From the NCBI GenBank assembly GCA_003599855.1, contig QZKG01000022.1, positions 29,927-93,926 of the forward strand: a stretch of DNA of 64,000 bases, given 5' to 3'. This DNA is from Gaiellales bacterium (GTDB taxonomy: Bacteria > Actinomycetota > Thermoleophilia > BMS3ABIN01). Under the pieces are notes generated by a model that was not told the origin of the DNA, ran no database searches, and saw nothing but the letters and a program-made list of their open reading frames with translations. Both the position numbers and the translations under genes were made by a program. Below are positions 1 to 64,000 of the stretch, one piece after another (position 1 is the first letter of the stretch; every line of letters starts with the position of its first letter).

Positions 1-3000
1 CGCGGGTCGACCTCGAGGGCGCTGTCGAAGCAGCGTATCGCCTCATCGTAACGCTTCAGGTGATGCAGGGCGATGCCCTTTCCGGTCCAGGAATCGGCGT
101 CCATGGCATCGATCTCCAGGGCGCGGTCGTAGCTGTCCAGGGCTTCGTCGAAGCGGCCCAGGCGGGCCAGGCTCTGGGCCTTGCCATGCCAGGAATCAGC
201 GCGGCCCGGATCCGATTCGAGCGCCTCGGCATAGCTGGCAACCGCCTCAGCGTAACGCTCCAGGCGCGCCAGGCCCTCGCCGCGGCCATGCCAGGCGTCC
301 ACATAGAGCGGCGCGATCTCCAGGGCCTCATCGAAGGAATCCACCGCCTGGGCGGGCTCTCCCAGGTTGAGCAGGCACTCACCCCTGCCGTACCAGGCAG
401 CCGCATCGCCCATGTCTGTGGCAAGCGCCTTGTCGTAGCTCTTGAGGGCCTTCTCGCACTGCCCCAGCTGCCTGAGGCTCTCGGCGCGGCTCACCAGGTA
501 GCGAGCGTCGGCCGGGGCGAGCTTGAGCGCCCGGTTGAAACTCTGTACTGCCTGCGAATGCCTGCCGGTACGCGCCTGGCACTCACCCTTGCTGAACCAG
601 GCCGGGGCGTTCCTGCCCTCCAGCTTCAGGGAGCGTTCATAGGCCGTGATCGCCGCCTGGAGCTGGTCCAGCCGCTTGAGGCTCTCGGCCTTGCCGAACC
701 AGGTCGCGGCGTCGTGGTGCTTGCGCCGGATAGCCTTCTCGAAGGAATCGACTGCCTCCTGGTCGCGGCCGAGGCCCTGGAGCGACATGGCCTGGCCGTA
801 CCAGATCCGCCCGTCCCTGGCGTCCAGCTCCAGGGCGGCGGCATAGGCCCTGATGGAATCGTCGAGCCGGCCCAGGGCGCGCAGGCTCTCGGCCTTGCCC
901 AGCCAGACGCGGTAGTCGCCCGCCCCGGCGCCGGCGGCTTTGTCATAGCAGGTGATGGCCTCGTCATGCCGCTCGAGACCGCGCAGGCTCTCGGCCTTGC
1001 CGAACCAGGCGTCAGCCCGGGTGGCGTCGACCTCGAGCGCCTTGTCCAGCCAGACGATGGCATCCTCCAGGCGACCGGTGGCGCGGAAGCTGTCACCCTT
1101 GCCGAACAGCGCGCCGACGTGACCGGGGTCGCCCTTGAGCACAGCGTCAAAATCGTTGATGGCGTCGCGATGGTCCTCCAGCAGGCGATGGCACTCACCC
1201 CGTCCGAAGAATGAGGGCAGGTGCTTCTCCATGAGCTGGAGCGACTCGCCGTAGCAGTCGATCGCCCGTTGCAGCCGCCCGAGCGCCCTCAGGCTCTCGG
1301 CCTTGCCGAACCAGGCGCCGCCGCTCTGGGTGTTGAGCTTGAGACACTTTTCGTATCCCCTGACCGCTTTTTCATGCTCGCCGAGGGCTCTAATGCTCTC
1401 AGCGCGGCCGAACTGGGCCTGCTCGTTCCGGGCATCGAGCCTGATGGCGCGGTCATAACTTTTCACCGCCGGGCGCTCACGTCCCAGCAGGCGCTGGCTC
1501 TCCGCCTTGCCGAGCCAGGCCGACGCGTCGCGCGGGGACAGCTTGAGGCAACGCTCGTAAGCGCTTACTGCCTGCCCATGGCTGCCCAGGTTCCTCAGGC
1601 TCTCCGCCTTGCCGAACCAGGCAGGAGCGGATCCGGGCTCAACCTTGAGCGAAGCGTCGAAGCTTGCGATAGCCTCGTCATGGCGACCCAGAGTCTGCAG
1701 GCTCATGGCCTTGCCGAACCAGGCGGTGGCTTCTTCCGGGTCGATCTTGAGGCACTCGTCGTAATCCGGGACCGCCTCCTCGTCGCGCCCCAGCCCGCGC
1801 AGGCTCTCCGCGCGGCCAAGCCAGGCGCCGGCGAAACCGGGGTCGACCGCCAGCGAACTGTCATAGCTGGCGATGGCGTCCTCCAGCCTGCCGAGGTTCC
1901 TCAGGCTCTCCGCCTTGCCGAACCAGGTCCCGGCGTCGCCGGGCTCCAGCTTCAGAGCCTCTTCAAAACTGGCCAGGGCCTCCTCATCGCGGCCCAGTTG
2001 CTGCTGGCAGACACCGCGCCCGAACCAGGCCCCTGCCAGGGAAGCGTCCTGTCTGAGAGCGCCGTCGAAATTGTCTGTCGCCTCCTCGTACCGGCCGAGG
2101 CTCTGCAGGCAAAGCGCCTTGCCGTACCATGAAGCCCCATGGCTGTTGTCGAGATCCAGCGACCGGTCATAACTATCAAGGGCGCGTGCGTCCCGGCCGA
2201 GGGCCCGCTGGCTCTCGGCCTTGCCGAACCAGGCCAGGGCGTCGCCGGCTTCCAGGGAAAGCGCCTTGCCGTAGCTCTTGAGCGAATCCTTCAGGCGGCC
2301 GAGGGCTCGCTGGCTCTCGGCCTTGCCGAACCACGACCTTTCGTCGCGGGGGTCCAGCTTCAGGGCGCGCTCGAAGGACATCAGGGCCGCTTCCTGCCTG
2401 TCCAGCCGGCGCAGGCACTCGCCCTTGCTATGCCATGCCGGCGCGAACCTGTTGTCTGCCTCGAGGGCGTCATCGAAAGACTCAAGGGCCTCCTCATGAC
2501 GTCCGAGCGCGCGCAGGCTCTCACCCCTGCCGTACCAGGACAGCGCCGCCGCCGGGTCGATCTCGAGTGCCCTGTCAAATGACTGGATCGCTTTTTCGAA
2601 GTCTCCCAGCGAGCGCTGGCAATCGCCCTTGCCATGCCAGGATGCGGCGTCGCCGGGGTCGGACTTTATCGCCTGACCGTAAGCGGCGATGGCGTCCTTG
2701 AACATCCCGAGGGCCCGCTGGCTCTCGGCCTTGCCGAACCAGGCGTCGCGGTTAGCGGGTTCCAGCTCCGTCGCCTTGCCGTAGACCACATCCGCCTCTT
2801 CAAGACGGCCCAGGGATGAAAGGCTGCCAGCACGGCTGAGCCAGGCGGCGGTGAAATCAGGTTTCAGGTCGATGGCCCGCTCGAAGCTGGCGAGCGCCTC
2901 TTCGCCGCGGTCGAGCTGCTGCATGCTCAGGCCCCTGCCGTACCACGCCGGCTCCGCCGAGCCATCCAGCTCCAGGGCGCGGTCGTAGGAGTCCGCCGCG

Positions 3001-6000
3001 CTCTCGTTTTTACCCATCAGCCTGAGGCCCTCGGCGCGGCCATACCAGGACGCGTAGCTGCCGGTTTCGACCGCCAGGCTGTGGTCGAAGCTCTCGACCG
3101 CCCGGGGATAGCGCCCGAGCCGCAGCTCGCTCTCGCCCTTGCCGTACCAGGCGAGGGCATCGTCTGGGACCAGGCGTAAAGCTTTCTCGTAGCTGCGAAC
3201 GGCGGTCTCGTCATCCCCCATGCTGCGCAAGCTCTCGGCGCGGCTGTACCAGGCGCGGTCGTCATTACGGTCGATGTCGAGGGCCTTGTCGAGGAAGCGC
3301 ACCGCTTCGACGAAACGCCCCATGCTCCTCATGGCCTCCGCCTTGCCGAACCAGGACTGCTCGTGCCTGGGCTCCAGCTTGATGGCCCGGTCATAACTCT
3401 TTATCGCGTCGGCGAAGCGCCCCAGCCCGCGGAGGCTCTCGGCCCTGCTGAACCAGGCGGGGGCGCTGCCGCTGTCGATCCGGAGCGCCTCGTCGAAGCT
3501 GGAGACGGCGTCTTCGGGACGACTTAAAAGCTCCAGGCAAAGCCCGCGGCTGTACCAGGCGGCGCCGTCTTCCGCGTCGATAGCGAGGGCCCGGTCGAAA
3601 CTGGCGATAGCCTCTTCGAGACGCCCGCCCTCAACCAGGGTCAGACCCCTGTTATACCAGGCCTCTCCATCGTCCGGGTTCAGCTCCAGCGCCCTGTCGA
3701 AGCAGGCGATGGCCTCGTCGAACCTGCCGGCGGCCGCCTCCACCGGTTCTGGCTCTTCCTCTTCGGCAGCCGCTTCCACCGGTTCCGGTTCTTCCTCTTC
3801 GGGGGGCGCCTCTTCAGCCGCAGGCTCCTCGACTTCTTCCAATACTTCTTCTTCTGAGACCGGCATTTCCTCGTAAGCCGCAGGCTCCTCAACCGCCGCT
3901 TCTTCAAGTACTTCTGCTGCAGCTGGCTCTTCTTCCAGCGCCTCTTCGACCGCAAACTCTTCATCAGCAGGCGCCTCTTCAGCGGTGAACTCCTCTTCGG
4001 AGGGCGCCTCTTCAGCCGCAGGCTCCTCCCCTGCTTCTTCCAGGACTCCCTCCCCTGCCATCAACTCTTCTTCGGGGGCCTCGGCTTCGGCCAGCTCCTC
4101 TTCGACTTCCCGCAGCAGCGAATCCAGGGCGCTGGCCGCGGCCGGCTCCTCGACCTCCCCGGGAGCGCCAGCGGCTTCCTCTTCCCCGGCCGGCTCCCCG
4201 GCCTCGGCAGCCTCTTCATCGTGCACCGACGGCATCGCCCATTCCACTGCCTCGTCCTCTTCCTCGGACTGGTACATGAGCTCCTCGTCCACCGGCTCGA
4301 AGGACTGGGAGGACACTACCGCGTCCAGCGACGGCGGGGCCGCCTCCTCCTCCTCGGCTGGCTCTCCTTCCCCGGAGTCCGCTTCCCCAGCGACCTCTTC
4401 GACGACAGGCTCCGCGGCCTCGACGGCCTCCTCCTCCTCGGCCGGCTCTTCCTCTCCGACTTCCGGCTCTTCCTCCTCGGCCTCCATCCAGGCGGGGCGT
4501 TCCCCCCCGGCGTCCAAAGCGGCAAAGAACCGCTCGGCTTCGGTCATCTCCTCCTCAGGCCTGGTCTCCGGCACTGCTTCAGGTTCCAGGGCTTCCTCTT
4601 CAGCGGGCTCCTCCCCGGCGGGCTCTTCCGCGGCTGTTTCAGCCTCGGCCCCGGCTGCCACCTCTTCAGCTTCCACGATCTCTTCGATTTCCACCACTTC
4701 TTCAGCTTCAGCTACCTCGGCAGCCTCCTCGATTCCGGCTTCCAGCGTCTCCGCCGCAAGCTCTTCATCCGCCTCCCATGCCAAAGCTTCTTCTTCTGCC
4801 TCTGCTTCCGGCATCATCTCTTCCACGGGCGTCCCCTCGACAGGTTCTTCCGCCCCGGTCCCGGCTTCTTCGAACTCCTCAGCCGCCGGGGCCTCCTCCG
4901 GCGCCTCTTCCACTACGGCCTCATCCGCCGCCGCGGGCGCCGCCAGTCCCAGCAGTTCACTCCTGAGCAGCTCGGCGCTCTCATCTCCAGGACTGAGCTC
5001 CAATACCTTGTCGAGGGCATCCAGGGCCTCGCTGTCACGCCCGATCTCCTTGAGGCACATGCTCTTGCCCAGCCAGAAATCCACATCCCAGCGGTCCAGA
5101 ACCACCGCCTTGTCGAAGGCGGCCAGGGCGTCATTGTACCGGGACTTCTCCAGCAGGATGGCGGCCTTCTCCCCCCAGCCACGGGCCAGCCCTGGCTCCA
5201 GCTCGATCGCTTTCTCCAGCGATTCCAGCGCGGCGTCGAGGCGACCCATGTCCCGTTGTATCACGCCCAGCTGCGCCCAGGCCTGCGCGCTGGAAGGATC
5301 CAGGCCCACCGCCGTCTCCAGCGATTCCCGGGCTTCGTCCAGGCGGTCCAGGTAGTGGAGGCTGATGCCCCGCTGCAGCGGGATCGTCGCGTCGCGGTGA
5401 TCGAGTTCGAAGGCCTTGTCCAGCGCCTCGACCGCCTCCTCGTAGCGCCCGAGGTTATGCAGACTCAGGCCCTTGTAGTACCAGGCAGCCGGGTCCCAGA
5501 GCTCGACCTGCTCGATCCGCTCGAACATCTCGACAGCCTCTTCTAAACGCCCGGCGGAATTGTAGATGACGCCCTTGTTGAACAGCGCCGCCGTTTCCCC
5601 CGGGTTCGCCTCGATGGCGTGGTCGTAACTCTTCAGGGCGTCGTCGATCCTGTCCAGGGTGTGGAGACTGACGCCGCGGTTGAACCAGGCGGCGGAGTCC
5701 TCGGGTTCGTACTCGACGGCCTTGTCATAGCACTTGATGGCCTCCTCGTGGCGCTCCAGCGCCTGGAGGCTGGTCCCCTTGTTGAACCAGGCGGACGCGT
5801 CGCGCGAGTCCAGCTCCAGCACCGCGTCGAAGGCGGCGATGGCGTCTTCATAACGCCCCTGCTTGTGCAGGCTCACGCCCTTGCGGTACCAGGTCTCGGA
5901 GTTCCACGGGTCAATCCTGAGTGATTCGTCATATGCCTGGACCGCCTCGTCATCACGGTCCAGCCCGGCGAGCGCGCTGCCCATGAGGAAATCGATCTCC

Positions 6001-6238
6001 GCAACGGTCTTGCCCAGCTCATTAGACCTGTCGAAGCAGGTGACCGCCCGTTCCGGCTGGCCCGCTTCGCGGTGTTTCTCGCCCTTCTCGACCAGGCCTG
6101 CGGCCTCTTTATGCACTTTGTCGCGGGCCTTGGCCAGGATGCCCAGTGCCTCCTCGAAATGCCTCACCCCGATCAGCTTGATCCCCTTGGTGATCTGTGA
6201 CCGCGCCGAGCGCGGTGCGGAATATGACATTCTGGCCA
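1..6238 (-). CDS. Giant TPR-repeat protein (>2,070 aa), truncated at window start. Layout: N-terminal TPR block, central acidic E/A/P-rich tandem-repeat linker, then >45 further TPR units.
   Basis: Minus-strand ATG at 6238. Translation gives canonical 34-aa TPR units (e.g. AQSLARLGRFDEALDSYDRALEIDAMDADSW...). The frame stays open to position 1, so it is absent from the ORF track. Plus-strand ORFs 60..1214, 1221..2132 and 2139..2582 are its antisense shadows. Confidence 0.85.
3690..4130 (-). repeat. Tandem degenerate DNA repeats encoding the acidic linker of the TPR protein (EEPAAEEAP..EEE motifs).
   Basis: Units like cgcaggctcctc...gaggggcgcctcttcagc recur at about 3795, 3860 and 3997. They encode repeated EEPAAEEAPxEEE peptide units. 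Confidence 0.55.
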
Positions 6239-6734
6239 TCTATGACTCCTGGTCGTGAGGTAACATAAACATGCCGTCTTCTGCCCCGCCGGACACCCGG
6301 CTGACACTGCCCTGACATCGGGGGGCGCCGGGCATTGCAGTTAAGTGATTGAAAAGGGGTAGGCCTTGGTATCGAGAGCTTTCCTTTACCGGTGCAGTTG
6401 TCGTTTCAGCTGCGATGCGGGCTAACCCCTTTCCGCGGCCGGCATGGCCGCGCCAGTGAAACCAGCCGGCGCTCACCAGCCGACCGTTAAGGAATGATTC
6501 TATACCAAACAATCAGCTTTTTCAGCGCATCCGTTTATTTTTTTTACGTATTTTTCCGACCCCGCAGCCGCGCTCCCGGCTCGCCCGCGAGCTGCCCCGG
6601 GGCTTGCCGAAAGTACCTCGATTCGCCCCGGCAAAGGCAACCCGACATGTAGTTTTGCGGAGAACGGGTATGAACAGGATACGGGAACGATAACTGCGCG
6701 CCGTCAACCGGCGGGCATGGGAAAGGAGACAGAT

Positions 6735-7232
6735 ATGGAGCAAGTCCAAAGGGCGACCTTCGGTGCCGGATGCTTCTGGGGTGTTGAAGAGACTTTCCGC
6801 AACGTGCCTGGAGTCGTTTCGACGGTGGTGGGCTACGCCGGAGGGCACACAGAGGACCCGACCTACGAGGATGTCTGCCACGGCGGGACCGGCCACGCAG
6901 AGGTGATCCAGGTGGAATACGACCCCGGCCAGGTGTCTTACGAGAAGCTGCTGGACACTTTCTGGAGCTCACACGACCCGACTCAAAGGAACCGGCAGGG
7001 ACCAGACGTCGGCAGCCAGTACCGTTCGGTTATCTTCTACCATACGCCGGAGCAGGAAGATGCGGCGCGCAGGTCCATGGAGCTGCTGACTGACAGCGGG
7101 ACCCTGCCCGGTCCGCTGGCCACCGAACTTCTGCCGGCGCCGGAGTTCTACCGCGCAGAAGAGTACCATCAGCAGTATTTCAGCAAGCGGGGATTGCGCG
7201 GCAGCTGTTCCAGCAGGGGGTCCTGTTCCTGA
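6735..7232 (+). CDS. msrA: Peptide methionine sulfoxide reductase MsrA
   Basis: GCFWGVE active-site motif, typical MsrA length. GGAGA SD lies 8 nt before ATG 6735. The ORF-track start 6717 is an upstream alternative. Confidence 0.9.
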
Positions 7233-7241
7233 GCAAGACTC

Positions 7242-7733
7242 TCAGTCGCGCATGTTCACGTACTGGAGCGGGATGCCCAGGTCCGCTTCCTTGAGCAAGG
7301 CGATCACCGCCTGCAGGTCGTCCCGCTTCTTGCCGGTCACCCGCACCTGCTCGTCCATGATCTTGGCCTGCACCTTTGACTTCATGCCCTTGACCAGCTT
7401 GACGATCTCCCGCGCCTTCTCGGCGTCGATGCCGGCCACCACGCGGATCTCACGGCGCACCATGTCGCCGGAAGCGTTCTCCACCTTGCCCATGTCCAGC
7501 GCCCTGGGGCTGATCCCCCGCTTGGAAAGGTTGGTGGAGAGCTCGCCCTCGATGGCCTTGAGCTTCATGTTGTCCTCGGTGAGGATCCTGATCACCCCGG
7601 CCTTGCGGTCCAGCGATACCTCGGACTTCGATCCACGGAAATCGTAACGGGTAGTGGTCATCTTCTTCGTCATGTTGACGGCGTTGTCGACCTCCTGCAT
7701 GTCGACTTCGTTGACGACGTCGAATGAGGGCAT
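7242..7733 (-). CDS. yajQ: YajQ-family (UPF0234) nucleotide-binding protein
   Basis: The C-terminal 163 aa of track ORF 7242..8114 (MPSFDVVNEVDMQEVDNAVN...GIPLQYVNMRD) match the YajQ family. ATG at 7733. Confidence 0.8.
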   Translation of the reverse strand: MPSFDVVNEVDMQEVDNAVNMTKKMTTTRYDFRGSKSEVSLDRKAGVIRILTEDNMKLKAIEGELSTNLSKRGISPRALDMGKVENASGDMVRREIRVVAGIDAEKAREIVKLVKGMKSKVQAKIMDEQVRVTGKKRDDLQAVIALLKEADLGIPLQYVNMRD

Positions 7734-7931
7734 CGGCGCTCCTTTCCGCGTTCCTTTTCCCTGACTTTCCAGCCAGTCGTTACCGGCGGCGCCGGGGCTT
7801 ACGTCCCGGCAGGATGCATATTCTAGTGGAAGCACGCCCCGGGGGCAAAGGCGTCGCCGGTTAACAAACGGCGGCGCTGCTCTGATATAGTATTCGGCAT
7901 CACCGGGCGTAAACGACGGGAGAACCAGCGG

Positions 7932-9092
7932 ATGCGGGCCATCAGGAACATCTTCAGACGGAAACTGCGCGCGACCCTCACCATAGGCGGCATCGCCATC
8001 GGCGTGCTGGCGCTGGTGGTCATGGGCGCGATCGCGGAGAAGATGACCCTGCTGGTGAACGGCGGCACGGAGTATTTCAGCGACAAGGTCACCGTATCCG
8101 AGAGCCCGGCCCACTCCATGGCGGCGCTGCCCATGTCCATCGACCGCGTCGCGGAGATGGAGGCGGTGGACGGCGTCAACGTGGCCTCGGCGGGGTGCAC
8201 CCTCCTCCTTGACGAGGATGGCGGGGCTTCTTTCGGCATGCCGGCCATGCTGATCGGCTACGACCTGCGCGCCCGGGACCTGGAATCCTTCGAAGTCACC
8301 TTCGCCGACGGGCGCGACCTGGAGCCGGGGGACCAGGGCAAGGCGGTCATCGGCTCGGACCTGGTCAAGAAGCTGGGGGTGGAGAAGGCCGGCGACACCA
8401 TCGAGGTCCGTGGCCGCACCTTCGAGGTGGTGGGCATCATGGAAGCCACCCTGACCGCGCCGGACACGACGGTGCTGGTCAACCTCCCCGACGCCCAGGA
8501 GATCTTTTACGACGGTTTGCCGGAGTTCGTCCAGTCCATGGTGACCCAGGATGAGGTCATCACCGACCTCACCATCTATCCCGACGAGGGCGTCGATCCC
8601 GACCAGCTGGCGGACCGGCTGGAAGCGCAGTTCGACGACATCGACGCCATCGGCCCGGAGAAGTTTGAGGAGCAGATCGGCAGCATCGCGGACATCTTCA
8701 ACTACATCGTCTACGGCGTGGCCATGGTCTCACTGGTGGTGGGCGGCCTGTCGGTGATCAACACCATGACCATGTCGGTCTACGAGCGGACCCGGGAGAT
8801 CGGCATCCGCAAGGCGCTGGGCGCTTCCGACTGGCGTATCATTCGGCAGTTCCTCACCGAGTCGGCCTGGATCGGCCTCATCGGCGGGATCATCGGGCTG
8901 GCGCTGGGCTCACTGATGACGGCGGGCGGCAACAACGCCATCGAGCAGAGCGGCACCGCCATCTTTTTACTGACGCCGCGCCTGGCCATCGGCTCGTTGG
9001 CGTTCGCGGTGGTCCTGGGCGTGCTGAGCGGCCTCTACCCCGCCTGGCACGCAGCGCGGATGAACCCGGTGGAGGCGCTCAGGTATGAATAA
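7932..9092 (+). CDS. ABC transporter permease, MacB/FtsX type (N-terminal TM, periplasmic domain, C-terminal FtsX 3-TM)
   Basis: 386 aa with FtsX-like C-terminal region (GIRKALGASDWRIIRQFL...). Immediately followed by an ABC ATPase. Confidence 0.85.
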   Translation: MRAIRNIFRRKLRATLTIGGIAIGVLALVVMGAIAEKMTLLVNGGTEYFSDKVTVSESPAHSMAALPMSIDRVAEMEAVDGVNVASAGCTLLLDEDGGASFGMPAMLIGYDLRARDLESFEVTFADGRDLEPGDQGKAVIGSDLVKKLGVEKAGDTIEVRGRTFEVVGIMEATLTAPDTTVLVNLPDAQEIFYDGLPEFVQSMVTQDEVITDLTIYPDEGVDPDQLADRLEAQFDDIDAIGPEKFEEQIGSIADIFNYIVYGVAMVSLVVGGLSVINTMTMSVYERTREIGIRKALGASDWRIIRQFLTESAWIGLIGGIIGLALGSLMTAGGNNAIEQSGTAIFLLTPRLAIGSLAFAVVLGVLSGLYPAWHAARMNPVEALRYE

Positions 9093-9116
9093 AGGGGACG
9101 GGACAGGAGCAGCGGC

Positions 9117-9794
9117 TTGAGCATCATCAGCGTCAAAGAGGTCTATAAACGTTATCAGCTGGGCAGGGAGAACTTCGTCCACGCCCTCAGGGGGGCGACC
9201 ATGCAGGTAGAAAAAGGCGAGATGCTCGCCATTATGGGGCCTTCCGGCTCGGGCAAGTCTACGGTGATGCACCTGATGGGCTGCCTGGACCGGCCGGACC
9301 GGGGCGAGGTGTGGCTGGCGGATCGGCGGGTGGACACACTGCCCCATGGCGAGCTGACGGGCATCCGCGGCAAGGAAGTGGGTTTCATCTTCCAGGGGTT
9401 CAACCTGATACCGACGCTGACCGCCGTCGAGAACGTCGCCCTGGCGGCCGAGTACGCCGGCGCTTCAAGAGGCAAGGCCCGGGAGCGGGCGGAGGACGTC
9501 CTGAAAGAAGTGAGCCTGGCCGACCGCATGGGCCACAAGCCCGGCGAGCTGTCAGGGGGCCAGCAGCAACGGGTGGCCATCGCCCGGGCGCTCATCAACG
9601 AACCGAGCGTGGTGCTTGGGGACGAGCCCACTGGCGACCTCGACACCGAGTCATCCCGCGAGATCATCGGGCTGATGAAGTCCATCAACGAGCGCCAGGG
9701 GACCACCTTCGTGCTGGTCACCCATAACCCCGAGATCGGCGACGCCTGCCACCGCACGGTCCTGATGCTGGACGGCGCCGTCAGCGAAGGCTGA
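9117..9794 (+). CDS. ABC transporter ATP-binding protein (MacB/LolD-like)
   Basis: Walker A GPSGSGKST, signature LSGGQQQRVAIARAL, Walker B VLGDEPTGDLD. TTG start. Confidence 0.9.
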   Translation: MSIISVKEVYKRYQLGRENFVHALRGATMQVEKGEMLAIMGPSGSGKSTVMHLMGCLDRPDRGEVWLADRRVDTLPHGELTGIRGKEVGFIFQGFNLIPTLTAVENVALAAEYAGASRGKARERAEDVLKEVSLADRMGHKPGELSGGQQQRVAIARALINEPSVVLGDEPTGDLDTESSREIIGLMKSINERQGTTFVLVTHNPEIGDACHRTVLMLDGAVSEG

Positions 9795-9845
9795 CACGGC
9801 GCCTGCCGGCTCACGCGGCCGGCCGCCACGGCCGGACCCGGCCCT

Positions 9846-10076
9846 CTAGGGCATCCCCTCCAGCTGCTGGTTGACCTGGTCTTCGATCTCTTTGGCCCGC
9901 TGCTCCGCCTCGTCAGCCGCTTCCTGCGCCTTGTCCACGGCCTCCACCGGGCTGGCGACGCCGCCACCCTGGCCCTGCTGCTCTTCGCCGGACCCGTCGC
10001 CGGAGCCGCAACCCGCGATGCCGGCAGCGGCCAGCGCCAGCAGAAGCAGGATGATCACTGCCTTCTTCCGCTCCAT
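9846..10076 (-). CDS. Small secreted lipoprotein (hypothetical)
   Basis: Signal peptide with lipobox LAAAGIAGC; acidic coiled-coil tail. Confidence 0.5.
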   Translation of the reverse strand: MERKKAVIILLLLALAAAGIAGCGSGDGSGEEQQGQGGGVASPVEAVDKAQEAADEAEQRAKEIEDQVNQQLEGMP

Positions 10077-10298
10077 GGGTCTCCCTTCCTTATGATCGTC
10101 AATGGCCCCACACAGGCCATCCGGGACCTGTCCTTAGCCAAATTCGGCAACGGCGCCGAAAGGATTAGGTCGGCTGGCTCCTGCCAGGACTGCGCCTGCT
10201 GCCCGCGACGCATCTGGCCTCCCTTTGGTCGGTTGAAGGATCGTCTTTTCATGCGGCCGCACCCGCTGCAAGGCTGGGCTGAGGCACTCACTGAGGCC

Positions 10299-11525
10299 CT
10301 ACCGCTGTTTTTCCTCCAGCCTGTAGATGACCCCATCCAGTGAGACCACGTACACCTCGCCGCGTGCATCTTCACCGAAGGAGGTGATCGACCCCGACAC
10401 TTGGGCCACCTCCGTGCTGGATACCACCGCGCCTGTATCCCGGTCGCAGACCAGCGCCCAGACCTTGCCCGAGCCGTAATCGCCGAAGAGGTAGGCTCCG
10501 TCGAGGCCGGCGATCCCCCCGCCGCGATAGACGTAGCCGCCGATGACGGAGATCCCCTCCGAACGGCCGTAGTCGATCACCGGACCGGCGAACTCCGTCG
10601 CCGGGCGCCCCTCCGGGTTGCGGAACTGCTCGCTGCCCTCGAACAGGTTCCAGCCGTAGTTGCCGCCCCGGACCACCAGGTCGATCTCCTCACGGCTTGC
10701 CTGGCCCACGTCACCGGCCCAGAGGTCGCCGGTGGCGCGGTCGAACGAGAAGCGGTAAGGGTTGCGAAACCCCAACGCCCAGACCTCGCCGCGGGCCCCG
10801 GCGGCGCCGATGAAGGGGTTGCCCGGAGGGATCGCGTAGGGATCTCCCGCGAACGGGTCGATGCGCAGGATCTTACCCAGCAGGGTCGACAGGTCCTGGG
10901 CGTTCGCGCTGGGGTCACCCTGGCCGCCGCCATCGCCCAGGGCGATGTACAGGTAACCGTCTGGGCCGAAGGCGAGCATGCCGCCGTTGTGGTTGGAGTA
11001 CGGCTGGGGTTGTTCCAGCATGACCTCCTCGGACCCGGCGTCGGCAGCCAGCGCGCCGCCGGGACCGGCGCTGGTGGTGAAACGGGAGATCCGTGTCGCC
11101 CCTGACGGGCTGGCGGTGTAGTTCACATAGAAGTAGCCGTTACCGGCGAAACCCGGGTCGAAGGCGAGACCGATCAGCCCCTGCTCTCCCCCGGACTCCA
11201 CCCTGTCGCTGATGTCGAGCAGTACCAGCGCTTCCGCGCCCTCACGGTCCTCGAAGACCTTGATGACGCCCGCCTGCTCCACCACTGCCAGCAGCCCGGC
11301 CTCCCCGGGGACAGCCGTCAGGAAGACCGGGGCCCGGAAGGAGATGTCACCGAAAACCCGGACCGCCTCGAGCGGCCGCGGCCGCGGCAGCCCCTCCGCC
11401 TGCGTCCCGGTTACGGTAGCCTCCCTGAAGCTGAAGCCGCCGTCGCCGCCACAGCCGCCGGCGGCCATGAGGATGGCCAGTGCCGGAATGAGGATCGCCA
11501 GGCGAGCTGTGAGTTTGCCGACCAT
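10299..11525 (-). CDS. PQQ-dependent soluble sugar (glucose/sorbosone) dehydrogenase-like beta-propeller lipoprotein
   Basis: YliI/sGDH-like motifs (HNGGMLAFGPDGYLYIALGDGG, GFRNPYRFSFD). N-terminal lipoprotein signal AAGGCGG. Confidence 0.8.
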   Translation of the reverse strand: MVGKLTARLAILIPALAILMAAGGCGGDGGFSFREATVTGTQAEGLPRPRPLEAVRVFGDISFRAPVFLTAVPGEAGLLAVVEQAGVIKVFEDREGAEALVLLDISDRVESGGEQGLIGLAFDPGFAGNGYFYVNYTASPSGATRISRFTTSAGPGGALAADAGSEEVMLEQPQPYSNHNGGMLAFGPDGYLYIALGDGGGQGDPSANAQDLSTLLGKILRIDPFAGDPYAIPPGNPFIGAAGARGEVWALGFRNPYRFSFDRATGDLWAGDVGQASREEIDLVVRGGNYGWNLFEGSEQFRNPEGRPATEFAGPVIDYGRSEGISVIGGYVYRGGGIAGLDGAYLFGDYGSGKVWALVCDRDTGAVVSSTEVAQVSGSITSFGEDARGEVYVVSLDGVIYRLEEKQR

Positions 11526-11573
11526 GCCGCTATCCTTCCCGCCGGCGACCGGGCGAAAACCGGGGCTAGGCGC

Positions 11574-12242
11574 TCAGACGCGCCCGTAAGCGACCAGGTG
11601 GCGGTCGCTCGCTGCCTGCACCACGAAATGGTCGAGCCGGGCCGCGCGCAGCTGTTCCCGGACCTCGTCGAGCCGGTAAGCCGCCAGCAGTGAATGGTAA
11701 AAGTCATGCTGCAAGAGCTCCGGCTCGCCCCCGGCATGGGCCTTGACCAGCCTGACGGCGTCGTCGGCGCTCGCCGGTCGCATCAGGTCCATCACGAAAA
11801 CCGGAGCCCCCGGGAGGGCGAGGCGCCGGGCCGTGTCCCAGAGGGACATGGGATCGGCCAGGTGGTGCAGCAGGCTGTTGCTGATCACGATGTCATAGTG
11901 GTCCCTGGGCGGGTCGAAATCCGGCAGCAGCCCGTAGCAGAGCCTGATGCGCTTCTCGAGACCGCGGTCGCCGCCGACGATCATCCGCCCGAACTTGAGC
12001 ATCGCTCGCGAACCGTCGATGCCGTGCACCTCACATTCGGGAAAGGCCCGCGCGAAGCGCGCCGAGATGTCGCCGGGGCCGCAGCCCAGATCCAGGACGA
12101 AGCCGCAGGAAACGACATCGGGGAAAGCGAGCCGGAACTCCTCGATGAAGTTCTCGTGGGGTTCCTCGAAGTCGGCGCCCGCGTAAACACGCGCCTGCTC
12201 CTCGTCCAGCATCAGCTCCGGTTCCGGAATCCGCTCCATCAA
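11574..12242 (-). CDS. Class I SAM-dependent methyltransferase
   Basis: Motif I VLDLGCGPGD and typical Rossmann MTase layout. Confidence 0.75.
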   Translation of the reverse strand: MMERIPEPELMLDEEQARVYAGADFEEPHENFIEEFRLAFPDVVSCGFVLDLGCGPGDISARFARAFPECEVHGIDGSRAMLKFGRMIVGGDRGLEKRIRLCYGLLPDFDPPRDHYDIVISNSLLHHLADPMSLWDTARRLALPGAPVFVMDLMRPASADDAVRLVKAHAGGEPELLQHDFYHSLLAAYRLDEVREQLRAARLDHFVVQAASDRHLVAYGRV

Positions 12243-12282
12243 CCCCTGACCGCTCTCTTCGCTGTCGCCACTGACCGGGTCG

Positions 12283-12966
12283 TCATCGCTCCCACTTGCT
12301 CTGCTTGCCCTCCTCCGGGTACCTGTAGGCCCGGTCCGGGAAGAAGAAGACGATCTCCTCGGCTTCCTCCCGCGACAGGCCGGTTACCCGGATCACGCCG
12401 TCCACGATCGGCTCGGCCACAGGCAGGACCGCCCTGACTTTCTCGTTATAGACGACGGCCAGACTGACCTGTCCGCCGGACTCGCCGGCCGCGGCTGCCA
12501 TGGAGGCGGTCATCCGCTGCAGCCTGAGGGTGTTGTCGCGGCCCTGCTCGTCATCCATCTGGAACACCACGTCGAAGCTGCCGTCAGCCGCCGGCGCCGC
12601 CTCGGCATAGAAGATGTCGTACTGCGTGAAGAAGAAACTGCTCACGAGGACCCAGGGGACGGTGGCCGCCTGGTCCGCCCCGCCCGCTCCTGCCCCTGGG
12701 AAGATGAGCCTGCCCGGCGGCAGGCTGCCCGGGTCGAGGCTCCCGGCCTGCGCCTGGCGCGACAGCTCCTGGTCAACTTCCATGATCCTCAGCCGCCCCT
12801 CGCGCTCGAAACTGGTATACGTGTTCACCCCGTCGCCGAGCTCCGGGGCATCGGCGCAGCCGCCGGCGAGGGCCAGGGCCGCCGACAGGACCGCCAGCGA
12901 CAGGGCCATGCGAGCCAATCTGCCCGGTAACGCCCGCTTGAGGCGATGGTCCACGCGCAGCTCCAC
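12283..12966 (-). CDS. Hypothetical lipoprotein. Start more likely at internal Met 12909 (MALSLAVLSAALALAGGC).
   Basis: Signal peptide plus lipobox; no recognisable domain. Confidence 0.45.
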   Translation of the reverse strand: MELRVDHRLKRALPGRLARMALSLAVLSAALALAGGCADAPELGDGVNTYTSFEREGRLRIMEVDQELSRQAQAGSLDPGSLPPGRLIFPGAGAGGADQAATVPWVLVSSFFFTQYDIFYAEAAPAADGSFDVVFQMDDEQGRDNTLRLQRMTASMAAAAGESGGQVSLAVVYNEKVRAVLPVAEPIVDGVIRVTGLSREEAEEIVFFFPDRAYRYPEEGKQSKWER

Positions 12967-12969
12967 TGC

Positions 12970-13335
12970 CTACTTCTTCCTGGCCGTGTCGAGGACCGAC
13001 CGGAAGTCCCGGGGCGCCGGCTTGTCGGCGATGATGAAATCATATAACTGGTCGGCGAGCTCCGGGTAGCGGTACAACTCGTCCCGCAGACGCCGCTGGC
13101 GGTACTCGAAGAAATACTCCGGCTTCACCCGGAGAGCCCTGGCGATGACCTTGACTACCTGGTTGGCCGGCACGGGCCGGGTGCCGCAGGCAAGGTGGTT
13201 GAGGTAGCCCGCGGAGAGCTTGGTCCTGGTCGCCAGGCGGCGATAGCTCATCCTGCGCTCTTCCATCAGGTCGCGCAGGGCGTCCGCGAAGGGCGCCGAG
13301 GAATTGGCGATATCGTCACTTTTCCCGCTCTTCAC
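12970..13335 (-). CDS. XRE-family helix-turn-helix transcriptional regulator
   Basis: HTH_3-like segment (MSYRRLATRTKLSAGYLNHLACG). Overlaps the trpA stop by 4 nt. Confidence 0.7.
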   Translation of the reverse strand: MKSGKSDDIANSSAPFADALRDLMEERRMSYRRLATRTKLSAGYLNHLACGTRPVPANQVVKVIARALRVKPEYFFEYRQRRLRDELYRYPELADQLYDFIIADKPAPRDFRSVLDTARKK

Positions 13336-14119
13336 CTTTCCAGCCTCCCGCCTGTCTCCTTTAAGAGGGATTCGATCTCTTCGCAGGCCGTCCCGATGTC
13401 AGGCGCGTCGCGCACGATGGATATCAGCCTGCTGCCGATGATGACGCCGTCGGCGTACTGGGCGACTTCCGCCGCCTGCTCGGGTGTGGAGACGCCGAAA
13501 CCCACCGCCAGGGGGACGTCGGTGCGCATCCTCACCCGCCCGAGGAAATCTGGCAGGCCGCTGCTCAGGGTAGTCCTCGCGCCGGTCACACCGGCCACGG
13601 AAACGCAATAGATGAAGCCTGAAGCGTTCTCGGCGATGAGCCGTATTCTATCATCAGTGCTGGTGGGCGCCACCAGCAGGATAGGGTCGACGCCGGCCCC
13701 ACGGCAGGCGTCCAGGAACTCCCCGGCCTCGTCCACCGGCAGGTCAGGCGCCACCAGCCCGGAGACCCCGGCTGCGGCGGCGGCCTTGACGAAGCGCTCC
13801 TGCCCGTAGGCCAGCACGCAATTGTAATAAACCAGCAGCACGACAGGCAGCCGGCCGCTGTATTCCCGGGCCAGGTCCAGCACGTCGTCCGTGTTGACGC
13901 CCGCCTCCAGCGCCTGTTGCGTGGAAGCCTGCACCACCGGGCCGTCGGCCAGCGGATCGGAGTAGGGCACCCCCAGCTCGATCATGTCCGCGCCCCCGGC
14001 TATGAAGGCGTCGAGCACGCGCCGGCAGCCGTCCATGTCGGGGTAGCCGCCGGTAGTGTAGGGCATCAGCAGCGCCTTCCTCTCGCGGCTGTCAAAAAGC
14101 TCTCTGAGGACGCTGGCGC

Positions 14120-14123
<4 letters not shown>
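13332..14123 (-). CDS. trpA: Tryptophan synthase alpha chain
   Basis: TrpA family motifs ([22 protein letters not shown]). Overlaps the trpB stop. Confidence 0.9.
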
Positions 14124-15297
<1,174 letters not shown>

Positions 15298-15301
<4 letters not shown>

Positions 15302-15939
15302 TTATCGAGGTTCTTCACTTGTTCAAACAGCCTTTCCAAGCTGGCCTTATCCTTGATCCCCGGCGCTGATTCGATGCCGCTGGATACGTCCAGCGCAAAG
15401 GGCGACACCTGCCGGTGTGCCTGCGCGATGTTACCCGGTCCGAGGCCCCCGGCGAGGATCAGCCGGCCCCCTCTGAACGCTTCAGGCAGACCCGCCGCCA
15501 GGCTCCAGTCGAAGCTCTCGCCGGTCCCGCCCCTCCGCCCGGGATGATAAGTATCTAGCAGAAGGAAGTCGGTGTCAAACTGGACAACGCCCTCCAGCGA
15601 CCCGGGCCCGGAGACCCGCAGCGCCTTGATGATGATCAGCCCGGTTGCTTCCTTCACCTCACGGCAGAAGGCAGCCGTCTCCTCGCCGTGGAGCTGCAGG
15701 GCGGTAAGCCCTGAGGCGCTCGCCGCGGCGGACATCTCCCCCAGGGACGCGTTGACGAACACGCCGACCCGCATCACTCCCGGGGGCGCGTCCCTGAAGA
15801 TGGCCGCGGCCTCTTCGGCTCCTACCCGCCGGGGGCTCTCCGGCGCGAAGACCGCGCCCAGCGCCCAGGCGCCGGCGGCCGCGGCCGCGTCAGCGTCGCT
15901 CCTGCGCGTCAATCCGCATATCTTTATCCTGGGCTGCAT
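15298..15939 (-). CDS. trpF: Phosphoribosylanthranilate isomerase
   Basis: [12 protein letters not shown]... PRAI family. Real start is ATG at 15939; the 312-aa track ORF has a spurious N-terminal extension. Confidence 0.85.
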
Positions 15940-16066
15940 GTTCCTATACTGCCACTTCGGGCGCCGACCGGCAAAACCGGCCAGGGCGGCGGGCTGTCGC
16001 GCGGCATTAAAAAAGGCGACCACCGGGAAGCACCGGGGACCGCCGCGGGCGCGCTCCGCGAGTGCG

Positions 16067-17596
16067 CTACTCGTGGATGTGCACCGGCGTCCCCAGCGGC
16101 GTCCACTCGAAGACGTACTTGGCGGTCTCCACGGGCAGGCCGACGCAACCGTGACTGCTGCGCTGCCCGAAGGCCGTCGCCCAGTAGTTGCCGTGGATGG
16201 TGTAATCGCCCATGAACACCAGCACCCAGGGGACATCCGGGGCGAAGTAACCCTCGCCGCGCATATCGGTCTTGGTTATCTTGGCGTAGATGGTGTAATC
16301 GCCCAGCGGCGTCGATGTCGACGGCAGGCCGGTCGAGGCCAGGAACGACTCCACCGCCACGCCGTTCTCATAGAGAGTCAGCGTCTGGGAGGAGATGTCC
16401 ACATCGATGGACTTGTACGGCGCCGTTGTGAAGGTGCTGATGATGTCCGAGTCGATGAAACCGCCGCTGATGCCCCTGAGGCTGTCCGGACCGCCCTTGA
16501 CGCTGACGGTGACGTCGGACAGGTGTTCCCAGGGCGCAGCGGGAACAAACTCCAGGCGGTTGGGCTCCAGCCAGCTGAAGCTGCCGTCGACCCTTGGCTC
16601 CACCGAGACCACTTTGTCGATGACCTCGGGGTTTGACACCGGCTCGCTGAACACAAGCGTGGGGTGCGCTTCGGTGCTGGCGCCGGTGATGCCGTCACCG
16701 GGCTCGAGCTGCAGCCCCAGCGAGGGCGCCGTGACCACCGTCCCGGCTACCGGCTGCTGCATCTGGCGGCCATTGACCGACTCCGCCGAGGACACCGTGA
16801 TGGGGTATGACTGGCCCTGGGAGAAACTGGCCAGGGTGATCCTGGCCGTCTTGCCCTCGCCGCCGTCGATGACAGCCGTGCTCTCGATGCCTTCCAGTTC
16901 GTAGTCGAAGCTGCGGATGGGAGTGTTCCATTCAAGGACAGCCTCTTCCCCGTACCTGACCACCAGGCCGTCCTCGGGGATGATGGGCATCGGCGTGATA
17001 ATGGTCGTGAAGACGTGGACCTCTTCCACCGGGGTGCTGGTGATACCCGACAGGCCGATCTCCTTGACCGTTCCCGTGACGGTGACCGTATACTGTGCGT
17101 CCGGGATGAGTGGGTTGGAACCGTCCTTGAGGACGAACCTGCCGTCCCTGACGGCGCCGTCGAGGATACGCGAATCGTAGCGCGCACCATCGGCCGCCAC
17201 CTTCTCCTCCTTCACCATCACGGTGGCGATGGACGCGCCCCACATGGCCGTCGAGATCTCCAGCGACTGGCTCGCAGGATCCACTTCCGTCCCTCCGTCA
17301 GACGGGGAGACCTTGATGGATGGCGGGAACACCACCAGCAGGAGTACTACAGCGATGATGGCGATGAGCAGGATCGAACCCAGGACGATCGAAGCGACCT
17401 TGAGCGCCCTGGCCGCCGCCTTGGGCTCCGGCACACCAGGTATTTCGTTTGCGGCTTCCCTGCTCAGCTTGACCTTCCCGGGGTTTCGTGGATACCAGAT
17501 GGAACAATCATAAAAATAGCATTCCCCAAAACGGCGCCGTTTAACATCAGGCCCGGCAGCCGACGGGCCGCCTGGCCCGGCTGCGGGGAGGAGCAT
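16067..17596 (-). CDS. L,D-transpeptidase (YkuD domain, SHGCVGL catalytic motif) with N-terminal membrane anchor and Ig-like domains
   Basis: C-terminal YkuD motif HGNYWATAFGQRSSHGCVGL. First ATG is 17596; the track start 17770 runs through an upstream hairpin. Confidence 0.75.
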   Translation of the reverse strand: MLLPAAGPGGPSAAGPDVKRRRFGECYFYDCSIWYPRNPGKVKLSREAANEIPGVPEPKAAARALKVASIVLGSILLIAIIAVVLLLVVFPPSIKVSPSDGGTEVDPASQSLEISTAMWGASIATVMVKEEKVAADGARYDSRILDGAVRDGRFVLKDGSNPLIPDAQYTVTVTGTVKEIGLSGITSTPVEEVHVFTTIITPMPIIPEDGLVVRYGEEAVLEWNTPIRSFDYELEGIESTAVIDGGEGKTARITLASFSQGQSYPITVSSAESVNGRQMQQPVAGTVVTAPSLGLQLEPGDGITGASTEAHPTLVFSEPVSNPEVIDKVVSVEPRVDGSFSWLEPNRLEFVPAAPWEHLSDVTVSVKGGPDSLRGISGGFIDSDIISTFTTAPYKSIDVDISSQTLTLYENGVAVESFLASTGLPSTSTPLGDYTIYAKITKTDMRGEGYFAPDVPWVLVFMGDYTIHGNYWATAFGQRSSHGCVGLPVETAKYVFEWTPLGTPVHIHE

Positions 17597-17845
17597 GCGA
17601 TTCTGAGCAGTATAGCAGACATTTTTACCAGGATTCCAGAAGTTTTGCAGGAAAAAACCGGCGGCCGCCCGCGGCGGTTTTGCGTCGCGCCGTAACTCTG
17701 CTATTTTTTTGTTACCATCTTTTTTTCGGCCGGTGGGGAAACTCCTGCCGGCAGCCCCGGCAGCAGGCATCCGATCATCCGGTCAGCGCACGTGGCCGCG
17801 CTTGCCGGGGCTGGCAAAACAACACTTATCGACCAGGAGTTCACC

Positions 17846-18865
17846 ATGGCCCGTAAAGCAATAGCCCTCCTGTCGGGCGGCCTCGACAGTCGCCTGGCGG
17901 TAAAGATGATGCTCGACCAGGGCATCGAGCTCGAGGCAATCAACTTCGTCACGGTCTTCTGCACCTGCACCGCCAAGGGGAGCTGCAAGTCCGAGGCCCG
18001 CGCTGCCGCCGAGGAGTTCGGCATCCCGCTCAAGGTCCTGAACGCCACCGACGAGATCCTGGCGGCCATCAGGGATCCCCGTCACGGCTTCGGCCGGGGC
18101 ATCAATCCCTGCCTCGACTGCCGCATCAGCATGTTCAGACGGGCTGCCCGTCATATGCGGGAACAGGGAGCCGACTTCCTGGTGACCGGTGAGGTCTGGG
18201 GCGAGCGGCCCATGTCCCAGCGCCCCGAGGCGATGCGGATCATCGAAGAGGAGTCCGGCCTCAAGGACCTGATCGTGCGGCCGCTCTCGGCGCACCTGTT
18301 CGAGCCGAGCCTGCCCGAGCGCAGAGGCTGGGTCGACCGCGAGAAGCTGATGGCTATCCGGGGCCGGTCGCGCAAGCCGCAGATGCAGCTGGCAGCGGAG
18401 ATCGGCGTGAACGACTACCCCTGCCCCGCGGGGGGCTGCCTGCTGTGCGAGAAACAGTTCGCCGCGCGCCTGAAGCGGCTGCTGGCAGAGGACCCCGACC
18501 CGGCGGTCGCCGACATCCGCGCCCTGAGGCTGGGCCGAATTTTCTACACCAGCGACGGCGGGCGGGTCATCATCCCCCGCAACGAGGAAGAGACGAAGAA
18601 GCTAACCGCCCAGGCGCGCGAGGGCGACATCATGATGAGCGCTGTTGACCACATGGGCCCGACCGCGGTCGTCAAAAGCAACGGCGGCTCGGGTACGACC
18701 CTGGAAGAGGCTGCGGCCCTCACCGCCCGCTACGGGCAGGGGCGCGACGAGGATACAGTGGCTGTAGGCTACTGGCTCCAGGGCGACGAGGAACAGGAGC
18801 GGACGATCATCACGGCCTCTCCGGCGGCGGGGCACGAGCTGGCCGAGCGCCTGGAGAGGCTGTGA
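17846..18865 (+). CDS. PP-loop superfamily ATP pyrophosphatase, ThiI/TtuA-like putative (tRNA) sulfurtransferase
   Basis: SGGLDSRLA PP-loop motif 9 aa after ATG 17846. AGGAG SD lies 6 nt upstream. Cys clusters CTCTAKGSC and CPAGGCLLC. Track start 17792 is GTG. Confidence 0.65.
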   Translation: MARKAIALLSGGLDSRLAVKMMLDQGIELEAINFVTVFCTCTAKGSCKSEARAAAEEFGIPLKVLNATDEILAAIRDPRHGFGRGINPCLDCRISMFRRAARHMREQGADFLVTGEVWGERPMSQRPEAMRIIEEESGLKDLIVRPLSAHLFEPSLPERRGWVDREKLMAIRGRSRKPQMQLAAEIGVNDYPCPAGGCLLCEKQFAARLKRLLAEDPDPAVADIRALRLGRIFYTSDGGRVIIPRNEEETKKLTAQAREGDIMMSAVDHMGPTAVVKSNGGSGTTLEEAAALTARYGQGRDEDTVAVGYWLQGDEEQERTIITASPAAGHELAERLERL

Positions 18866-19026
18866 GCCTCCCCTGGAAAACCCGGGCGCAGAACGGTTTA
18901 TCCGAATCCTTTTACGGGCATCAGTGTCTAATGTAATGTCTGTGGCTATCCGAAATCAGATGTATTATTATAATCCAAGCACAATTGTAAGCTTTATTTC
19001 TTCGCTCCAAGGGAGGTTCGGCAATC

Positions 19027-19374
19027 GTGATTGTTCCTGAGACAAAGACCGTCGCTGTGTTCGGCTCGCGCTACCTCGATTCCTGTTCGGGTGGCTGAGG
19101 CCCAAGCTGGTCTCTGGAAGAGATCACTGCCGCTATCAACCGCCAGCTCGACGAGGACTTCGGCGGGACCGCGAAATTGCGCTACGTCGACTTCGACTCA
19201 GAGGACCTGGCCGATTACCCCGATGTCTACCAGAAGGTCGTCGACCGCGAGGTCGAGCCGGGACTGATCATCATCGAGGATACCATCCGTCCCATCTGGG
19301 ATGTCCCCTATAACCGGCTGGTGGACGAGTTCGAACGGCTGGGAGCCACCAGGCTGGAGCGCAAGGCTTCCTGA
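19027..19374 (+). CDS. ArsD/YuzD-like thioredoxin-fold protein with in-frame UGA at 19096..19098 (selenocysteine candidate), 115 codons
   Basis: AAGGGAGG SD lies 10 nt before GTG 19027. Reading gives VAVFGSRYLDSCSGG-[TGA]-GPSWSLEEITAAINRQL...GLIIIEDTIRPIWDVPYNRLVDEFERLG. The segment after the TGA has no start or SD of its own. Recalled similarity to ArsD (CCSTGVCG...GLPLLLLDGETVMAGRYP). Confidence 0.55.
19108..19126 (+). promoter_or_regulatory. Candidate bacterial SECIS-like hairpin. It starts 10 nt after the UGA; 8-bp stem, GGA apical loop.
   Basis: UGGUCUCU-GGA-AGAGAUCA. Loop G residues lie 17 nt downstream of the UGA. Confidence 0.35.
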
Positions 19375-19403
19375 TCCAGCAGGAAACGCACCACGATGAA
19401 CAG

Positions 19404-19433
19404 GCGGCGCCTCCGGGCGCCGCTTCTTGTTGC
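19404..19433 (+). terminator. Rho-independent terminator after the ArsD-like gene
   Basis: GGCGGCGCC-UCCG-GGCGCCGC followed by UUCUUGUUG. Confidence 0.7.
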
Positions 19434-19615
19434 CTCCACGGCTCTGCCCAGATGCCGGCTACGGTCCTGGCGCGGAGCGCGACAACTGGTTATAAATGAT
19501 CAGACTTGCCTATACCGCTGTTCCGGCGCAACCAATATAATGGTCCCGCTTACGCGGCGGCGGCAGTAGCGCACCACGACAGCCCCGCGCCAACCCCCGA
19601 AGAAGGAAGGTCCGT

Positions 19616-20113
19616 ATGGGCAGGAAGCTGTTGACCTACGCACTGGCGCTTGTTCTAGCTGTCAGCTTCGCCGCCGCCGCATCATCCTGCGGCTCTGATG
19701 AGGCAGGCAAGACTGCTACAGCCGGGACGGCCACGAAGAAGGATAAGACCACGAAAAAGGACAAGACATCCCGCCAGGACAGGACCGCCACCACCAGCGG
19801 CGACCTTCCCGACGCCGAGCAGATCCAGGAAGACCTCATCGATGAGTCGATTGTCGATCCCAACCTGGGCGAGTGGGTCTTCGAGGACCTGTCCGAGTTC
19901 GTCGAGTTCGATATCGTGGACAGCGAAGTCTCGCGGGATCCCGATGACTTCGAAGTGGCGGAGTTCGTCATCGACGTGAAGCTCGAGGACATCAACGATG
20001 GCCGGCAGTACAACGGCCAGCTGAATGTGACTTATGAGCGCCGGGCGGAGGACATGCCCTGGCGGTTGATCGACGTCTCGGGCGAGTACCGCAGCGCCGG
20101 GCCGTCGATCTGA
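19616..20113 (+). CDS. Hypothetical lipoprotein (acidic)
   Basis: GAAGGAAGG SD; signal peptide plus lipobox AAASSCG; K/T-rich linker, then acidic domain. Confidence 0.6.
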   Translation: MGRKLLTYALALVLAVSFAAAASSCGSDEAGKTATAGTATKKDKTTKKDKTSRQDRTATTSGDLPDAEQIQEDLIDESIVDPNLGEWVFEDLSEFVEFDIVDSEVSRDPDDFEVAEFVIDVKLEDINDGRQYNGQLNVTYERRAEDMPWRLIDVSGEYRSAGPSI

Positions 20114-20171
20114 CTGCCGGGCCTCACCGGAGGGCGCTCCCAGCGGTTGTGGGTTTCCCGGCGGAGCCGCG

Positions 20172-20828
20172 CTAGAAATACCGCGCCGGTAAAAAGAGTC
20201 GGTAGAGCTCCCGCAGCACGTCGTAGAAGAGGCTGCCGAAGCCGAAGGGGCCCCAGAGGACGAAGAGCAGGATGATGATGAACACCGGGCCGTACTGGTC
20301 GAGCTGCAGCCACTTGTAGTAGACACGCGGGTGCAGCAGGCCGCCGACGATGCGCGAGCCGTCCAGGGGCGGGATCGGCAGCAGGTTGAAGACCATCAGG
20401 ATGACGTTGAGCTGGAAGACCCTGAGGATGGCGATCTCGAGGAAATCGCTGGACGGGTCCCAGAAGCCCAGCAGCGTCGAGCAGGCCAGCACCAGCAGCA
20501 GGTTGGAGCCCGGCCCGGCCATGCCCACCAGCATCATGCCCCGCTGAGGGTCGCGGAAGCGGCGCATGCTGATGGGAACGGGTTTGGCCCAGCCGAAGAG
20601 CATGTTCCCCCCCGAACCGAAGTAGGTCATGAAGAGCATGAGGGAGCCCAGGGGATCCAGGTGTTTCAACGGGTTCAGGGAGAGGCGGCCCTGCCTCATG
20701 GCTGTGTCGTCCCCCAGGCGGTATGCCACGTAGCCGTGGGACACCTCGTGGAAGACCATCGATACCATCAGTGCCGGCAGGGTGATGACGAACTGGAGGA
20801 TGAACTGGCTGTCGATGGCCCCGTTCAC
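20172..20828 (-). CDS. Site-2 protease family (peptidase M50) membrane metalloprotease
   Basis: HEVSHG HExxH motif within TM helix; LDG motif (NLLPIPPLDGSRI). GTG start overlaps the upstream stop (GTGA). Confidence 0.8.
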   Translation of the reverse strand: MNGAIDSQFILQFVITLPALMVSMVFHEVSHGYVAYRLGDDTAMRQGRLSLNPLKHLDPLGSLMLFMTYFGSGGNMLFGWAKPVPISMRRFRDPQRGMMLVGMAGPGSNLLLVLACSTLLGFWDPSSDFLEIAILRVFQLNVILMVFNLLPIPPLDGSRIVGGLLHPRVYYKWLQLDQYGPVFIIILLFVLWGPFGFGSLFYDVLRELYRLFLPARYF

Positions 20829-23506
20829 TCCCCGCGCCCGCTCCCAGCCCCTGCCGCCAGCTCCTCATCGACCAGCTCACGCGCCAGCTCCCGCTCCTCC
20901 TCGTCGCCGGTGATGGCGCCCTCCAGCCGGCCCCGCTTGAGCCGCATCAGGATCCTGCCCACCGCGGGGGATTCCCGCATGCCCATCTCGATGAGGTCGG
21001 CCCCGCTGACGGTCACCTCCGTCTGGCGCAGCTCATCGAGGTAGAGCTCGATGGCTGCCCGGGCCTCTTCCCGCTCCGCCAGGGCGTATGTCAGTATGAG
21101 AGCCTCCGCCGGCAGCCGCGACAGGAGCTCGTATATCTCCGGGCGCGTCTGCCTCCGGGCGTCCAGGTGGTCCACCACCTTGCGCGAGAGCACTACGCTG
21201 GAGAGGATATTGTCAGCGTCCGTGCGCCGGAGCTTGAGCTTCCCGGTCCAGAGGTCCAGCGGCCCGGCCTCCATCCCCCGGGCCAGGCAGGCCAGCCGCA
21301 GGCGCCAGGGCCGGATGTCGTCGAGCAGGTGGAAGCGCCGCGCGGCCGCGTCGGCGCGCTCCACGATCGCCGCTGTCCGGCCATCGAAGGCCAGTTCGGG
21401 GTGGATCGACGGCGCCAGCCCCAGCTCGGCGATGCGGGTTATCGTGTAGCCGACCTCCGGCTCGGAGAACAGCCAGATGAGTTCGTCCCTCAGGCGCGCC
21501 GAGGACAGGTCGCCCACCAGGTTCATCTCCACGCACCCCCGGGCCAGTTCCCGGGTATGGGCGTTCATGCGGAAGCCCAGGCGGTTCTCGTAGCGCACCG
21601 CCCGGAAGATCCGCGTCGGGTCCTCGATGAAGCTCAGGTTGTGCAGCACCCGGATGACGCGGTTGTCGATGTCCGCCAGGCCGCCGAAGAAGTCCAGCAG
21701 CCTGCCGAAATCGTGCGCCGAGAGCGACACCGCCATGGCGTTGATGGTGAAATCGCGGCGGTAGAGGTCGCGCTTGATGGAGGAGTGCTCCACCGTCGGC
21801 AGCGCCGCCGGGTAGTCATAGAACTCGGTCCGCGTGGTGGCCACGTCCACCCTCAGGCCCGGCTTGAGCGCGTCGAGGATGACCACGGCGGTGTTGAACT
21901 TGCGGTGCGCCCGCACGCGCCCGCCCAGCTCCCCGGCCAGCTGCCGGGCGAACTCGATGCCGTCCCCCTCCACGGCGATGTCCACGTCGTAGTTGGCCTC
22001 GCCCAGGATGAGGTCGCGCACGAAGCCGCCCACCAGGTAGACGCCGCGGAAACCGGTGCTCAACCGCTGGACCGCCTCCATCAGCTCCGCCAGCTCCTTC
22101 TTGTAGACGAGCCGGTCCCGCAGGTCCAGCTCCACCGCCCGGAGGCCGTCGAAGGATTCCTCCCGCGACACTTCATGGAGCGTGCGTAGCACGTCGGTGC
22201 GGGTGACGATGCCGCTGACCCCGTCCACCGGCACGGGCTCGCCGGCGCCGTACCGTCGGGAGGTCACGGGGAAGCGGCCGGTATCGCTGGCGGCCATCAG
22301 CCGCCTGAGCTCGTGGACGGTGGTGTCCTCGGTGACGGTCCTCACCCCCCGCGACATGATGCCCTTCACAGGCGCGTGGCGCAGCTTGTGGGCCACCGCC
22401 TTGTCCAGGTCCTTGCGGGCGACGATGCCGGCGAGCATGCCGTCCTCGCTCACCGAGACGCCGCTGTGGCCGTAGCGCTGGCAGAAGGCGAGGGCCTCGC
22501 CGATGGGCATCTCGATGTCAACGAAGTGCACCGGCCGCGACATGATGTCCCTGGCCCTGAGGGGCTCCTCCATCACCGCCGGCAGGCTGCCCACGATCAG
22601 GTCCCGCGTCTCATCGAGGCTCTTTCCCCTGACGATGGCCGAGGATGCCTGGCTGTGGCCGCCGCCTCCCACCGGCCTTAGCGCCTTGGCCACATCCAGC
22701 AGCCGGCTCTTGCTGCGGCCCACCACGAAGGTGCGGTCCTCCATCTCCACGGCGACGATGAGCGCCTGGCAGTCAGTGATGTCCATTATCTTGTGGGCGA
22801 CGACGCTGAGGCCCTCCACATAGACGGGGCTCGACGCGGAGGCGTAGAAGACATCCACGTCCCCCACCGTCACCGGCTCGAGGTTGTCCACCAGCTGAAG
22901 CATCAGCCCCATCTGCTCCTCGCTCACCGGGTTGTGCAGGTACTTGCCGATGAAGCTCTGACTGGCGCCCAGGCGCATGCAGATGGCCAGGGCCTCGGCG
23001 TCGCGGGTGGTGGTTGTGGGGAAGGTCAGCGAGCCGGTGTCCTCGTGGATGCCCAGGGCAAAGATGGTGGCCTCCAGGGGCGATATCTCCATCTGGCGGT
23101 CGTGGATGATCTTGAGCATGGTGGTGACCAGCGAGCCGTCCCCGGAGAGGACATAGTTCTCCGGCGAGACGAAGCCGGGCCGCTCCGAGGCCGCCCCCAG
23201 CCGGTGGTGGTCGAAGACGATGGCCTCGACGTCCTCCCGGCCGCACAGGCGCTCGAACTCGCCGATGCGGTTGCAATGGGCGGTGTCCACGATGATCAGG
23301 CGCCGGACAGCGTCCAGGTCGACCATGGAGCTCTCCACCGCGTCGATCTCGTCGGCATGGAGGTTGTAGAACTCGCGCACGTTGCGGTTTAGTGAGCCGG
23401 GGAAGCAGATCTTGGCCTCCGGGTAGAGCCGGGCGGCGGCTATCGAGGCGGCAAAGCCGTCGAAGTCGGTATTGGCGTGGGTCGTTATTATCTCGGGGAT
23501 GTTCAT
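20825..23506 (-). CDS. Multidomain DHH/DHHA1 phosphoesterase + tandem CBS + tRNA nucleotidyltransferase/poly(A) polymerase-family protein (CBS-domain CCA-adding-enzyme-like), 893 aa
   Basis: N-terminal DHH motifs (IVDTAHCN...DHH), central CBS pairs, C-terminal Pol-beta NTase core (GGFVRDLILG...DVDIAV) and HD/CCA head-domain regions. Confidence 0.8.
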   Translation of the reverse strand: MNIPEIITTHANTDFDGFAASIAAARLYPEAKICFPGSLNRNVREFYNLHADEIDAVESSMVDLDAVRRLIIVDTAHCNRIGEFERLCGREDVEAIVFDHHRLGAASERPGFVSPENYVLSGDGSLVTTMLKIIHDRQMEISPLEATIFALGIHEDTGSLTFPTTTTRDAEALAICMRLGASQSFIGKYLHNPVSEEQMGLMLQLVDNLEPVTVGDVDVFYASASSPVYVEGLSVVAHKIMDITDCQALIVAVEMEDRTFVVGRSKSRLLDVAKALRPVGGGGHSQASSAIVRGKSLDETRDLIVGSLPAVMEEPLRARDIMSRPVHFVDIEMPIGEALAFCQRYGHSGVSVSEDGMLAGIVARKDLDKAVAHKLRHAPVKGIMSRGVRTVTEDTTVHELRRLMAASDTGRFPVTSRRYGAGEPVPVDGVSGIVTRTDVLRTLHEVSREESFDGLRAVELDLRDRLVYKKELAELMEAVQRLSTGFRGVYLVGGFVRDLILGEANYDVDIAVEGDGIEFARQLAGELGGRVRAHRKFNTAVVILDALKPGLRVDVATTRTEFYDYPAALPTVEHSSIKRDLYRRDFTINAMAVSLSAHDFGRLLDFFGGLADIDNRVIRVLHNLSFIEDPTRIFRAVRYENRLGFRMNAHTRELARGCVEMNLVGDLSSARLRDELIWLFSEPEVGYTITRIAELGLAPSIHPELAFDGRTAAIVERADAAARRFHLLDDIRPWRLRLACLARGMEAGPLDLWTGKLKLRRTDADNILSSVVLSRKVVDHLDARRQTRPEIYELLSRLPAEALILTYALAEREEARAAIELYLDELRQTEVTVSGADLIEMGMRESPAVGRILMRLKRGRLEGAITGDEEERELARELVDEELAAGAGSGRGE

Positions 23507-23572
23507 GTCAAGCCTGCCATCCTGGATCCGGGAGACTCTCGTCTGATCACGCTATGCAAATCCGGCCTCCGC

Positions 23573-23617
23573 TGTCATCCTGAGCCGGCGCGCGGCGCCT
23601 CAACTGTCATCCTGAGC
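23573..23617 (+). repeat. Module-1 repeat: two direct copies of CUGUCAUCCUGAGC
   Basis: Same 12-mer again at 25689..25700, with a degenerate copy at 25717..25730 immediately after tRNA-Gln. Confidence 0.5.
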
Positions 23618-23652
23618 CCGAGCGCAGCGAGTGCGAAGGATCTATGTCTTAA

Positions 23653-23700
23653 CGGTTTTCTCCCGCATAAAGATTATACCTGCCAGGGCAGGGCATCATT
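23653..23700 (+). repeat. Module-2 repeat (CGGUUUUCUCCCGCAUAAAGAUUAUACCUGCCAGGGCAGGGCAUCAUU); second copy at 26811..26856
   Basis: ~80% identity over ~46 nt between the two copies. Confidence 0.5.
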
Positions 23701-23714
23701 CTACTAAAGCGTCT

Positions 23715-23768
23715 GGGGGTATTGCGTAGCGAAGGCTCGCAGTGTTGCCTGAGCCAGCAATGCTCCCG
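23715..23768 (+). repeat. Intergenic structured repeat, module 3 (GGGGGUAUUGCGUAGCGAAGGCUCGCAGUGUUGCCUGAGCCAGCAAUGCUCCC), copy 1
   Basis: Near-identical reverse-complement copy at 36382..36440; partial variant at 33996..34026. Predicted 10-bp closing stem plus two internal hairpins. Confidence 0.6.
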
Positions 23769-25499
23769 GCGCGCAGTATTTCTGCTATCCTTGGCTCTGT
23801 GAACGACCAGACCACATCCCCGTCCGGGCGCAGCGACTTCATCCGTGAGATCGTCGCCGCCGACCTGCGCGAAGGCCGCCACGAGGCCGTCGTCACCCGC
23901 TTCCCGCCGGAGCCCAACGGCTACCTCCACATCGGCCACGCCAAGTCCATCTGCCTCAATTTCGGCATCGCCCGGGAGTTCGACGGCCGCTGCCACCTGC
24001 GCTTCGACGACACCAACCCGGTGAAAGAGGAGCAGGAGTACATCGACGCCATCGAGGCCGACGTCCGCTGGCTGGGGTTCGACTGGGGCGAACACCTGTA
24101 CTTCGCCTCCGACTACTTCGAGCAGCTCTACGATTGGGCCTGCCACCTGGTTAAGAACGGCAAGGCCTACGTGGACGACCTCAGCGCCGACGAGATCCGC
24201 GAGCACCGGGGCACGCTCACCGAGCCGGGCCGTGAGAGCCCCTGGCGGGACCGCCCGGCGGAGGAGAGCCTCGACCTGCTGGAGCGCATGCGCGCCGGCG
24301 AGTTCCCCGATGGTTCGCGCGTGCTCAGGGCGCGCATCGACATGAGCTCGGGGAACATCAACCTGCGCGACCCCGTGCTCTACCGCATCCTCCACTCGGC
24401 GCACCCGCGTACCGGCGATGCCTGGTGCATCTACCCGACTTACGATTTCGCCCACGGGCAATCCGACGCCATCGAGGGCATCACCCATTCTATCTGCACC
24501 CTGGAGTTCCAGGACCACCGGCCGCTCTACGACTGGCTGATCGAGAACCTGCCGGTGCCCTCGCGGCCGCGCCAGTACGAGTTCGCGCGGCTCAACCTCA
24601 CCCATACCGTCCTCTCCAAGCGCACGCTTATGCGCCTGGTGAACGACGGCCACGTGCGCGGCTGGGACGACCCCAGGATGCCGACGCTCACGGGCCTCAG
24701 GCGGCGCGGGTTCCCCGCCGAGGGGATCCGCGACTTCGCCAACGCGGTGGGCGTCGCCAAAAACGAGGGCGTGGTGGAAGTCGGGGTGCTGGAGCATGCC
24801 GTGCGGGACGTGCTCAACCGCCAGGCGCTCAGGCGCTTCGCTGTCCTCAATCCCCTGAAGGTGGTCATCGAGAACTACCCCGAAGGCCAGGTCGAGGAGA
24901 TGGAAGCGGTCAACAACCCGGAGGACCCCTCCGCCGGCACCCGCCCCGTGCCCTTCACGCGGGAGCTCTGGATCGAGCGGGACGACTTCATGGAGGAGCC
25001 GCCGCGCAAGTTCTTCCGCCTGGCCCCCGGCCGCGAGGTGCGGCTCAGGTATGCTTACTTCATCACTTGCCGGGAGGTCGTGAAGGACGGCGAGGGCGAA
25101 ATCGTCGAGCTTAAGTGCACCTACGACCCGGAGACCCGCGGCGGGGACGCCCCCGATGGGCGCCGCGTCAAGGCCACCCTCCACTGGCTCTCGACGGCCC
25201 ACGCGCTAAACGCGGAGGTCCGGCTCTACGACCACCTCTTCCGTGAGCCTTATCCCGGCTCGGACGGCCGCGATGCGTTCGAGGACCTGAACCCCGAATC
25301 CGAGACCGTGCTGCATGACTGCTTCATCGAGCCCGCTCTGGCCGAGCTGCCCACCGGCGAGGCCGTGCAGTTCGAACGGCTGGGCTACTTCTGCCCCGAT
25401 CCGGATTCAGCGCCGGACGCGCCCGTGTTCAACCGGACGCTCACGCTGAGGGACACCTGGGCGAAGCTGCAGGCGCAGGGAAAGCAGGACAAGGCCTGA
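23760..25499 (+). CDS. glnS: Glutaminyl-tRNA synthetase
   Basis: HIGH motif [23 protein letters not shown]-type motif, [12 protein letters not shown]-terminus like E. coli GlnRS. Starts 23742/23760 lie inside an intergenic repeat. GTG 23799 is a plausible true start. Confidence 0.9.
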
Positions 25500-25573
25500 A
25501 AGCATCTTCATGCAACTGGCTTGAGTCAGGCCCCATCGCACGCTAGACTCTGATTGTGCGCTCCACGCACCGC

Positions 25574-25648
25574 TGGCGAGTGGCCTAATGGTAAGGCACC
25601 TGACTCTGGATCAGGGGATTGAAGGTTCGAGTCCTTCCTCGCCAGCCA
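25574..25648 (+). tRNA. tRNA-Gln (anticodon CUG), CCA encoded
   Basis: UGGCGAG acceptor; D-arm GCC-UAAUGGUAA-GGC; anticodon stem CCUGA/UCAGG with loop CUCUGGA; T-arm GAAGG-UUCGAGU-CCUUC; CUCGCCA-G-CCA. Matches the bacterial tRNA-Gln pattern (GGUAAGGCACC). Confidence 0.95.
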
Positions 25649-25690
25649 CGTTGCCCTCCTATCCGAATCTTCGATGAGCGCCCCTTGCTG

Positions 25691-26770
25691 TCATCCTGAG
25701 TCCGAACACCCCTTATTGTCATCCTCGATCAGGTTGAGGATAAGGCCGATCATCAGCTCCTTCTGCCTGGCTTCGCTCTCAGCGACCAGCAGCGCCAGGG
25801 CTACCATGGCATTATCCGCCAGGCGCGGATTGCCATCCGGCCGCAGCAGCAAGCTGTTCCGCCGCAGGTACTCCAAAAAAAGCAGCGTACCGATGCGCTT
25901 GTTGCCGTCGACAAAAGGATGATCCTTGATAACGAGGTAAAGCAGATTTGCTGCTCGCGCCTGCACCGTGGGATAGAGCAACTCGCCACCGGAAGTCTGC
26001 TCGATGGCACCCAGAATAGCACTGAGATGCTCACCGCGCTCCTGACCGAATATGCCCGTTGCCTCACCTCGCGAAGAAAGCGCAGCCCTGAGTTATTCAA
26101 TGGCAACCCGCGCTTCGATTAACGTAAGCTCCGCTGTTGGCTGAACCGGCCGTGCCGGCGCTTCGGCCAACCGGTCCTCGTCATATTGGAGTAGCAGTTT
26201 CCAGGCACGCGTATATTGCTCTACGATTTCCAGAATCGCTCGCCCTTCATCCGCAACCAGTTCATTGCGGGAAAGCGTTCGGGAGAGCAGCGCTACAGCC
26301 TGCTCTATTTCGCTGAACCCCTTTGCACTGATCCGCTTCTCGTTGATCGTGAAACCGCGCAGCAGATGATCGCGCAGGGTCCTGGTCGCCCAGATACGGA
26401 ACTGGGTGCCGCGCTTGGAATTTACACGATAACCAACAGAGAGAATGGCATCGAGGTTGAAGTGTTCGATCTCACGTACCACCTGGCGCTCACCCTCGAT
26501 TTGAACTGTTGCATTTTTTGCAACGGTTGCCTCTCGCTCCAACTCTCCCGTTCGAAAAATAGTGCCTAGGTGTCGGGATATAACAGATTTATCCCGCTCA
26601 AAAAGGTCTGATATTTGCGTCAGGGTCAGCCAGACCGTCTCCTCTTCGAGGCGAACATCAAGCTCCACCTGACCATCTGGTGATTCATAAAGGATGATTT
26701 CACCCTCGGAACCGTTCAAACCGGACCTCCGCGAAATAGCTTCCACAAGGGGTGGCAATTCCCGACGCAA
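25691..26770 (-). pseudogene. RhuM-family / Fic-Doc family protein interrupted by one in-frame TAA (26093..26095)
   Basis: N-terminal RhuM-like domain (GEIILYESPDGQVELDVRLEEETVWLTLTQ...). After the TAA the same frame continues into LRAALSSRGE...IKDHPFVDGNKRIGTLL (Fic/Doc motif HxFxDGNKR). The two track ORFs 26093..26770 and 25691..25981 are one frame. Confidence 0.7.
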
Positions 26771-26869
26771 TCAATGCTCACTGACTTTAATCGGCATTAG
26801 CGGTTTTCTCTCACGGCGAGATTATACCTGCCGGACGGTGTCATTATTTTTGGAAGCTCTTATTACCTT

Positions 26870-27125
26870 CAGGGGAATTAGGGACAGCATACCTATTTAT
26901 CCCAATGTCGGATCACGCTTCGCTGATCCGACCTACAGCTGTGCTGTCCTGCATACAAATAAGGGCAAAATAAGGGGACAAAATAAGGGGACACCATACT
27001 TATTTATCCAATCGTTTCAATGAATCAGTATGGTGTCCCCTTGTTTCGATCCATACCTATTTATCCAATCGTTTCAATGAATTAGGTAAGGTATCCCCTT
27101 ATTTCCGTGTCCCCTTATTTCCCGC
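26870..27125. repeat. Palindrome-rich MITE/PATE-like repeat cluster inserted into the IS3 orfB
   Basis: Hairpin GTCGGATCA-N7-CTGATCCGAC. 13-bp inverted repeat GGGGACACCATAC...GTATGGTGTCCCC flanking 35 nt. Direct repeats CATACYTATTTATCCAATCGTTTCAATGAAT (x2 plus a partial). ATAAGGGGACA x2 and its inverse x2. Confidence 0.55.
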
Positions 27126-27722
27126 TGCTCGTCGGTGGTGCGCCGGTAGCCGTAGCCTGTGTGTTTCACGGCGATCCGCTCCAAGGGCCCCCTCAAGGCC
27201 CGGCGCTTCTCCTCGTAGTCACATGCGTGTCTTAGGTGGTAATAGAAGGTGGAGCGCGGCAAATCAAACACCGAGAGCGCGGCCGGCAGACCGAAGTCGG
27301 CCTGAGTCTCCTTGACCTTGGCGACCTTCTCGCTGGTGCTCATGCGCCCCGGCCCAAGAAGTTTTTTAAAAGGACGATCTCGACTTCCTTTTTGCCCAGC
27401 AGCCGTTCCATCTCTGCGAGCTTTTCTCCACTTCGTTTTGCGAGCTTTCATTTTCGAAGATCTGGGGGCCTTGCTCCAGAAAGCGTTTCTTCCAGAGCCC
27501 CACCGAGTTGGGATGAACTCCGTACGCCTTGGCGATCTGCGCCGGTGTTTTCTCGCCGGAGATAAGTTCCAGTACTACCTGGAATTTGAGCCTGGGGGAA
27601 ATCCTCCTGCCACTTTTTGCCATAGAATTTGACCTCCTTCGCTGGCGAGAATCGTATCATTCCCGCCGGTCGTCCGGAGGTCAAATCTCACAATTTGGAA
27701 GTGTCCAAGATTTGGGGGTCAT
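27125..27722 (-). mobile_element. IS3-family insertion sequence remnant (left end and orfA intact, orfB truncated after ~70 codons)
   Basis: OrfA 27366..27623 (HTH transposase MAKSGRRISPRLKFQVVLELISGEKTPAQIAKAYGVHPNSVGLWKKRFLEQG). A6C slippery site at ~27361-27371 with OrfB in the -1 frame (...ALSVFDLPRSTFYYHLRHA...). Putative IRL beginning TGACCCCCAAATC at 27722. Confidence 0.75.
27366..27623 (-). CDS. IS3-family transposase OrfA
   Basis: See mobile element. Confidence 0.8.
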   Translation of the reverse strand: MAKSGRRISPRLKFQVVLELISGEKTPAQIAKAYGVHPNSVGLWKKRFLEQGPQIFENESSQNEVEKSSQRWNGCWAKRKSRSSF

Positions 27723-27732
27723 ATCCGATCGC

Positions 27733-28053
27733 TCAGGTGTTTAGCTGGGTTGCTGCAAGAAAACCCATCACAATAATAAATATCCAAACTCCCATGATAA
27801 TGAGCGGTAACATGATGACTATATGTAATGCATTATTATAACGATCACAATAAATGTGCTTGTTCAGCAAGAGCCAGTATGGAATAGCTTGAAAAGCGTA
27901 GGTAAATACTATTGCTGCCAGTAACAATCCCGGTGTGAATGTATCCCTTGTGATGATTGTAACTACAAGACTCCAGATGAGGACATTCCCCAGCCATATC
28001 ATCAGACTGATGAAGAAGCGTTTTCGAAGAGGTTTGTTTATCTGTCCCATCAT
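27733..28053 (-). CDS. Small AT-rich integral membrane protein (3 TM), hypothetical; co-oriented 37 nt downstream of the large secreted protein gene
   Basis: Hydrophobic 106-aa ORF. Local GC is far below the genome average. Confidence 0.45.
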   Translation of the reverse strand: MMGQINKPLRKRFFISLMIWLGNVLIWSLVVTIITRDTFTPGLLLAAIVFTYAFQAIPYWLLLNKHIYCDRYNNALHIVIMLPLIIMGVWIFIIVMGFLAATQLNT

Positions 28054-28089
28054 GCTGTCTCCCTCACTCGGCTTTCGCTTCTCGGTTCT

Positions 28090-31000
28090 CTATGGCAGCT
28101 GTCCCGGGAACCAGTACTCTCTTTGAGCATCATCCTTGCAGCTTGCGTACGATATCGTCGTGAAGTTACTGATGTTTGAAGGTACATAGTATTTGAGCAT
28201 GATCGTCTCGCTTGCGCCCGGCATGAGGTTGCCTGTTGTTAGCGGCAGAGGCGTCACCACGTTTACGGACGAAGGCGTGCAGAACGATGCGTGGACTGTG
28301 GGTTCGAATGCCTCTCCGGTGCCGGTATTCTTCATCGAGTAGTCGATGGAAAGTCTCCGGTTATAGTAGTCGTCCCAGCTGGCCCAGTAGACTCGCTTTT
28401 TTGTCCAGTTGAGAGAGGGAATGGTGGTAGCCACCTCAGCTACGTTGGATAGTTCCGATCGACGCAGGACTTCATCCTCGGCTTTCAGGGCAAAGTAATA
28501 CATCGTTCCCGCCTTGAGGCCGGTTATTGTTACTGTCTCGGGGGAGCCTGCCGGCTGGGGCAGCGGGATGATCTCGACAAGCTCGGCTTCCTTCCAGTTC
28601 ATCTCTGTGATGGGAGTTTCAGAATACCGTACGTCATAGTACTGGGCGCTGCCGGCGTTGCCATCGTCTCCTGGAGCCGTGAATGATATCGTGACGGTAT
28701 CGGATGAGGCACTGACGAGTGACAGGTCGCTGACCGCCGCCGGCGGATTCAGGTCGATATCATGATGGGCGATGCTGTCTGGTGGGCGTAGCTCATCGAC
28801 AACGCCGTCGCCCTCGCTGTCGACCTGAAGTTGATAGTCAGCGTTCCGCGCCAGTTCCAGATGGACTCTCGTCGATGCGTTCACCGGTACAGCCACATAG
28901 TTGACGGTATCCGCCGAGTTTGTGGTTTTGTCCGGTGAGCCGACCGTAAAATCGAAGGTGCCTTCGCCGGTGCCTTCAAGTTCGAAACGATAACCGGCAG
29001 AAGCGTCGCCGCCGTGGATGATGATGGTCTTGCGGTGCAGTTCGGGTATCTCAATATATTCAGCGCCTGGGATCTGCTCGTCGAGGCTCCCGGCTTCATT
29101 TATCCCCACGTGGTTGCCGGCTGAATCGTAGAGGTGGATATCCACCGGAGAAGCGACGCTGCCGTAAGTATCGCTTGCGGACACTCCGGCACACTGCGGG
29201 TCGCCATTGTTACAAAGCCCGTCGGACCAGGAGAAGGGATCGTCCCACCTGCCGCTGTGCTCTGGTGCGGCTGCGGGGCCTTGGGGAGCATCCAGCCAAG
29301 GTACACCCACTATCTCTCCCCACGCACCCTGATACGCAAGCCACCCATAAGGTCCGCCAACCAGGCTGCCGACACGCGCTGAGCCCACATCGGGAAGGAC
29401 TTCGACCTGTGGTTCAAGAGGCCCATTAGCAGTTTTTTCAGTCGTGTCGTTTGGGTCAAAAGGAAAATCATCAACTGGAACCGTGTGCACACCAGCAATG
29501 AAATATGTCGCATGTGATCCTTTTGCGATATATACGATAGGATGATCGCCCCGTTTTTCAACATATGACCAATCACCTTTAATGCCGCCAAGGTGCTGGC
29601 TAAGAGAGACGCTCTCTGGCGACAATTCACCCAGACCTTCGAGGTCAACCTGGACCATCTCCCAGTCACCTTCGTGAAAGTTGCCGAAATTAGTGAAGAA
29701 CCCGAAAGTATTGAAGTAGTAGAGCATCCAATACTGAAGGGCAACCCTGTCGCCCGTCGAGTTGCGTGTGACTCTGGCGTAATAGAGCTCGGGATAGTTA
29801 TATTGAGACAGCAAATTATTGTATGGATTTACGAAATGATACTTCAAAGTCCACTCTGTCCATCGAGCATCTATCCATGAAGACCTGACATTCCCCGGCA
29901 AATCGATGTACTTCCCTCCATCTGGATTACCTGGTTCATCACTCGCACCGAAATAGTTGCCGAGTGATCCAAGAGATAATTCGGGCCACACCAACAGGGT
30001 ATTATCAGGCCAGTTGTCTATGCGCTCCATCAGTTTCGCTCCCTCCCCATCGACGAACATGCCTACCGGCCGCGGCTGAAAGTACTCCTCGTGGTGCAGA
30101 TACAAGTAGGGCGCATACCTCTCCGCCAGTTCCTGCGCCCTGTCACCAAGGCGGTTGTGATAGAGGTTGCGCACCCCGTCCCGGTCGTCGCTCCAGACTA
30201 TGTGCGTCCCGGAGACGACGGGATTGATGGCCAGCACCGGGCTCCTTGACACCTGCTGGGTCTCACCCGTAGCGAGGTCGTGGAGGTAGACCTGTGGTGG
30301 GGCGCCGCGGGGGTTGGCTGCATCCCAGACGACCTTGTCGTGCGAGTCGGTGTCGATGTCGAGGCTCTCTCCTTCCATGCTGCTGATCAGCTGAGGTTGT
30401 GCCGCAGGTTCGTTCAGGTCGAGGACGTAGACCCCCACGTCGGGGTCGCCCAGCGAGCCTTTTCGGAAGGCGAGGGTATCGCCGGCCAGGGAGTAGCTGT
30501 CAGCAGCACCGACGACGCGTTCGGCGCTGCCGTCCAGTTTTCTGGCTTTCAGTTCCGTCTGGCCGGAAGACGAGTCCTTCCAGGTGACCCAGGAGCCGGA
30601 GATGTCCGGTTCGTACTGCTTGTCGGGCAGAGCCGCTACCGGCTGGGCGCCGGCTCCGGGGTTGTCCAGATCATAGAGGTAGATGTCGGGGTTGGTGGAT
30701 GAGTACCGCTCGTTCTGGAAGGCTATCTTGTGGCCGCTTAAGGCGATCTCCCAGGGGTTGAAGCCGCTCAAGGGTATGGCATTGTCCAGGCAACCGGTCT
30801 CAGGGCAGCCGTTACCGAGGAATGTGTAGTGGATCTGTCTGGTCGTGCCGCTCTGTTCGAGCCAGACGACGAGGTCGCCGTCGATCAGGGGGCTCGACTG
30901 GGTGATATTGCTGGCCAACTAGGGAACCGGCAGGTAAGTCGGATTGGCCGGATCGGAGATATCCCTGAAGACGATGCGGTAACGGGCGCTGCCATTATAG

Positions 31001-39625: not shown

Positions 39626-40030
39626 GTGGAAGCAGCAGTGAAAGACTACATTACCAATTACCTCCTGTGGCTGACAGCGCTCGGCCTCTACATATATTTT
39701 GCCGCGGCTGTCAGGTCGGTGGCTGTCAGGCTTGATATGGAAGATACCTGGATGGCCTGGGTGCCGCTGCTGAACCTCTACCTTTTCCTCAGGATCGCGG
39801 GGCCGCCCGGCTGGTGGATGCTCCTTGGCCTCGTCCCGTTCGTGAACATTGCCGTCTTCACCTTCGTCACCATGGTGGCATCTGAAAAGACCGGGCGTCC
39901 GCCCTGGTGGGGGCTGGCTTCGCTTCTGCCCCCCGCGGGCCTGGTGCTCCTGGGTGTCATCGGTTTCTCCGTGCCCGCCCGGCAGCGCCGGGAGAGCGCC
40001 CTGCGCGCCCGCCGCTGGCAGCCGGAATAG
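39626..40030 (+). CDS. DUF5684-like small membrane protein (paralog 2)
   Basis: WMAWVPLLNLYLFLRIAGPPGWW; GTG start. Confidence 0.55.
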   Translation: MEAAVKDYITNYLLWLTALGLYIYFAAAVRSVAVRLDMEDTWMAWVPLLNLYLFLRIAGPPGWWMLLGLVPFVNIAVFTFVTMVASEKTGRPPWWGLASLLPPAGLVLLGVIGFSVPARQRRESALRARRWQPE

Positions 40031-40058
40031 GCAGCCGACCGGAAGGAAACAAGCAACG

Positions 40059-40082
40059 AAAAAACCCCCGTCAGGGGGTTTT
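40059..40082. terminator. Bidirectional Rho-independent terminator (A6-CCCCC-GUCA-GGGGG-U4) between the DUF5684 gene and ribH
   Basis: Perfect 5-bp GC stem flanked by A- and T-runs. Confidence 0.75.
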
Positions 40083-40118
40083 ATCGTTGCTGCCCGAAGC
40101 TCTCGGGAAAGAGAGGCG

Positions 40119-40595
40119 TTACTTCCAGTTCTTGATCAGGCTCGCCATCTCGATGGCGCCACTGGCAGCCTGCCAGCCCTTGTTGCCAGCCTTGGTGCCG
40201 GCGCGCTCCACCGCCTGCTCGATAGTATCGGTGGTCAGGACGCCCATAGCCACCGGGACTTTCGTATCCATGGATATCTTGGCGATACCCTTGGATACCT
40301 CGTTGGCGACATAGTCGAAATGGGGCGTGCCGCCGCGGATCACCGCGCCGAGGCAGATGACGGCGTCGTACTTGCCGCTCTCCGCCATCTTGGCCGCCAC
40401 CAGTGGTATCTCGAAGGCGCCCGGGACCCAGGCGACCTCGATGGCTCCCTTGCCGGCGTTATGCCGGATGATGCAATCGACAGCGCCGTCCAGTAGGCGC
40501 AATGAGATGAACTCGTTGAAACGGGCGACGACGATGCCGAACTTGAGACCCTTCGCGTCCAGCATTCCCTCGTAGCTCTTGTAGTTCTCCGCCAT
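40119..40595 (-). CDS. ribH: 6,7-dimethyl-8-ribityllumazine synthase
   Basis: Typical RibH sequence ([11 protein letters not shown]...GAFEIP...[10 protein letters not shown]). Confidence 0.95.
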
Positions 40596-40636
40596 CGGAT
40601 ATCCTCTCTTTCCTTGTTAGTTTTCCCGTGCCAATG

Positions 40637-41905
40637 CTAGCTGCCCTGTTCTTCCTTGTCGAACCTGAGGTCCTGGTGGTGCAGGATATGGCCGAGCTTG
40701 GCCTTTTTCGCGCTCAGGTAAGCGACGTTCTCGTCCTGGGGGTCCATCTCGATGGGAACCCGCTCCACGATCTTGAGCCCGTAGCCTTCGAGGCCCTTGA
40801 TCTTCTTGGGGTTGTTGGTCATCTGGCGGATGGTGGTCAGGCCCAGGTCGACCAGTATCTGCGCGCCGATGCCGTAGTCGCGCAGATCAGCCGGGAAGCC
40901 GAGTTCCTCGTTGGCCTGCACCGTGTCCATGCCCTGATCCTGCAGGTCATAGGCCTTGAGCTTGTTGATGATGCCGATGCCCCGGCCCTCCTGGGAGAGG
41001 TAGAGCAGCACTCCCTTGCCTTCTTCTTCAATCATCCGCAGGGCGTGGTAGAGCTGCTCGCCGCAGTCGCAGCGCATGGAGTGGAAGACGTCTCCGGTGA
41101 GGCACTCGGAGTGCACCCGCACCAGCACGTCCTCGGCGCCATCGACATCGCCCTTGACCAGGGCTACATGCTGCTCGCCGTCCAGCTTGCTCTCGAAGCC
41201 CACCACCCGGAACTCACCGAACTTGGTGGGGAGCTTGGCCTCGGCCACGCGCTCCACCAGTTTCTCGGTCTTGCGCCGGTACTTGATGAGGTCCGCTACG
41301 GTGACCATCTTCAGGTCGTGTCTCTTGCAGTAAGGGATCAGGTCGGGGACCCTGGCCATGGTGCCGTCGTCGTTCATGATCTCACAGATGACGCCGGCGG
41401 GCTCCAGCCCGGCCAGGCGGGCCAGGTCGACGCCGGCCTCGGTCTGGCCGGTGCGCTCGAGCACACCGCCCGGCTTGGCCCTCAGCGGGAAGATATGGCC
41501 CGGCTGCACGACGGCCTCGGGGCCGGACTCGGGGTTGATGGCCACCTGGATCGTATGGGCGCGGTCGGCGGCGGAGATGCCGGTGGTCACGCCGTGGCGC
41601 GCCTCTATCGACACCGTGAAAGCCGTGCTGTAAGTCGCTTCGTTCTTCTGGACCATCTGCGGCAGCGCGAGCTTCTCGCAGATCTCCGGGGTCATGGCCA
41701 GACAGATGAGCCCGCGGCCGTGAGTGGCCATGAAGTTGATAGCCTCCGGCGTGGCGAACTGGGCTGCGAGGGTGAGGTCGCCCTCGTTCTCGCGGTCCTC
41801 GTCGTCGCAGACTACGACCATCCTGCCGGCGCGGATATCCTCGATCGCTTCCTCGATGGTGCTGAATGGTGATTCTTCTGTGGTTTTCTGTTCTTGTTCT
41901 GCCAT
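40637..41905 (-). CDS. ribBA: Bifunctional 3,4-dihydroxy-2-butanone-4-phosphate synthase / GTP cyclohydrolase II
   Basis: N-terminal DHBP synthase ([11 protein letters not shown]) and C-terminal GCHII (CDCGEQL...GRGIG). Confidence 0.95.
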
Positions 41906-41970
41906 TTTTCCTTCCTGCCTGTTGTTGGTTTACCTTGTATGACTTGCGAAGGCTTCTGCGGGGCCGGGAC

Positions 41971-42624
41971 CTAGAGGAAACCGCCCTCGGCCAGTTTTTC
42001 CAGCGTCAGTCCCCCCTCCCCCTGGCCTCCGGGAAGGCCGCCTTTCATTATCTTCTCGACGTACTTGCCTATCACGTCAGCTTCGAGGTTGACCTCGTAG
42101 CCGACACCGTTGTGACCCAGGGTAGTGACCTTCACCGTGTGGGGGATGAGCGAGACGCTGAAACTGTCCTTCTGCAGGCGCGCCACCGTCAGGCTGATGC
42201 CGTCGACGCCCACCGACCCCTGGGCCAGCAGGTAGCGGCGGATCTCCTCCGGCGCCTGGATGGTGTAGATGATGGCATTGCCCTCGGGCTTGATGGACAC
42301 GATCTTGCCGGTGGCGTCCACGTGGCCGAGCATCAGGTGGCCGCCCAGCCGCGCGTTGAGCGTCAGGGCCCGTTCGAGGTTCACCAGGCTGCCGCGCTTG
42401 AGGTTGCCCAGGTTGGTCTTCTTGAGCGTCTCCGGCATCACGTCGGCGGAAAAGGTGCCGTCGCCGAAGTCGCGCGCCGTGAGACAGGTGCCGTTGACAG
42501 CGATGGAGTCCCCCAGCTGCGTGTTCTCGAGGACCTTGTCAGCCTCGATGGTGACGATGCCGCTCTCGGAGCCCATTTCGATGCTCAGCAGCTTGCCCAT
42601 CTCCTCTACTATCCCGGTGAACAT
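41971..42624 (-). CDS. ribE: Riboflavin synthase alpha subunit
   Basis: MFTGIVEE...GDSIAVNGTCLT duplicated lumazine-binding repeats. Confidence 0.9.
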   Translation of the reverse strand: MFTGIVEEMGKLLSIEMGSESGIVTIEADKVLENTQLGDSIAVNGTCLTARDFGDGTFSADVMPETLKKTNLGNLKRGSLVNLERALTLNARLGGHLMLGHVDATGKIVSIKPEGNAIIYTIQAPEEIRRYLLAQGSVGVDGISLTVARLQKDSFSVSLIPHTVKVTTLGHNGVGYEVNLEADVIGKYVEKIMKGGLPGGQGEGGLTLEKLAEGGFL

Positions 42625-42674
42625 CGGCGATCAGCTCCTCGGCTCTGTGTTACTGGTGAAATGGTTCATGCGGA

Positions 42675-43808
42675 TCAATAGCCTTCTTCCGTCGTGTAAG
42701 CGGTAATCAGGATATCCTCGCCTACCTCCTCGTGCTTCATCCGGTACAGTATCAGCGCGTCGTCGACCCGGCTGAAGCCGCTTCCCTCGACGGGGGTCCG
42801 GGCCGACTCGCCACCCAGTATCTTGGGGGCGATGAAAAACATCACCTTGTCGATGAGGCCTGCCTCCACGAAGGACGCCGCCAGGCCGGGGCCGCCCTCC
42901 AGCATGACGCTCAGCACCGGCACCTCACGTGAGCCCAGGCTCCGCATCGCCTCAGCCGCATCGACCCTGCCATTGACAGCCGGCAGCGCCTCTACCTCCA
43001 CGCCGGCGCCCCTGAGCGCCTGAACGCGTTCGGGCGCCGCGGCTTCGGTAGTGAATACCAGTGTCGGCACCTCGGCTGCTGTCTTTACCAGCTTGCTGTC
43101 CGGCGATAGGCCGGCGGCAGAGTCGAAGACGACCCTGAGAGGCTGGCGATGCTCGCCGGGGAGCCGGCAGGTGAGCATCGGGTCATCGGCCGCGGCCGTG
43201 CCGCTGCCCACGGCGATGGCGTCGTAACCGGCGCGCAGCTCGTGCACCAGGGCCCGGCTGTCTTCCCCTGAGATCCACTGGGAATCCCCCGTGCCGGTGG
43301 CGATCTTCCCGTCCAGGCTCATGGCGCTCTTGAACAGGACAAAGGGCAGCCCGGTCACCGAGTGCTTGCGGAAATCCTCGTTCTGGGAGCGGGCGCGCTC
43401 GGCCAGGGAGCACTCGAGCACGTCGACAGCGATACCAGCCTCCCTGAGCTCGGCGGCTCCCTTGCCGTCGACCTTCGGCGATGGGTCCATCGAGGCGATC
43501 ACCACACGGGAGACCCCGGACTCGATCAGCGCCCGTGAGCAGGGCCCCGTCCGCCCCGTGTGGCAGCAGGGCTCAAGAGTGACGAAGACCGTAGCCCCGG
43601 CGACGTCGCCTTCGGCGTCCTTGATCGCAGCCACCTCGGCGTGATCGGCGCCGGCGCGCGCGTGGTATCCCTGTCCAATGACACGGTTGTCCCTCACTAT
43701 GACCGCGCCCACCGTGGGGTTCGGGCTCGTTTTTCCCCTGGCCGTCTCCGCCAGGTTCAGGGCCTGCTGCATGAAACTTGTCTCTATGCCGTTCAGGATG
43801 ATTGCCAT
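42675..43808 (-). CDS. ribD: Bifunctional diaminohydroxyphosphoribosylaminopyrimidine deaminase / 5-amino-6-(5-phosphoribosylamino)uracil reductase
   Basis: CMP/dCMP deaminase zinc motifs (HAEVAA...PCCHTG) plus reductase domain. ATG 43808 (or 43772). Track start 43928 reads into the riboswitch. Confidence 0.9.
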   Translation of the reverse strand: MAIILNGIETSFMQQALNLAETARGKTSPNPTVGAVIVRDNRVIGQGYHARAGADHAEVAAIKDAEGDVAGATVFVTLEPCCHTGRTGPCSRALIESGVSRVVIASMDPSPKVDGKGAAELREAGIAVDVLECSLAERARSQNEDFRKHSVTGLPFVLFKSAMSLDGKIATGTGDSQWISGEDSRALVHELRAGYDAIAVGSGTAAADDPMLTCRLPGEHRQPLRVVFDSAAGLSPDSKLVKTAAEVPTLVFTTEAAAPERVQALRGAGVEVEALPAVNGRVDAAEAMRSLGSREVPVLSVMLEGGPGLAASFVEAGLIDKVMFFIAPKILGGESARTPVEGSGFSRVDDALILYRMKHEEVGEDILITAYTTEEGY

Positions 43809-43899
43809 GTCCGGCGTCACTGTCTCCTGTCTTGGTCCCGGGCTTCCCTCTGTCCCACGAAAAAACCCCGGGCAGCAATGAACCCAGGGCAAGTCAGCT

Positions 43900-44016
<117 letters not shown>

Positions 44017-44126
44017 ATTGCGTATGTAACGCTATTTGATTTTCCGTTAAAGATGATAGCAGACAAAAAAACCGGTTTCCAGTTGCGGGGGAACCGGCGG
44101 GTTGATGGGGTTCTGCGCCGGGCCGT

Positions 44127-44837
44127 TCAGGCAGAAGCGCTGTACGCCGCCATGGCTTCCATCAGTTCCCGCGCTGCCGCCGCGGGATCGGGAGCGCCGT
44201 AGACGGCGGAGCCCGCCACGAAGTTGTTGGCCCCCGTTGGCAGCACTTTGCCGATGGTCTCGATGCTGATGCCGCCGTCCACCTGGAGGCCGACGCCGGG
44301 CGGCAGCAGGGTGCGCGCCCGCGCTATCTTGGGCACGACCGACTCGATGAAACCCTGGCCGCTGAAACCCGGGTTGACCGTCATCATCAGCGCGAAGTCG
44401 ATGTCGCCCGCAGCCTCCTGGATGGCGACCAGGGGCGTTGCCGGGTTGATGGTCACCCCGGCCTTGCAGCCTGCGTCCCGGATCCGGCTCAAGGTCATGT
44501 TGAGATGGTCGCAGGCCTCGGCATGGACGTTTATCCAGTCGGCTCCGGCCCTGGCGAAAGTGTCTATGTAATCATCCGGCTCGGAGATCATCAGGTGACA
44601 GTCCAGCACGCCGCCGGCGTCGTGGACCTGCTCGCTGATGGCCTCGACGATGAAGGGGCCGATGGTGATGTTGGGGACGAAGTGGCCGTCCATGACGTCC
44701 ACGTGGATGACGCGCACCCCCGCGTCCATCACCAGCCGCACCTGTTCGCCCAGGCGGTAGAAGTCCGCCGAGAGGATCGAGGGGGCCAGCTGGTATGTAG
44801 TCAACAGTTCGTCGCTCACGGGGCAAGATTCTAGCAC
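44127..44837 (-). CDS. rpe: Ribulose-phosphate 3-epimerase
   Basis: APSILSADF...HVDVMDGHFVPN motifs. GTG start at 44837; a shorter TTG start (MTTYQLAPS) is possible. Confidence 0.85.
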   Translation of the reverse strand: MLESCPVSDELLTTYQLAPSILSADFYRLGEQVRLVMDAGVRVIHVDVMDGHFVPNITIGPFIVEAISEQVHDAGGVLDCHLMISEPDDYIDTFARAGADWINVHAEACDHLNMTLSRIRDAGCKAGVTINPATPLVAIQEAAGDIDFALMMTVNPGFSGQGFIESVVPKIARARTLLPPGVGLQVDGGISIETIGKVLPTGANNFVAGSAVYGAPDPAAAARELMEAMAAYSASA

Positions 44838-45514
44838 AAGGGGGCGGTTCCGCCCAACACTCCGGCCAGGCTCGCCTCCCAGGCGGTATGGCCGTCGAAG
44901 TGGGCATCAGGGTCGGTGATGAGCGTGTACCACCAGTAGATGCTGAAAAGGCCCAGGGTCAGAAGGGTAAGCAGCAGGTACCTGCCGAAGCGGCGGCGGG
45001 GCGGTGGCGCAGGCGGACTGACATCCAGGCGTAAGCCCAGCCGGCCAAGGACCTGACCGGCCTTCCGCATGAAATCTTCCTCGGCAGCGCCGTGGGCATG
45101 GAAGTCGCTGTTGAGGAAATAGTAGACGTAGAAATTGGTAACCCCGGTCAGGATCCCGAGCACCAGCCAGAGGACGGGGCTCTTCTCTCCGCGGCGGTCC
45201 TGCGCTGTGGCCGCCCTGTCGAGCTCCCTGAGCTCCTCCATGTCACGCGCGAGGGCAGTCCGGCCGGCTGCCACAGCGACCCGTTCCTCGAGGACAGCCA
45301 GCAGGTTCCGGCGGAGCGAGACCATGCGCTCGAAATGCTGCTCCCTCCGCTCCAGCAGCCTGTATAAAACATACGCGCCGTAGACGCCCAGGGTAACCAG
45401 CGACAGCAGGAAAGCCGGCAGGAAACCGATCCGCCGGTCAGTGCGGCTACGGTTCAGCAGGTCTGCATTGAGCGATGCCGGGCTTTCCAGGACAGCCTCC
45501 CTTGGACGGGACAA
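44831..45514 (-). CDS. Hypothetical membrane protein (two TM hairpins, R/E-rich cytoplasmic helix)
   Basis: ORF with hydrophobic segments; no recognised motif. Confidence 0.4.
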   Translation of the reverse strand: MSRPREAVLESPASLNADLLNRSRTDRRIGFLPAFLLSLVTLGVYGAYVLYRLLERREQHFERMVSLRRNLLAVLEERVAVAAGRTALARDMEELRELDRAATAQDRRGEKSPVLWLVLGILTGVTNFYVYYFLNSDFHAHGAAEEDFMRKAGQVLGRLGLRLDVSPPAPPPRRRFGRYLLLTLLTLGLFSIYWWYTLITDPDAHFDGHTAWEASLAGVLGGTAPLC

Positions 45515-45516
45515 GA

Positions 45517-45548
45517 AAAGGCCCCCTGGCGGCAGCCAGGAGGCCTTA
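45517..45548 (-). terminator. Rho-independent terminator downstream of hup (13-bp stem, UGCC loop, U-run)
   Basis: Minus strand AAGGCCUCCUGGC-UGCC-GCCAGGGGGCCUU-UU. Confidence 0.75.
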
Positions 45549-45560
45549 AGTCAAACCGTG

Positions 45561-45833
45561 TTACTTGACGGCCGCTTTGAGCTGGCTGCCGGCGCTGAAC
45601 TTCGGCACCTTGCTGGCCGCGATCTGAATCTTTTCCTTTGTCTGGGGGTTGATGCCCTCGCGGGCTGCCCTGTGCTGGACGCTGAACTTGCCAAAACCGG
45701 TAAACTGTACTTCCTCGCCCTTTTTCAGCGCGTCTGTGACTGCTTCGATGAACGCGTCAACTGCGGCGGCGGCCTGTGTCTTGTTGAGATCTGCTTTCTC
45801 TGCGACTGCGCTTACAAACTCGGATTTCCCCAC
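45561..45833 (-). CDS. hup: HU family DNA-binding protein
   Basis: KSEFVSAVAEKADLNKTQ...FGKFSV...NPQTKEKIQIAASKVPKF; 90 aa. Confidence 0.9.
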   Translation of the reverse strand: MGKSEFVSAVAEKADLNKTQAAAAVDAFIEAVTDALKKGEEVQFTGFGKFSVQHRAAREGINPQTKEKIQIAASKVPKFSAGSQLKAAVK

Positions 45834-45929
45834 TTCTATACCTCCTGGTTTGTTGGATTTCAGAAGATGGCGGTAAGAACCTATCAGAAGGATATGCCCA
45901 TTACAAGCGGAAAATGGACATTCCCGCCC

Positions 45930-47276
45930 TTATTTTCCGCCGATCGTCATATCGCCGATCAGAAGCGTCGGAGCGTGGATGCTGCCGCCGAACGGCACCC
46001 AGCGATTGTCATTACCCACCGCCTGGATGCTCTTGAGCATCGCCATCAGGTTGCCGGCGATGGTTATCTCCCGCACCGGCTCTGTCAACTTTCCACCTTT
46101 TATCAAAATGCCGGCCGCCCCCACCGAGAAATCCCCCGAGATCGGATTGGCGCCGGAGTGCATGCCGCTGACCTCTGTGACCAGCAGCCCGTGGTCGACC
46201 CCGGAGATGATCTCCTGCGACCCGGCCTCGCCGCCGGTCAGTCTGAGATTAGTGGCTCCGACGTGGGGCAGTGACCGGTACGAGGCCCGCGAAGCATTGC
46301 CGGTCGACTCCGCCCCGCCCTTGCGGGCAGTATAGGTGTCGTATAAAAACCCCTGCAGGACACCGTTTTCCAGCAGCACTGTCTGCCGGCACGGCACGCC
46401 TTCACCATCGAAGGAGGAGCTGGCGAGCCCGTCGGGGTGGGTCCCGTCATCCACCAGCCTCACCAGGTCGCTGGCGACGCGCTCGCCCATCCTGCCGGCG
46501 AACATGGAGCGCTGTTTCTGCACCGTCTCACCGCTGAGGACAGAGCCGATCACGCTCACCAGGCTGGCAGTGACGAAGGGGTCCGTGACCACGGGGCAAC
46601 TCATGCTGCGGCACTGCCGGGCCCCCAGGAGCATGAGAGCGCGGTCGGCCGCCTCCTCGCCGCAGCCGGTCCCTTCGAGCTGGCCTGGCTCCCGGCCTAT
46701 GGTGAAGCTGATCCCCGTCTGCATCTCCCCGTTCTCTTCGGCGATGGCCTGCAGGAACGCGTAGCAGACGCCTTCCCGCTGCTCCCGGGAGAACCCCTTT
46801 GAATTAGCGATCGCCACCCTGGATTCGGATTCTACGTACTGGGACGCTTCCACCTGGACCACCCGGCTGTCGCGCCCGAGGGCGGCTTCCTCGATGGCCC
46901 GGGCGATATCGATCTTCTCCGCCACCGGGGTGGACAGCAGGGCCGGCAGGAACAGGTCCAGCTCAGCGTATTCTCCGCCCGTCTCCGGCAGACCGGTGAA
47001 TTCGTCCGCCGCGGTCACGGCGGCGTTATCCACTGCGTCCCGGGCGGCCGACGCCAGCCCCGCGTCGGACATGTCGGTGGTGTAGGCATAGCCGGCTGCT
47101 CCACCGATGATCGCCCGTATGCCCAGGCCGCTGCCGGAAGAGCTGGCCAGCTCTTCCACCTCCCCCTTGTAGACGCTGATCTTGAGGGAGCGCGACTCCT
47201 GCGCGAAAACCTCGGCCTGGTCCGCCCCGGCCGCAGCCGCCATCTCCAGGGTCTGGCTTGCCTTGTCCAGCATCAC
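45930..47276 (-). CDS. pmbA: PmbA/TldE metalloprotease-family protein
   Basis: TldD/PmbA family; paired with the tldD gene that follows. Confidence 0.85.
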   Translation of the reverse strand: MMLDKASQTLEMAAAAGADQAEVFAQESRSLKISVYKGEVEELASSSGSGLGIRAIIGGAAGYAYTTDMSDAGLASAARDAVDNAAVTAADEFTGLPETGGEYAELDLFLPALLSTPVAEKIDIARAIEEAALGRDSRVVQVEASQYVESESRVAIANSKGFSREQREGVCYAFLQAIAEENGEMQTGISFTIGREPGQLEGTGCGEEAADRALMLLGARQCRSMSCPVVTDPFVTASLVSVIGSVLSGETVQKQRSMFAGRMGERVASDLVRLVDDGTHPDGLASSSFDGEGVPCRQTVLLENGVLQGFLYDTYTARKGGAESTGNASRASYRSLPHVGATNLRLTGGEAGSQEIISGVDHGLLVTEVSGMHSGANPISGDFSVGAAGILIKGGKLTEPVREITIAGNLMAMLKSIQAVGNDNRWVPFGGSIHAPTLLIGDMTIGGK

Positions 47277-47277
47277 C

Positions 47278-48699
47278 CTAACCGACCTCCGTCCCGCCGA
47301 TGGTCAGATCCAGGATGCGCAGGGTCGGCTGGCCGCTCCCCACCGGCACGCCCTGGCCGTCCTTGCCGCAAACCCCGATATGCATCTCGAAGTCATCCGC
47401 TACCAAGTCGATGTTGTTGAGCGCCACCAGGCCATTGCCGATGAGGGTCGCCCCCCTGAGCGGCGTCGTCACCCGGCCTTTCTCTATCAGGTAACCCTCG
47501 GAGACGCCGAAGACGAAGTCGCCCGTGGCCGGGTCCACCTGGCCGCCCGCGAGGGTCTTGGCGAAAAAGCCCCTGTCCGTTGCAGCGAAGATCTCATCCA
47601 CGGGCGCATCTCCACCGGTGATGAACGTGTTGGTCATGCGGGGAATCGGTGTATGGCGGTAGGACTGGCGGCGCCCGTTCCCCGTGGGCTGGGCGCCTGC
47701 GTTGCGCGCGCGCAGACGGTCATAAAGGAAGCCGGTCAGCTCCCCTGCGTCGATAAGCACGTTGCGCCTGGTGGGCACACCCTCGTCATCGACGGCGCCT
47801 GAACCCCAGGCATTGGGCACGCTACCGTCATCGATCAGGGTCACCAGCCCGCTGGCTACCTTGTGGCCCAGTTTGTCCCTGAAGACACTGGCCCCCTTTT
47901 CGATAGCGTCCGCTTCGAGGCCATGGCCGCAGGCTTCATGGAAGAGCACCCCGCCGAATCCCCGATGGAGGACCACCGGCATCTTGCCGCTGGGCGCGGG
48001 CCGGGAGTCCAGCATCGTGATCGCCTTCCTGGCCGCTGCCTCACCGATGTCCGCGGCCTGGTTCCTGGCGAAGAGCTCCATGCCGCGGTGGGCTCCCACG
48101 CTCTCGAAGCCGGTCTGGGTTATCCCTCCGCGCGCGCCCACGACCTGGACGCTCATCCGCACCCGGGTCCGCTCGTCGGCGGCCAGCACGCCCTCGGAGT
48201 TCGCGACCAGCACTTCGCTGACGACATCGCTGTAGTTGCAGGATGCCTGGACTATCTCCGGCCCAGCGGCGCGGGCCGCGTCGTCCGCCGCCGCCAGCAG
48301 CCCGGCCTTGTCCGCGGCGGGCGTCTGCGCGGGCGGCTCCTCCACCGGATGCCTGGAGGAGCCCCGCACCGCTTCCAGCCGCCGCACGGAGGCGCCGCCA
48401 TCTGAGGAACCTTCCCCGGCAAGCCTCGCGGCCTCCCTGAGCGAGCCCTCGTCGATGCTGTCGGTGGAAACGAAGGAGATATTGCGGCCGCTGAACACCC
48501 GCACCGATGCCCCCAGGTCGAAACCGGTGGAGCTGCGCTCCAGGCGGCCGTCCTCGAGGTTCAGGGCGACTGTCTTTCTTCTCTCCACGTAGAGGTCCGC
48601 GAAGTCCCCGCCCCGGGTCAGGGCTTCTTCGAGGACATCGTGGGCCAGCTGCTCTTCTATCAGCACTGCATCAACTCCAATCATTCCGGCGCCGTTCAC
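47278..48699 (-). CDS. tldD: TldD metalloprotease
   Basis: HEACGHGLE HExxxH motif; 473 aa. Confidence 0.9.
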   Translation of the reverse strand: MNGAGMIGVDAVLIEEQLAHDVLEEALTRGGDFADLYVERRKTVALNLEDGRLERSSTGFDLGASVRVFSGRNISFVSTDSIDEGSLREAARLAGEGSSDGGASVRRLEAVRGSSRHPVEEPPAQTPAADKAGLLAAADDAARAAGPEIVQASCNYSDVVSEVLVANSEGVLAADERTRVRMSVQVVGARGGITQTGFESVGAHRGMELFARNQAADIGEAAARKAITMLDSRPAPSGKMPVVLHRGFGGVLFHEACGHGLEADAIEKGASVFRDKLGHKVASGLVTLIDDGSVPNAWGSGAVDDEGVPTRRNVLIDAGELTGFLYDRLRARNAGAQPTGNGRRQSYRHTPIPRMTNTFITGGDAPVDEIFAATDRGFFAKTLAGGQVDPATGDFVFGVSEGYLIEKGRVTTPLRGATLIGNGLVALNNIDLVADDFEMHIGVCGKDGQGVPVGSGQPTLRILDLTIGGTEVG

Positions 48700-48871
48700 G
48701 ACCGGGACCGGTTTATTCTATAACAACGGGGCTCGACGCAGTAAATATCCGGCTCTTGTTCCCGTTAATGCCATTTCGTGCCCTGTCGATAAAACTTATG
48801 GGCTTTCCCGCCTGGCATATCGGCTGCATTTGCAGCGTTTTTTCTGGAGGCAACCTGCTTTTCGGGGCGAA

Positions 48872-49888
48872 ATGAAAAAAAACCCATCAGCCGCCGGCCT
48901 GGCCCGTGAGCTCGACCAGGGCCCGGCCGCGCCACCGCGGATCAGCGAGAAGGACTTCGCCGGTCTCTTCGAAAATTTCAACAGGCTCAAACAGAACGTC
49001 GGCGGCGTCATCGTCGGCAAGGATGACGTCATCAAACTGGTGCTCGTCGCCCTCATCAGCGGCGGTCACGTCCTGCTGGAGGACGTCCCCGGCGTAGGCA
49101 AGACCACTTTGGCCAAGAGCATCGCCCGCTCGGTGTCGGCCACCTATGCCAGGATCCAGTTCACCCCGGACCTGCTGCCTTCGGATATCACCGGCAGCAC
49201 GGTGTACTCACCCAAGCGCGAGGAATTCTACTGGTCCCCGGGGCCGCTCTTCGCCAACATCGTACTCGCCGATGAGATCAACCGCACCAGCCCCCGGACC
49301 CAGTCCGCCCTGCTGGAGGCCATGGAGGAGCACCAGGTGACGGTCGACCGCAGGACCCATCCGTTACCGGAGCCCTTCTTCGTGATAGCCACGCAGAACG
49401 CCCACGAGGTGCACGGGACTTTCCCCCTGCCCGAGGGCCAGATGGACCGTTTCCTGATGTCGCTGTCCATCGGTTTGCCCGATCGCGTCAGCGAGCAGCG
49501 GATGCTGCGCGACCAGATGGATTCGCATCCCCTGGAACGCGTGGAGCCGGTGGTCGCCGCCGGCGACATCACTGCGCTGCAGGCGGCCGTACGCCAGGTG
49601 AAGGTGACGGACCCTCTACTGGGATACATCCTCGATATAGTCAACCGGGGACGCCGTCATGCGGAGGTATCCCTGGGCCCCTCACCCAGGGCCAGCATCG
49701 CGCTGACGCGCGCAAGCCAGGGCCTGGCTTTCACCGACGGGCGTTCCTACGTCATCCCTGATGATGTGCAGGCAGCCGCGCAGCCGGTGCTGTCGCACCG
49801 GATAACGCCACGGGTCAAGTCGCGCACGGGGGAGCTTGCGGCGCGGATCGTCGCGGAACTGGTCGCCTCCAGCCGCGTTCCCGTCTGA
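48872..49888 (+). CDS. MoxR-family AAA+ ATPase
   Basis: Walker A GVPGVGKT, Walker B VLADEINR; ATG 48872. Confidence 0.9.
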   Translation: MKKNPSAAGLARELDQGPAAPPRISEKDFAGLFENFNRLKQNVGGVIVGKDDVIKLVLVALISGGHVLLEDVPGVGKTTLAKSIARSVSATYARIQFTPDLLPSDITGSTVYSPKREEFYWSPGPLFANIVLADEINRTSPRTQSALLEAMEEHQVTVDRRTHPLPEPFFVIATQNAHEVHGTFPLPEGQMDRFLMSLSIGLPDRVSEQRMLRDQMDSHPLERVEPVVAAGDITALQAAVRQVKVTDPLLGYILDIVNRGRRHAEVSLGPSPRASIALTRASQGLAFTDGRSYVIPDDVQAAAQPVLSHRITPRVKSRTGELAARIVAELVASSRVPV

Positions 49889-49909
49889 AGCGCCTGCTGG
49901 GCGGCCTCC

Positions 49910-51112
49910 ATGCCTACGAGGAAATCGATCATCTGGCTCCTGGCAGCGGCAGCCCTTTATTTCATCGCCTGGAACATCGGCGGCGGCTGGCTCTACACCA
50001 TCATCGCCATCCTCATCGCGTTCCCCCTGGGATCCCTGATCATCAGCCGCTTCAACACGGGCAGCATCTCGCTCACCCAGGAATGCCCGGACCGCTGCAG
50101 CCAGGGAGATGAGCTGTCGACCACGATCACCATCCGTAACCGCTCGCGGCTACCCCGCTTCCTGCTGGACATCACGGGCAGCCTGGGAGGCAGCGACGCC
50201 AGCCTGCTGCTGGCCCATGCTGGTGGCGCCAGTAGCAGGGAAATCCCCCTGGTTTTCAGCAACGTCAGGCGCGGAATCTACACCGGCGGCGGTTTCACGC
50301 TGTCCAGCAGGGCGCCGGCCGGCCTCGCGCGCAGCCGCCGCGGATTCATGACCGACTGCCCCCTGGTCGTTTATCCACGCTGGCGCCAGCTGGCCGGAGA
50401 CTGGGGCTCAGGTGATGCCGGCAGCGGTCACGCCGGCGCCGGGGCGGCTCCCGCCCGCGCAGCCTCGGGCGACTACCTGGGCGTACGCGAGTACCGCCCC
50501 GGGGACAGCCCCAGGTCGATACACTGGAAGACCACAGCCCGAAGCAACCGCCTGACCGTGACCGAGTACGCGCGACCGGTGACCATGGTCCCCGTCTTCA
50601 TCGTCGACCCGTTCCGTCAGGGCGAGATCGGTGAGGGCGACGACAGCTCCTTTGAGACAGCTGTCTCCCTGGCCGCTTCCCTGGTGCAGAGAGAGGCCCT
50701 CCACAGGCGCGACTTCGGTATCGGCGCGTCCTGGGAAGAGGCTGCAGCGCGTGGGCTCGACAGCGATCCGGAGGCCGCCATGCTCTTCCTGGCAGGGCTG
50801 CGGGCGGAGAGTCGGGAGCCCCTGGGCCTCGACACCGCAGGGACAGGCTGGGCTGATGCCACACCGGTGGTGATCATGACCAGTCACACGGCCTATGCCA
50901 CGGTGGACGAGAGCGACCTCGTGGCAGACTACCCGCAATCCATGATACTGATGATCGACGGGCGCGCCTGCGGTCCTGACTACAGGCAGCGAGGCCTGCT
51001 GCTTGACGACAGCCGGATAGACAGACTGGCCGGGCGTCTGGATGCGACCGGTTGCCGCTTCCTGCTCATCGACCCCGATGAGGACCTGGAAAGATGCCTC
51101 GAAGGCTTGTAA
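49910..51112 (+). CDS. DUF58-domain protein (vWA-like partner of MoxR), 2 N-terminal TM helices
   Basis: DYLGVREYRPGDSPRSIHWKTTAR DUF58 core. Confidence 0.8.
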   Translation: MPTRKSIIWLLAAAALYFIAWNIGGGWLYTIIAILIAFPLGSLIISRFNTGSISLTQECPDRCSQGDELSTTITIRNRSRLPRFLLDITGSLGGSDASLLLAHAGGASSREIPLVFSNVRRGIYTGGGFTLSSRAPAGLARSRRGFMTDCPLVVYPRWRQLAGDWGSGDAGSGHAGAGAAPARAASGDYLGVREYRPGDSPRSIHWKTTARSNRLTVTEYARPVTMVPVFIVDPFRQGEIGEGDDSSFETAVSLAASLVQREALHRRDFGIGASWEEAAARGLDSDPEAAMLFLAGLRAESREPLGLDTAGTGWADATPVVIMTSHTAYATVDESDLVADYPQSMILMIDGRACGPDYRQRGLLLDDSRIDRLAGRLDATGCRFLLIDPDEDLERCLEGL

Positions 51113-53301
51113 AGGTTTTTGCCAGGCTCAATCCGCGCAGGAGTCCCGAGGACAGCCTGGCGCTGAGAGCCAGCGTGCTGGCTTCGATCCTGACGGCGGA
51201 GCTGACCATCCTGGCCATGGGGTATTACGGCCTGATCACGACGGTGGCGGTGCCGCTGTTGACTGCCGCCGGTTTCTACATAAGCTGGCGGCGCCGGCGC
51301 GAGCGCAACCTGCTCATCAAGCTCATCCTGGCTGTGATGGTGGTCGCAGCGGCGGTCATCTTCCTCAGGGAGCTGGCCGGCAGCCTCTACGATACCCGCC
51401 TGCCCCTGATCAGGCTGTTCCTCTGGTTGCAGGTGATGCATTCCTTTGACCTGCCCGCCCGCCGGGACCTGAAGTTCTCCCTGGTAAGCGGCCTGATCCT
51501 CATCACGGCCGGCGCGGTCTTGTCGATCAGCATGACGTATATCGCCGGTCTCGCCCTGTTCAGCGCCGCCGCGGTAGCCGCCCTGATCCAGTTCCAGCTC
51601 TCCGAGGATTCCCAGCGGGTGGACCGCGTCGTGGCGGCGGATCCCTGGCGGCTGGCGGCAGGCTCGTTCCTTGTCTGGCTCATGCTCGTGTCAGTTGCCG
51701 TGCCGGTGATGCTGGTGATGCCCCAGAGCACCCAGGCGCGACTGACCTCACTGCCGGTATCAGAGTTGACGAAGATCTTCTCGGACTTCCCCTCCGAGGT
51801 GGTCAACCCCTACTACCGCGAAGGCGGTGACCCTTTCGACAGACCGCCCCAGTTCAGCGCCGACTCCTATTACGGCTTCAACCCCTACATGGACCTGCGC
51901 TCCCGCGGCCGGCTGAGCGACGACATCGTCCTCAAGGTGCGATCGGACCGGTACGACTTCTACCGGGGCATAGTCTTCGACGTCTACAACGGGAAGGGCT
52001 GGGAGATGAGCGATGAGGAGGGTGAGGACATCGTTTCGAGCTCGCCGCCGTTCGAGCTGCCCGTGGACACCTCCATGCCCCGCGGCGGCACCAGCATCCA
52101 GAGCTTTTACATCCAGGCCGACCTTCCCAATATCATCTTCAGCGGCTGGCGGCCCGTATCACTGTTCTTCCCGGCGGACCGCATCAAGATCGACAAGTAT
52201 GGCAGCCTGCGCAGCCCCTACCAGTTGACCGACGACACCGTCTACTCCGTCGTGACTGAGCAGCCGCTCACTGCGGGCAGTTACCTGCGCCGCTTCCCCC
52301 GCGCCGGCGACCCCGCCGCCGGTCCTGAATACACGGCGCTTCCCGACGCTTACGGCGCCGACATACTGGAGATAGAGAAGCTGACCCGAGGCCTGACCGG
52401 CAGCTACGACAACACCTACGACAAGGTGCTGGCGGTGGAGCGCTATCTGAAGGAGACCTATCCATATGACCTGGAGATAGGGCCGCAGCGCTCGGAGCGG
52501 GACGCTGTCGCCTACTTCCTCTTCGAGGAACAGGCGGGCTACTGCGAGCATTTCGCTTCGGCGATGGCGGTGATGCTGCGCAGCGTCGGCATCCCAGCGC
52601 GGGTGGTGACCGGCTATACAGGCGGCAGCCTCAATCCCTTCACCGGGCTCTGGGAGGTTCGCCAGAGTGACGCCCACGCCTGGGTCGAAGTATATTTCGG
52701 CAGCGCCGGCTGGGTCGGCTTCGACCCCACCCCGGGTTTCGACATGCCGGGTGACGCCTCCAGGGACCGGGACAATTTCATGCTCAGCGGAATCATCGAT
52801 TACCTGGGCGGCATCGACTTCGGCCCTGCTGGCAGGGCGGTCTCGGCTGCCGGCGCCTGGCTTGGCCGGGGGGCCGCATGGCTCACCTCGGTCCCCCTGG
52901 CGCAGCTGTCAGCCGTCGCCACGGGGGCGGCGGCCCTGGCGGCCAGCGCCGGTCTCGCCCTGCGAAGGCTCATGCTCAGGCGCAGGCAGTCGCGGCTGGC
53001 TACCGCCGGGCTGTCCCGGGAGCTCCTCAGGGACCCCTCCCTGAAGGGATACCTGAGACTGTTGAAGCGCCTGGCCGGCATCGGCCTGGCGAGGCGCCCC
53101 GAGGAGACCCTGCGGCGGTTCGCCCGGCGGGTGTCCTTAAGCACCGGCTCGGCAGATTTCGAGGAGCTCAACGCGATTATCGAGGAGTTGAGGTATTCCG
53201 GCCGCCCGCGGTCGGACGGCGATCAGCGACGGGTGGCGGCGTTGAGCCTGGAGATAGATGAAAGGCTGCGTGAGGGGCGAGCGGCTACTGGGCGCGCTTG
53301 A
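51094..53301 (+). CDS. Transglutaminase-like membrane protein (TgpA-type: DUF3488 TM region plus transglutaminase core)
   Basis: GYCEHFASAMAVMLRSVGIPARVVTGY...DAHAWVEVYF Cys-His-Asp core. Multiple TM helices. Confidence 0.85.
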   Translation: MPRRLVKVFARLNPRRSPEDSLALRASVLASILTAELTILAMGYYGLITTVAVPLLTAAGFYISWRRRRERNLLIKLILAVMVVAAAVIFLRELAGSLYDTRLPLIRLFLWLQVMHSFDLPARRDLKFSLVSGLILITAGAVLSISMTYIAGLALFSAAAVAALIQFQLSEDSQRVDRVVAADPWRLAAGSFLVWLMLVSVAVPVMLVMPQSTQARLTSLPVSELTKIFSDFPSEVVNPYYREGGDPFDRPPQFSADSYYGFNPYMDLRSRGRLSDDIVLKVRSDRYDFYRGIVFDVYNGKGWEMSDEEGEDIVSSSPPFELPVDTSMPRGGTSIQSFYIQADLPNIIFSGWRPVSLFFPADRIKIDKYGSLRSPYQLTDDTVYSVVTEQPLTAGSYLRRFPRAGDPAAGPEYTALPDAYGADILEIEKLTRGLTGSYDNTYDKVLAVERYLKETYPYDLEIGPQRSERDAVAYFLFEEQAGYCEHFASAMAVMLRSVGIPARVVTGYTGGSLNPFTGLWEVRQSDAHAWVEVYFGSAGWVGFDPTPGFDMPGDASRDRDNFMLSGIIDYLGGIDFGPAGRAVSAAGAWLGRGAAWLTSVPLAQLSAVATGAAALAASAGLALRRLMLRRRQSRLATAGLSRELLRDPSLKGYLRLLKRLAGIGLARRPEETLRRFARRVSLSTGSADFEELNAIIEELRYSGRPRSDGDQRRVAALSLEIDERLREGRAATGRA

Positions 53302-53491
53302 TGAGACCGTCAGCCATGGCAGTCAGCCGGGCGGACAGCTCCGAGGTCTTGTCGCCGAGGGCCAGCATCGAGCCGTCCTCGAAGTAAAGCTCGACCCGGG
53401 ACTGACGGCGCACGCGCCTGAGCAGGTAGGTCAGCCCGAGGGCGGACGCTACCGACATCATGAACCCGAACAGGAACCTTCCTCTTGCCAT
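53285..53491 (-). CDS. Small membrane protein (68 aa), downstream of the Roadblock gene
   Basis: MARGRFLFGFMMSVASALGLTYLLRR...; start ATG 53491. Confidence 0.4.
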   Translation of the reverse strand: MARGRFLFGFMMSVASALGLTYLLRRVRRQSRVELYFEDGSMLALGDKTSELSARLTAMADGLIKRAQ

Positions 53492-53499
53492 GATCCCCC

Positions 53500-53877
53500 C
53501 TACTTGGAATACTCCCCGGCCGCCTCGAGTTCGAGGACGGTCTTGAGAGCCGTGTTGATATCGTAAAGCACCAGACCGACCGTGGGGTCGCCGGAAGTAA
53601 CAGCGGCCAGCCACGTGTCATTCTCGCCCATCGCGACGAACATGCAGCCCGAGCGGGTCTCGATGAACATCTGCGTCAGCCTGGGCTTGCCCATCTCTTC
53701 TGCCGCGGTGGCCGCTGAGGTGATGAGGTCCCGGGCGGCGGAGGTCATCGACTTCTCCGCCTCGGGAGAATGAAGGGTGCTGGCAAGGACTTCGCCTTCC
53801 CCCCTGGCCAGGACCGCGTTGCGGATGCTCGAGGACATCTCCAGCAATTCGTCCAGGGTCTCTTTTGGCGTAGGCAT
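53500..53877 (-). CDS. Roadblock/LC7 (MglB-like) domain protein
   Basis: 125-aa Robl_LC7-like sequence (GCMFVAMGENDTWLAAVTSGDPTVGLVLYDI). AAGGAGAG SD. Confidence 0.65.
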   Translation of the reverse strand: MPTPKETLDELLEMSSSIRNAVLARGEGEVLASTLHSPEAEKSMTSAARDLITSAATAAEEMGKPRLTQMFIETRSGCMFVAMGENDTWLAAVTSGDPTVGLVLYDINTALKTVLELEAAGEYSK

Positions 53878-53973
53878 TGCTCTCCTTGTTACCGTTTACC
53901 GTCTCCAGAGCTGACAAACTATCATAAGCTCAGCCACGAGACAAGGCAGACAGGCATCAGGCTGGGCGCCGGT

Positions 53974-56900
53974 TCAGGTGGCGGCGCGGGGGCGGGGCGG
54001 GCCGATGAACACCTTCTCGTCCCCCAGCAGGCCCCGCATCCTGGAGACGAAGTCCTCCCGGGGAACCACCGAATACTCGCTGCCGAGCCTGAGACGGCGG
54101 ACACCGTCGTCGGTGGTCACGTTGAGGATGACGGGGGTTGCCCCCGGATGGTCCAGGCAGAGGTTCTTCATCTCACCTACGATCACCGGGTTCACCTCGA
54201 TCTCGCCGGCGTCCAGGTGCAGCTCCACGGCGTCCGGCCCGTCTTCCCCGTCAACCCGGCGCTGGCCGCCGCTGCTGCCGTCATCCAGCTGCCTGATGTC
54301 CGAGGCGATGATCTTGACCTCTCCCTCTCCCTTGTGGTCGACCTTGCCGGTGACCACCACTACCGACTCCTCCACCAGCAAATGGCTGGCGCGGCCATAG
54401 AGCTCGGAGAAGACCACGACCTCGAGGCTGCCCTCCAGGTCCTCCATGGTCACGAAAGCCATCGGGTCGCCCTTCTTGGTGGTATGCTTCTTGACCACGG
54501 AGACCAGTCCGGCCACGGTGACGGTGCTGCGGTCACGGGCCTCCGCAAGGCCGCCGATGGAATGGGTGCTGCTCGCGGCTATCCTGTCCTCGAGACCATG
54601 CAGGGGGTGGCTGGAGACATACAGCCCCAGAGTCTCCTTCTCCAGCTTGTTCAGCTCGGAAGCGTCGAACTCTTCTTCCCCCACCGGCGGGTCGGTGATT
54701 TCGCTCCCGGCGTCGTCCCCGGCGGCCAGGTCGAAGATGGATGCCTGGCCTGCGAGGCTGTCCTGCTGGCTCCGGGAGCCCATCGCCTGGGCCTGCGGCA
54801 TGGCCTCGAGCATCCCCTTGCGGCTGGCGCCGGTGGAGTCCAGCGCGCCGCACTTGACCAGGCTCTCCAGGGCCTTCTTGTTCAGCAGCCCCGAATCGAC
54901 CCGGCGGCAAAGGTCGTGGATGGATCGGAAATCGCCGCCTTCCTCCCTGGCGGCGATGATCGCCCCGATCACGTTGGAACCGACGTTCTTGACCGCGTTG
55001 AGCCCGAACCTGATCCGGCCTTCGACCACGGTGAAGTCGTTCATGCTCTCGTTGATGTCCGGCGGCAACACTTCGATGCCCATGGCCTTGCAGGCGTTCA
55101 CGTAGAAGGGGACCTTGTCCTTGGTGGACATGACGCTCGATATGGTAGCAGCCATGTACTCCACCGGGTAGTTAGCCTTGAGATAAGCCGTCTGGTAAGC
55201 CACCAGGGCGTAGCTGACGGCATGGGACTTGTTGAAGGAATAGTCGCCCGCCCGTTCCATCAGGCCCCAGAGGTGCTCGGTCACGGAGGAGCTGACGTCG
55301 TTGCCGCGGCAGCCCTCGACGAACCTGCTCTTCAGGCTCGCCATCAGGTCCTTCTTCTTCTTGCCGATGGCCTTGCGCAGGTCGTCGGCCTGTGCAGGAG
55401 AGAAGCCGGCCATGCGCTTGGCGATCTCCATCAGCTGCTCCTGGTAGATCGCCACGCCGTAAGTGGGTTCCAGAATCTCCCGCAAGCGCTCGTCGGCGTA
55501 CTTCACCGCCCCGGGCCTCTTCTTGTTGCGGGCATACTCAGGGATGAATTCCATGGGACCGGGGCGGTAAAGCGCCACCAGCGCGTAGAGGTCCTCGAAG
55601 CAGGTGGGCTGGACCCTCCTGAGGGCGTCCTTCATGCCCGAGCTCTCGAACTGGAAGACACCGTCGCTCTGGCCTCTACGCATCATCGCGTAGGTCGCTT
55701 CGTCATCCATGGGAAGGTTCCTCAGGTCGATCCCGACACCCTGTGATTGCCTGATGAGGGCGACCGCGCTCTTGAGGATATCCAGGTTCCTGAGGCCCAG
55801 GAAGTCCATCTTGAGGAGCCCCAGCTTCTCCACGTCCTCCATGGCGTACTGGGTGACAACCTCAGCGTCGCCTTTTTGCTGCAGGGGCAGGTATTCAGTC
55901 AGGGGGCGGTCGGAGATAACCACGCCGGCGGCATGGATCGAGTCCTGCCGCACGAGTCCCTCCAGGAACCTGGCCAGGTCGATGATCTCCTTGGTCTGCT
56001 GGTCGCTGTCGTAGGCTTTCCTGAGCTCCTGCCCCGGTTTCAGGCACTTCTCGAAGCTGACGCCCGGCCCTTCCGGTATCAGCTTGGCGATCTTGTCGAC
56101 AACCCCGTAGGGCACGTTCATCACCCGGCCGGCGTCCCTGGTGGCCTGGCGCGCCGCCATGGTGCCGAAGGTGATGATCTGGGCCACGCTCTCGCGGCCG
56201 TAACGCTGGGCGACGTAGTCGAGCACCCGCTCCCGGTCCACCGGCGAGAAATCGATGTCGATATCGGGCATGCTCTTACGGCCCGGGTTGAGGAAGCGCT
56301 CGAAGAGCAGGTCGTACTTCAGTGGATCGACGTCGGTGATGCCCAGGCAATAGGCCACCAGGCTGCCGGCGGCCGAGCCACGGCCCGGCCCGACGGCGAT
56401 GTCGTTGTCGCGGGCGAACCGCACGAAGTCCCAGACGATGAGGAAGTAGGAAGCGAAGCCCATCTCCCTGATGGTCTCGAGCTCGAATTCCAGCCGCTCA
56501 CCGGCGACCTCGGGGACCGCGTCACCGTAACGCTCAGCCAGCCCCGCCCGGCAGAGCCTGAGCAGGTAGGCGTCCTGGTCCTCTCCTGCGGGCGTGTCGA
56601 AAACGGGCAGGAGCAGCTGGTCGAATTCCAGCTCGACGTTGCAGCGCCCGGCTATCTCCAGGGTGCTGGCCAGCGCCTCGGGCTCACCCGGGAATGCCGC
56701 GGCCATCTCGTCGGCGCTCTTGAGGTAGAACTCTTCCCCCTGGAACTTGAGGCGCTCCGCGTCCAGCAGGGTGCTGCCAGTCTGGACACAGAGCAGGGCG
56801 TCATGGGCTGTGGCGTGATCATGCCGCAGGTAATGGACGTCGTTGGTGGCCACCAGGGGCCGCCCCGTCTCCCGCGATAACTCCTTCAGCAGAGGATTCA

Positions 56901-57501
56901 CCTTCTGCTGTTCCGCCAGGCCGTGGTTCTGGATCTCTATATAGACATTGTCCACGCCAAAAATATCCTGCAGATTCACGATCTCCTGGCGGGCGCTCTC
57001 CATGTCGCCGCTATAGAGGAAGTCACAGACGCGGCTGTTGAGACAGCCGGAGAGCACGATGATACCCTCGCTGTGCTGCCGCAGTACGTCGAAATCGACG
57101 CGGGGGCGGTAATAAAACCCTTCGATGTAGCCGCGCGAGGAAATCTTCACGAGGTTGCGATAGCCGGTGGCGTCCTCCGCCAGCAGGGTCAGGTGGAAGC
57201 GTTTCTCCCGGGCGTCGCTCCTGTCCAGCCGGTCCCCGACCACATAACATTCGAGCCCGATGATCGGCTTTACGCCCTTCTCCCTGGCTTTGCGGTAGAA
57301 ATCGATGGCGCCATACAGTACGCCGTGGTCAGTGACGGCCACGGCTCCCATCCCCTGTTCGAGGCAGCGATCGAGCAACGGCCCCACCTTGCAGGCGCCG
57401 TCGAGCATGGAATACTCGCTGTGGAGGTGCAGGTGGACAAAGCCTTCAGCCGGCGGGGTCGCCGGCCCGTTGCCAACAGGATTGGCATCTGACCTATTCA
57501 A
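53974..57501 (-). CDS. dnaE: DNA polymerase III alpha subunit
   Basis: PHP domain (FVHLHLHSEYSMLDGA) and Pol IIIα core/OB. TTG 57501 with AAGGGAG SD. Track start 57546 is GTG. Confidence 0.9.
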   Translation of the reverse strand: MNRSDANPVGNGPATPPAEGFVHLHLHSEYSMLDGACKVGPLLDRCLEQGMGAVAVTDHGVLYGAIDFYRKAREKGVKPIIGLECYVVGDRLDRSDAREKRFHLTLLAEDATGYRNLVKISSRGYIEGFYYRPRVDFDVLRQHSEGIIVLSGCLNSRVCDFLYSGDMESARQEIVNLQDIFGVDNVYIEIQNHGLAEQQKVNPLLKELSRETGRPLVATNDVHYLRHDHATAHDALLCVQTGSTLLDAERLKFQGEEFYLKSADEMAAAFPGEPEALASTLEIAGRCNVELEFDQLLLPVFDTPAGEDQDAYLLRLCRAGLAERYGDAVPEVAGERLEFELETIREMGFASYFLIVWDFVRFARDNDIAVGPGRGSAAGSLVAYCLGITDVDPLKYDLLFERFLNPGRKSMPDIDIDFSPVDRERVLDYVAQRYGRESVAQIITFGTMAARQATRDAGRVMNVPYGVVDKIAKLIPEGPGVSFEKCLKPGQELRKAYDSDQQTKEIIDLARFLEGLVRQDSIHAAGVVISDRPLTEYLPLQQKGDAEVVTQYAMEDVEKLGLLKMDFLGLRNLDILKSAVALIRQSQGVGIDLRNLPMDDEATYAMMRRGQSDGVFQFESSGMKDALRRVQPTCFEDLYALVALYRPGPMEFIPEYARNKKRPGAVKYADERLREILEPTYGVAIYQEQLMEIAKRMAGFSPAQADDLRKAIGKKKKDLMASLKSRFVEGCRGNDVSSSVTEHLWGLMERAGDYSFNKSHAVSYALVAYQTAYLKANYPVEYMAATISSVMSTKDKVPFYVNACKAMGIEVLPPDINESMNDFTVVEGRIRFGLNAVKNVGSNVIGAIIAAREEGGDFRSIHDLCRRVDSGLLNKKALESLVKCGALDSTGASRKGMLEAMPQAQAMGSRSQQDSLAGQASIFDLAAGDDAGSEITDPPVGEEEFDASELNKLEKETLGLYVSSHPLHGLEDRIAASSTHSIGGLAEARDRSTVTVAGLVSVVKKHTTKKGDPMAFVTMEDLEGSLEVVVFSELYGRASHLLVEESVVVVTGKVDHKGEGEVKIIASDIRQLDDGSSGGQRRVDGEDGPDAVELHLDAGEIEVNPVIVGEMKNLCLDHPGATPVILNVTTDDGVRRLRLGSEYSVVPREDFVSRMRGLLGDEKVFIGPPRPRAAT

Positions 57502-57668
57502 GTGCGGTTCTCCCTTACAATCACGACGGGAAGATTCTACTCTCACCGCCGCCCCGGTTCAACAGGATACCACGCCCAAACGGCGCCTTTCTGCCGCCTC
57601 TTCTGGCGACAGGACCCGCATTTGCCCCGTTGCTGGCCGCAAGGGCCGTCCCGGCGCCTATCCCCCGC

Positions 57669-58001
57669 TTATTCCCGCGCCGTGCCCCTGACCTCGGCCA
57701 GCATGATGATGCCGACGACGAATGTAACCACCGCCAGACCGGTGCAGCCTATCTGCATGCCGACGTGCTCCGACCGGGCTGCCAGGCCGATGTGGGTGAC
57801 GCCCACCAGGAAGATCGGCAGCCCCATCACCTCAGACGTCGTCAGCCAGTAGAACGCCAGCAGGATCCCGGCTATCCCCAGGGCGTAACAGACAGTCTTC
57901 ATGGTGTCATGCTGGTTCATCTTCAGGAACATACAGATGTAGCTGGCCGCACCGTAGACCGAGGCCAGCCCCCCGTTGATCATTCCTCCCCTGAATCGCA
58001 T
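57669..58001 (-). CDS. Hypothetical small membrane protein (3 TM)
   Basis: AGGAAGGAG SD lies 5 nt before ATG 58001. Confidence 0.5.
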   Translation of the reverse strand: MRFRGGMINGGLASVYGAASYICMFLKMNQHDTMKTVCYALGIAGILLAFYWLTTSEVMGLPIFLVGVTHIGLAARSEHVGMQIGCTGLAVVTFVVGIIMLAEVRGTARE

Positions 58002-58156
58002 GCATACTCCTTCCTGGTAGCCTGGTAGCCTGATGAAAGTGCCCCCGACTCACCGTCGCGAAAAATCCCGCTTGCGGCCCTACTACAGACGATTCGACGC
58101 GCGGAACGCTGTTTCCTGCGAAAGTTGACGGGGGAGTGAGGAACAGCCGTAGAACC

Positions 58157-58789
58157 CTACGGCGCCGCCGGGACGACCCGGTTGGTCAGGCGGCCCACGC
58201 CTTCCACCTGCACCACTGCCTCATCCCCGGGCGCCAGCGGCCCTACCCCCGGCGGTGTGCCGGTGAGGATGACGTCACCCGGTTCCAGGGTCATGATCCG
58301 CGAGACGAACGCAACCAGCCCGGCCGGCGGGAAGACCATGTCCCCCAGCGGTGCGCTCTGGCGGAGCTCGCCGTTCAAGACCAGCTCCACCAGCGCTTCC
58401 GGCGGCGGTGTCGAGGTCTCCACCCCCGGCCCCAGCGGGCAAAAGGTATCAAAGCTCTTGGAGCGCGTCCACTGGCCGTCACGCTCCTGCAGCTCGCGGG
58501 CGGTCACATCGTTGGCGCAGGTGTAGCCGAGGATGAAACCGGGGGCGTCGGCGGCGGTGATGTCCCTGCAGGTCCTCCCGATGACCACCGCCAGCTCCGC
58601 TTCATGATCCACCCGCCCCACCTCCTGCGGCAGTACGATGGCACCACCGTCGGAGATGACGGCGGAGGGAGGCTTCATGAACAGGACCGGCTCGTCGGGT
58701 ACGGCCATGCCGAGTTCGCGGGCATGGGAGCGGTAGTTGAGCCCGACGGCGATTATCTTGCCGGGACAAGGCAGGGGGACGCGGGCCAT
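58157..58789 (-). CDS. Fumarylacetoacetate hydrolase (FAH) family hydratase/isomerase
   Basis: FAH-fold motifs (IIAVGLNY, HEAELAVVIG, DVILTGTPPGVG). Starts 3 nt after the cimA/leuA stop. Confidence 0.8.
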   Translation of the reverse strand: MARVPLPCPGKIIAVGLNYRSHARELGMAVPDEPVLFMKPPSAVISDGGAIVLPQEVGRVDHEAELAVVIGRTCRDITAADAPGFILGYTCANDVTARELQERDGQWTRSKSFDTFCPLGPGVETSTPPPEALVELVLNGELRQSAPLGDMVFPPAGLVAFVSRIMTLEPGDVILTGTPPGVGPLAPGDEAVVQVEGVGRLTNRVVPAAP

Positions 58790-58792
58790 GGC

Positions 58793-60379
58793 CTAGCGGC
58801 GGCGCTGCTTGTAAAGTCCGTATTCGATGCTGTCCACCAGGGCTTCCCAGCTGGCCTCGATGATGTTCTCCGAGACGCCCACGGTTCCCCAGTAATCCAC
58901 CCCGTCGCTGGAATCCAAAAGGACGCGGGTGACGGCGCCGGTCCCCTTATGCTCGTCGAGGATGCGCACCTTGAAGTTGACCAGGTGCACCCTGGACAGC
59001 TCATCGATCAACCTGGGGTATTTTCGCGGCAGCAGCTTTCTCAAGGCTATATCCAGGGCGTTCACCGGGCCGTTGCCCTCGGCGAAAGCGATGGGCAGCT
59101 CGCCGTTGCCGTCGCCCTTGAGGACGATCTTGGCCTCGCTGATGACCGCGCTCTTGCGTTTCTGGACGATGACGCGGAAGTTGTCCAGCTCGATGACCGG
59201 CTCGTAAAGACCCAGCTCCCTGAGGAGGAAGAGCTCGAAGGAAGCGTCGGCAGCCTCGTAATGATAGCCGGCGTGTTCCTTCTCCTTCAGGCTCTTGAGG
59301 ATGCGGGCGACGGTGGCCTGGTCGCCCTCGATATCGAGCCCCATCTCCACCGCCTTCTTGAGCACCGTGGCGCGCCCTGCCAGCTCGCTGACCAGGATGC
59401 GCTGCTGGTTGCCCACCAGGGCCGGGTCGATGTGCTCGAAGGTGCGCGCGTCCCTCAGGGCGGCGCTGACATGCAAACCGCCCTTGTGGGCAAAGGCGTT
59501 CTCACCGACGTAGGGCTGGTGCGGTTCCGGGCTGATGTTGGCTACCTCGGCGATGTAATGGGACGCCTCGGTGAGCTGGGACAGGCGCCGGTCTGTTATG
59601 CAGTCATAGCCCATCTTCAGCTTGATGGCAGGGATGATCGAAGCGAGGTTGGCGTTGCCGCAGCGCTCGCCGTAACCATTCATGGTCCCCTGGACCTGGA
59701 TGGCGCCGTTCGCCACCGCGGTCAGCGATACCGCGACGGCGCATTCGGAATCATTATGTGCGTGGATGCCCACCGGCACACCCGCCTCGCTGACCACCTG
59801 CCGGACGATCTCACCGGCCTCAGCGGGCAGCGTGGCGCCGTTGGTGTCGCAGAGGACCAGGCGGGTAGCCCCCGCCTCCTCGGCGACTCCCAGGGCCCGC
59901 AGGGCGTAATCAGGGTCGTCCAGGAAGCCGTCAAAGAAGTGCTCGGCGTCGTAGAATACCTCGCGGCCGCGGCGCGTCAGCAGCCTGATGGTGTCGCCGA
60001 TCATGTTGAGGTTCTCCTCCAGGCCCACGTGGAGCACCTTCTGGGTATGGAGCTTCCAGCTCTTGCCCACGATGGTCGCCACCGGCGCGTCGACCTTGAG
60101 CAGCTCCTTCAGGAGCGGGTCGTTGTGCGCCCGGACGCCGCGCTTGTGGGTCATGCCGAAGATGGCCAGCTTGGCCGTCCTGAGCCTGCGGCCGGCCATC
60201 TGGCGGTAGAACTCCACGTCCTTGGGGTTGGAGCCGGGGAAGCCGCCCTCGATGTAATGCACCCCAAGGCGGTCCAGCCGCATGGCGATCTGGACCTTCT
60301 CATCCACCGAGACGCTCATGCCTTCCCGCTGCATGCCGTCCCTGAGGGTCGTGTCATATATCTCGATCTTCTTTGCCAT
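58793..60379 (-). CDS. (R)-citramalate synthase / 2-isopropylmalate synthase family (LeuA-type, CimA-like)
   Basis: MAKKIEIYDTTLRDGMQ... HMGL-like barrel plus LeuA-dimer C-terminal domain. ATG 60379. Confidence 0.85.
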   Translation of the reverse strand: MAKKIEIYDTTLRDGMQREGMSVSVDEKVQIAMRLDRLGVHYIEGGFPGSNPKDVEFYRQMAGRRLRTAKLAIFGMTHKRGVRAHNDPLLKELLKVDAPVATIVGKSWKLHTQKVLHVGLEENLNMIGDTIRLLTRRGREVFYDAEHFFDGFLDDPDYALRALGVAEEAGATRLVLCDTNGATLPAEAGEIVRQVVSEAGVPVGIHAHNDSECAVAVSLTAVANGAIQVQGTMNGYGERCGNANLASIIPAIKLKMGYDCITDRRLSQLTEASHYIAEVANISPEPHQPYVGENAFAHKGGLHVSAALRDARTFEHIDPALVGNQQRILVSELAGRATVLKKAVEMGLDIEGDQATVARILKSLKEKEHAGYHYEAADASFELFLLRELGLYEPVIELDNFRVIVQKRKSAVISEAKIVLKGDGNGELPIAFAEGNGPVNALDIALRKLLPRKYPRLIDELSRVHLVNFKVRILDEHKGTGAVTRVLLDSSDGVDYWGTVGVSENIIEASWEALVDSIEYGLYKQRRR

Positions 60380-60431
60380 TCCCTGTCCCGTCATCCGGGC
60401 GCCGGCCCCGGGACCGGCGTGCCGGCTTTGC

Positions 60432-64000: not shown

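What the first reader, a model, noticed from the sequence alone, without database searches (positions are those of the whole stretch)
19027..19374. ArsD/YuzD-like thioredoxin-fold gene with an in-frame UGA in its Cys motif and a downstream hairpin: selenoprotein candidate
- Start: a strong SD (AAGGGAGG, 10-nt spacer) precedes GTG 19027.
- Reading: 23 codons VIVPETKTVAVFGSRYLDSCSGG, then TGA (19096..19098), then the frame continues without interruption into GPSWSLEEITAAINRQLDEDFGGTAKLRYVDFDSEDLADYPDVYQKVVDREVEPGLIIIEDTIRPIWDVPYNRLVDEFERLGATRLERKAS.
- No independent start: the post-UGA segment has no start codon or SD of its own. The whole unit is bracketed by an AT-rich promoter-like region and a clean terminator at 19404..19433.
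- Family fit (recalled from memory, not computed): it resembles ArsD-type metallochaperones (beta-strand, Cys-rich C-x-x-G-x-C-G motif, GLPLLLLDGE / RYP segments). The UGA falls where a metal/redox Cys is expected.
- SECIS fit: an 8-bp hairpin with a GGA apical loop begins 10 nt after the UGA (19108..19126). Its spacing and loop G are compatible with bacterial SECIS elements.
- A Sec-containing ArsD-like protein would be an unusual selenoprotein family member.
Basis: partly seen in the sequence, partly recalled or inferred. Interest (0 to 1): 0.75.

Follow-up and report, generated by a model that had tools for sequence, protein, structure and literature searches.

The report
Uncatalogued YuzD-like thioredoxin-fold selenoprotein gene
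This small gene almost certainly encodes a selenocysteine-containing thioredoxin-fold protein that gene callers cut short at its UGA codon; it belongs to a small, mostly actinobacterial family distantly related to YuzD/DUF1462 that is missing from the selenoprotein catalogues I could read.

Summary
An SD-led ORF (GTG 19027 to TGA 19374) carries an in-frame TGA at 19096-19098, followed by an 8-bp hairpin with a GGA loop (19108-19126).

Comparative data make it a strong selenoprotein case:
- 28 distinct homologous genes from genomes and metagenomes keep TGA at this column.
- Cys-containing relatives exist (P0003 with TGT; P0028/P0030 with CxxC).
- Codons on both sides of the TGA are under purifying selection in one frame.
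- The five hairpin codons show 0/115 synonymous variants against 129/375 elsewhere.
- In divergent lineages the stem is kept by compensatory changes.
- The hairpin meets all four published bacterial SECIS criteria.
- TGA is also this gene's normal stop codon.

The protein has a thioredoxin-like fold. Its nearest solved relative is S. aureus SA0798 (1XG8, DUF1462/YuzD), and Sec aligns with the second Cys of that protein's CxxC. ArsD is only a fold-level cousin.

The family is absent from a 2026 inventory of 119 prokaryotic selenoprotein families and from NCBIfam.

Not shown: selA/B/C/D in this genome, which I could not test, and the biochemical function. The function is inferred to be a Cys20-Sec24 redox couple on a flexible loop.

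The parts
19009..19016 (+). Shine-Dalgarno sequence AAGGGAGG, 10 nt upstream of the GTG start
   Evidence: Read directly. An equivalent GGAGG/GAGGG sits 6-10 nt before a GTG/TTG/ATG start about 20-24 codons upstream of the TGA in all 22 close homologs examined.
19027..19374 (+). Full selenoprotein coding sequence: 115 codons (GTG start, Sec at codon 24) followed by a TGA stop
   Evidence: Translation. Both halves are conserved in one frame in 28 distinct genes. Pairwise codon differences upstream of the TGA are 1603 synonymous against 421 non-synonymous.
19084..19086 (+). Cys20 codon (TGT), the invariant partner of Sec in the C-x3-U-G-P motif
   Evidence: Invariant in all family members, and encoded by both TGT and TGC.
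19096..19098 (+). In-frame UGA, the predicted selenocysteine codon (residue 24)
   Evidence: TGA at this column in 28 distinct genes. It is TGT in paralog L005a/P0003. It aligns with the second Cys of the 1XG8 CxxC motif.
19108..19126 (+). Bacterial SECIS-type hairpin: 8-bp stem and GGA apical loop (19116-19118), with 17 nt between the UGA and the loop
   Evidence: Fold energy -7.6 (core) and -8.8 kcal/mol (extended). 96.9% of cells paired against 36-59% in slid controls; 3 pairs with compensatory change; 0/500 shuffles reach the covariation score. RNAalifold recovers the same stem. 0/115 synonymous variants in the hairpin codons against 129/375 elsewhere.
19372..19374 (+). True stop codon, also TGA
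   Evidence: TGA also terminates the orthologs in L001, L002, L009, L012, L015 and L016, so UGA is not globally reassigned.
19403..19431 (+). Terminator-like GC-rich stem-loop followed by UUCUUGUU
   Evidence: Fold of 19395-19445: -26.3 kcal/mol, z -3.3, 0/200 shuffles as stable. The strict consensus scan did not flag it.
17846..18865 (+). Context only: conserved upstream same-strand neighbour, a ThiI/MnmA-like PP-loop ATPase with a C-terminal NFACT-R_2 RNA-binding domain. Its start is uncertain (the ORF opens at GTG 17792). No functional link has been shown.
   Evidence: Pfam: NFACT-R_2 62.8 bits, ThiI 40.8, tRNA_Me_trans 32.3. Found directly upstream in L001-L003, L005-L010 and L012. The wider gene order is conserved too, so the linkage may only reflect shared ancestry.

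Best explanation
Window 19027-19374 is one gene for a 115-residue selenoprotein.

How it is decoded. Translation starts at GTG 19027. At UGA 19096-19098 the ribosome does not terminate. The hairpin at 19108-19126 (8 bp, GGA loop, 17 nt from the UGA) acts as a bacterial SECIS element that recruits SelB-GTP-Sec-tRNA(Sec), so selenocysteine is inserted as residue 24. Translation then continues to the ordinary TGA stop at 19372.

What it encodes. The product is a small thioredoxin-fold protein and a remote member of the YuzD/DUF1462 lineage. Its invariant Cys20 and Sec24 (C-S-G-G-U-G-P) lie on a glycine-rich, flexible loop between strand beta1 and helix alpha1. That is the position of the CxxC active site in YuzD and thioredoxins.

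What it most likely does. It probably cycles between a selenolate/thiol state and a Cys-Sec selenenylsulfide, working as a thiol/selenol oxidoreductase that passes reducing equivalents to a partner protein.

Shown and inferred:
- Shown by comparative sequence evidence: the gene structure, UGA conservation, Sec/Cys pairing, RNA structure constraint, fold and family relationship.
- Inferred: the involvement of SelB and tRNA-Sec, actual selenium incorporation, and the redox chemistry and its partner.
For: 1. UGA conservation. 28 distinct genes (32 locus sites) from 7 GTDB MAGs (labelled Thermoleophilia or Actinomycetes) and many metagenomes have TGA at the same column.

2. One reading frame across the UGA. 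The 14 codons upstream show 1603 synonymous against 421 non-synonymous pairwise differences. Invariant G, S, R, S, C and G residues are each encoded by 2-5 codons. Downstream codons behave the same way.

3. Sec/Cys pairs. P0003 has TGT at the column. P0028 and P0030 have C-Y-G-C there. Family profiles align Sec to the second Cys of the C-A-S-C motif of 1XG8 (E 3.6e-4 and 4.7e-8).

4. SECIS. The window hairpin meets all four criteria of the consensus bSECIS model quoted in PMC13188914: loop 3 nt (allowed 3-9), stem 8 bp (4-16), GG at the first two loop positions, 17-nt spacing (16-37), and MFE -7.6/-8.8 (limit -7.5).
   - Hairpin codons S-L-E-E-I are nucleotide-invariant in 23 sequences, 0/115 against 129/375 synonymous variants elsewhere (Fisher p 2e-18, not corrected for phylogeny).
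   - Divergent lineages keep the stem through U-A to A-U or C-G, and G-C to A-U, changes.
   - The Cys paralog encodes the same peptide with a degraded stem and has lost the loop G.

5. UGA is a normal stop here. It terminates this gene and six of its orthologs.

7. Family. hhalign between the window subfamily and the branch that passes the Pfam DUF1462 gathering score gives 99.9% probability, E 5e-31.

8. Redox context in other lineages. The gene shares operons with OsmC, CsoR-family repressors and NapH-like 4Fe-4S proteins.

9. The Sec trait exists in deep-branching Actinobacteria. Rubrobacter xylanophilus has 5 selenoproteins (PMC1794560).
Against: - No selA, selB, selD or tRNA-Sec lies in the 64-kb window or in any fetched locus, and the rest of the genome could not be searched.
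- No second selenoprotein gene was found in about 218 kb of held sequence from these lineages.
- The window hairpin only just passes the -7.5 kcal/mol criterion. The L013/L032 and L014 hairpins fail it (-5.0 and -6.3).
- Covariation rests on only four divergent lineages. The shuffle controls do not correct for phylogeny.
- The window protein itself has no Pfam or NCBIfam hit, so its link to DUF1462 is transitive.
- The structure was predicted for the Cys homolog, not for the window protein. The active-site loop is low confidence, so the Cys-Sec geometry is unknown.
- Nothing tests the redox function directly.
Confidence: 0.87

Rival explanations
1. The protein is still a selenoprotein, but it works as a soft-metal or metalloid chaperone or sensor like ArsD, not as an oxidoreductase. 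Cys20 and Sec24 on the flexible loop would bind As(III), Cu(I), Hg(II) or similar and hand the ion to a partner.
For: - ArsD carries its ligand cysteines on the equivalent loop (established knowledge of ArsD Cys12/13/18).
- The best distant member scores 24.3 bits on Pfam ArsD and 22.5 bits on NCBIfam ArsD.
- A weak hhalign match (27% probability, E 7e-4) puts Cys on ArsD C13 and Sec on C18.
- Two independent lineages place the gene in an operon with a CsoR/RcnR-family 'metal-sensitive repressor'.
- The motif loop is modelled at low confidence (read as flexible) rather than at a helix N-cap.
Against: - All ArsD scores are below threshold. The whole-family profile against ArsD gives 1% probability, and there is no ArsD hit in the PDB sequence search.
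- Only two of ArsD's three ligand positions are present.
- No arsA, arsB or other metal-efflux gene is adjacent in any locus.
- CsoR-family regulators also sense persulfide and aldehyde stress (my own knowledge).
- The OsmC and 4Fe-4S neighbours point to redox chemistry.
Confidence: 0.25
2. The UGA is read through without selenocysteine. A near-cognate or suppressor tRNA would insert Trp, Cys, Gly or Arg, with the downstream hairpin acting only as a read-through stimulator.
For: - Sec machinery was not demonstrated for this genome.
- Two database entries translate the codon as W (P0025, P0027).
Against: - Those W calls are alternative-code translations of TGA, because the loci do not translate to the products under table 11.
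- The column is Cys in every non-UGA relative, which is the signature of Sec/Cys exchange.
- The hairpin matches the SelB-type bSECIS model, including the invariant GG loop and the spacing.
- UGA is used as the stop codon of the same genes.
Confidence: 0.05
3. The locus holds two separate elements: a 23-codon leader ORF ending at TGA 19098 with a regulatory hairpin, then a short protein starting at TTG 19177 as annotated in GenBank (65 aa).
For: - Public gene calls use downstream starts (P0002, and P0001/P0004-P0010 at 62-90 aa).
- TTG 19177 is in frame.
Against: - The 26 codons between the TGA and TTG 19177 are conserved as protein with synonymous variation.
- They encode helix alpha1 of the fold.
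- The N-terminal 23 codons supply strand beta1 and the conserved Cys, and align to the N-terminus of 1XG8.
- Different callers pick different, non-homologous starts.
- Cys-form homologs are called full length (P0003, P0028).
Confidence: 0.03
4. The locus is a pseudogene or an assembly/sequencing error, with a TGC/TGT Cys codon misread as or mutated to TGA.
For: It is a single-base difference from a Cys codon, and the window comes from a metagenome-assembled genome.
Against: The same TGA occurs in 28 distinct genes from independent samples and assemblers, with intact frames and purifying selection on both sides.
Confidence: 0.01

Closest known systems
YuzD / DUF1462 (Pfam PF07315; structure 1XG8, S. 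aureus SA0798; SCOP c.47.1.17)
   Same: - About 110-residue single-domain thioredoxin-like fold.
- Family profile against 1XG8: E 3.6e-4 over nearly full length. The distant Sec branch scores E 4.7e-8 and passes the Pfam gathering score.
- Redox motif in the same beta1-alpha1 position. The same downstream signature: Y-[VI]-D, then an acidic stretch, then P-[VIL]-[VIL], then G.
- Function uncharacterised in both.
   Different: - YuzD has a classical C-x-x-C. This family has C-x3-U-G-P (close clade) or C-x4-U-G-P (distant branch), with Sec replacing the second Cys and a longer Gly-rich loop.
- The window protein itself scores nothing on PF07315.
- YuzD proteins are, to my knowledge, Bacillales Cys proteins. 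This clade is mainly actinobacterial (MAGs labelled Thermoleophilia/Actinomycetes) and almost entirely Sec-containing.
- No Sec-containing DUF1462 is listed in the selenoprotein catalogues I could read.
ArsD arsenic metallochaperone (Pfam PF06953, NCBIfam NF033727; structures 3KGK, 3KTB)
   Same: - Functional cysteines on the loop after beta1.
- In a weak alignment, C-x4-U-G of the distant branch superimposes on ArsD C13-x4-C18-G.
- A similar hydrophobic '[LV]P[LV][LV]..G' strand.
   Different: - Sequence similarity is below every curated threshold (24.3 against 27 bits; 22.5 against 90 bits). It is absent for the window subfamily.
- Lacks the Cys12-Cys13 pair.
- No ars operon context.
- ArsD is not known as a selenoprotein.
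Known thioredoxin-fold bacterial selenoproteins with CxxU/UxxC motifs, such as SelW-like, Trx, Grx, and thioredoxin-like Sec.1/Sec.2 (PF13192) (Table 1 of PMC13188914)
   Same: - The same overall logic: a small Trx-fold redox protein in which Sec replaces one Cys of the active-site pair.
- Decoded through a bSECIS hairpin just downstream of the UGA.
- Cys homologs exist.
- Mis-annotated as truncated ORFs.
   Different: - A different Pfam lineage. No member hits PF00085, PF00462, PF10262 or PF13192 even at E<=10.
- Unusual 3-4 residue spacing between Cys and Sec.
- The motif sits in a loop modelled at low confidence (read as flexible) about 6 residues before helix alpha1, not at the helix N-cap.
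C-terminal Gly-Cys-Sec-Gly arm of mammalian thioredoxin reductase (comparison from my own knowledge; analogy only)
   Same: A Sec flanked by glycines on a mobile segment, forming a selenenylsulfide with a nearby Cys and shuttling electrons to a partner.
   Different: No homology. TrxR has adjacent Cys-Sec at the C-terminus of a large flavoenzyme. Here the pair is C-x3-U inside an N-terminal loop of a 115-residue Trx-fold protein.

Membership tests
Bacterial selenoprotein gene (Sec-UGA decoded through a bSECIS element) | In-frame UGA conserved at the same column in orthologs, with coding conservation on both sides | tested here: met
   28 distinct TGA-bearing genes. Upstream codons differ 1603 times synonymously and 421 times non-synonymously. 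Downstream codons vary synonymously as well.
Bacterial selenoprotein gene (Sec-UGA decoded through a bSECIS element) | Homologs with Cys aligned to the UGA | tested here: met
   P0003/L005a has TGT. P0028 and P0030 have C-Y-G-C. Sec aligns to the second Cys of the 1XG8 C-A-S-C motif.
Bacterial selenoprotein gene (Sec-UGA decoded through a bSECIS element) | bSECIS consensus (PMC13188914): 3-9 nt apical loop, 4-16 bp upper stem, G in the first two loop positions, 16-37 nt between the UGA and the loop, MFE <= -7.5 kcal/mol | tested here: met
   Window: GGA loop, 8 bp, 17 nt spacing, -7.6/-8.8 kcal/mol. 25 of the 28 contexts meet the energy criterion. L013/L032 (-5.0) and L014 (-6.3) do not.
Bacterial selenoprotein gene (Sec-UGA decoded through a bSECIS element) | RNA structure under selection (covariation, or constraint beyond the protein code) | tested here: met
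   3 of 8 pairs show compensatory changes, 96.9% of cells are paired against 36-59% in slid controls, and 0/500 shuffles reach the score. 0/115 against 129/375 synonymous variants. The stem is degraded in the Cys paralog. The number of divergent lineages is small.
Bacterial selenoprotein gene (Sec-UGA decoded through a bSECIS element) | Genome encodes selA, selB, selC (tRNA-Sec) and selD | not testable with these tools
   None lies in the 64-kb window or the fetched loci. The only indirect support is that a related deep-branching actinobacterium uses Sec (PMC1794560).
Bacterial selenoprotein gene (Sec-UGA decoded through a bSECIS element) | Selenium incorporation demonstrated (75Se labelling or mass spectrometry) | not testable with these tools
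   This is an experiment.
DUF1462 / YuzD (PF07315) | Scores at or above the Pfam gathering threshold (25 bits) | tested here: not met
   The window protein and its close subfamily get no hit at E<=10. The sister branch does pass: L014 37.4, L015 31.7 and L016 29.1 bits.
DUF1462 / YuzD (PF07315) | Demonstrable homology to a bona fide member by profile methods | tested here: met
   Family profile A6 against 1XG8: E 3.6e-4, query 9-102 against chain 10-104. Distant branch against 1XG8: E 4.7e-8. Window subfamily against the distant branch by hhalign: 99.9%, E 5e-31.
DUF1462 / YuzD (PF07315) | Thioredoxin-like fold closest to 1XG8 | tested here: met
   [not shown]
DUF1462 / YuzD (PF07315) | C-x-x-C motif after strand beta1 | tested here: not met
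   The motif is C-x3-U or C-x4-U, with Sec at the second-Cys position and the first Cys shifted by 1-2 residues. Only P0028/P0030 have CxxC.
ArsD metallochaperone (PF06953 / NF033727) | Scores at or above the curated HMM thresholds | tested here: not met
   No hit for the window protein. The best family member scores 24.3 bits against 27 (Pfam) and 22.5 against 90 (NCBIfam). hhalign against a real ArsD gives 1% for the family and 27% for the distant branch.
ArsD metallochaperone (PF06953 / NF033727) | Three-cysteine As(III) site (Cys12, Cys13, Cys18) | tested here: not met
   Only two positions are occupied (Cys at about C13, Sec at about C18), and only in a low-probability alignment of the distant branch. 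The C12 equivalent is His, Ser or Asp.
ArsD metallochaperone (PF06953 / NF033727) | Located in an ars operon next to arsA | tested here: not met
   The neighbours are a PP-loop ATPase, an M50 peptidase, a lipoprotein and a DHH-CBS-PolyA polymerase. The distant members sit beside CsoR-like, OsmC, Zn-ribbon, Fer4 and Lgt genes.

The most novel reading that the evidence does not exclude
The Sec-bearing flexible loop is not a generic disulfide reductase. Instead it is a dedicated selenol-based carrier or reductant for a specific partner.

In the actinobacterial (Thermoleophilia-type) clade, that partner would be the conserved upstream ThiI/MnmA-like PP-loop plus NFACT-R_2 tRNA-thiolation-type enzyme. 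The selenoprotein would resolve its persulfide or disulfide, or deliver sulfur or selenium to it. In other lineages the partners would be OsmC or NapH-like Fe-S proteins under CsoR-type control.

This would define a new, almost obligately Sec-dependent branch of the uncharacterised YuzD family and give that family its first function.
Probability: 0.12. Interest if true: 0.75.

Novelty: new member of a known kind. Interest (0 to 1): 0.55.

Why it matters
- It would add a selenoprotein family. The family is a Sec-containing, YuzD/DUF1462-related thioredoxin fold with an unusual C-x3/4-U-G-P loop motif. It is absent from the 119-family 2026 inventory and from the NCBIfam models. It would also extend documented Sec use to MAGs labelled Gaiellales and Thermoleophilia.

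- It exposes a systematic annotation error. Nearly every public protein record I found for this family is either a 36-90 residue fragment or has the UGA translated as Trp. The GenBank call for this very locus is a 65-aa fragment.

- It gives the first functional handle on DUF1462/YuzD, a family with a 20-year-old structure and no known function. Replacement of the second motif Cys by Sec is usually taken to mark a catalytic redox residue.

- The nucleotide-invariant SECIS with compensatory variants is a clean test case for models of bacterial SECIS elements and SelB recognition.

Tried and rejected
- Direct Pfam and NCBIfam scans of the window protein (U written as C) at E<=10 returned nothing.
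- An Rfam gathering-level scan of the window found only an FMN riboswitch and tRNA-Gln, with no SECIS or tRNA-Sec model hit.
- ARAGORN found no tRNA-Sec in the window or in 8 related loci.
- I read the large ORFs of the window by eye for selA, selB and selD and found none, only housekeeping genes.
- Two home-made scans for other read-through TGA genes:
  - The first was uninformative. It returned same-frame neighbouring genes and missed the target.
  - The second, with bSECIS-style hairpin criteria over about 218 kb, recovered only this family plus junk-frame hits.
- An attempt to see beyond the window on the parent 96-kb contig through leuB found no such product on record.
- The AFDB fold library was unavailable.
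- Literature:
  - 'selenoprotein + ArsD' returned only irrelevant papers.
  - A bare 'YuzD' search was swamped by unrelated matches.
  - 'yuzD + subtilis' gave one irrelevant paper.
  - Haft & Tolstoy 2025 and Deng et al. 2026 are not held, and BSepDB has no held supplements. A prior listing of this family there cannot be excluded.
- I first suspected that LeuC at 63035-63949 was interrupted. It simply runs off the window edge.
Full report
**1. What is in the sequence**

- AAGGGAGG lies at 19009-19016, 10 nt upstream of GTG 19027.
- Twenty-three sense codons (VIVPETKTVAVFGSRYLDSCSGG) lead to TGA 19096-19098.
- The same frame stays open for 91 more codons, to TGA 19372-19374.
- Positions 19108-19126 form an 8-bp hairpin with a GGA loop.

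There are three small corrections.
- There is an in-frame TTG at 19177. GenBank's annotation used it to call a 65-aa 'hypothetical protein C4534_02905 [Gaiellales bacterium]'. That product (P0002) is identical to the window's ORF, on a 96-kb contig. This also suggests where the window comes from.
- The consensus scan found neither a + strand sigma-70-type promoter nor a terminator.
- Direct folding of 19395-19445 does give a very stable GC stem-loop followed by UUCUUGUU (-26.3 kcal/mol, z -3.3).

**2. Is the UGA real and conserved?**

A search of 5.8 billion proteins found only five relatives. One (P0003, 112 aa) is full length, with Cys exactly where the window has TGA (DSCSGGCGRRWSLEE against DSCSGG*GPSWSLEE). 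The others are 65-90 aa fragments.

Fetching their DNA showed that each 'fragment' is preceded, in frame, by TGA and by the conserved N-terminal segment. The same holds in:
- seven GTDB species-representative MAGs labelled Thermoleophilia or Actinomycetes;
- twelve further metagenome contigs;
- a more divergent branch found by an exhaustive HMM search of 1.84 billion representatives.

In two database entries the codon had been translated as Trp. Under table 11 those loci do not translate to the deposited product.

The final tally is 28 distinct TGA-bearing contexts and one TGT, plus CxxC-type full-length relatives (P0028 and P0030) from a spore-forming Firmicute.

The contig that carries the Cys gene P0003 also carries a Sec-type paralog about 270 nt downstream.

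**3. One reading frame across the UGA**

In the 14 codons before the TGA, pairwise codon differences among 22 close homologs are 1603 synonymous against 421 non-synonymous. Invariant Gly, Ser, Arg, Ser, Cys and Gly residues are each encoded by two to five codons. Downstream conserved residues behave the same way. Each locus has an SD and a start codon about 20-24 codons upstream of the TGA.

TGA is also the true stop codon of this gene and of six orthologs, so UGA is not reassigned in these organisms. This excludes a sequencing error or pseudogene. It also argues against the annotated two-part reading.

**4. The hairpin behaves as a SECIS element**

The consensus bacterial SECIS model, as quoted in a 2026 review (PMC13188914), requires:
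- a 3-9 nt apical loop;
- a 4-16 bp stem;
- a G in the first two loop positions;
- 16-37 nt between the UGA and the loop;
- MFE <= -7.5 kcal/mol.

The window element has a GGA loop, 8 bp, 17 nt spacing, and -7.6 (core) or -8.8 (extended) kcal/mol. It meets all four criteria, the energy one narrowly.

Among 23 distinct close homologs, the five codons wholly inside the hairpin (TCT CTG GAA GAG ATC) show 0 of 115 synonymous variants. Other codons with conserved amino acids show 129 of 375 (Fisher p about 2e-18, not corrected for phylogeny).

The Cys paralog encodes the same WSLEE peptide as TGG TCC CTC GAA GAG. That leaves two contiguous pairs next to the loop and turns the loop into CGA.

In the divergent branch the stem is kept through changes on both sides. 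The closing pair U-A becomes A-U or C-G, G-C becomes A-U, and the outermost U-A becomes C-G. The GG of the loop stays invariant. Overall 96.9% of cells pair, against 36-59% when partners are slid, and no shuffle out of 500 reaches the observed covariation score.

There are two limits. Only four divergent lineages contribute the covariation. The L013/L032 and L014 hairpins are weaker than -7.5 kcal/mol.

**5. What the protein is**

Neither Pfam nor NCBIfam recognises the window protein, even at E<=10. The divergent Sec-containing branch does pass the Pfam gathering score for DUF1462, the YuzD family, at 37.4, 31.7 and 29.1 bits against a threshold of 25. The two branches are unambiguously one family (hhalign 99.9%, E 5e-31 over 107 columns).

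A full-length family profile hits the only solved DUF1462 structure, 1XG8 (S. aureus SA0798), at E 3.6e-4. The divergent branch hits it at E 4.7e-8. In both alignments the Sec column falls on the second Cys of its C-A-S-C motif.

An AlphaFold2 model of P0003 (56% identical to the window protein) has mean pLDDT 86.8 and pTM 0.76. It shows beta-alpha-beta-alpha-beta-beta-alpha, the thioredoxin-like topology. The Cys/Sec motif lies in a low-confidence loop, which I read as flexible, between beta1 and alpha1.
- Foldseek returns only thioredoxin-fold proteins. None reaches E<=1e-3, and 1XG8 has the best TM-score.

ArsD is a weaker relation:
- sub-threshold HMM scores for one divergent member only;
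- 1% hhalign probability for the whole family and 27% for the divergent branch, where Cys and Sec do fall on ArsD C13 and C18;
- no ars genes nearby.

Both DUF1462 and ArsD have been placed in the thioredoxin-like clan (PMC3091736).

The fair statement is that this is a remote, Sec-containing branch of the YuzD/DUF1462 lineage, with ArsD as a cousin at the fold level.

**6. Motif and likely mechanism**

Invariant across both branches are G13, C20, G23, U24, S29, E32, L41, Y53, D55 and P65, in window protein numbering. The motif is C-x3-U-G-P in the close clade. It is C-x4-U-G-P in L005b and in the divergent branch.

I infer a Cys20-Sec24 thiol/selenol to selenenylsulfide couple on a mobile, glycine-rich arm that transfers reducing equivalents to a partner. 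The reasons are:
- Sec occupies a motif-Cys position of a thioredoxin-fold protein;
- Cys forms exist with CxxC;
- operon partners in other lineages are redox proteins.

Those partners include OsmC plus a Zn-ribbon protein under a CsoR-family repressor in L016, a CsoR-family repressor in L015, and a NapH-like 4Fe-4S membrane protein directly downstream in L014 and L032.

A metal- or metalloid-binding role like that of ArsD remains a serious alternative. The evidence for it is the loop geometry, the CsoR-type regulators and the weak ArsD alignment.

In the actinobacterial (Thermoleophilia-type) clade the gene always follows a ThiI/MnmA-like PP-loop ATPase with an NFACT-R_2 RNA-binding domain. 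The whole neighbourhood from trpB to the DHH-CBS-PolyA polymerase gene is syntenic in these related genomes, and a 160-nt AT-rich spacer separates the two genes. I therefore treat a functional link as only a possibility.

**7. What could not be shown**

The window holds no selA, selB, selD or tRNA-Sec, and neither do the fetched loci. I could not reach the rest of the MAG. I found no second selenoprotein gene in about 218 kb of held sequence. The Sec trait is documented in another deep-branching actinobacterium, Rubrobacter xylanophilus, with five selenoproteins (PMC1794560). That only makes the trait plausible here. Selenium incorporation and the chemistry need experiments.

**8. Novelty**

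The most recent inventory I could read lists 119 prokaryotic selenoprotein families and subfamilies with their Pfam or NCBIfam identifiers and Sec motifs (PMC13188914, May 2026). It contains no PF07315 or PF06953 entry and no C-x3/4-U motif. The 2022 review, the deep-Sep paper and the main text of the BSepDB paper do not mention the family either. NCBIfam release 20.0, which holds the recent selenoprotein models, does not recognise any member.

I could not read Haft & Tolstoy 2025, Deng et al. 2026 (groundwater MAG candidates) or the BSepDB tables. An unpublished or buried prior listing is therefore possible.

On this evidence it is a new family of a well-known kind: a thioredoxin-fold bacterial selenoprotein with a canonical bSECIS. 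It is not a new mechanism.

**9. Verdict**

The refinement is that the relative is YuzD/DUF1462, not ArsD.

| Claim | Confidence |
|---|---|
| Genuine Sec-encoding gene | about 0.87 |
| Oxidoreductase function | about 0.5-0.6 |
| ArsD-like metal-handling function | about 0.25 |

Interest is moderate (0.55). This is a clean, apparently uncatalogued selenoprotein family that is systematically mis-annotated and gives a first functional clue for DUF1462. It remains within an established paradigm.

Noticed in passing
L005 575-913 and L005 about 1110-1257 (contig end): One contig (Logan SRR20681263_1904) carries the Cys form (P0003, TGT, degraded hairpin). About 270 nt downstream it also carries a Sec-form paralog (…FGSRYLDSCASGG*GPSWSLEEIT…, C-x4-U, intact hairpin). 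This is a tandem Cys/Sec paralog pair in one organism.
   Followed up: partly
P0025/L013 94-432 and P0027/L032 226-552: Public protein records for these two genes have Trp at the Sec position. The DNA has TGA, and the loci do not translate to the deposited product under table 11. The gene caller evidently used an alternative genetic code on these short contigs.
   Followed up: yes
L014 466-1107 and L032 565-1029: In the low-GC branch the selenoprotein gene is followed within about 12 nt by a membrane protein with Fer4_5/4Fe-4S dicluster domains (NapH-like, motif YYCGWACP). The pairing recurs in two independent contigs.
   Followed up: partly
L016 395-2353 (also L017, L018) and L015 531-1138: L016 has a tightly packed same-strand cluster: CsoR/RcnR-family repressor, OsmC, Zn_ribbon_8 (FmdB-like) protein, the selenoprotein, then Lgt. 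In L015 a CsoR-family repressor overlaps the 3' end of the selenoprotein gene. The FmdB/Zn-ribbon family is itself listed as a selenoprotein family in PMC13188914; I did not check whether this copy has Sec. The 51-aa gene called at L016 1314-1469 is really the N-terminal part of the selenoprotein, ending at the Sec TGA.
   Followed up: partly
window 43901-44020 (-): An FMN riboswitch (Rfam RF00050, 113.7 bits) lies upstream of a minus-strand riboflavin operon (ribD-like 42675-43928, ribE-like 41971-42624, ribBA-like 40637-41905, ribH-like 40119-40595).
   Followed up: no
window 23742-25499 (+) and 25574-25648 (+): A glutaminyl-tRNA synthetase-like gene is followed 75 nt downstream by tRNA-Gln(CTG), the only tRNA in the window.
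   Followed up: no
window 6717-7232 (+): A methionine sulfoxide reductase A with a Cys-type active site (GCFWG). MsrA is a known selenoprotein family in other bacteria, but here it is the Cys form.
   Followed up: no
window 1-5900: No convincing gene model. Long + strand ORFs have low-complexity, quasi-repetitive translations (recurring 'QALGLAEPG'-like units at 60-2582; Ser/Ala-rich at 3985-5355) and antisense-like codon GC patterns. There are several short tandem repeats of period 15-36. It may be a large repetitive gene on the minus strand that runs off the window.
   Followed up: no
window 26093-31150: A stretch with much lower third-position GC (0.45-0.66) than the surrounding genes (0.8-0.95). 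It includes a 942-aa ORF (28090-30918, -). It may have been acquired horizontally.
   Followed up: no
window 17846-18865 (+): The upstream neighbour combines a ThiI/MnmA-like PP-loop domain with a C-terminal NFACT-R_2 RNA-binding domain and several Cys clusters (CTCTAKGSC, NPCLDC, CPAGGCLLC). It matches no NCBIfam equivalog above cutoff. It looks like an uncharacterised RNA-thiolation-type enzyme.
   Followed up: partly

What the first reader, a model, noticed from the sequence alone, without database searches (positions are those of the whole stretch)
26870..27125. Palindrome-rich MITE/PATE-like element nested inside the IS3 orfB
The IS3 OrfB frame stops making sense at ~27125, where a 255-bp block begins. 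The block contains three components:
- a 9-bp perfect hairpin (GTCGGATCA..CTGATCCGAC);
- a 13-bp inverted repeat (GGGGACACCATAC / GTATGGTGTCCCC) enclosing 35 nt;
- two ~31-bp direct repeats (CATACYTATTTATCCAATCGTTTCAATGAAT) plus direct and inverted copies of ATAAGGGGACA.
This hairpin-dense, non-coding, AT-rich architecture resembles IS200/IS605-derived palindrome-associated elements (subterminal hairpins recognised by Y1 transposases). It is not a terminal inverted repeat of IS3. It appears to have truncated the IS3 transposase.
Basis: seen in the sequence. Interest (0 to 1): 0.5.

Follow-up and report, generated by a model that had tools for sequence, protein, structure and literature searches.

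The report
Orphan tyrosine-transposase repeat cluster
The 250-bp palindrome-rich block is a decayed, gene-less cluster of the inverted-repeat ends of a little-studied family of small mobile elements (TIRtrons, carrying Y1/HUH "TIRYT" transposases), plus one classical REP hairpin, lying against a broken IS3 copy; it is an ordinary member of a kind described in 2013.

Summary
Window 26874-27122 holds a 13-nt x3 array, a 57-nt x1.9 tandem repeat, several inverted repeats and a perfect 9-bp hairpin. It folds far better than shuffles (z = -8.5).

The unit AAATAAGGGGACACCATACTTATTT belongs to the GGGGWSAS terminal-inverted-repeat (TIR) family. In other genomes and metagenomes this TIR flanks about 225-aa Y1/HUH transposase genes, called TIRYT/TIRtrons by Di Nocera 2013 and subclass 2.1 by Quentin 2018.

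A profile built only from TIRs flanking nine such genes hits the 64-kb window four times at E < 0.01, all inside the block. Elsewhere the family has two size classes: about 0.75-kb gene-bearing copies and 44-127-nt gene-less hairpin "minis". The block is a cluster of such minis, partly tandemly duplicated. The 9-bp hairpin is a canonical GTAG-tagged REP on the minus strand.

No Y1 gene lies in the window. IS3 OrfB homology stops at the block and does not resume beyond it, so the block sits at a truncation junction and is not nested in orfB.

Verdict: new member of a known kind, of modest interest.

The parts
26874..26901 (+). Degenerate left-oriented TIR (GGAATTAGGGACAGCATACCTATTTATC), the first arm of the decayed mini U0
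   Evidence: nhmmer hit with the profile of gene-flanking TIRs, E = 0.0029. It pairs with 26937-26949 (13 nt, 85%, I7).
26907..26936 (-). Canonical GTAG-tagged REP-like hairpin: GTAG + GTCGGATCA-gcgaagcg-TGATCCGAC. It lies between the arms of U0.
   Evidence: Perfect 9-bp stem (I10). GTAG sits directly at the foot on the minus strand. Near-identical REPs occur in Pseudoalteromonas, Ralstonia and enterobacterial replicons.
26937..26951 (-). Decayed right-oriented TIR remnant of U0 (AGCTGTGCTGTCCTG)
   Evidence: Inverted repeat I7. Similarity to the GGGGACAG TIR variant is by inspection.
26957..26980 (+). Outer iterations of the terminal motif (AAATAAGGGCA, AAATAAGGGGACA), lying ahead of the full left TIR
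   Evidence: TRF reports a 13-nt x3 array at 26957-26993. Motif search. The same outer iteration is seen in 7 of 32 unbiased TIRs elsewhere, against a 3.9% background.
26981..27008 (+). Full left TIR L1: AAATAAGGGGACACCATACTTATTTATC (GGGGWSAS = GGGGACAC)
   Evidence: nhmmer E = 1.4e-6. A 22-nt stretch is identical to the TIR next to the Y1 pseudogenes in L069. The 21-nt core also lies beside the Y1 genes of L126, L134, L140 and L144.
27019..27046 (-). Right TIR R1 (AAACAAGGGGACACCATACTGATTCATT on the minus strand). With L1 it forms a 66-nt hairpin mini.
   Evidence: nhmmer E = 2.1e-4. Inverted repeat I1, 27 nt at 89%. The single-stranded DNA fold is -19.1 kcal/mol, z = -7.0.
27051..27107 (+). 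Second copy of the 57-nt tandem unit (inner segment plus right TIR). It contains right TIR R2 (GGGGATAC variant) at 27078-27107 on the minus strand.
   Evidence: TRF reports period 57, 1.9 copies, 89% matches. Direct repeats D2 and D3. nhmmer E = 0.0011 for 27107-27078.
27107..27122 (-). Outermost inverted copy of the terminal motif (GGAAATAAGGGGACAC on the minus strand). This is the right boundary of the block.
   Evidence: Exact motif match at 27108-27120. Weak nhmmer hit, E = 0.11. 14-nt perfect inverted repeat with 26981-26994 (I4).
27123..27623 (-). IS3-family remnant: orfA (27366-27623) plus only the first ~70 codons of orfB's conserved region. This is context, not part of the element.
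   Evidence: Pfam HTH and transposase hits for OrfA. tblastn with an annotated IS3 OrfB covers only residues 1-69, at 27343-27137, E = 1.9e-8, with no rve part anywhere in the window.

Best explanation
The block is an orphan, partly decayed cluster of TIRtron-type terminal inverted repeats. These are gene-less miniature derivatives, comparable to MITEs or REPINs, of a ~0.78-kb element that encodes a TIRYT Y1/HUH tyrosine transposase.

Anatomy:
- A degenerate mini (U0), whose arms enclose a GTAG-type REP.
- Three outer iterations of AAATAAGGGGACA.
- A well-preserved 66-nt mini (L1/R1).
- A tandem duplicate of its inner-plus-right part (R2).
- A last terminal motif (R3).

Shown here:
- Sequence membership of the TIRs.
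- Their physical linkage to Y1 genes in other genomes.
- The two size classes of the family.
- The strong hairpin potential of the block.
- The absence of a Y1 gene in the window.

Inferred:
- Such minis are made and moved in trans by a cognate TIRYT. The enzyme would cleave and rejoin single-stranded DNA at TIR pairs folded as hairpins. This is by analogy with E. coli TnpA_REP, which cleaves and recombines BIMEs in vitro, and with IS608/ISDra2.
- The tandem and iterated copies are by-products of such cleavage and rejoining, or of slippage.
- The copy in this Gaiellales MAG lies in a low-GC island next to tRNA-Gln. It is most likely an inert relic that arrived with, or accumulated in, foreign DNA. 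Its only likely present effect is structural (a DNA or RNA hairpin).
For: 1. Motif. The TIRs contain GGGGACAC or GGGGATAC, which fits GGGGWSAS. That is the published signature of TIRs flanking TIRYT genes (PMC3733652; PMC6006769).

2. Gene linkage found without asking for it. A scan for the tandem motif alone returned loci in which the motif lies just upstream of ~222-231-aa ORFs starting M(A/P)R(L/I)AR..PHH(V/I)TQRGN, with the inverted motif right after the stop codon. These ORFs are Pfam Y1_Tnp, E 1e-14 to 1e-19.

3. Same-subfamily evidence. A scan for the window's own 21-nt TIR core found 27 metagenome stretches.
   - Intact TIR-gene-TIR units: L126 and L134.
   - An intact gene with its right TIR but cut at the contig's left end: L140.
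   - A frameshifted gene copy: L144.
   - Apparent gene-end remnants, by inspection of the DNA beside the TIR: L148 and L150.
   - Many 47-118-nt hairpin minis.

4. Blind test. An nhmmer profile built only from TIRs flanking nine Y1 genes gives four hits at E < 0.01 in the 64-kb window. All are in the block, with two plus-oriented followed by two minus-oriented.

5. Closest DNA relative. In L069 (a Ca. Acetothermia MAG) the identical 22-nt TIR is tandemly iterated next to two degraded Y1 pseudogenes within 2.3 kb.

6. Bimodal spacing. GGGG-to-CCCC distances are 44-127 nt for minis and 722-768 nt for gene-bearing copies. The window's L1/R1 pair is 54 nt.

7. Folding. The block has z = -8.5 and the U1 mini z = -7.0.

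8. Protein relatives. The best solved structure is TnpA_REP, 4ER8. In-vitro cleavage and recombination of BIMEs by TnpA_REP is published (PMC3333891).
Against: - No TIRYT or other Y1 gene lies in the 64-kb window.
- The cluster is the only copy in the window. Multi-copy status and a cognate enzyme in this genome are therefore unproven.
- No target-site duplication or conserved target was seen.
- No empty-site comparison was available. The nearest relative's locus is not syntenic.
- TIRYT activity has never been shown experimentally. Only two papers in the held library mention the family.
- Quentin et al. doubted that the C-terminal HTH reads this motif.
- The related loci were found with patterns taken from the block, so conservation of the motif itself is partly circular. 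The gene linkage and the 3' half of the TIR are the independent parts.
- Two of the five TIR-like units are weak (E = 0.003 and 0.11).
Confidence: 0.8

Rival explanations
1. This is the first reader's reading: an IS200/IS605-derived palindrome-associated element (PATE), whose subterminal hairpins are recognised by a TnpA_IS200 enzyme and which inserted into IS3 orfB.
For: - The associated proteins are in Pfam Y1_Tnp, 'Transposase IS200 like'.
- The block is dense in hairpins.
- It abuts the point where OrfB homology ends.
Against: - The linked genes match REP_Tyr_transpos about 15 orders of magnitude better than transpos_IS200. They match the TnpA_REP structure better than ISDra2 TnpA (6.6e-6 against 0.1).
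- The elements have terminal inverted repeats with identical ends. IS200/IS605 has none (established knowledge; abstract of PMC6006769).
- No TnpA or TnpB gene lies in the window.
- The rest of orfB is absent on the far side of the block, so simple nesting is excluded.
Confidence: 0.05
2. The block is mainly a canonical REP/BIME cluster (GTAG-tagged REPs mobilised by a RAYT), and the TIR-like units are incidental.
For: - The hairpin at 26907-26936 (minus strand) is GTAG plus a perfect 9-bp stem. That is the defining REP form. It resembles REPs of proteobacterial replicons.
- Another GTAG-containing repeat occurs three times in the window.
Against: - Only one of the units carries GTAG. The other four or five match the TIRtron TIR profile and lack GT[AG]G at a hairpin foot.
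- This REP is single-copy in the window.
- No RAYT gene lies in the window.
Confidence: 0.07
3. The block is a set of protein-binding sites for something other than a Y1 enzyme. Candidates are integrase arm-type or att sites of the tRNA-Gln island, iterons of a replication origin, or multi-site ends of a Tn7- or Mu-like transposon.
For: - Direct and inverted iterations of a 13-nt motif resemble arm sites, iterons or multi-site transposon ends.
- The block lies in a low-GC island beside tRNA-Gln.
Against: - No integrase, Rep, TnsB or MuA-like gene was seen among the ORFs next to the block.
- No duplicate of the tRNA 3' end marks an att site.
- In nine independent loci the same repeats bracket a Y1 gene and nothing else, spanning about 0.75 kb.
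Confidence: 0.04
4. The block is a domesticated regulatory hairpin (a terminator, mRNA stabiliser or antisense RNA source) acting between the IS3 remnant and the RhuM-like gene, whatever its origin.
For: - Stable hairpins form on both strands.
- REPs and MITEs are reported to affect termination and mRNA stability (PMC3733652 background).
- A promoter-like duplicated segment lies just to the left, at 26801-26832.
Against: - No intrinsic-terminator-like site lies in the block. The only promoter-like hit does not exceed the shuffle expectation.
- Rfam gives only sub-threshold generic hairpin (miRNA) matches.
- Both neighbours are broken genes, so there is little to regulate.
Confidence: 0.04

Closest known systems
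TIRtrons / TIRYT-associated TIR repeats (Di Nocera, De Gregorio & Rocco 2013, BMC Genomics 14:522). They probably correspond to TnpA_Y1 subclass 2.1 of Quentin et al. 2018.
   Same: - The GGGGWSAS motif is in the repeat.
- The same repeat flanks ~225-aa Y1/HUH genes in inverted orientation.
- Gene-less copies occur as singles, dimers and clusters.
- The family occurs in genomes that lack classical REP families and across many phyla.
   Different: - Here there is only an orphan cluster, with no TIRYT gene within 64 kb.
- The host is a Gaiellales (Actinomycetota) MAG. The held text of the 2013 paper never mentions Actinobacteria.
- The held text of the two papers does not mention three features seen here: tandem 11-16-nt iterations of the outer motif, the conserved 3' half (NATAC-YTAWTT), and a 57-nt tandem duplication. 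Their figures could not be read.
REP / BIME / REPIN with RAYT (TnpA_REP), as in E. coli and Pseudomonas
   Same: - Short palindromic non-coding repeats occur as inverted doublets that fold into long hairpins.
- They are linked to a Y1/HUH enzyme whose gene they flank.
- They form clusters and tandem arrays.
- One unit of the block (26907-26936, minus strand) is a true GTAG REP.
   Different: - The main units lack the 5' GT[AG]G foot.
- The conserved motif is GGGGACA.
- The enzyme is longer, with a C-terminal extension.
- Gene-bearing copies look IS-like, for example two copies in 2.3 kb in L069.
IS200/IS605 family and its PATE derivatives
   Same: - The transposase is in the Y1/HUH superfamily.
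- Hairpin-forming ends imply single-strand DNA chemistry.
   Different: - IS200/IS605 ends are not inverted repeats, and LE and RE hairpins differ.
- The linked proteins here are closer to TnpA_REP than to TnpA_IS200.
Bacterial MITEs (RUP, NEMIS/Correia, ERIC, Nezha)
   Same: - Size is 70-300 bp (the outer unit 26957-27122 is 166 bp).
- TIRs are 15-30 bp.
- There is no coding capacity.
- They are presumed to be mobilised in trans.
   Different: - Classical MITEs derive from DDE insertion sequences and make target-site duplications.
- Here the parent encodes a Y1 enzyme and no duplication is evident.

Membership tests
TIRtron-type TIR repeats (TIRYT-associated) | The repeat carries the GGGGWSAS motif. 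| tested here: met
   GGGGACAC occurs at 26987 (+) and 27040 (-), and GGGGATAC at 27098 (-). The outer iterations are GGGGACAC at 27114 (-) and GGGGACAA at 26974 (+); the last does not fit the final S. A decayed AGGGACAG lies at 26881.
TIRtron-type TIR repeats (TIRYT-associated) | The same repeat flanks a TIRYT (Y1/HUH) gene in inverted orientation. | tested here: met
   Met in related loci, not in the window. L126 and L134 carry the window's own TIR core. L070, L079, L099 and L109 carry sister variants. L140 shows only the right TIR because the contig is cut. The profile of those TIRs hits only the block in the window.
TIRtron-type TIR repeats (TIRYT-associated) | Gene-less copies are organised as singles, dimers or clusters. 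| tested here: met
   The block holds two plus-oriented and two or three minus-oriented TIRs within 250 bp. The same dimer form occurs in L003, L033, L064, L128, L136, L137 and L142.
TIRtron-type TIR repeats (TIRYT-associated) | A cognate TIRYT gene and further copies exist in the same genome. | not testable with these tools
   No Y1 gene and no other TIR lie in the 64-kb window. The MAG's other contigs could not be fetched.
REP / REPIN (RAYT-associated) | A 5' GT[AG]G tetranucleotide lies at the foot of a stem-loop. | tested here: not met
   Not met by the GGGGACA units. Met only by the separate hairpin at 26907-26936 on the minus strand.
REP / REPIN (RAYT-associated) | High copy number in extragenic space, with REPs flanking a single-copy RAYT. 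| not testable with these tools
   Only the window is available. The GTAG hairpin is single-copy in it.
IS200/IS605-derived PATE | The ends are distinct subterminal hairpins without terminal inverted repeats. | tested here: not met
   The ends are inverted repeats of about 25-27 nt, both in gene-bearing and in mini copies.
IS200/IS605-derived PATE | The associated transposase is TnpA of the IS200 clade (with or without TnpB). | tested here: not met
   NCBIfam scores are REP_Tyr_transpos E 1e-18 to 1e-23, against transpos_IS200 E 7e-3 to 5e-6. The best PDB match is TnpA_REP. No TnpB gene adjoins the TIRs in the gene-bearing loci inspected.
IS3 terminal inverted repeat | It lies at the end of a complete IS3 copy, beyond an intact orfB. 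| tested here: not met
   OrfB is cut after about residue 69 of its conserved region, and about 215 codons and the right end are missing.
MITE (generic) | 70-300 bp, 15-30-bp TIRs, no coding capacity, and a target-site duplication. | tested here: inconclusive
   Size, TIRs and lack of coding capacity are met. No target duplication is recognisable in 22 copies.

The most novel reading that the evidence does not exclude
TIRtrons may be an active insertion-sequence family that is still functionally uncharacterised. Its Y1/HUH transposase would recognise a ~25-nt terminal repeat, WTAAGGGGACAS-NATAC-YTAWTT. That repeat is conserved almost unchanged across at least five or six phyla: Pseudomonadota, Desulfobacterota, Fermentibacterota, Bipolaricaulota, Planctomycetota and Actinomycetota.

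The tandem 11-16-nt outer iterations of the motif occur in about 20% of unbiased copies. They could be either multiple binding sites for the C-terminal HTH domain or footprints of staggered cleavage and rejoining. Either would mean a mode of end recognition different from both IS200/IS605 and RAYT/REP. The window's block would then be a fossil record of that chemistry: end iteration, a 57-nt tandem copy, and adjacency to a deletion endpoint in IS3.
Probability: 0.25. Interest if true: 0.55.

Novelty: new member of a known kind. Interest (0 to 1): 0.3.

Why it matters
The practical value is for annotation. This kind of AT-rich, palindrome-dense block in a high-GC genome can be recognised as orphan TIRtron ends rather than as a new element, an att site or an origin.

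It also adds evidence that the GGGGWSAS TIR family has a miniature, gene-less form, and that it reaches Actinomycetota, Bipolaricaulota and other poorly sampled phyla.

The family itself is under-studied. Only two papers in the held library mention it and there is no biochemistry. The conserved 25-nt end and the intact elements found here (L126, L134) give concrete substrates for a first in-vitro test of a TIRYT enzyme.

For the biology of this window the block is probably inert debris in a degraded genomic island.

Tried and rejected
- Integrative-element att site. I looked for a repeat of the tRNA-Gln 3' end anywhere in the window. There is none.
- Rfam. At gathering threshold only the tRNA and an FMN riboswitch are found. 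At E <= 1 only sub-threshold miRNA-precursor models match, which simply reflects a long hairpin.
- Plasmid and phage collections. The whole block finds only the REP hairpin, in one Pseudoalteromonas megaplasmid. Viral contigs gave 5 loci for the tandem motif, none with the TIR architecture, and 0 for the TIR core.
- Y1 gene in the window. tblastn and an HMM of seven Y1 (TIRYT-like) proteins from the loci against all ORFs of 50 aa or more found nothing.
- Fetching the rest of the source contig or MAG by exact protein look-up failed five times. A relative with 89%-identical GlnRS (L152) is not syntenic and has no TIR, so there is no empty site.
- Hairpin within each TIR (AAATAAG / CTTATTT around a GGGACACCATA loop). 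The arms are often complementary, for example GAGATAAG/CTTATCTC, CAGATAAG/CTTATCTG and GAATTAAG/CTTAATTC. Across 75 distinct TIR strings, however, most pairs are invariant A-T and many are mismatched. The test is inconclusive.
- Target-site duplication or target motif. None is evident.
- Terminator or promoter role. There is no signal above shuffles.
- Noise in the genome scan. Many of its 118 loci are unrelated GGGGA(T/C)AA simple repeats (cyanobacteria, Bacteroidota, Armatimonadota). Only 45 of the 152 loci searched carry a real TIR by the profile.

Full report
**1. Observation**

Window 26870-27125 was read directly and analysed for repeats.

- A perfect 9-bp hairpin lies at 26907-26915 / 26924-26932.
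- GGGGACACCATAC / GTATGGTGTCCCC extends to 27-nt arms at 89% complementarity (26981-27007 / 27020-27046).
- Two 31-nt direct repeats lie at 26995-27025 and 27052-27082. Shuffles give none.
- Six copies of AAATAAGGGGACA occur, three direct and three inverted. The window has 7 matches with up to 2 mismatches, against 0.41 expected.
- Tandem Repeats Finder summarises the core as a 13-nt x3 array (26957-26993) followed by a 57-nt x1.9 tandem repeat (26994-27105, 89% matches).
- As single-stranded DNA the block folds at -52.1 kcal/mol, against -23.3 +/- 3.4 for shuffles (z = -8.5). The inner 72 nt fold at -19.1 kcal/mol (z = -7.0).
- GC falls to 45-49% in a 65-70% GC genome.
- The only ORF across the block has no family match.

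Small corrections: the 13-nt arms enclose 28 nt rather than 35, and the limits are about 26874-27122.

**2. Context**

- glnS (about 23.8-25.5 kb, + strand) is followed by tRNA-Gln at 25574-25648.
- A low-GC island runs to about 31.4 kb. It holds fragments of a RhuM/Fic gene on the minus strand, the block, an IS3 remnant (orfA 27366-27623 plus the start of orfB) and a 942-aa fn3 protein.
- GlnRS is 100% identical to a protein of a Gaiellales MAG. The host is therefore an actinomycete of the Thermoleophilia lineage.

**3. Relation to IS3**

An annotated IS3-family OrfB from an E. coli plasmid aligns to the window only over its residues 1-69 (27343-27137, E = 1.9e-8). The catalytic part is nowhere in the window. 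To the left of the block lies the RhuM-like gene, not the rest of orfB. The block therefore abuts a deletion endpoint at 27122/27123. It is not nested in orfB, and nothing shows that it caused the truncation.

**4. What the repeats are**

Many are unrelated GGGGAYAA simple repeats. A coherent class stands out in several phyla. Its form is one to three direct copies of (A/T)TAAGGGGACA, the last continuing as GGGGACAS-NATAC-YTAWTT. Then comes either a short loop and the exact inverse, or an ORF.

*The linked ORFs.* In the gene-bearing loci L035, L062, L070, L079, L099 and L109 the ORF is 222-231 aa and starts M(A/P)R(L/I)AR..PHH(V/I)TQRGN. L044 holds a truncated copy. The inverted motif lies within a few bases of the stop codon, or overlaps it. 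The proteins are:
- Pfam Y1_Tnp, E 1e-14 to 1e-19;
- much closer to NCBIfam REP-associated tyrosine transposase than to IS200 transposase;
- best matched in the PDB by E. coli TnpA_REP, 4ER8, E = 6.6e-6.

*Metagenome scan for the window's own TIR core.* A scan for AAGGGGACACCATACYTATTT gave 27 stretches.
- L126 and L134 are intact TIR-gene-TIR units.
- L140 has an intact gene and its right TIR, but the contig is cut at the left end.
- L144 has a frameshifted gene.
- L148 and L150 appear, by inspection, to keep only a gene-end remnant.
- Many others are 47-118-nt hairpin minis.

*Closest DNA relative.* In L069 (a Ca. Acetothermia MAG) the identical 22-nt TIR is iterated three times, with two further outer motifs, next to degraded Y1 pseudogenes. 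The TIR and pseudogene start occur twice within 2.3 kb.

**5. Blind test**

I built an nhmmer profile from the TIRs that flank nine Y1 genes only, and searched the window. The hits were:

| Coordinates | Strand | E-value |
|---|---|---|
| 26981-27008 | + | 1.4e-6 |
| 27046-27019 | - | 2.1e-4 |
| 27107-27078 | - | 1.1e-3 |
| 26874-26901 | + | 2.9e-3 |
| 27122-27107 | - | 0.11 |

Nothing else scored below 0.26.

Across 152 loci, 45 carry such TIRs. The spacing of paired TIRs is bimodal: 44-127 nt for minis and 722-768 nt for gene-bearing copies. The window's L1/R1 pair measures 54 nt.

**6. Literature**

- Di Nocera et al. 2013 named Y1 genes flanked by inverted repeats rather than REPs 'TIRYT', and the units 'TIRtrons'. 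They reported the consensus GGGGWSAS in many of the TIRs, and noted that TIR repeats occur as singles, dimers or clusters (PMC3733652).
- Quentin et al. 2018 placed 20 of the 26 TIRYTs in TnpA_Y1 subclass 2.1. These are long proteins with a C-terminal HTH-like extension, found in 14.9% of strains, with no REPs. The authors pointed out that the motif does not resemble a DnaA box (PMC6006769).
- No other paper in the held library mentions TIRYT, and no activity has been shown.

**7. Anatomy of the block in these terms**

- U0 (26874-26951) is a decayed mini of the GGGGACAG variant. Its arms enclose GTAGGTCGGATCAGCGAAGCGTGATCCGAC on the minus strand.
- That enclosed sequence is a textbook GTAG-footed REP. 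Close relatives occur in Pseudoalteromonas, Ralstonia and enterobacterial replicons.
- Two outer motif iterations follow (26957-26980).
- Then comes the well-preserved mini L1/R1 (26981-27046).
- A tandem duplicate of its inner-plus-right part follows, ending in R2 (27051-27107).
- A last terminal motif, R3, lies at 27107-27122.
- Outer iteration is a family trait. It is seen in 7 of 32 TIRs from the unbiased metagenome sample, against 3.9% of background windows.

**8. Mechanism**

Shown: family membership of the repeats, their linkage to Y1 genes elsewhere, the two size classes, and hairpin potential.

Inferred: minis arise from gene-bearing TIRtrons and are moved in trans by a TIRYT that cuts and rejoins single-stranded DNA at folded TIR pairs.
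- This rests on analogy with E. coli TnpA_REP, which cleaves and recombines BIMEs in vitro (PMC3333891), and with IS608/ISDra2 (abstract of PMC6006769).
- Tandem and iterated copies would be by-products of that chemistry or of slippage.

The window has no Y1 gene. U0 and R2 are decayed, and both neighbouring genes are broken. The copy here is therefore most likely an inert relic in foreign DNA.

I could not test copy number or the presence of a TIRYT in the rest of the genome. I also could not find an empty site.

**9. Rivals**

- IS200/IS605 PATE fails on end structure and on the clade of the linked enzyme.
- A pure REP/BIME reading fits only one unit.
- att sites, iterons or Tn7-like ends lack any partner gene. 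They are also contradicted by the consistent ~0.75-kb Y1-only units.
- A regulatory hairpin role has no support from the scans.

**10. Verdict**

The block is a real feature. It is a new member, in a new host lineage, of a known but poorly studied kind. The IS200/IS605-PATE label and the claim of nesting in orfB were not. Interest is modest, at 0.3.

The most novel reading still open is that TIRtrons are an active insertion-sequence family that is still functionally uncharacterised, with a distinctive mode of end recognition and a TIR conserved across phyla.

Noticed in passing
window 23649-23728 and 26797-26880 (core 23653-23684 / 26801-26832): A promoter-like segment, CGGTTTTCTCyCrC-N4-AGATTATACCTGCC, occurs twice on the same strand: upstream of glnS and immediately left of the TIR block. 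Similarity runs for about 80 nt. In both copies it ends where a different repeat element begins.
   Followed up: partly
window 23716-23770 (+), 36381-36444 (-), 33996-34020 (+): A second repeat family, GGGGGTATTGCGTAGCGAAGGCTCGCaAGTGTTGCCTGAGCCAGCAATGCcCC. Two copies are 94% identical over 64 nt. It contains GTAG and is partly palindromic by eye.
   Followed up: partly
window 23742-23800: The mechanical GTG start of glnS at 23742 lies inside the second repeat family noted above. The 566-aa database protein corresponds to a start at 23799.
   Followed up: partly
window 25650-31400: A low-GC island (45-60% against 65-70%) lies directly downstream of tRNA-Gln (25574-25648). It holds a fragmented RhuM/Fic-DOC gene, an IS3 remnant and a 942-aa fn3/Vps62-like protein. 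No integrase was seen among the ORFs listed in this interval, and there is no att duplicate.
   Followed up: partly
window 43901-44020 (-): FMN riboswitch, 113.7 bits, well above the gathering score.
   Followed up: no
window 23573, 23605, 25689: TGTCATCCTGAG(C/T) occurs three times around glnS and tRNA-Gln. It is not significant against shuffles, though the sequence looked like a possible dispersed repeat.
   Followed up: partly
L062 (Kiloniellales MAG), both sides of the TIRYT gene: The TIRtron is bracketed by two hairpin minis. Beyond them, a ~100-nt flank (gtacccggcgcccgcggcttcgtccaggtggcgg...) is duplicated on both sides. This suggests a segmental duplication linked to the element. The same MAG has minis on at least four contigs (L062, L064, L072, L102).
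   Followed up: no
L109 4783-5448 and 5610-6368: Two different Y1 genes lie side by side: a TIRYT with GGGGACAC TIRs, and a second, more divergent Y1 gene whose N-terminus lacks the PHH(V/I)TQRGN start.
   Followed up: no
L057, L086, L088, L090, L112 (one Armatimonadota MAG): A different multi-copy palindromic repeat is built from inverted arrays of GGGATAA(G/A)GG units, GGGATAAGGGGATA...TTATCCCTTTATCCC. It occurs on five contigs of the same MAG.
   Followed up: no
L003 7775-7880: In a Ca. Fermentibacterales MAG, a TIR mini appears, by sequence inspection, to lie directly downstream of a tRNA-like 3' end (..ggttcgagtcccgtccggtccgcca). This echoes the tRNA-proximal position of the island in the window.
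   Followed up: no
L121 11404-11470 (viral contig end): At least six tandem copies of AATAAGGGGAC run to the contig end of an IMG/VR contig. No TIR architecture or Y1 gene was detected.
   Followed up: no
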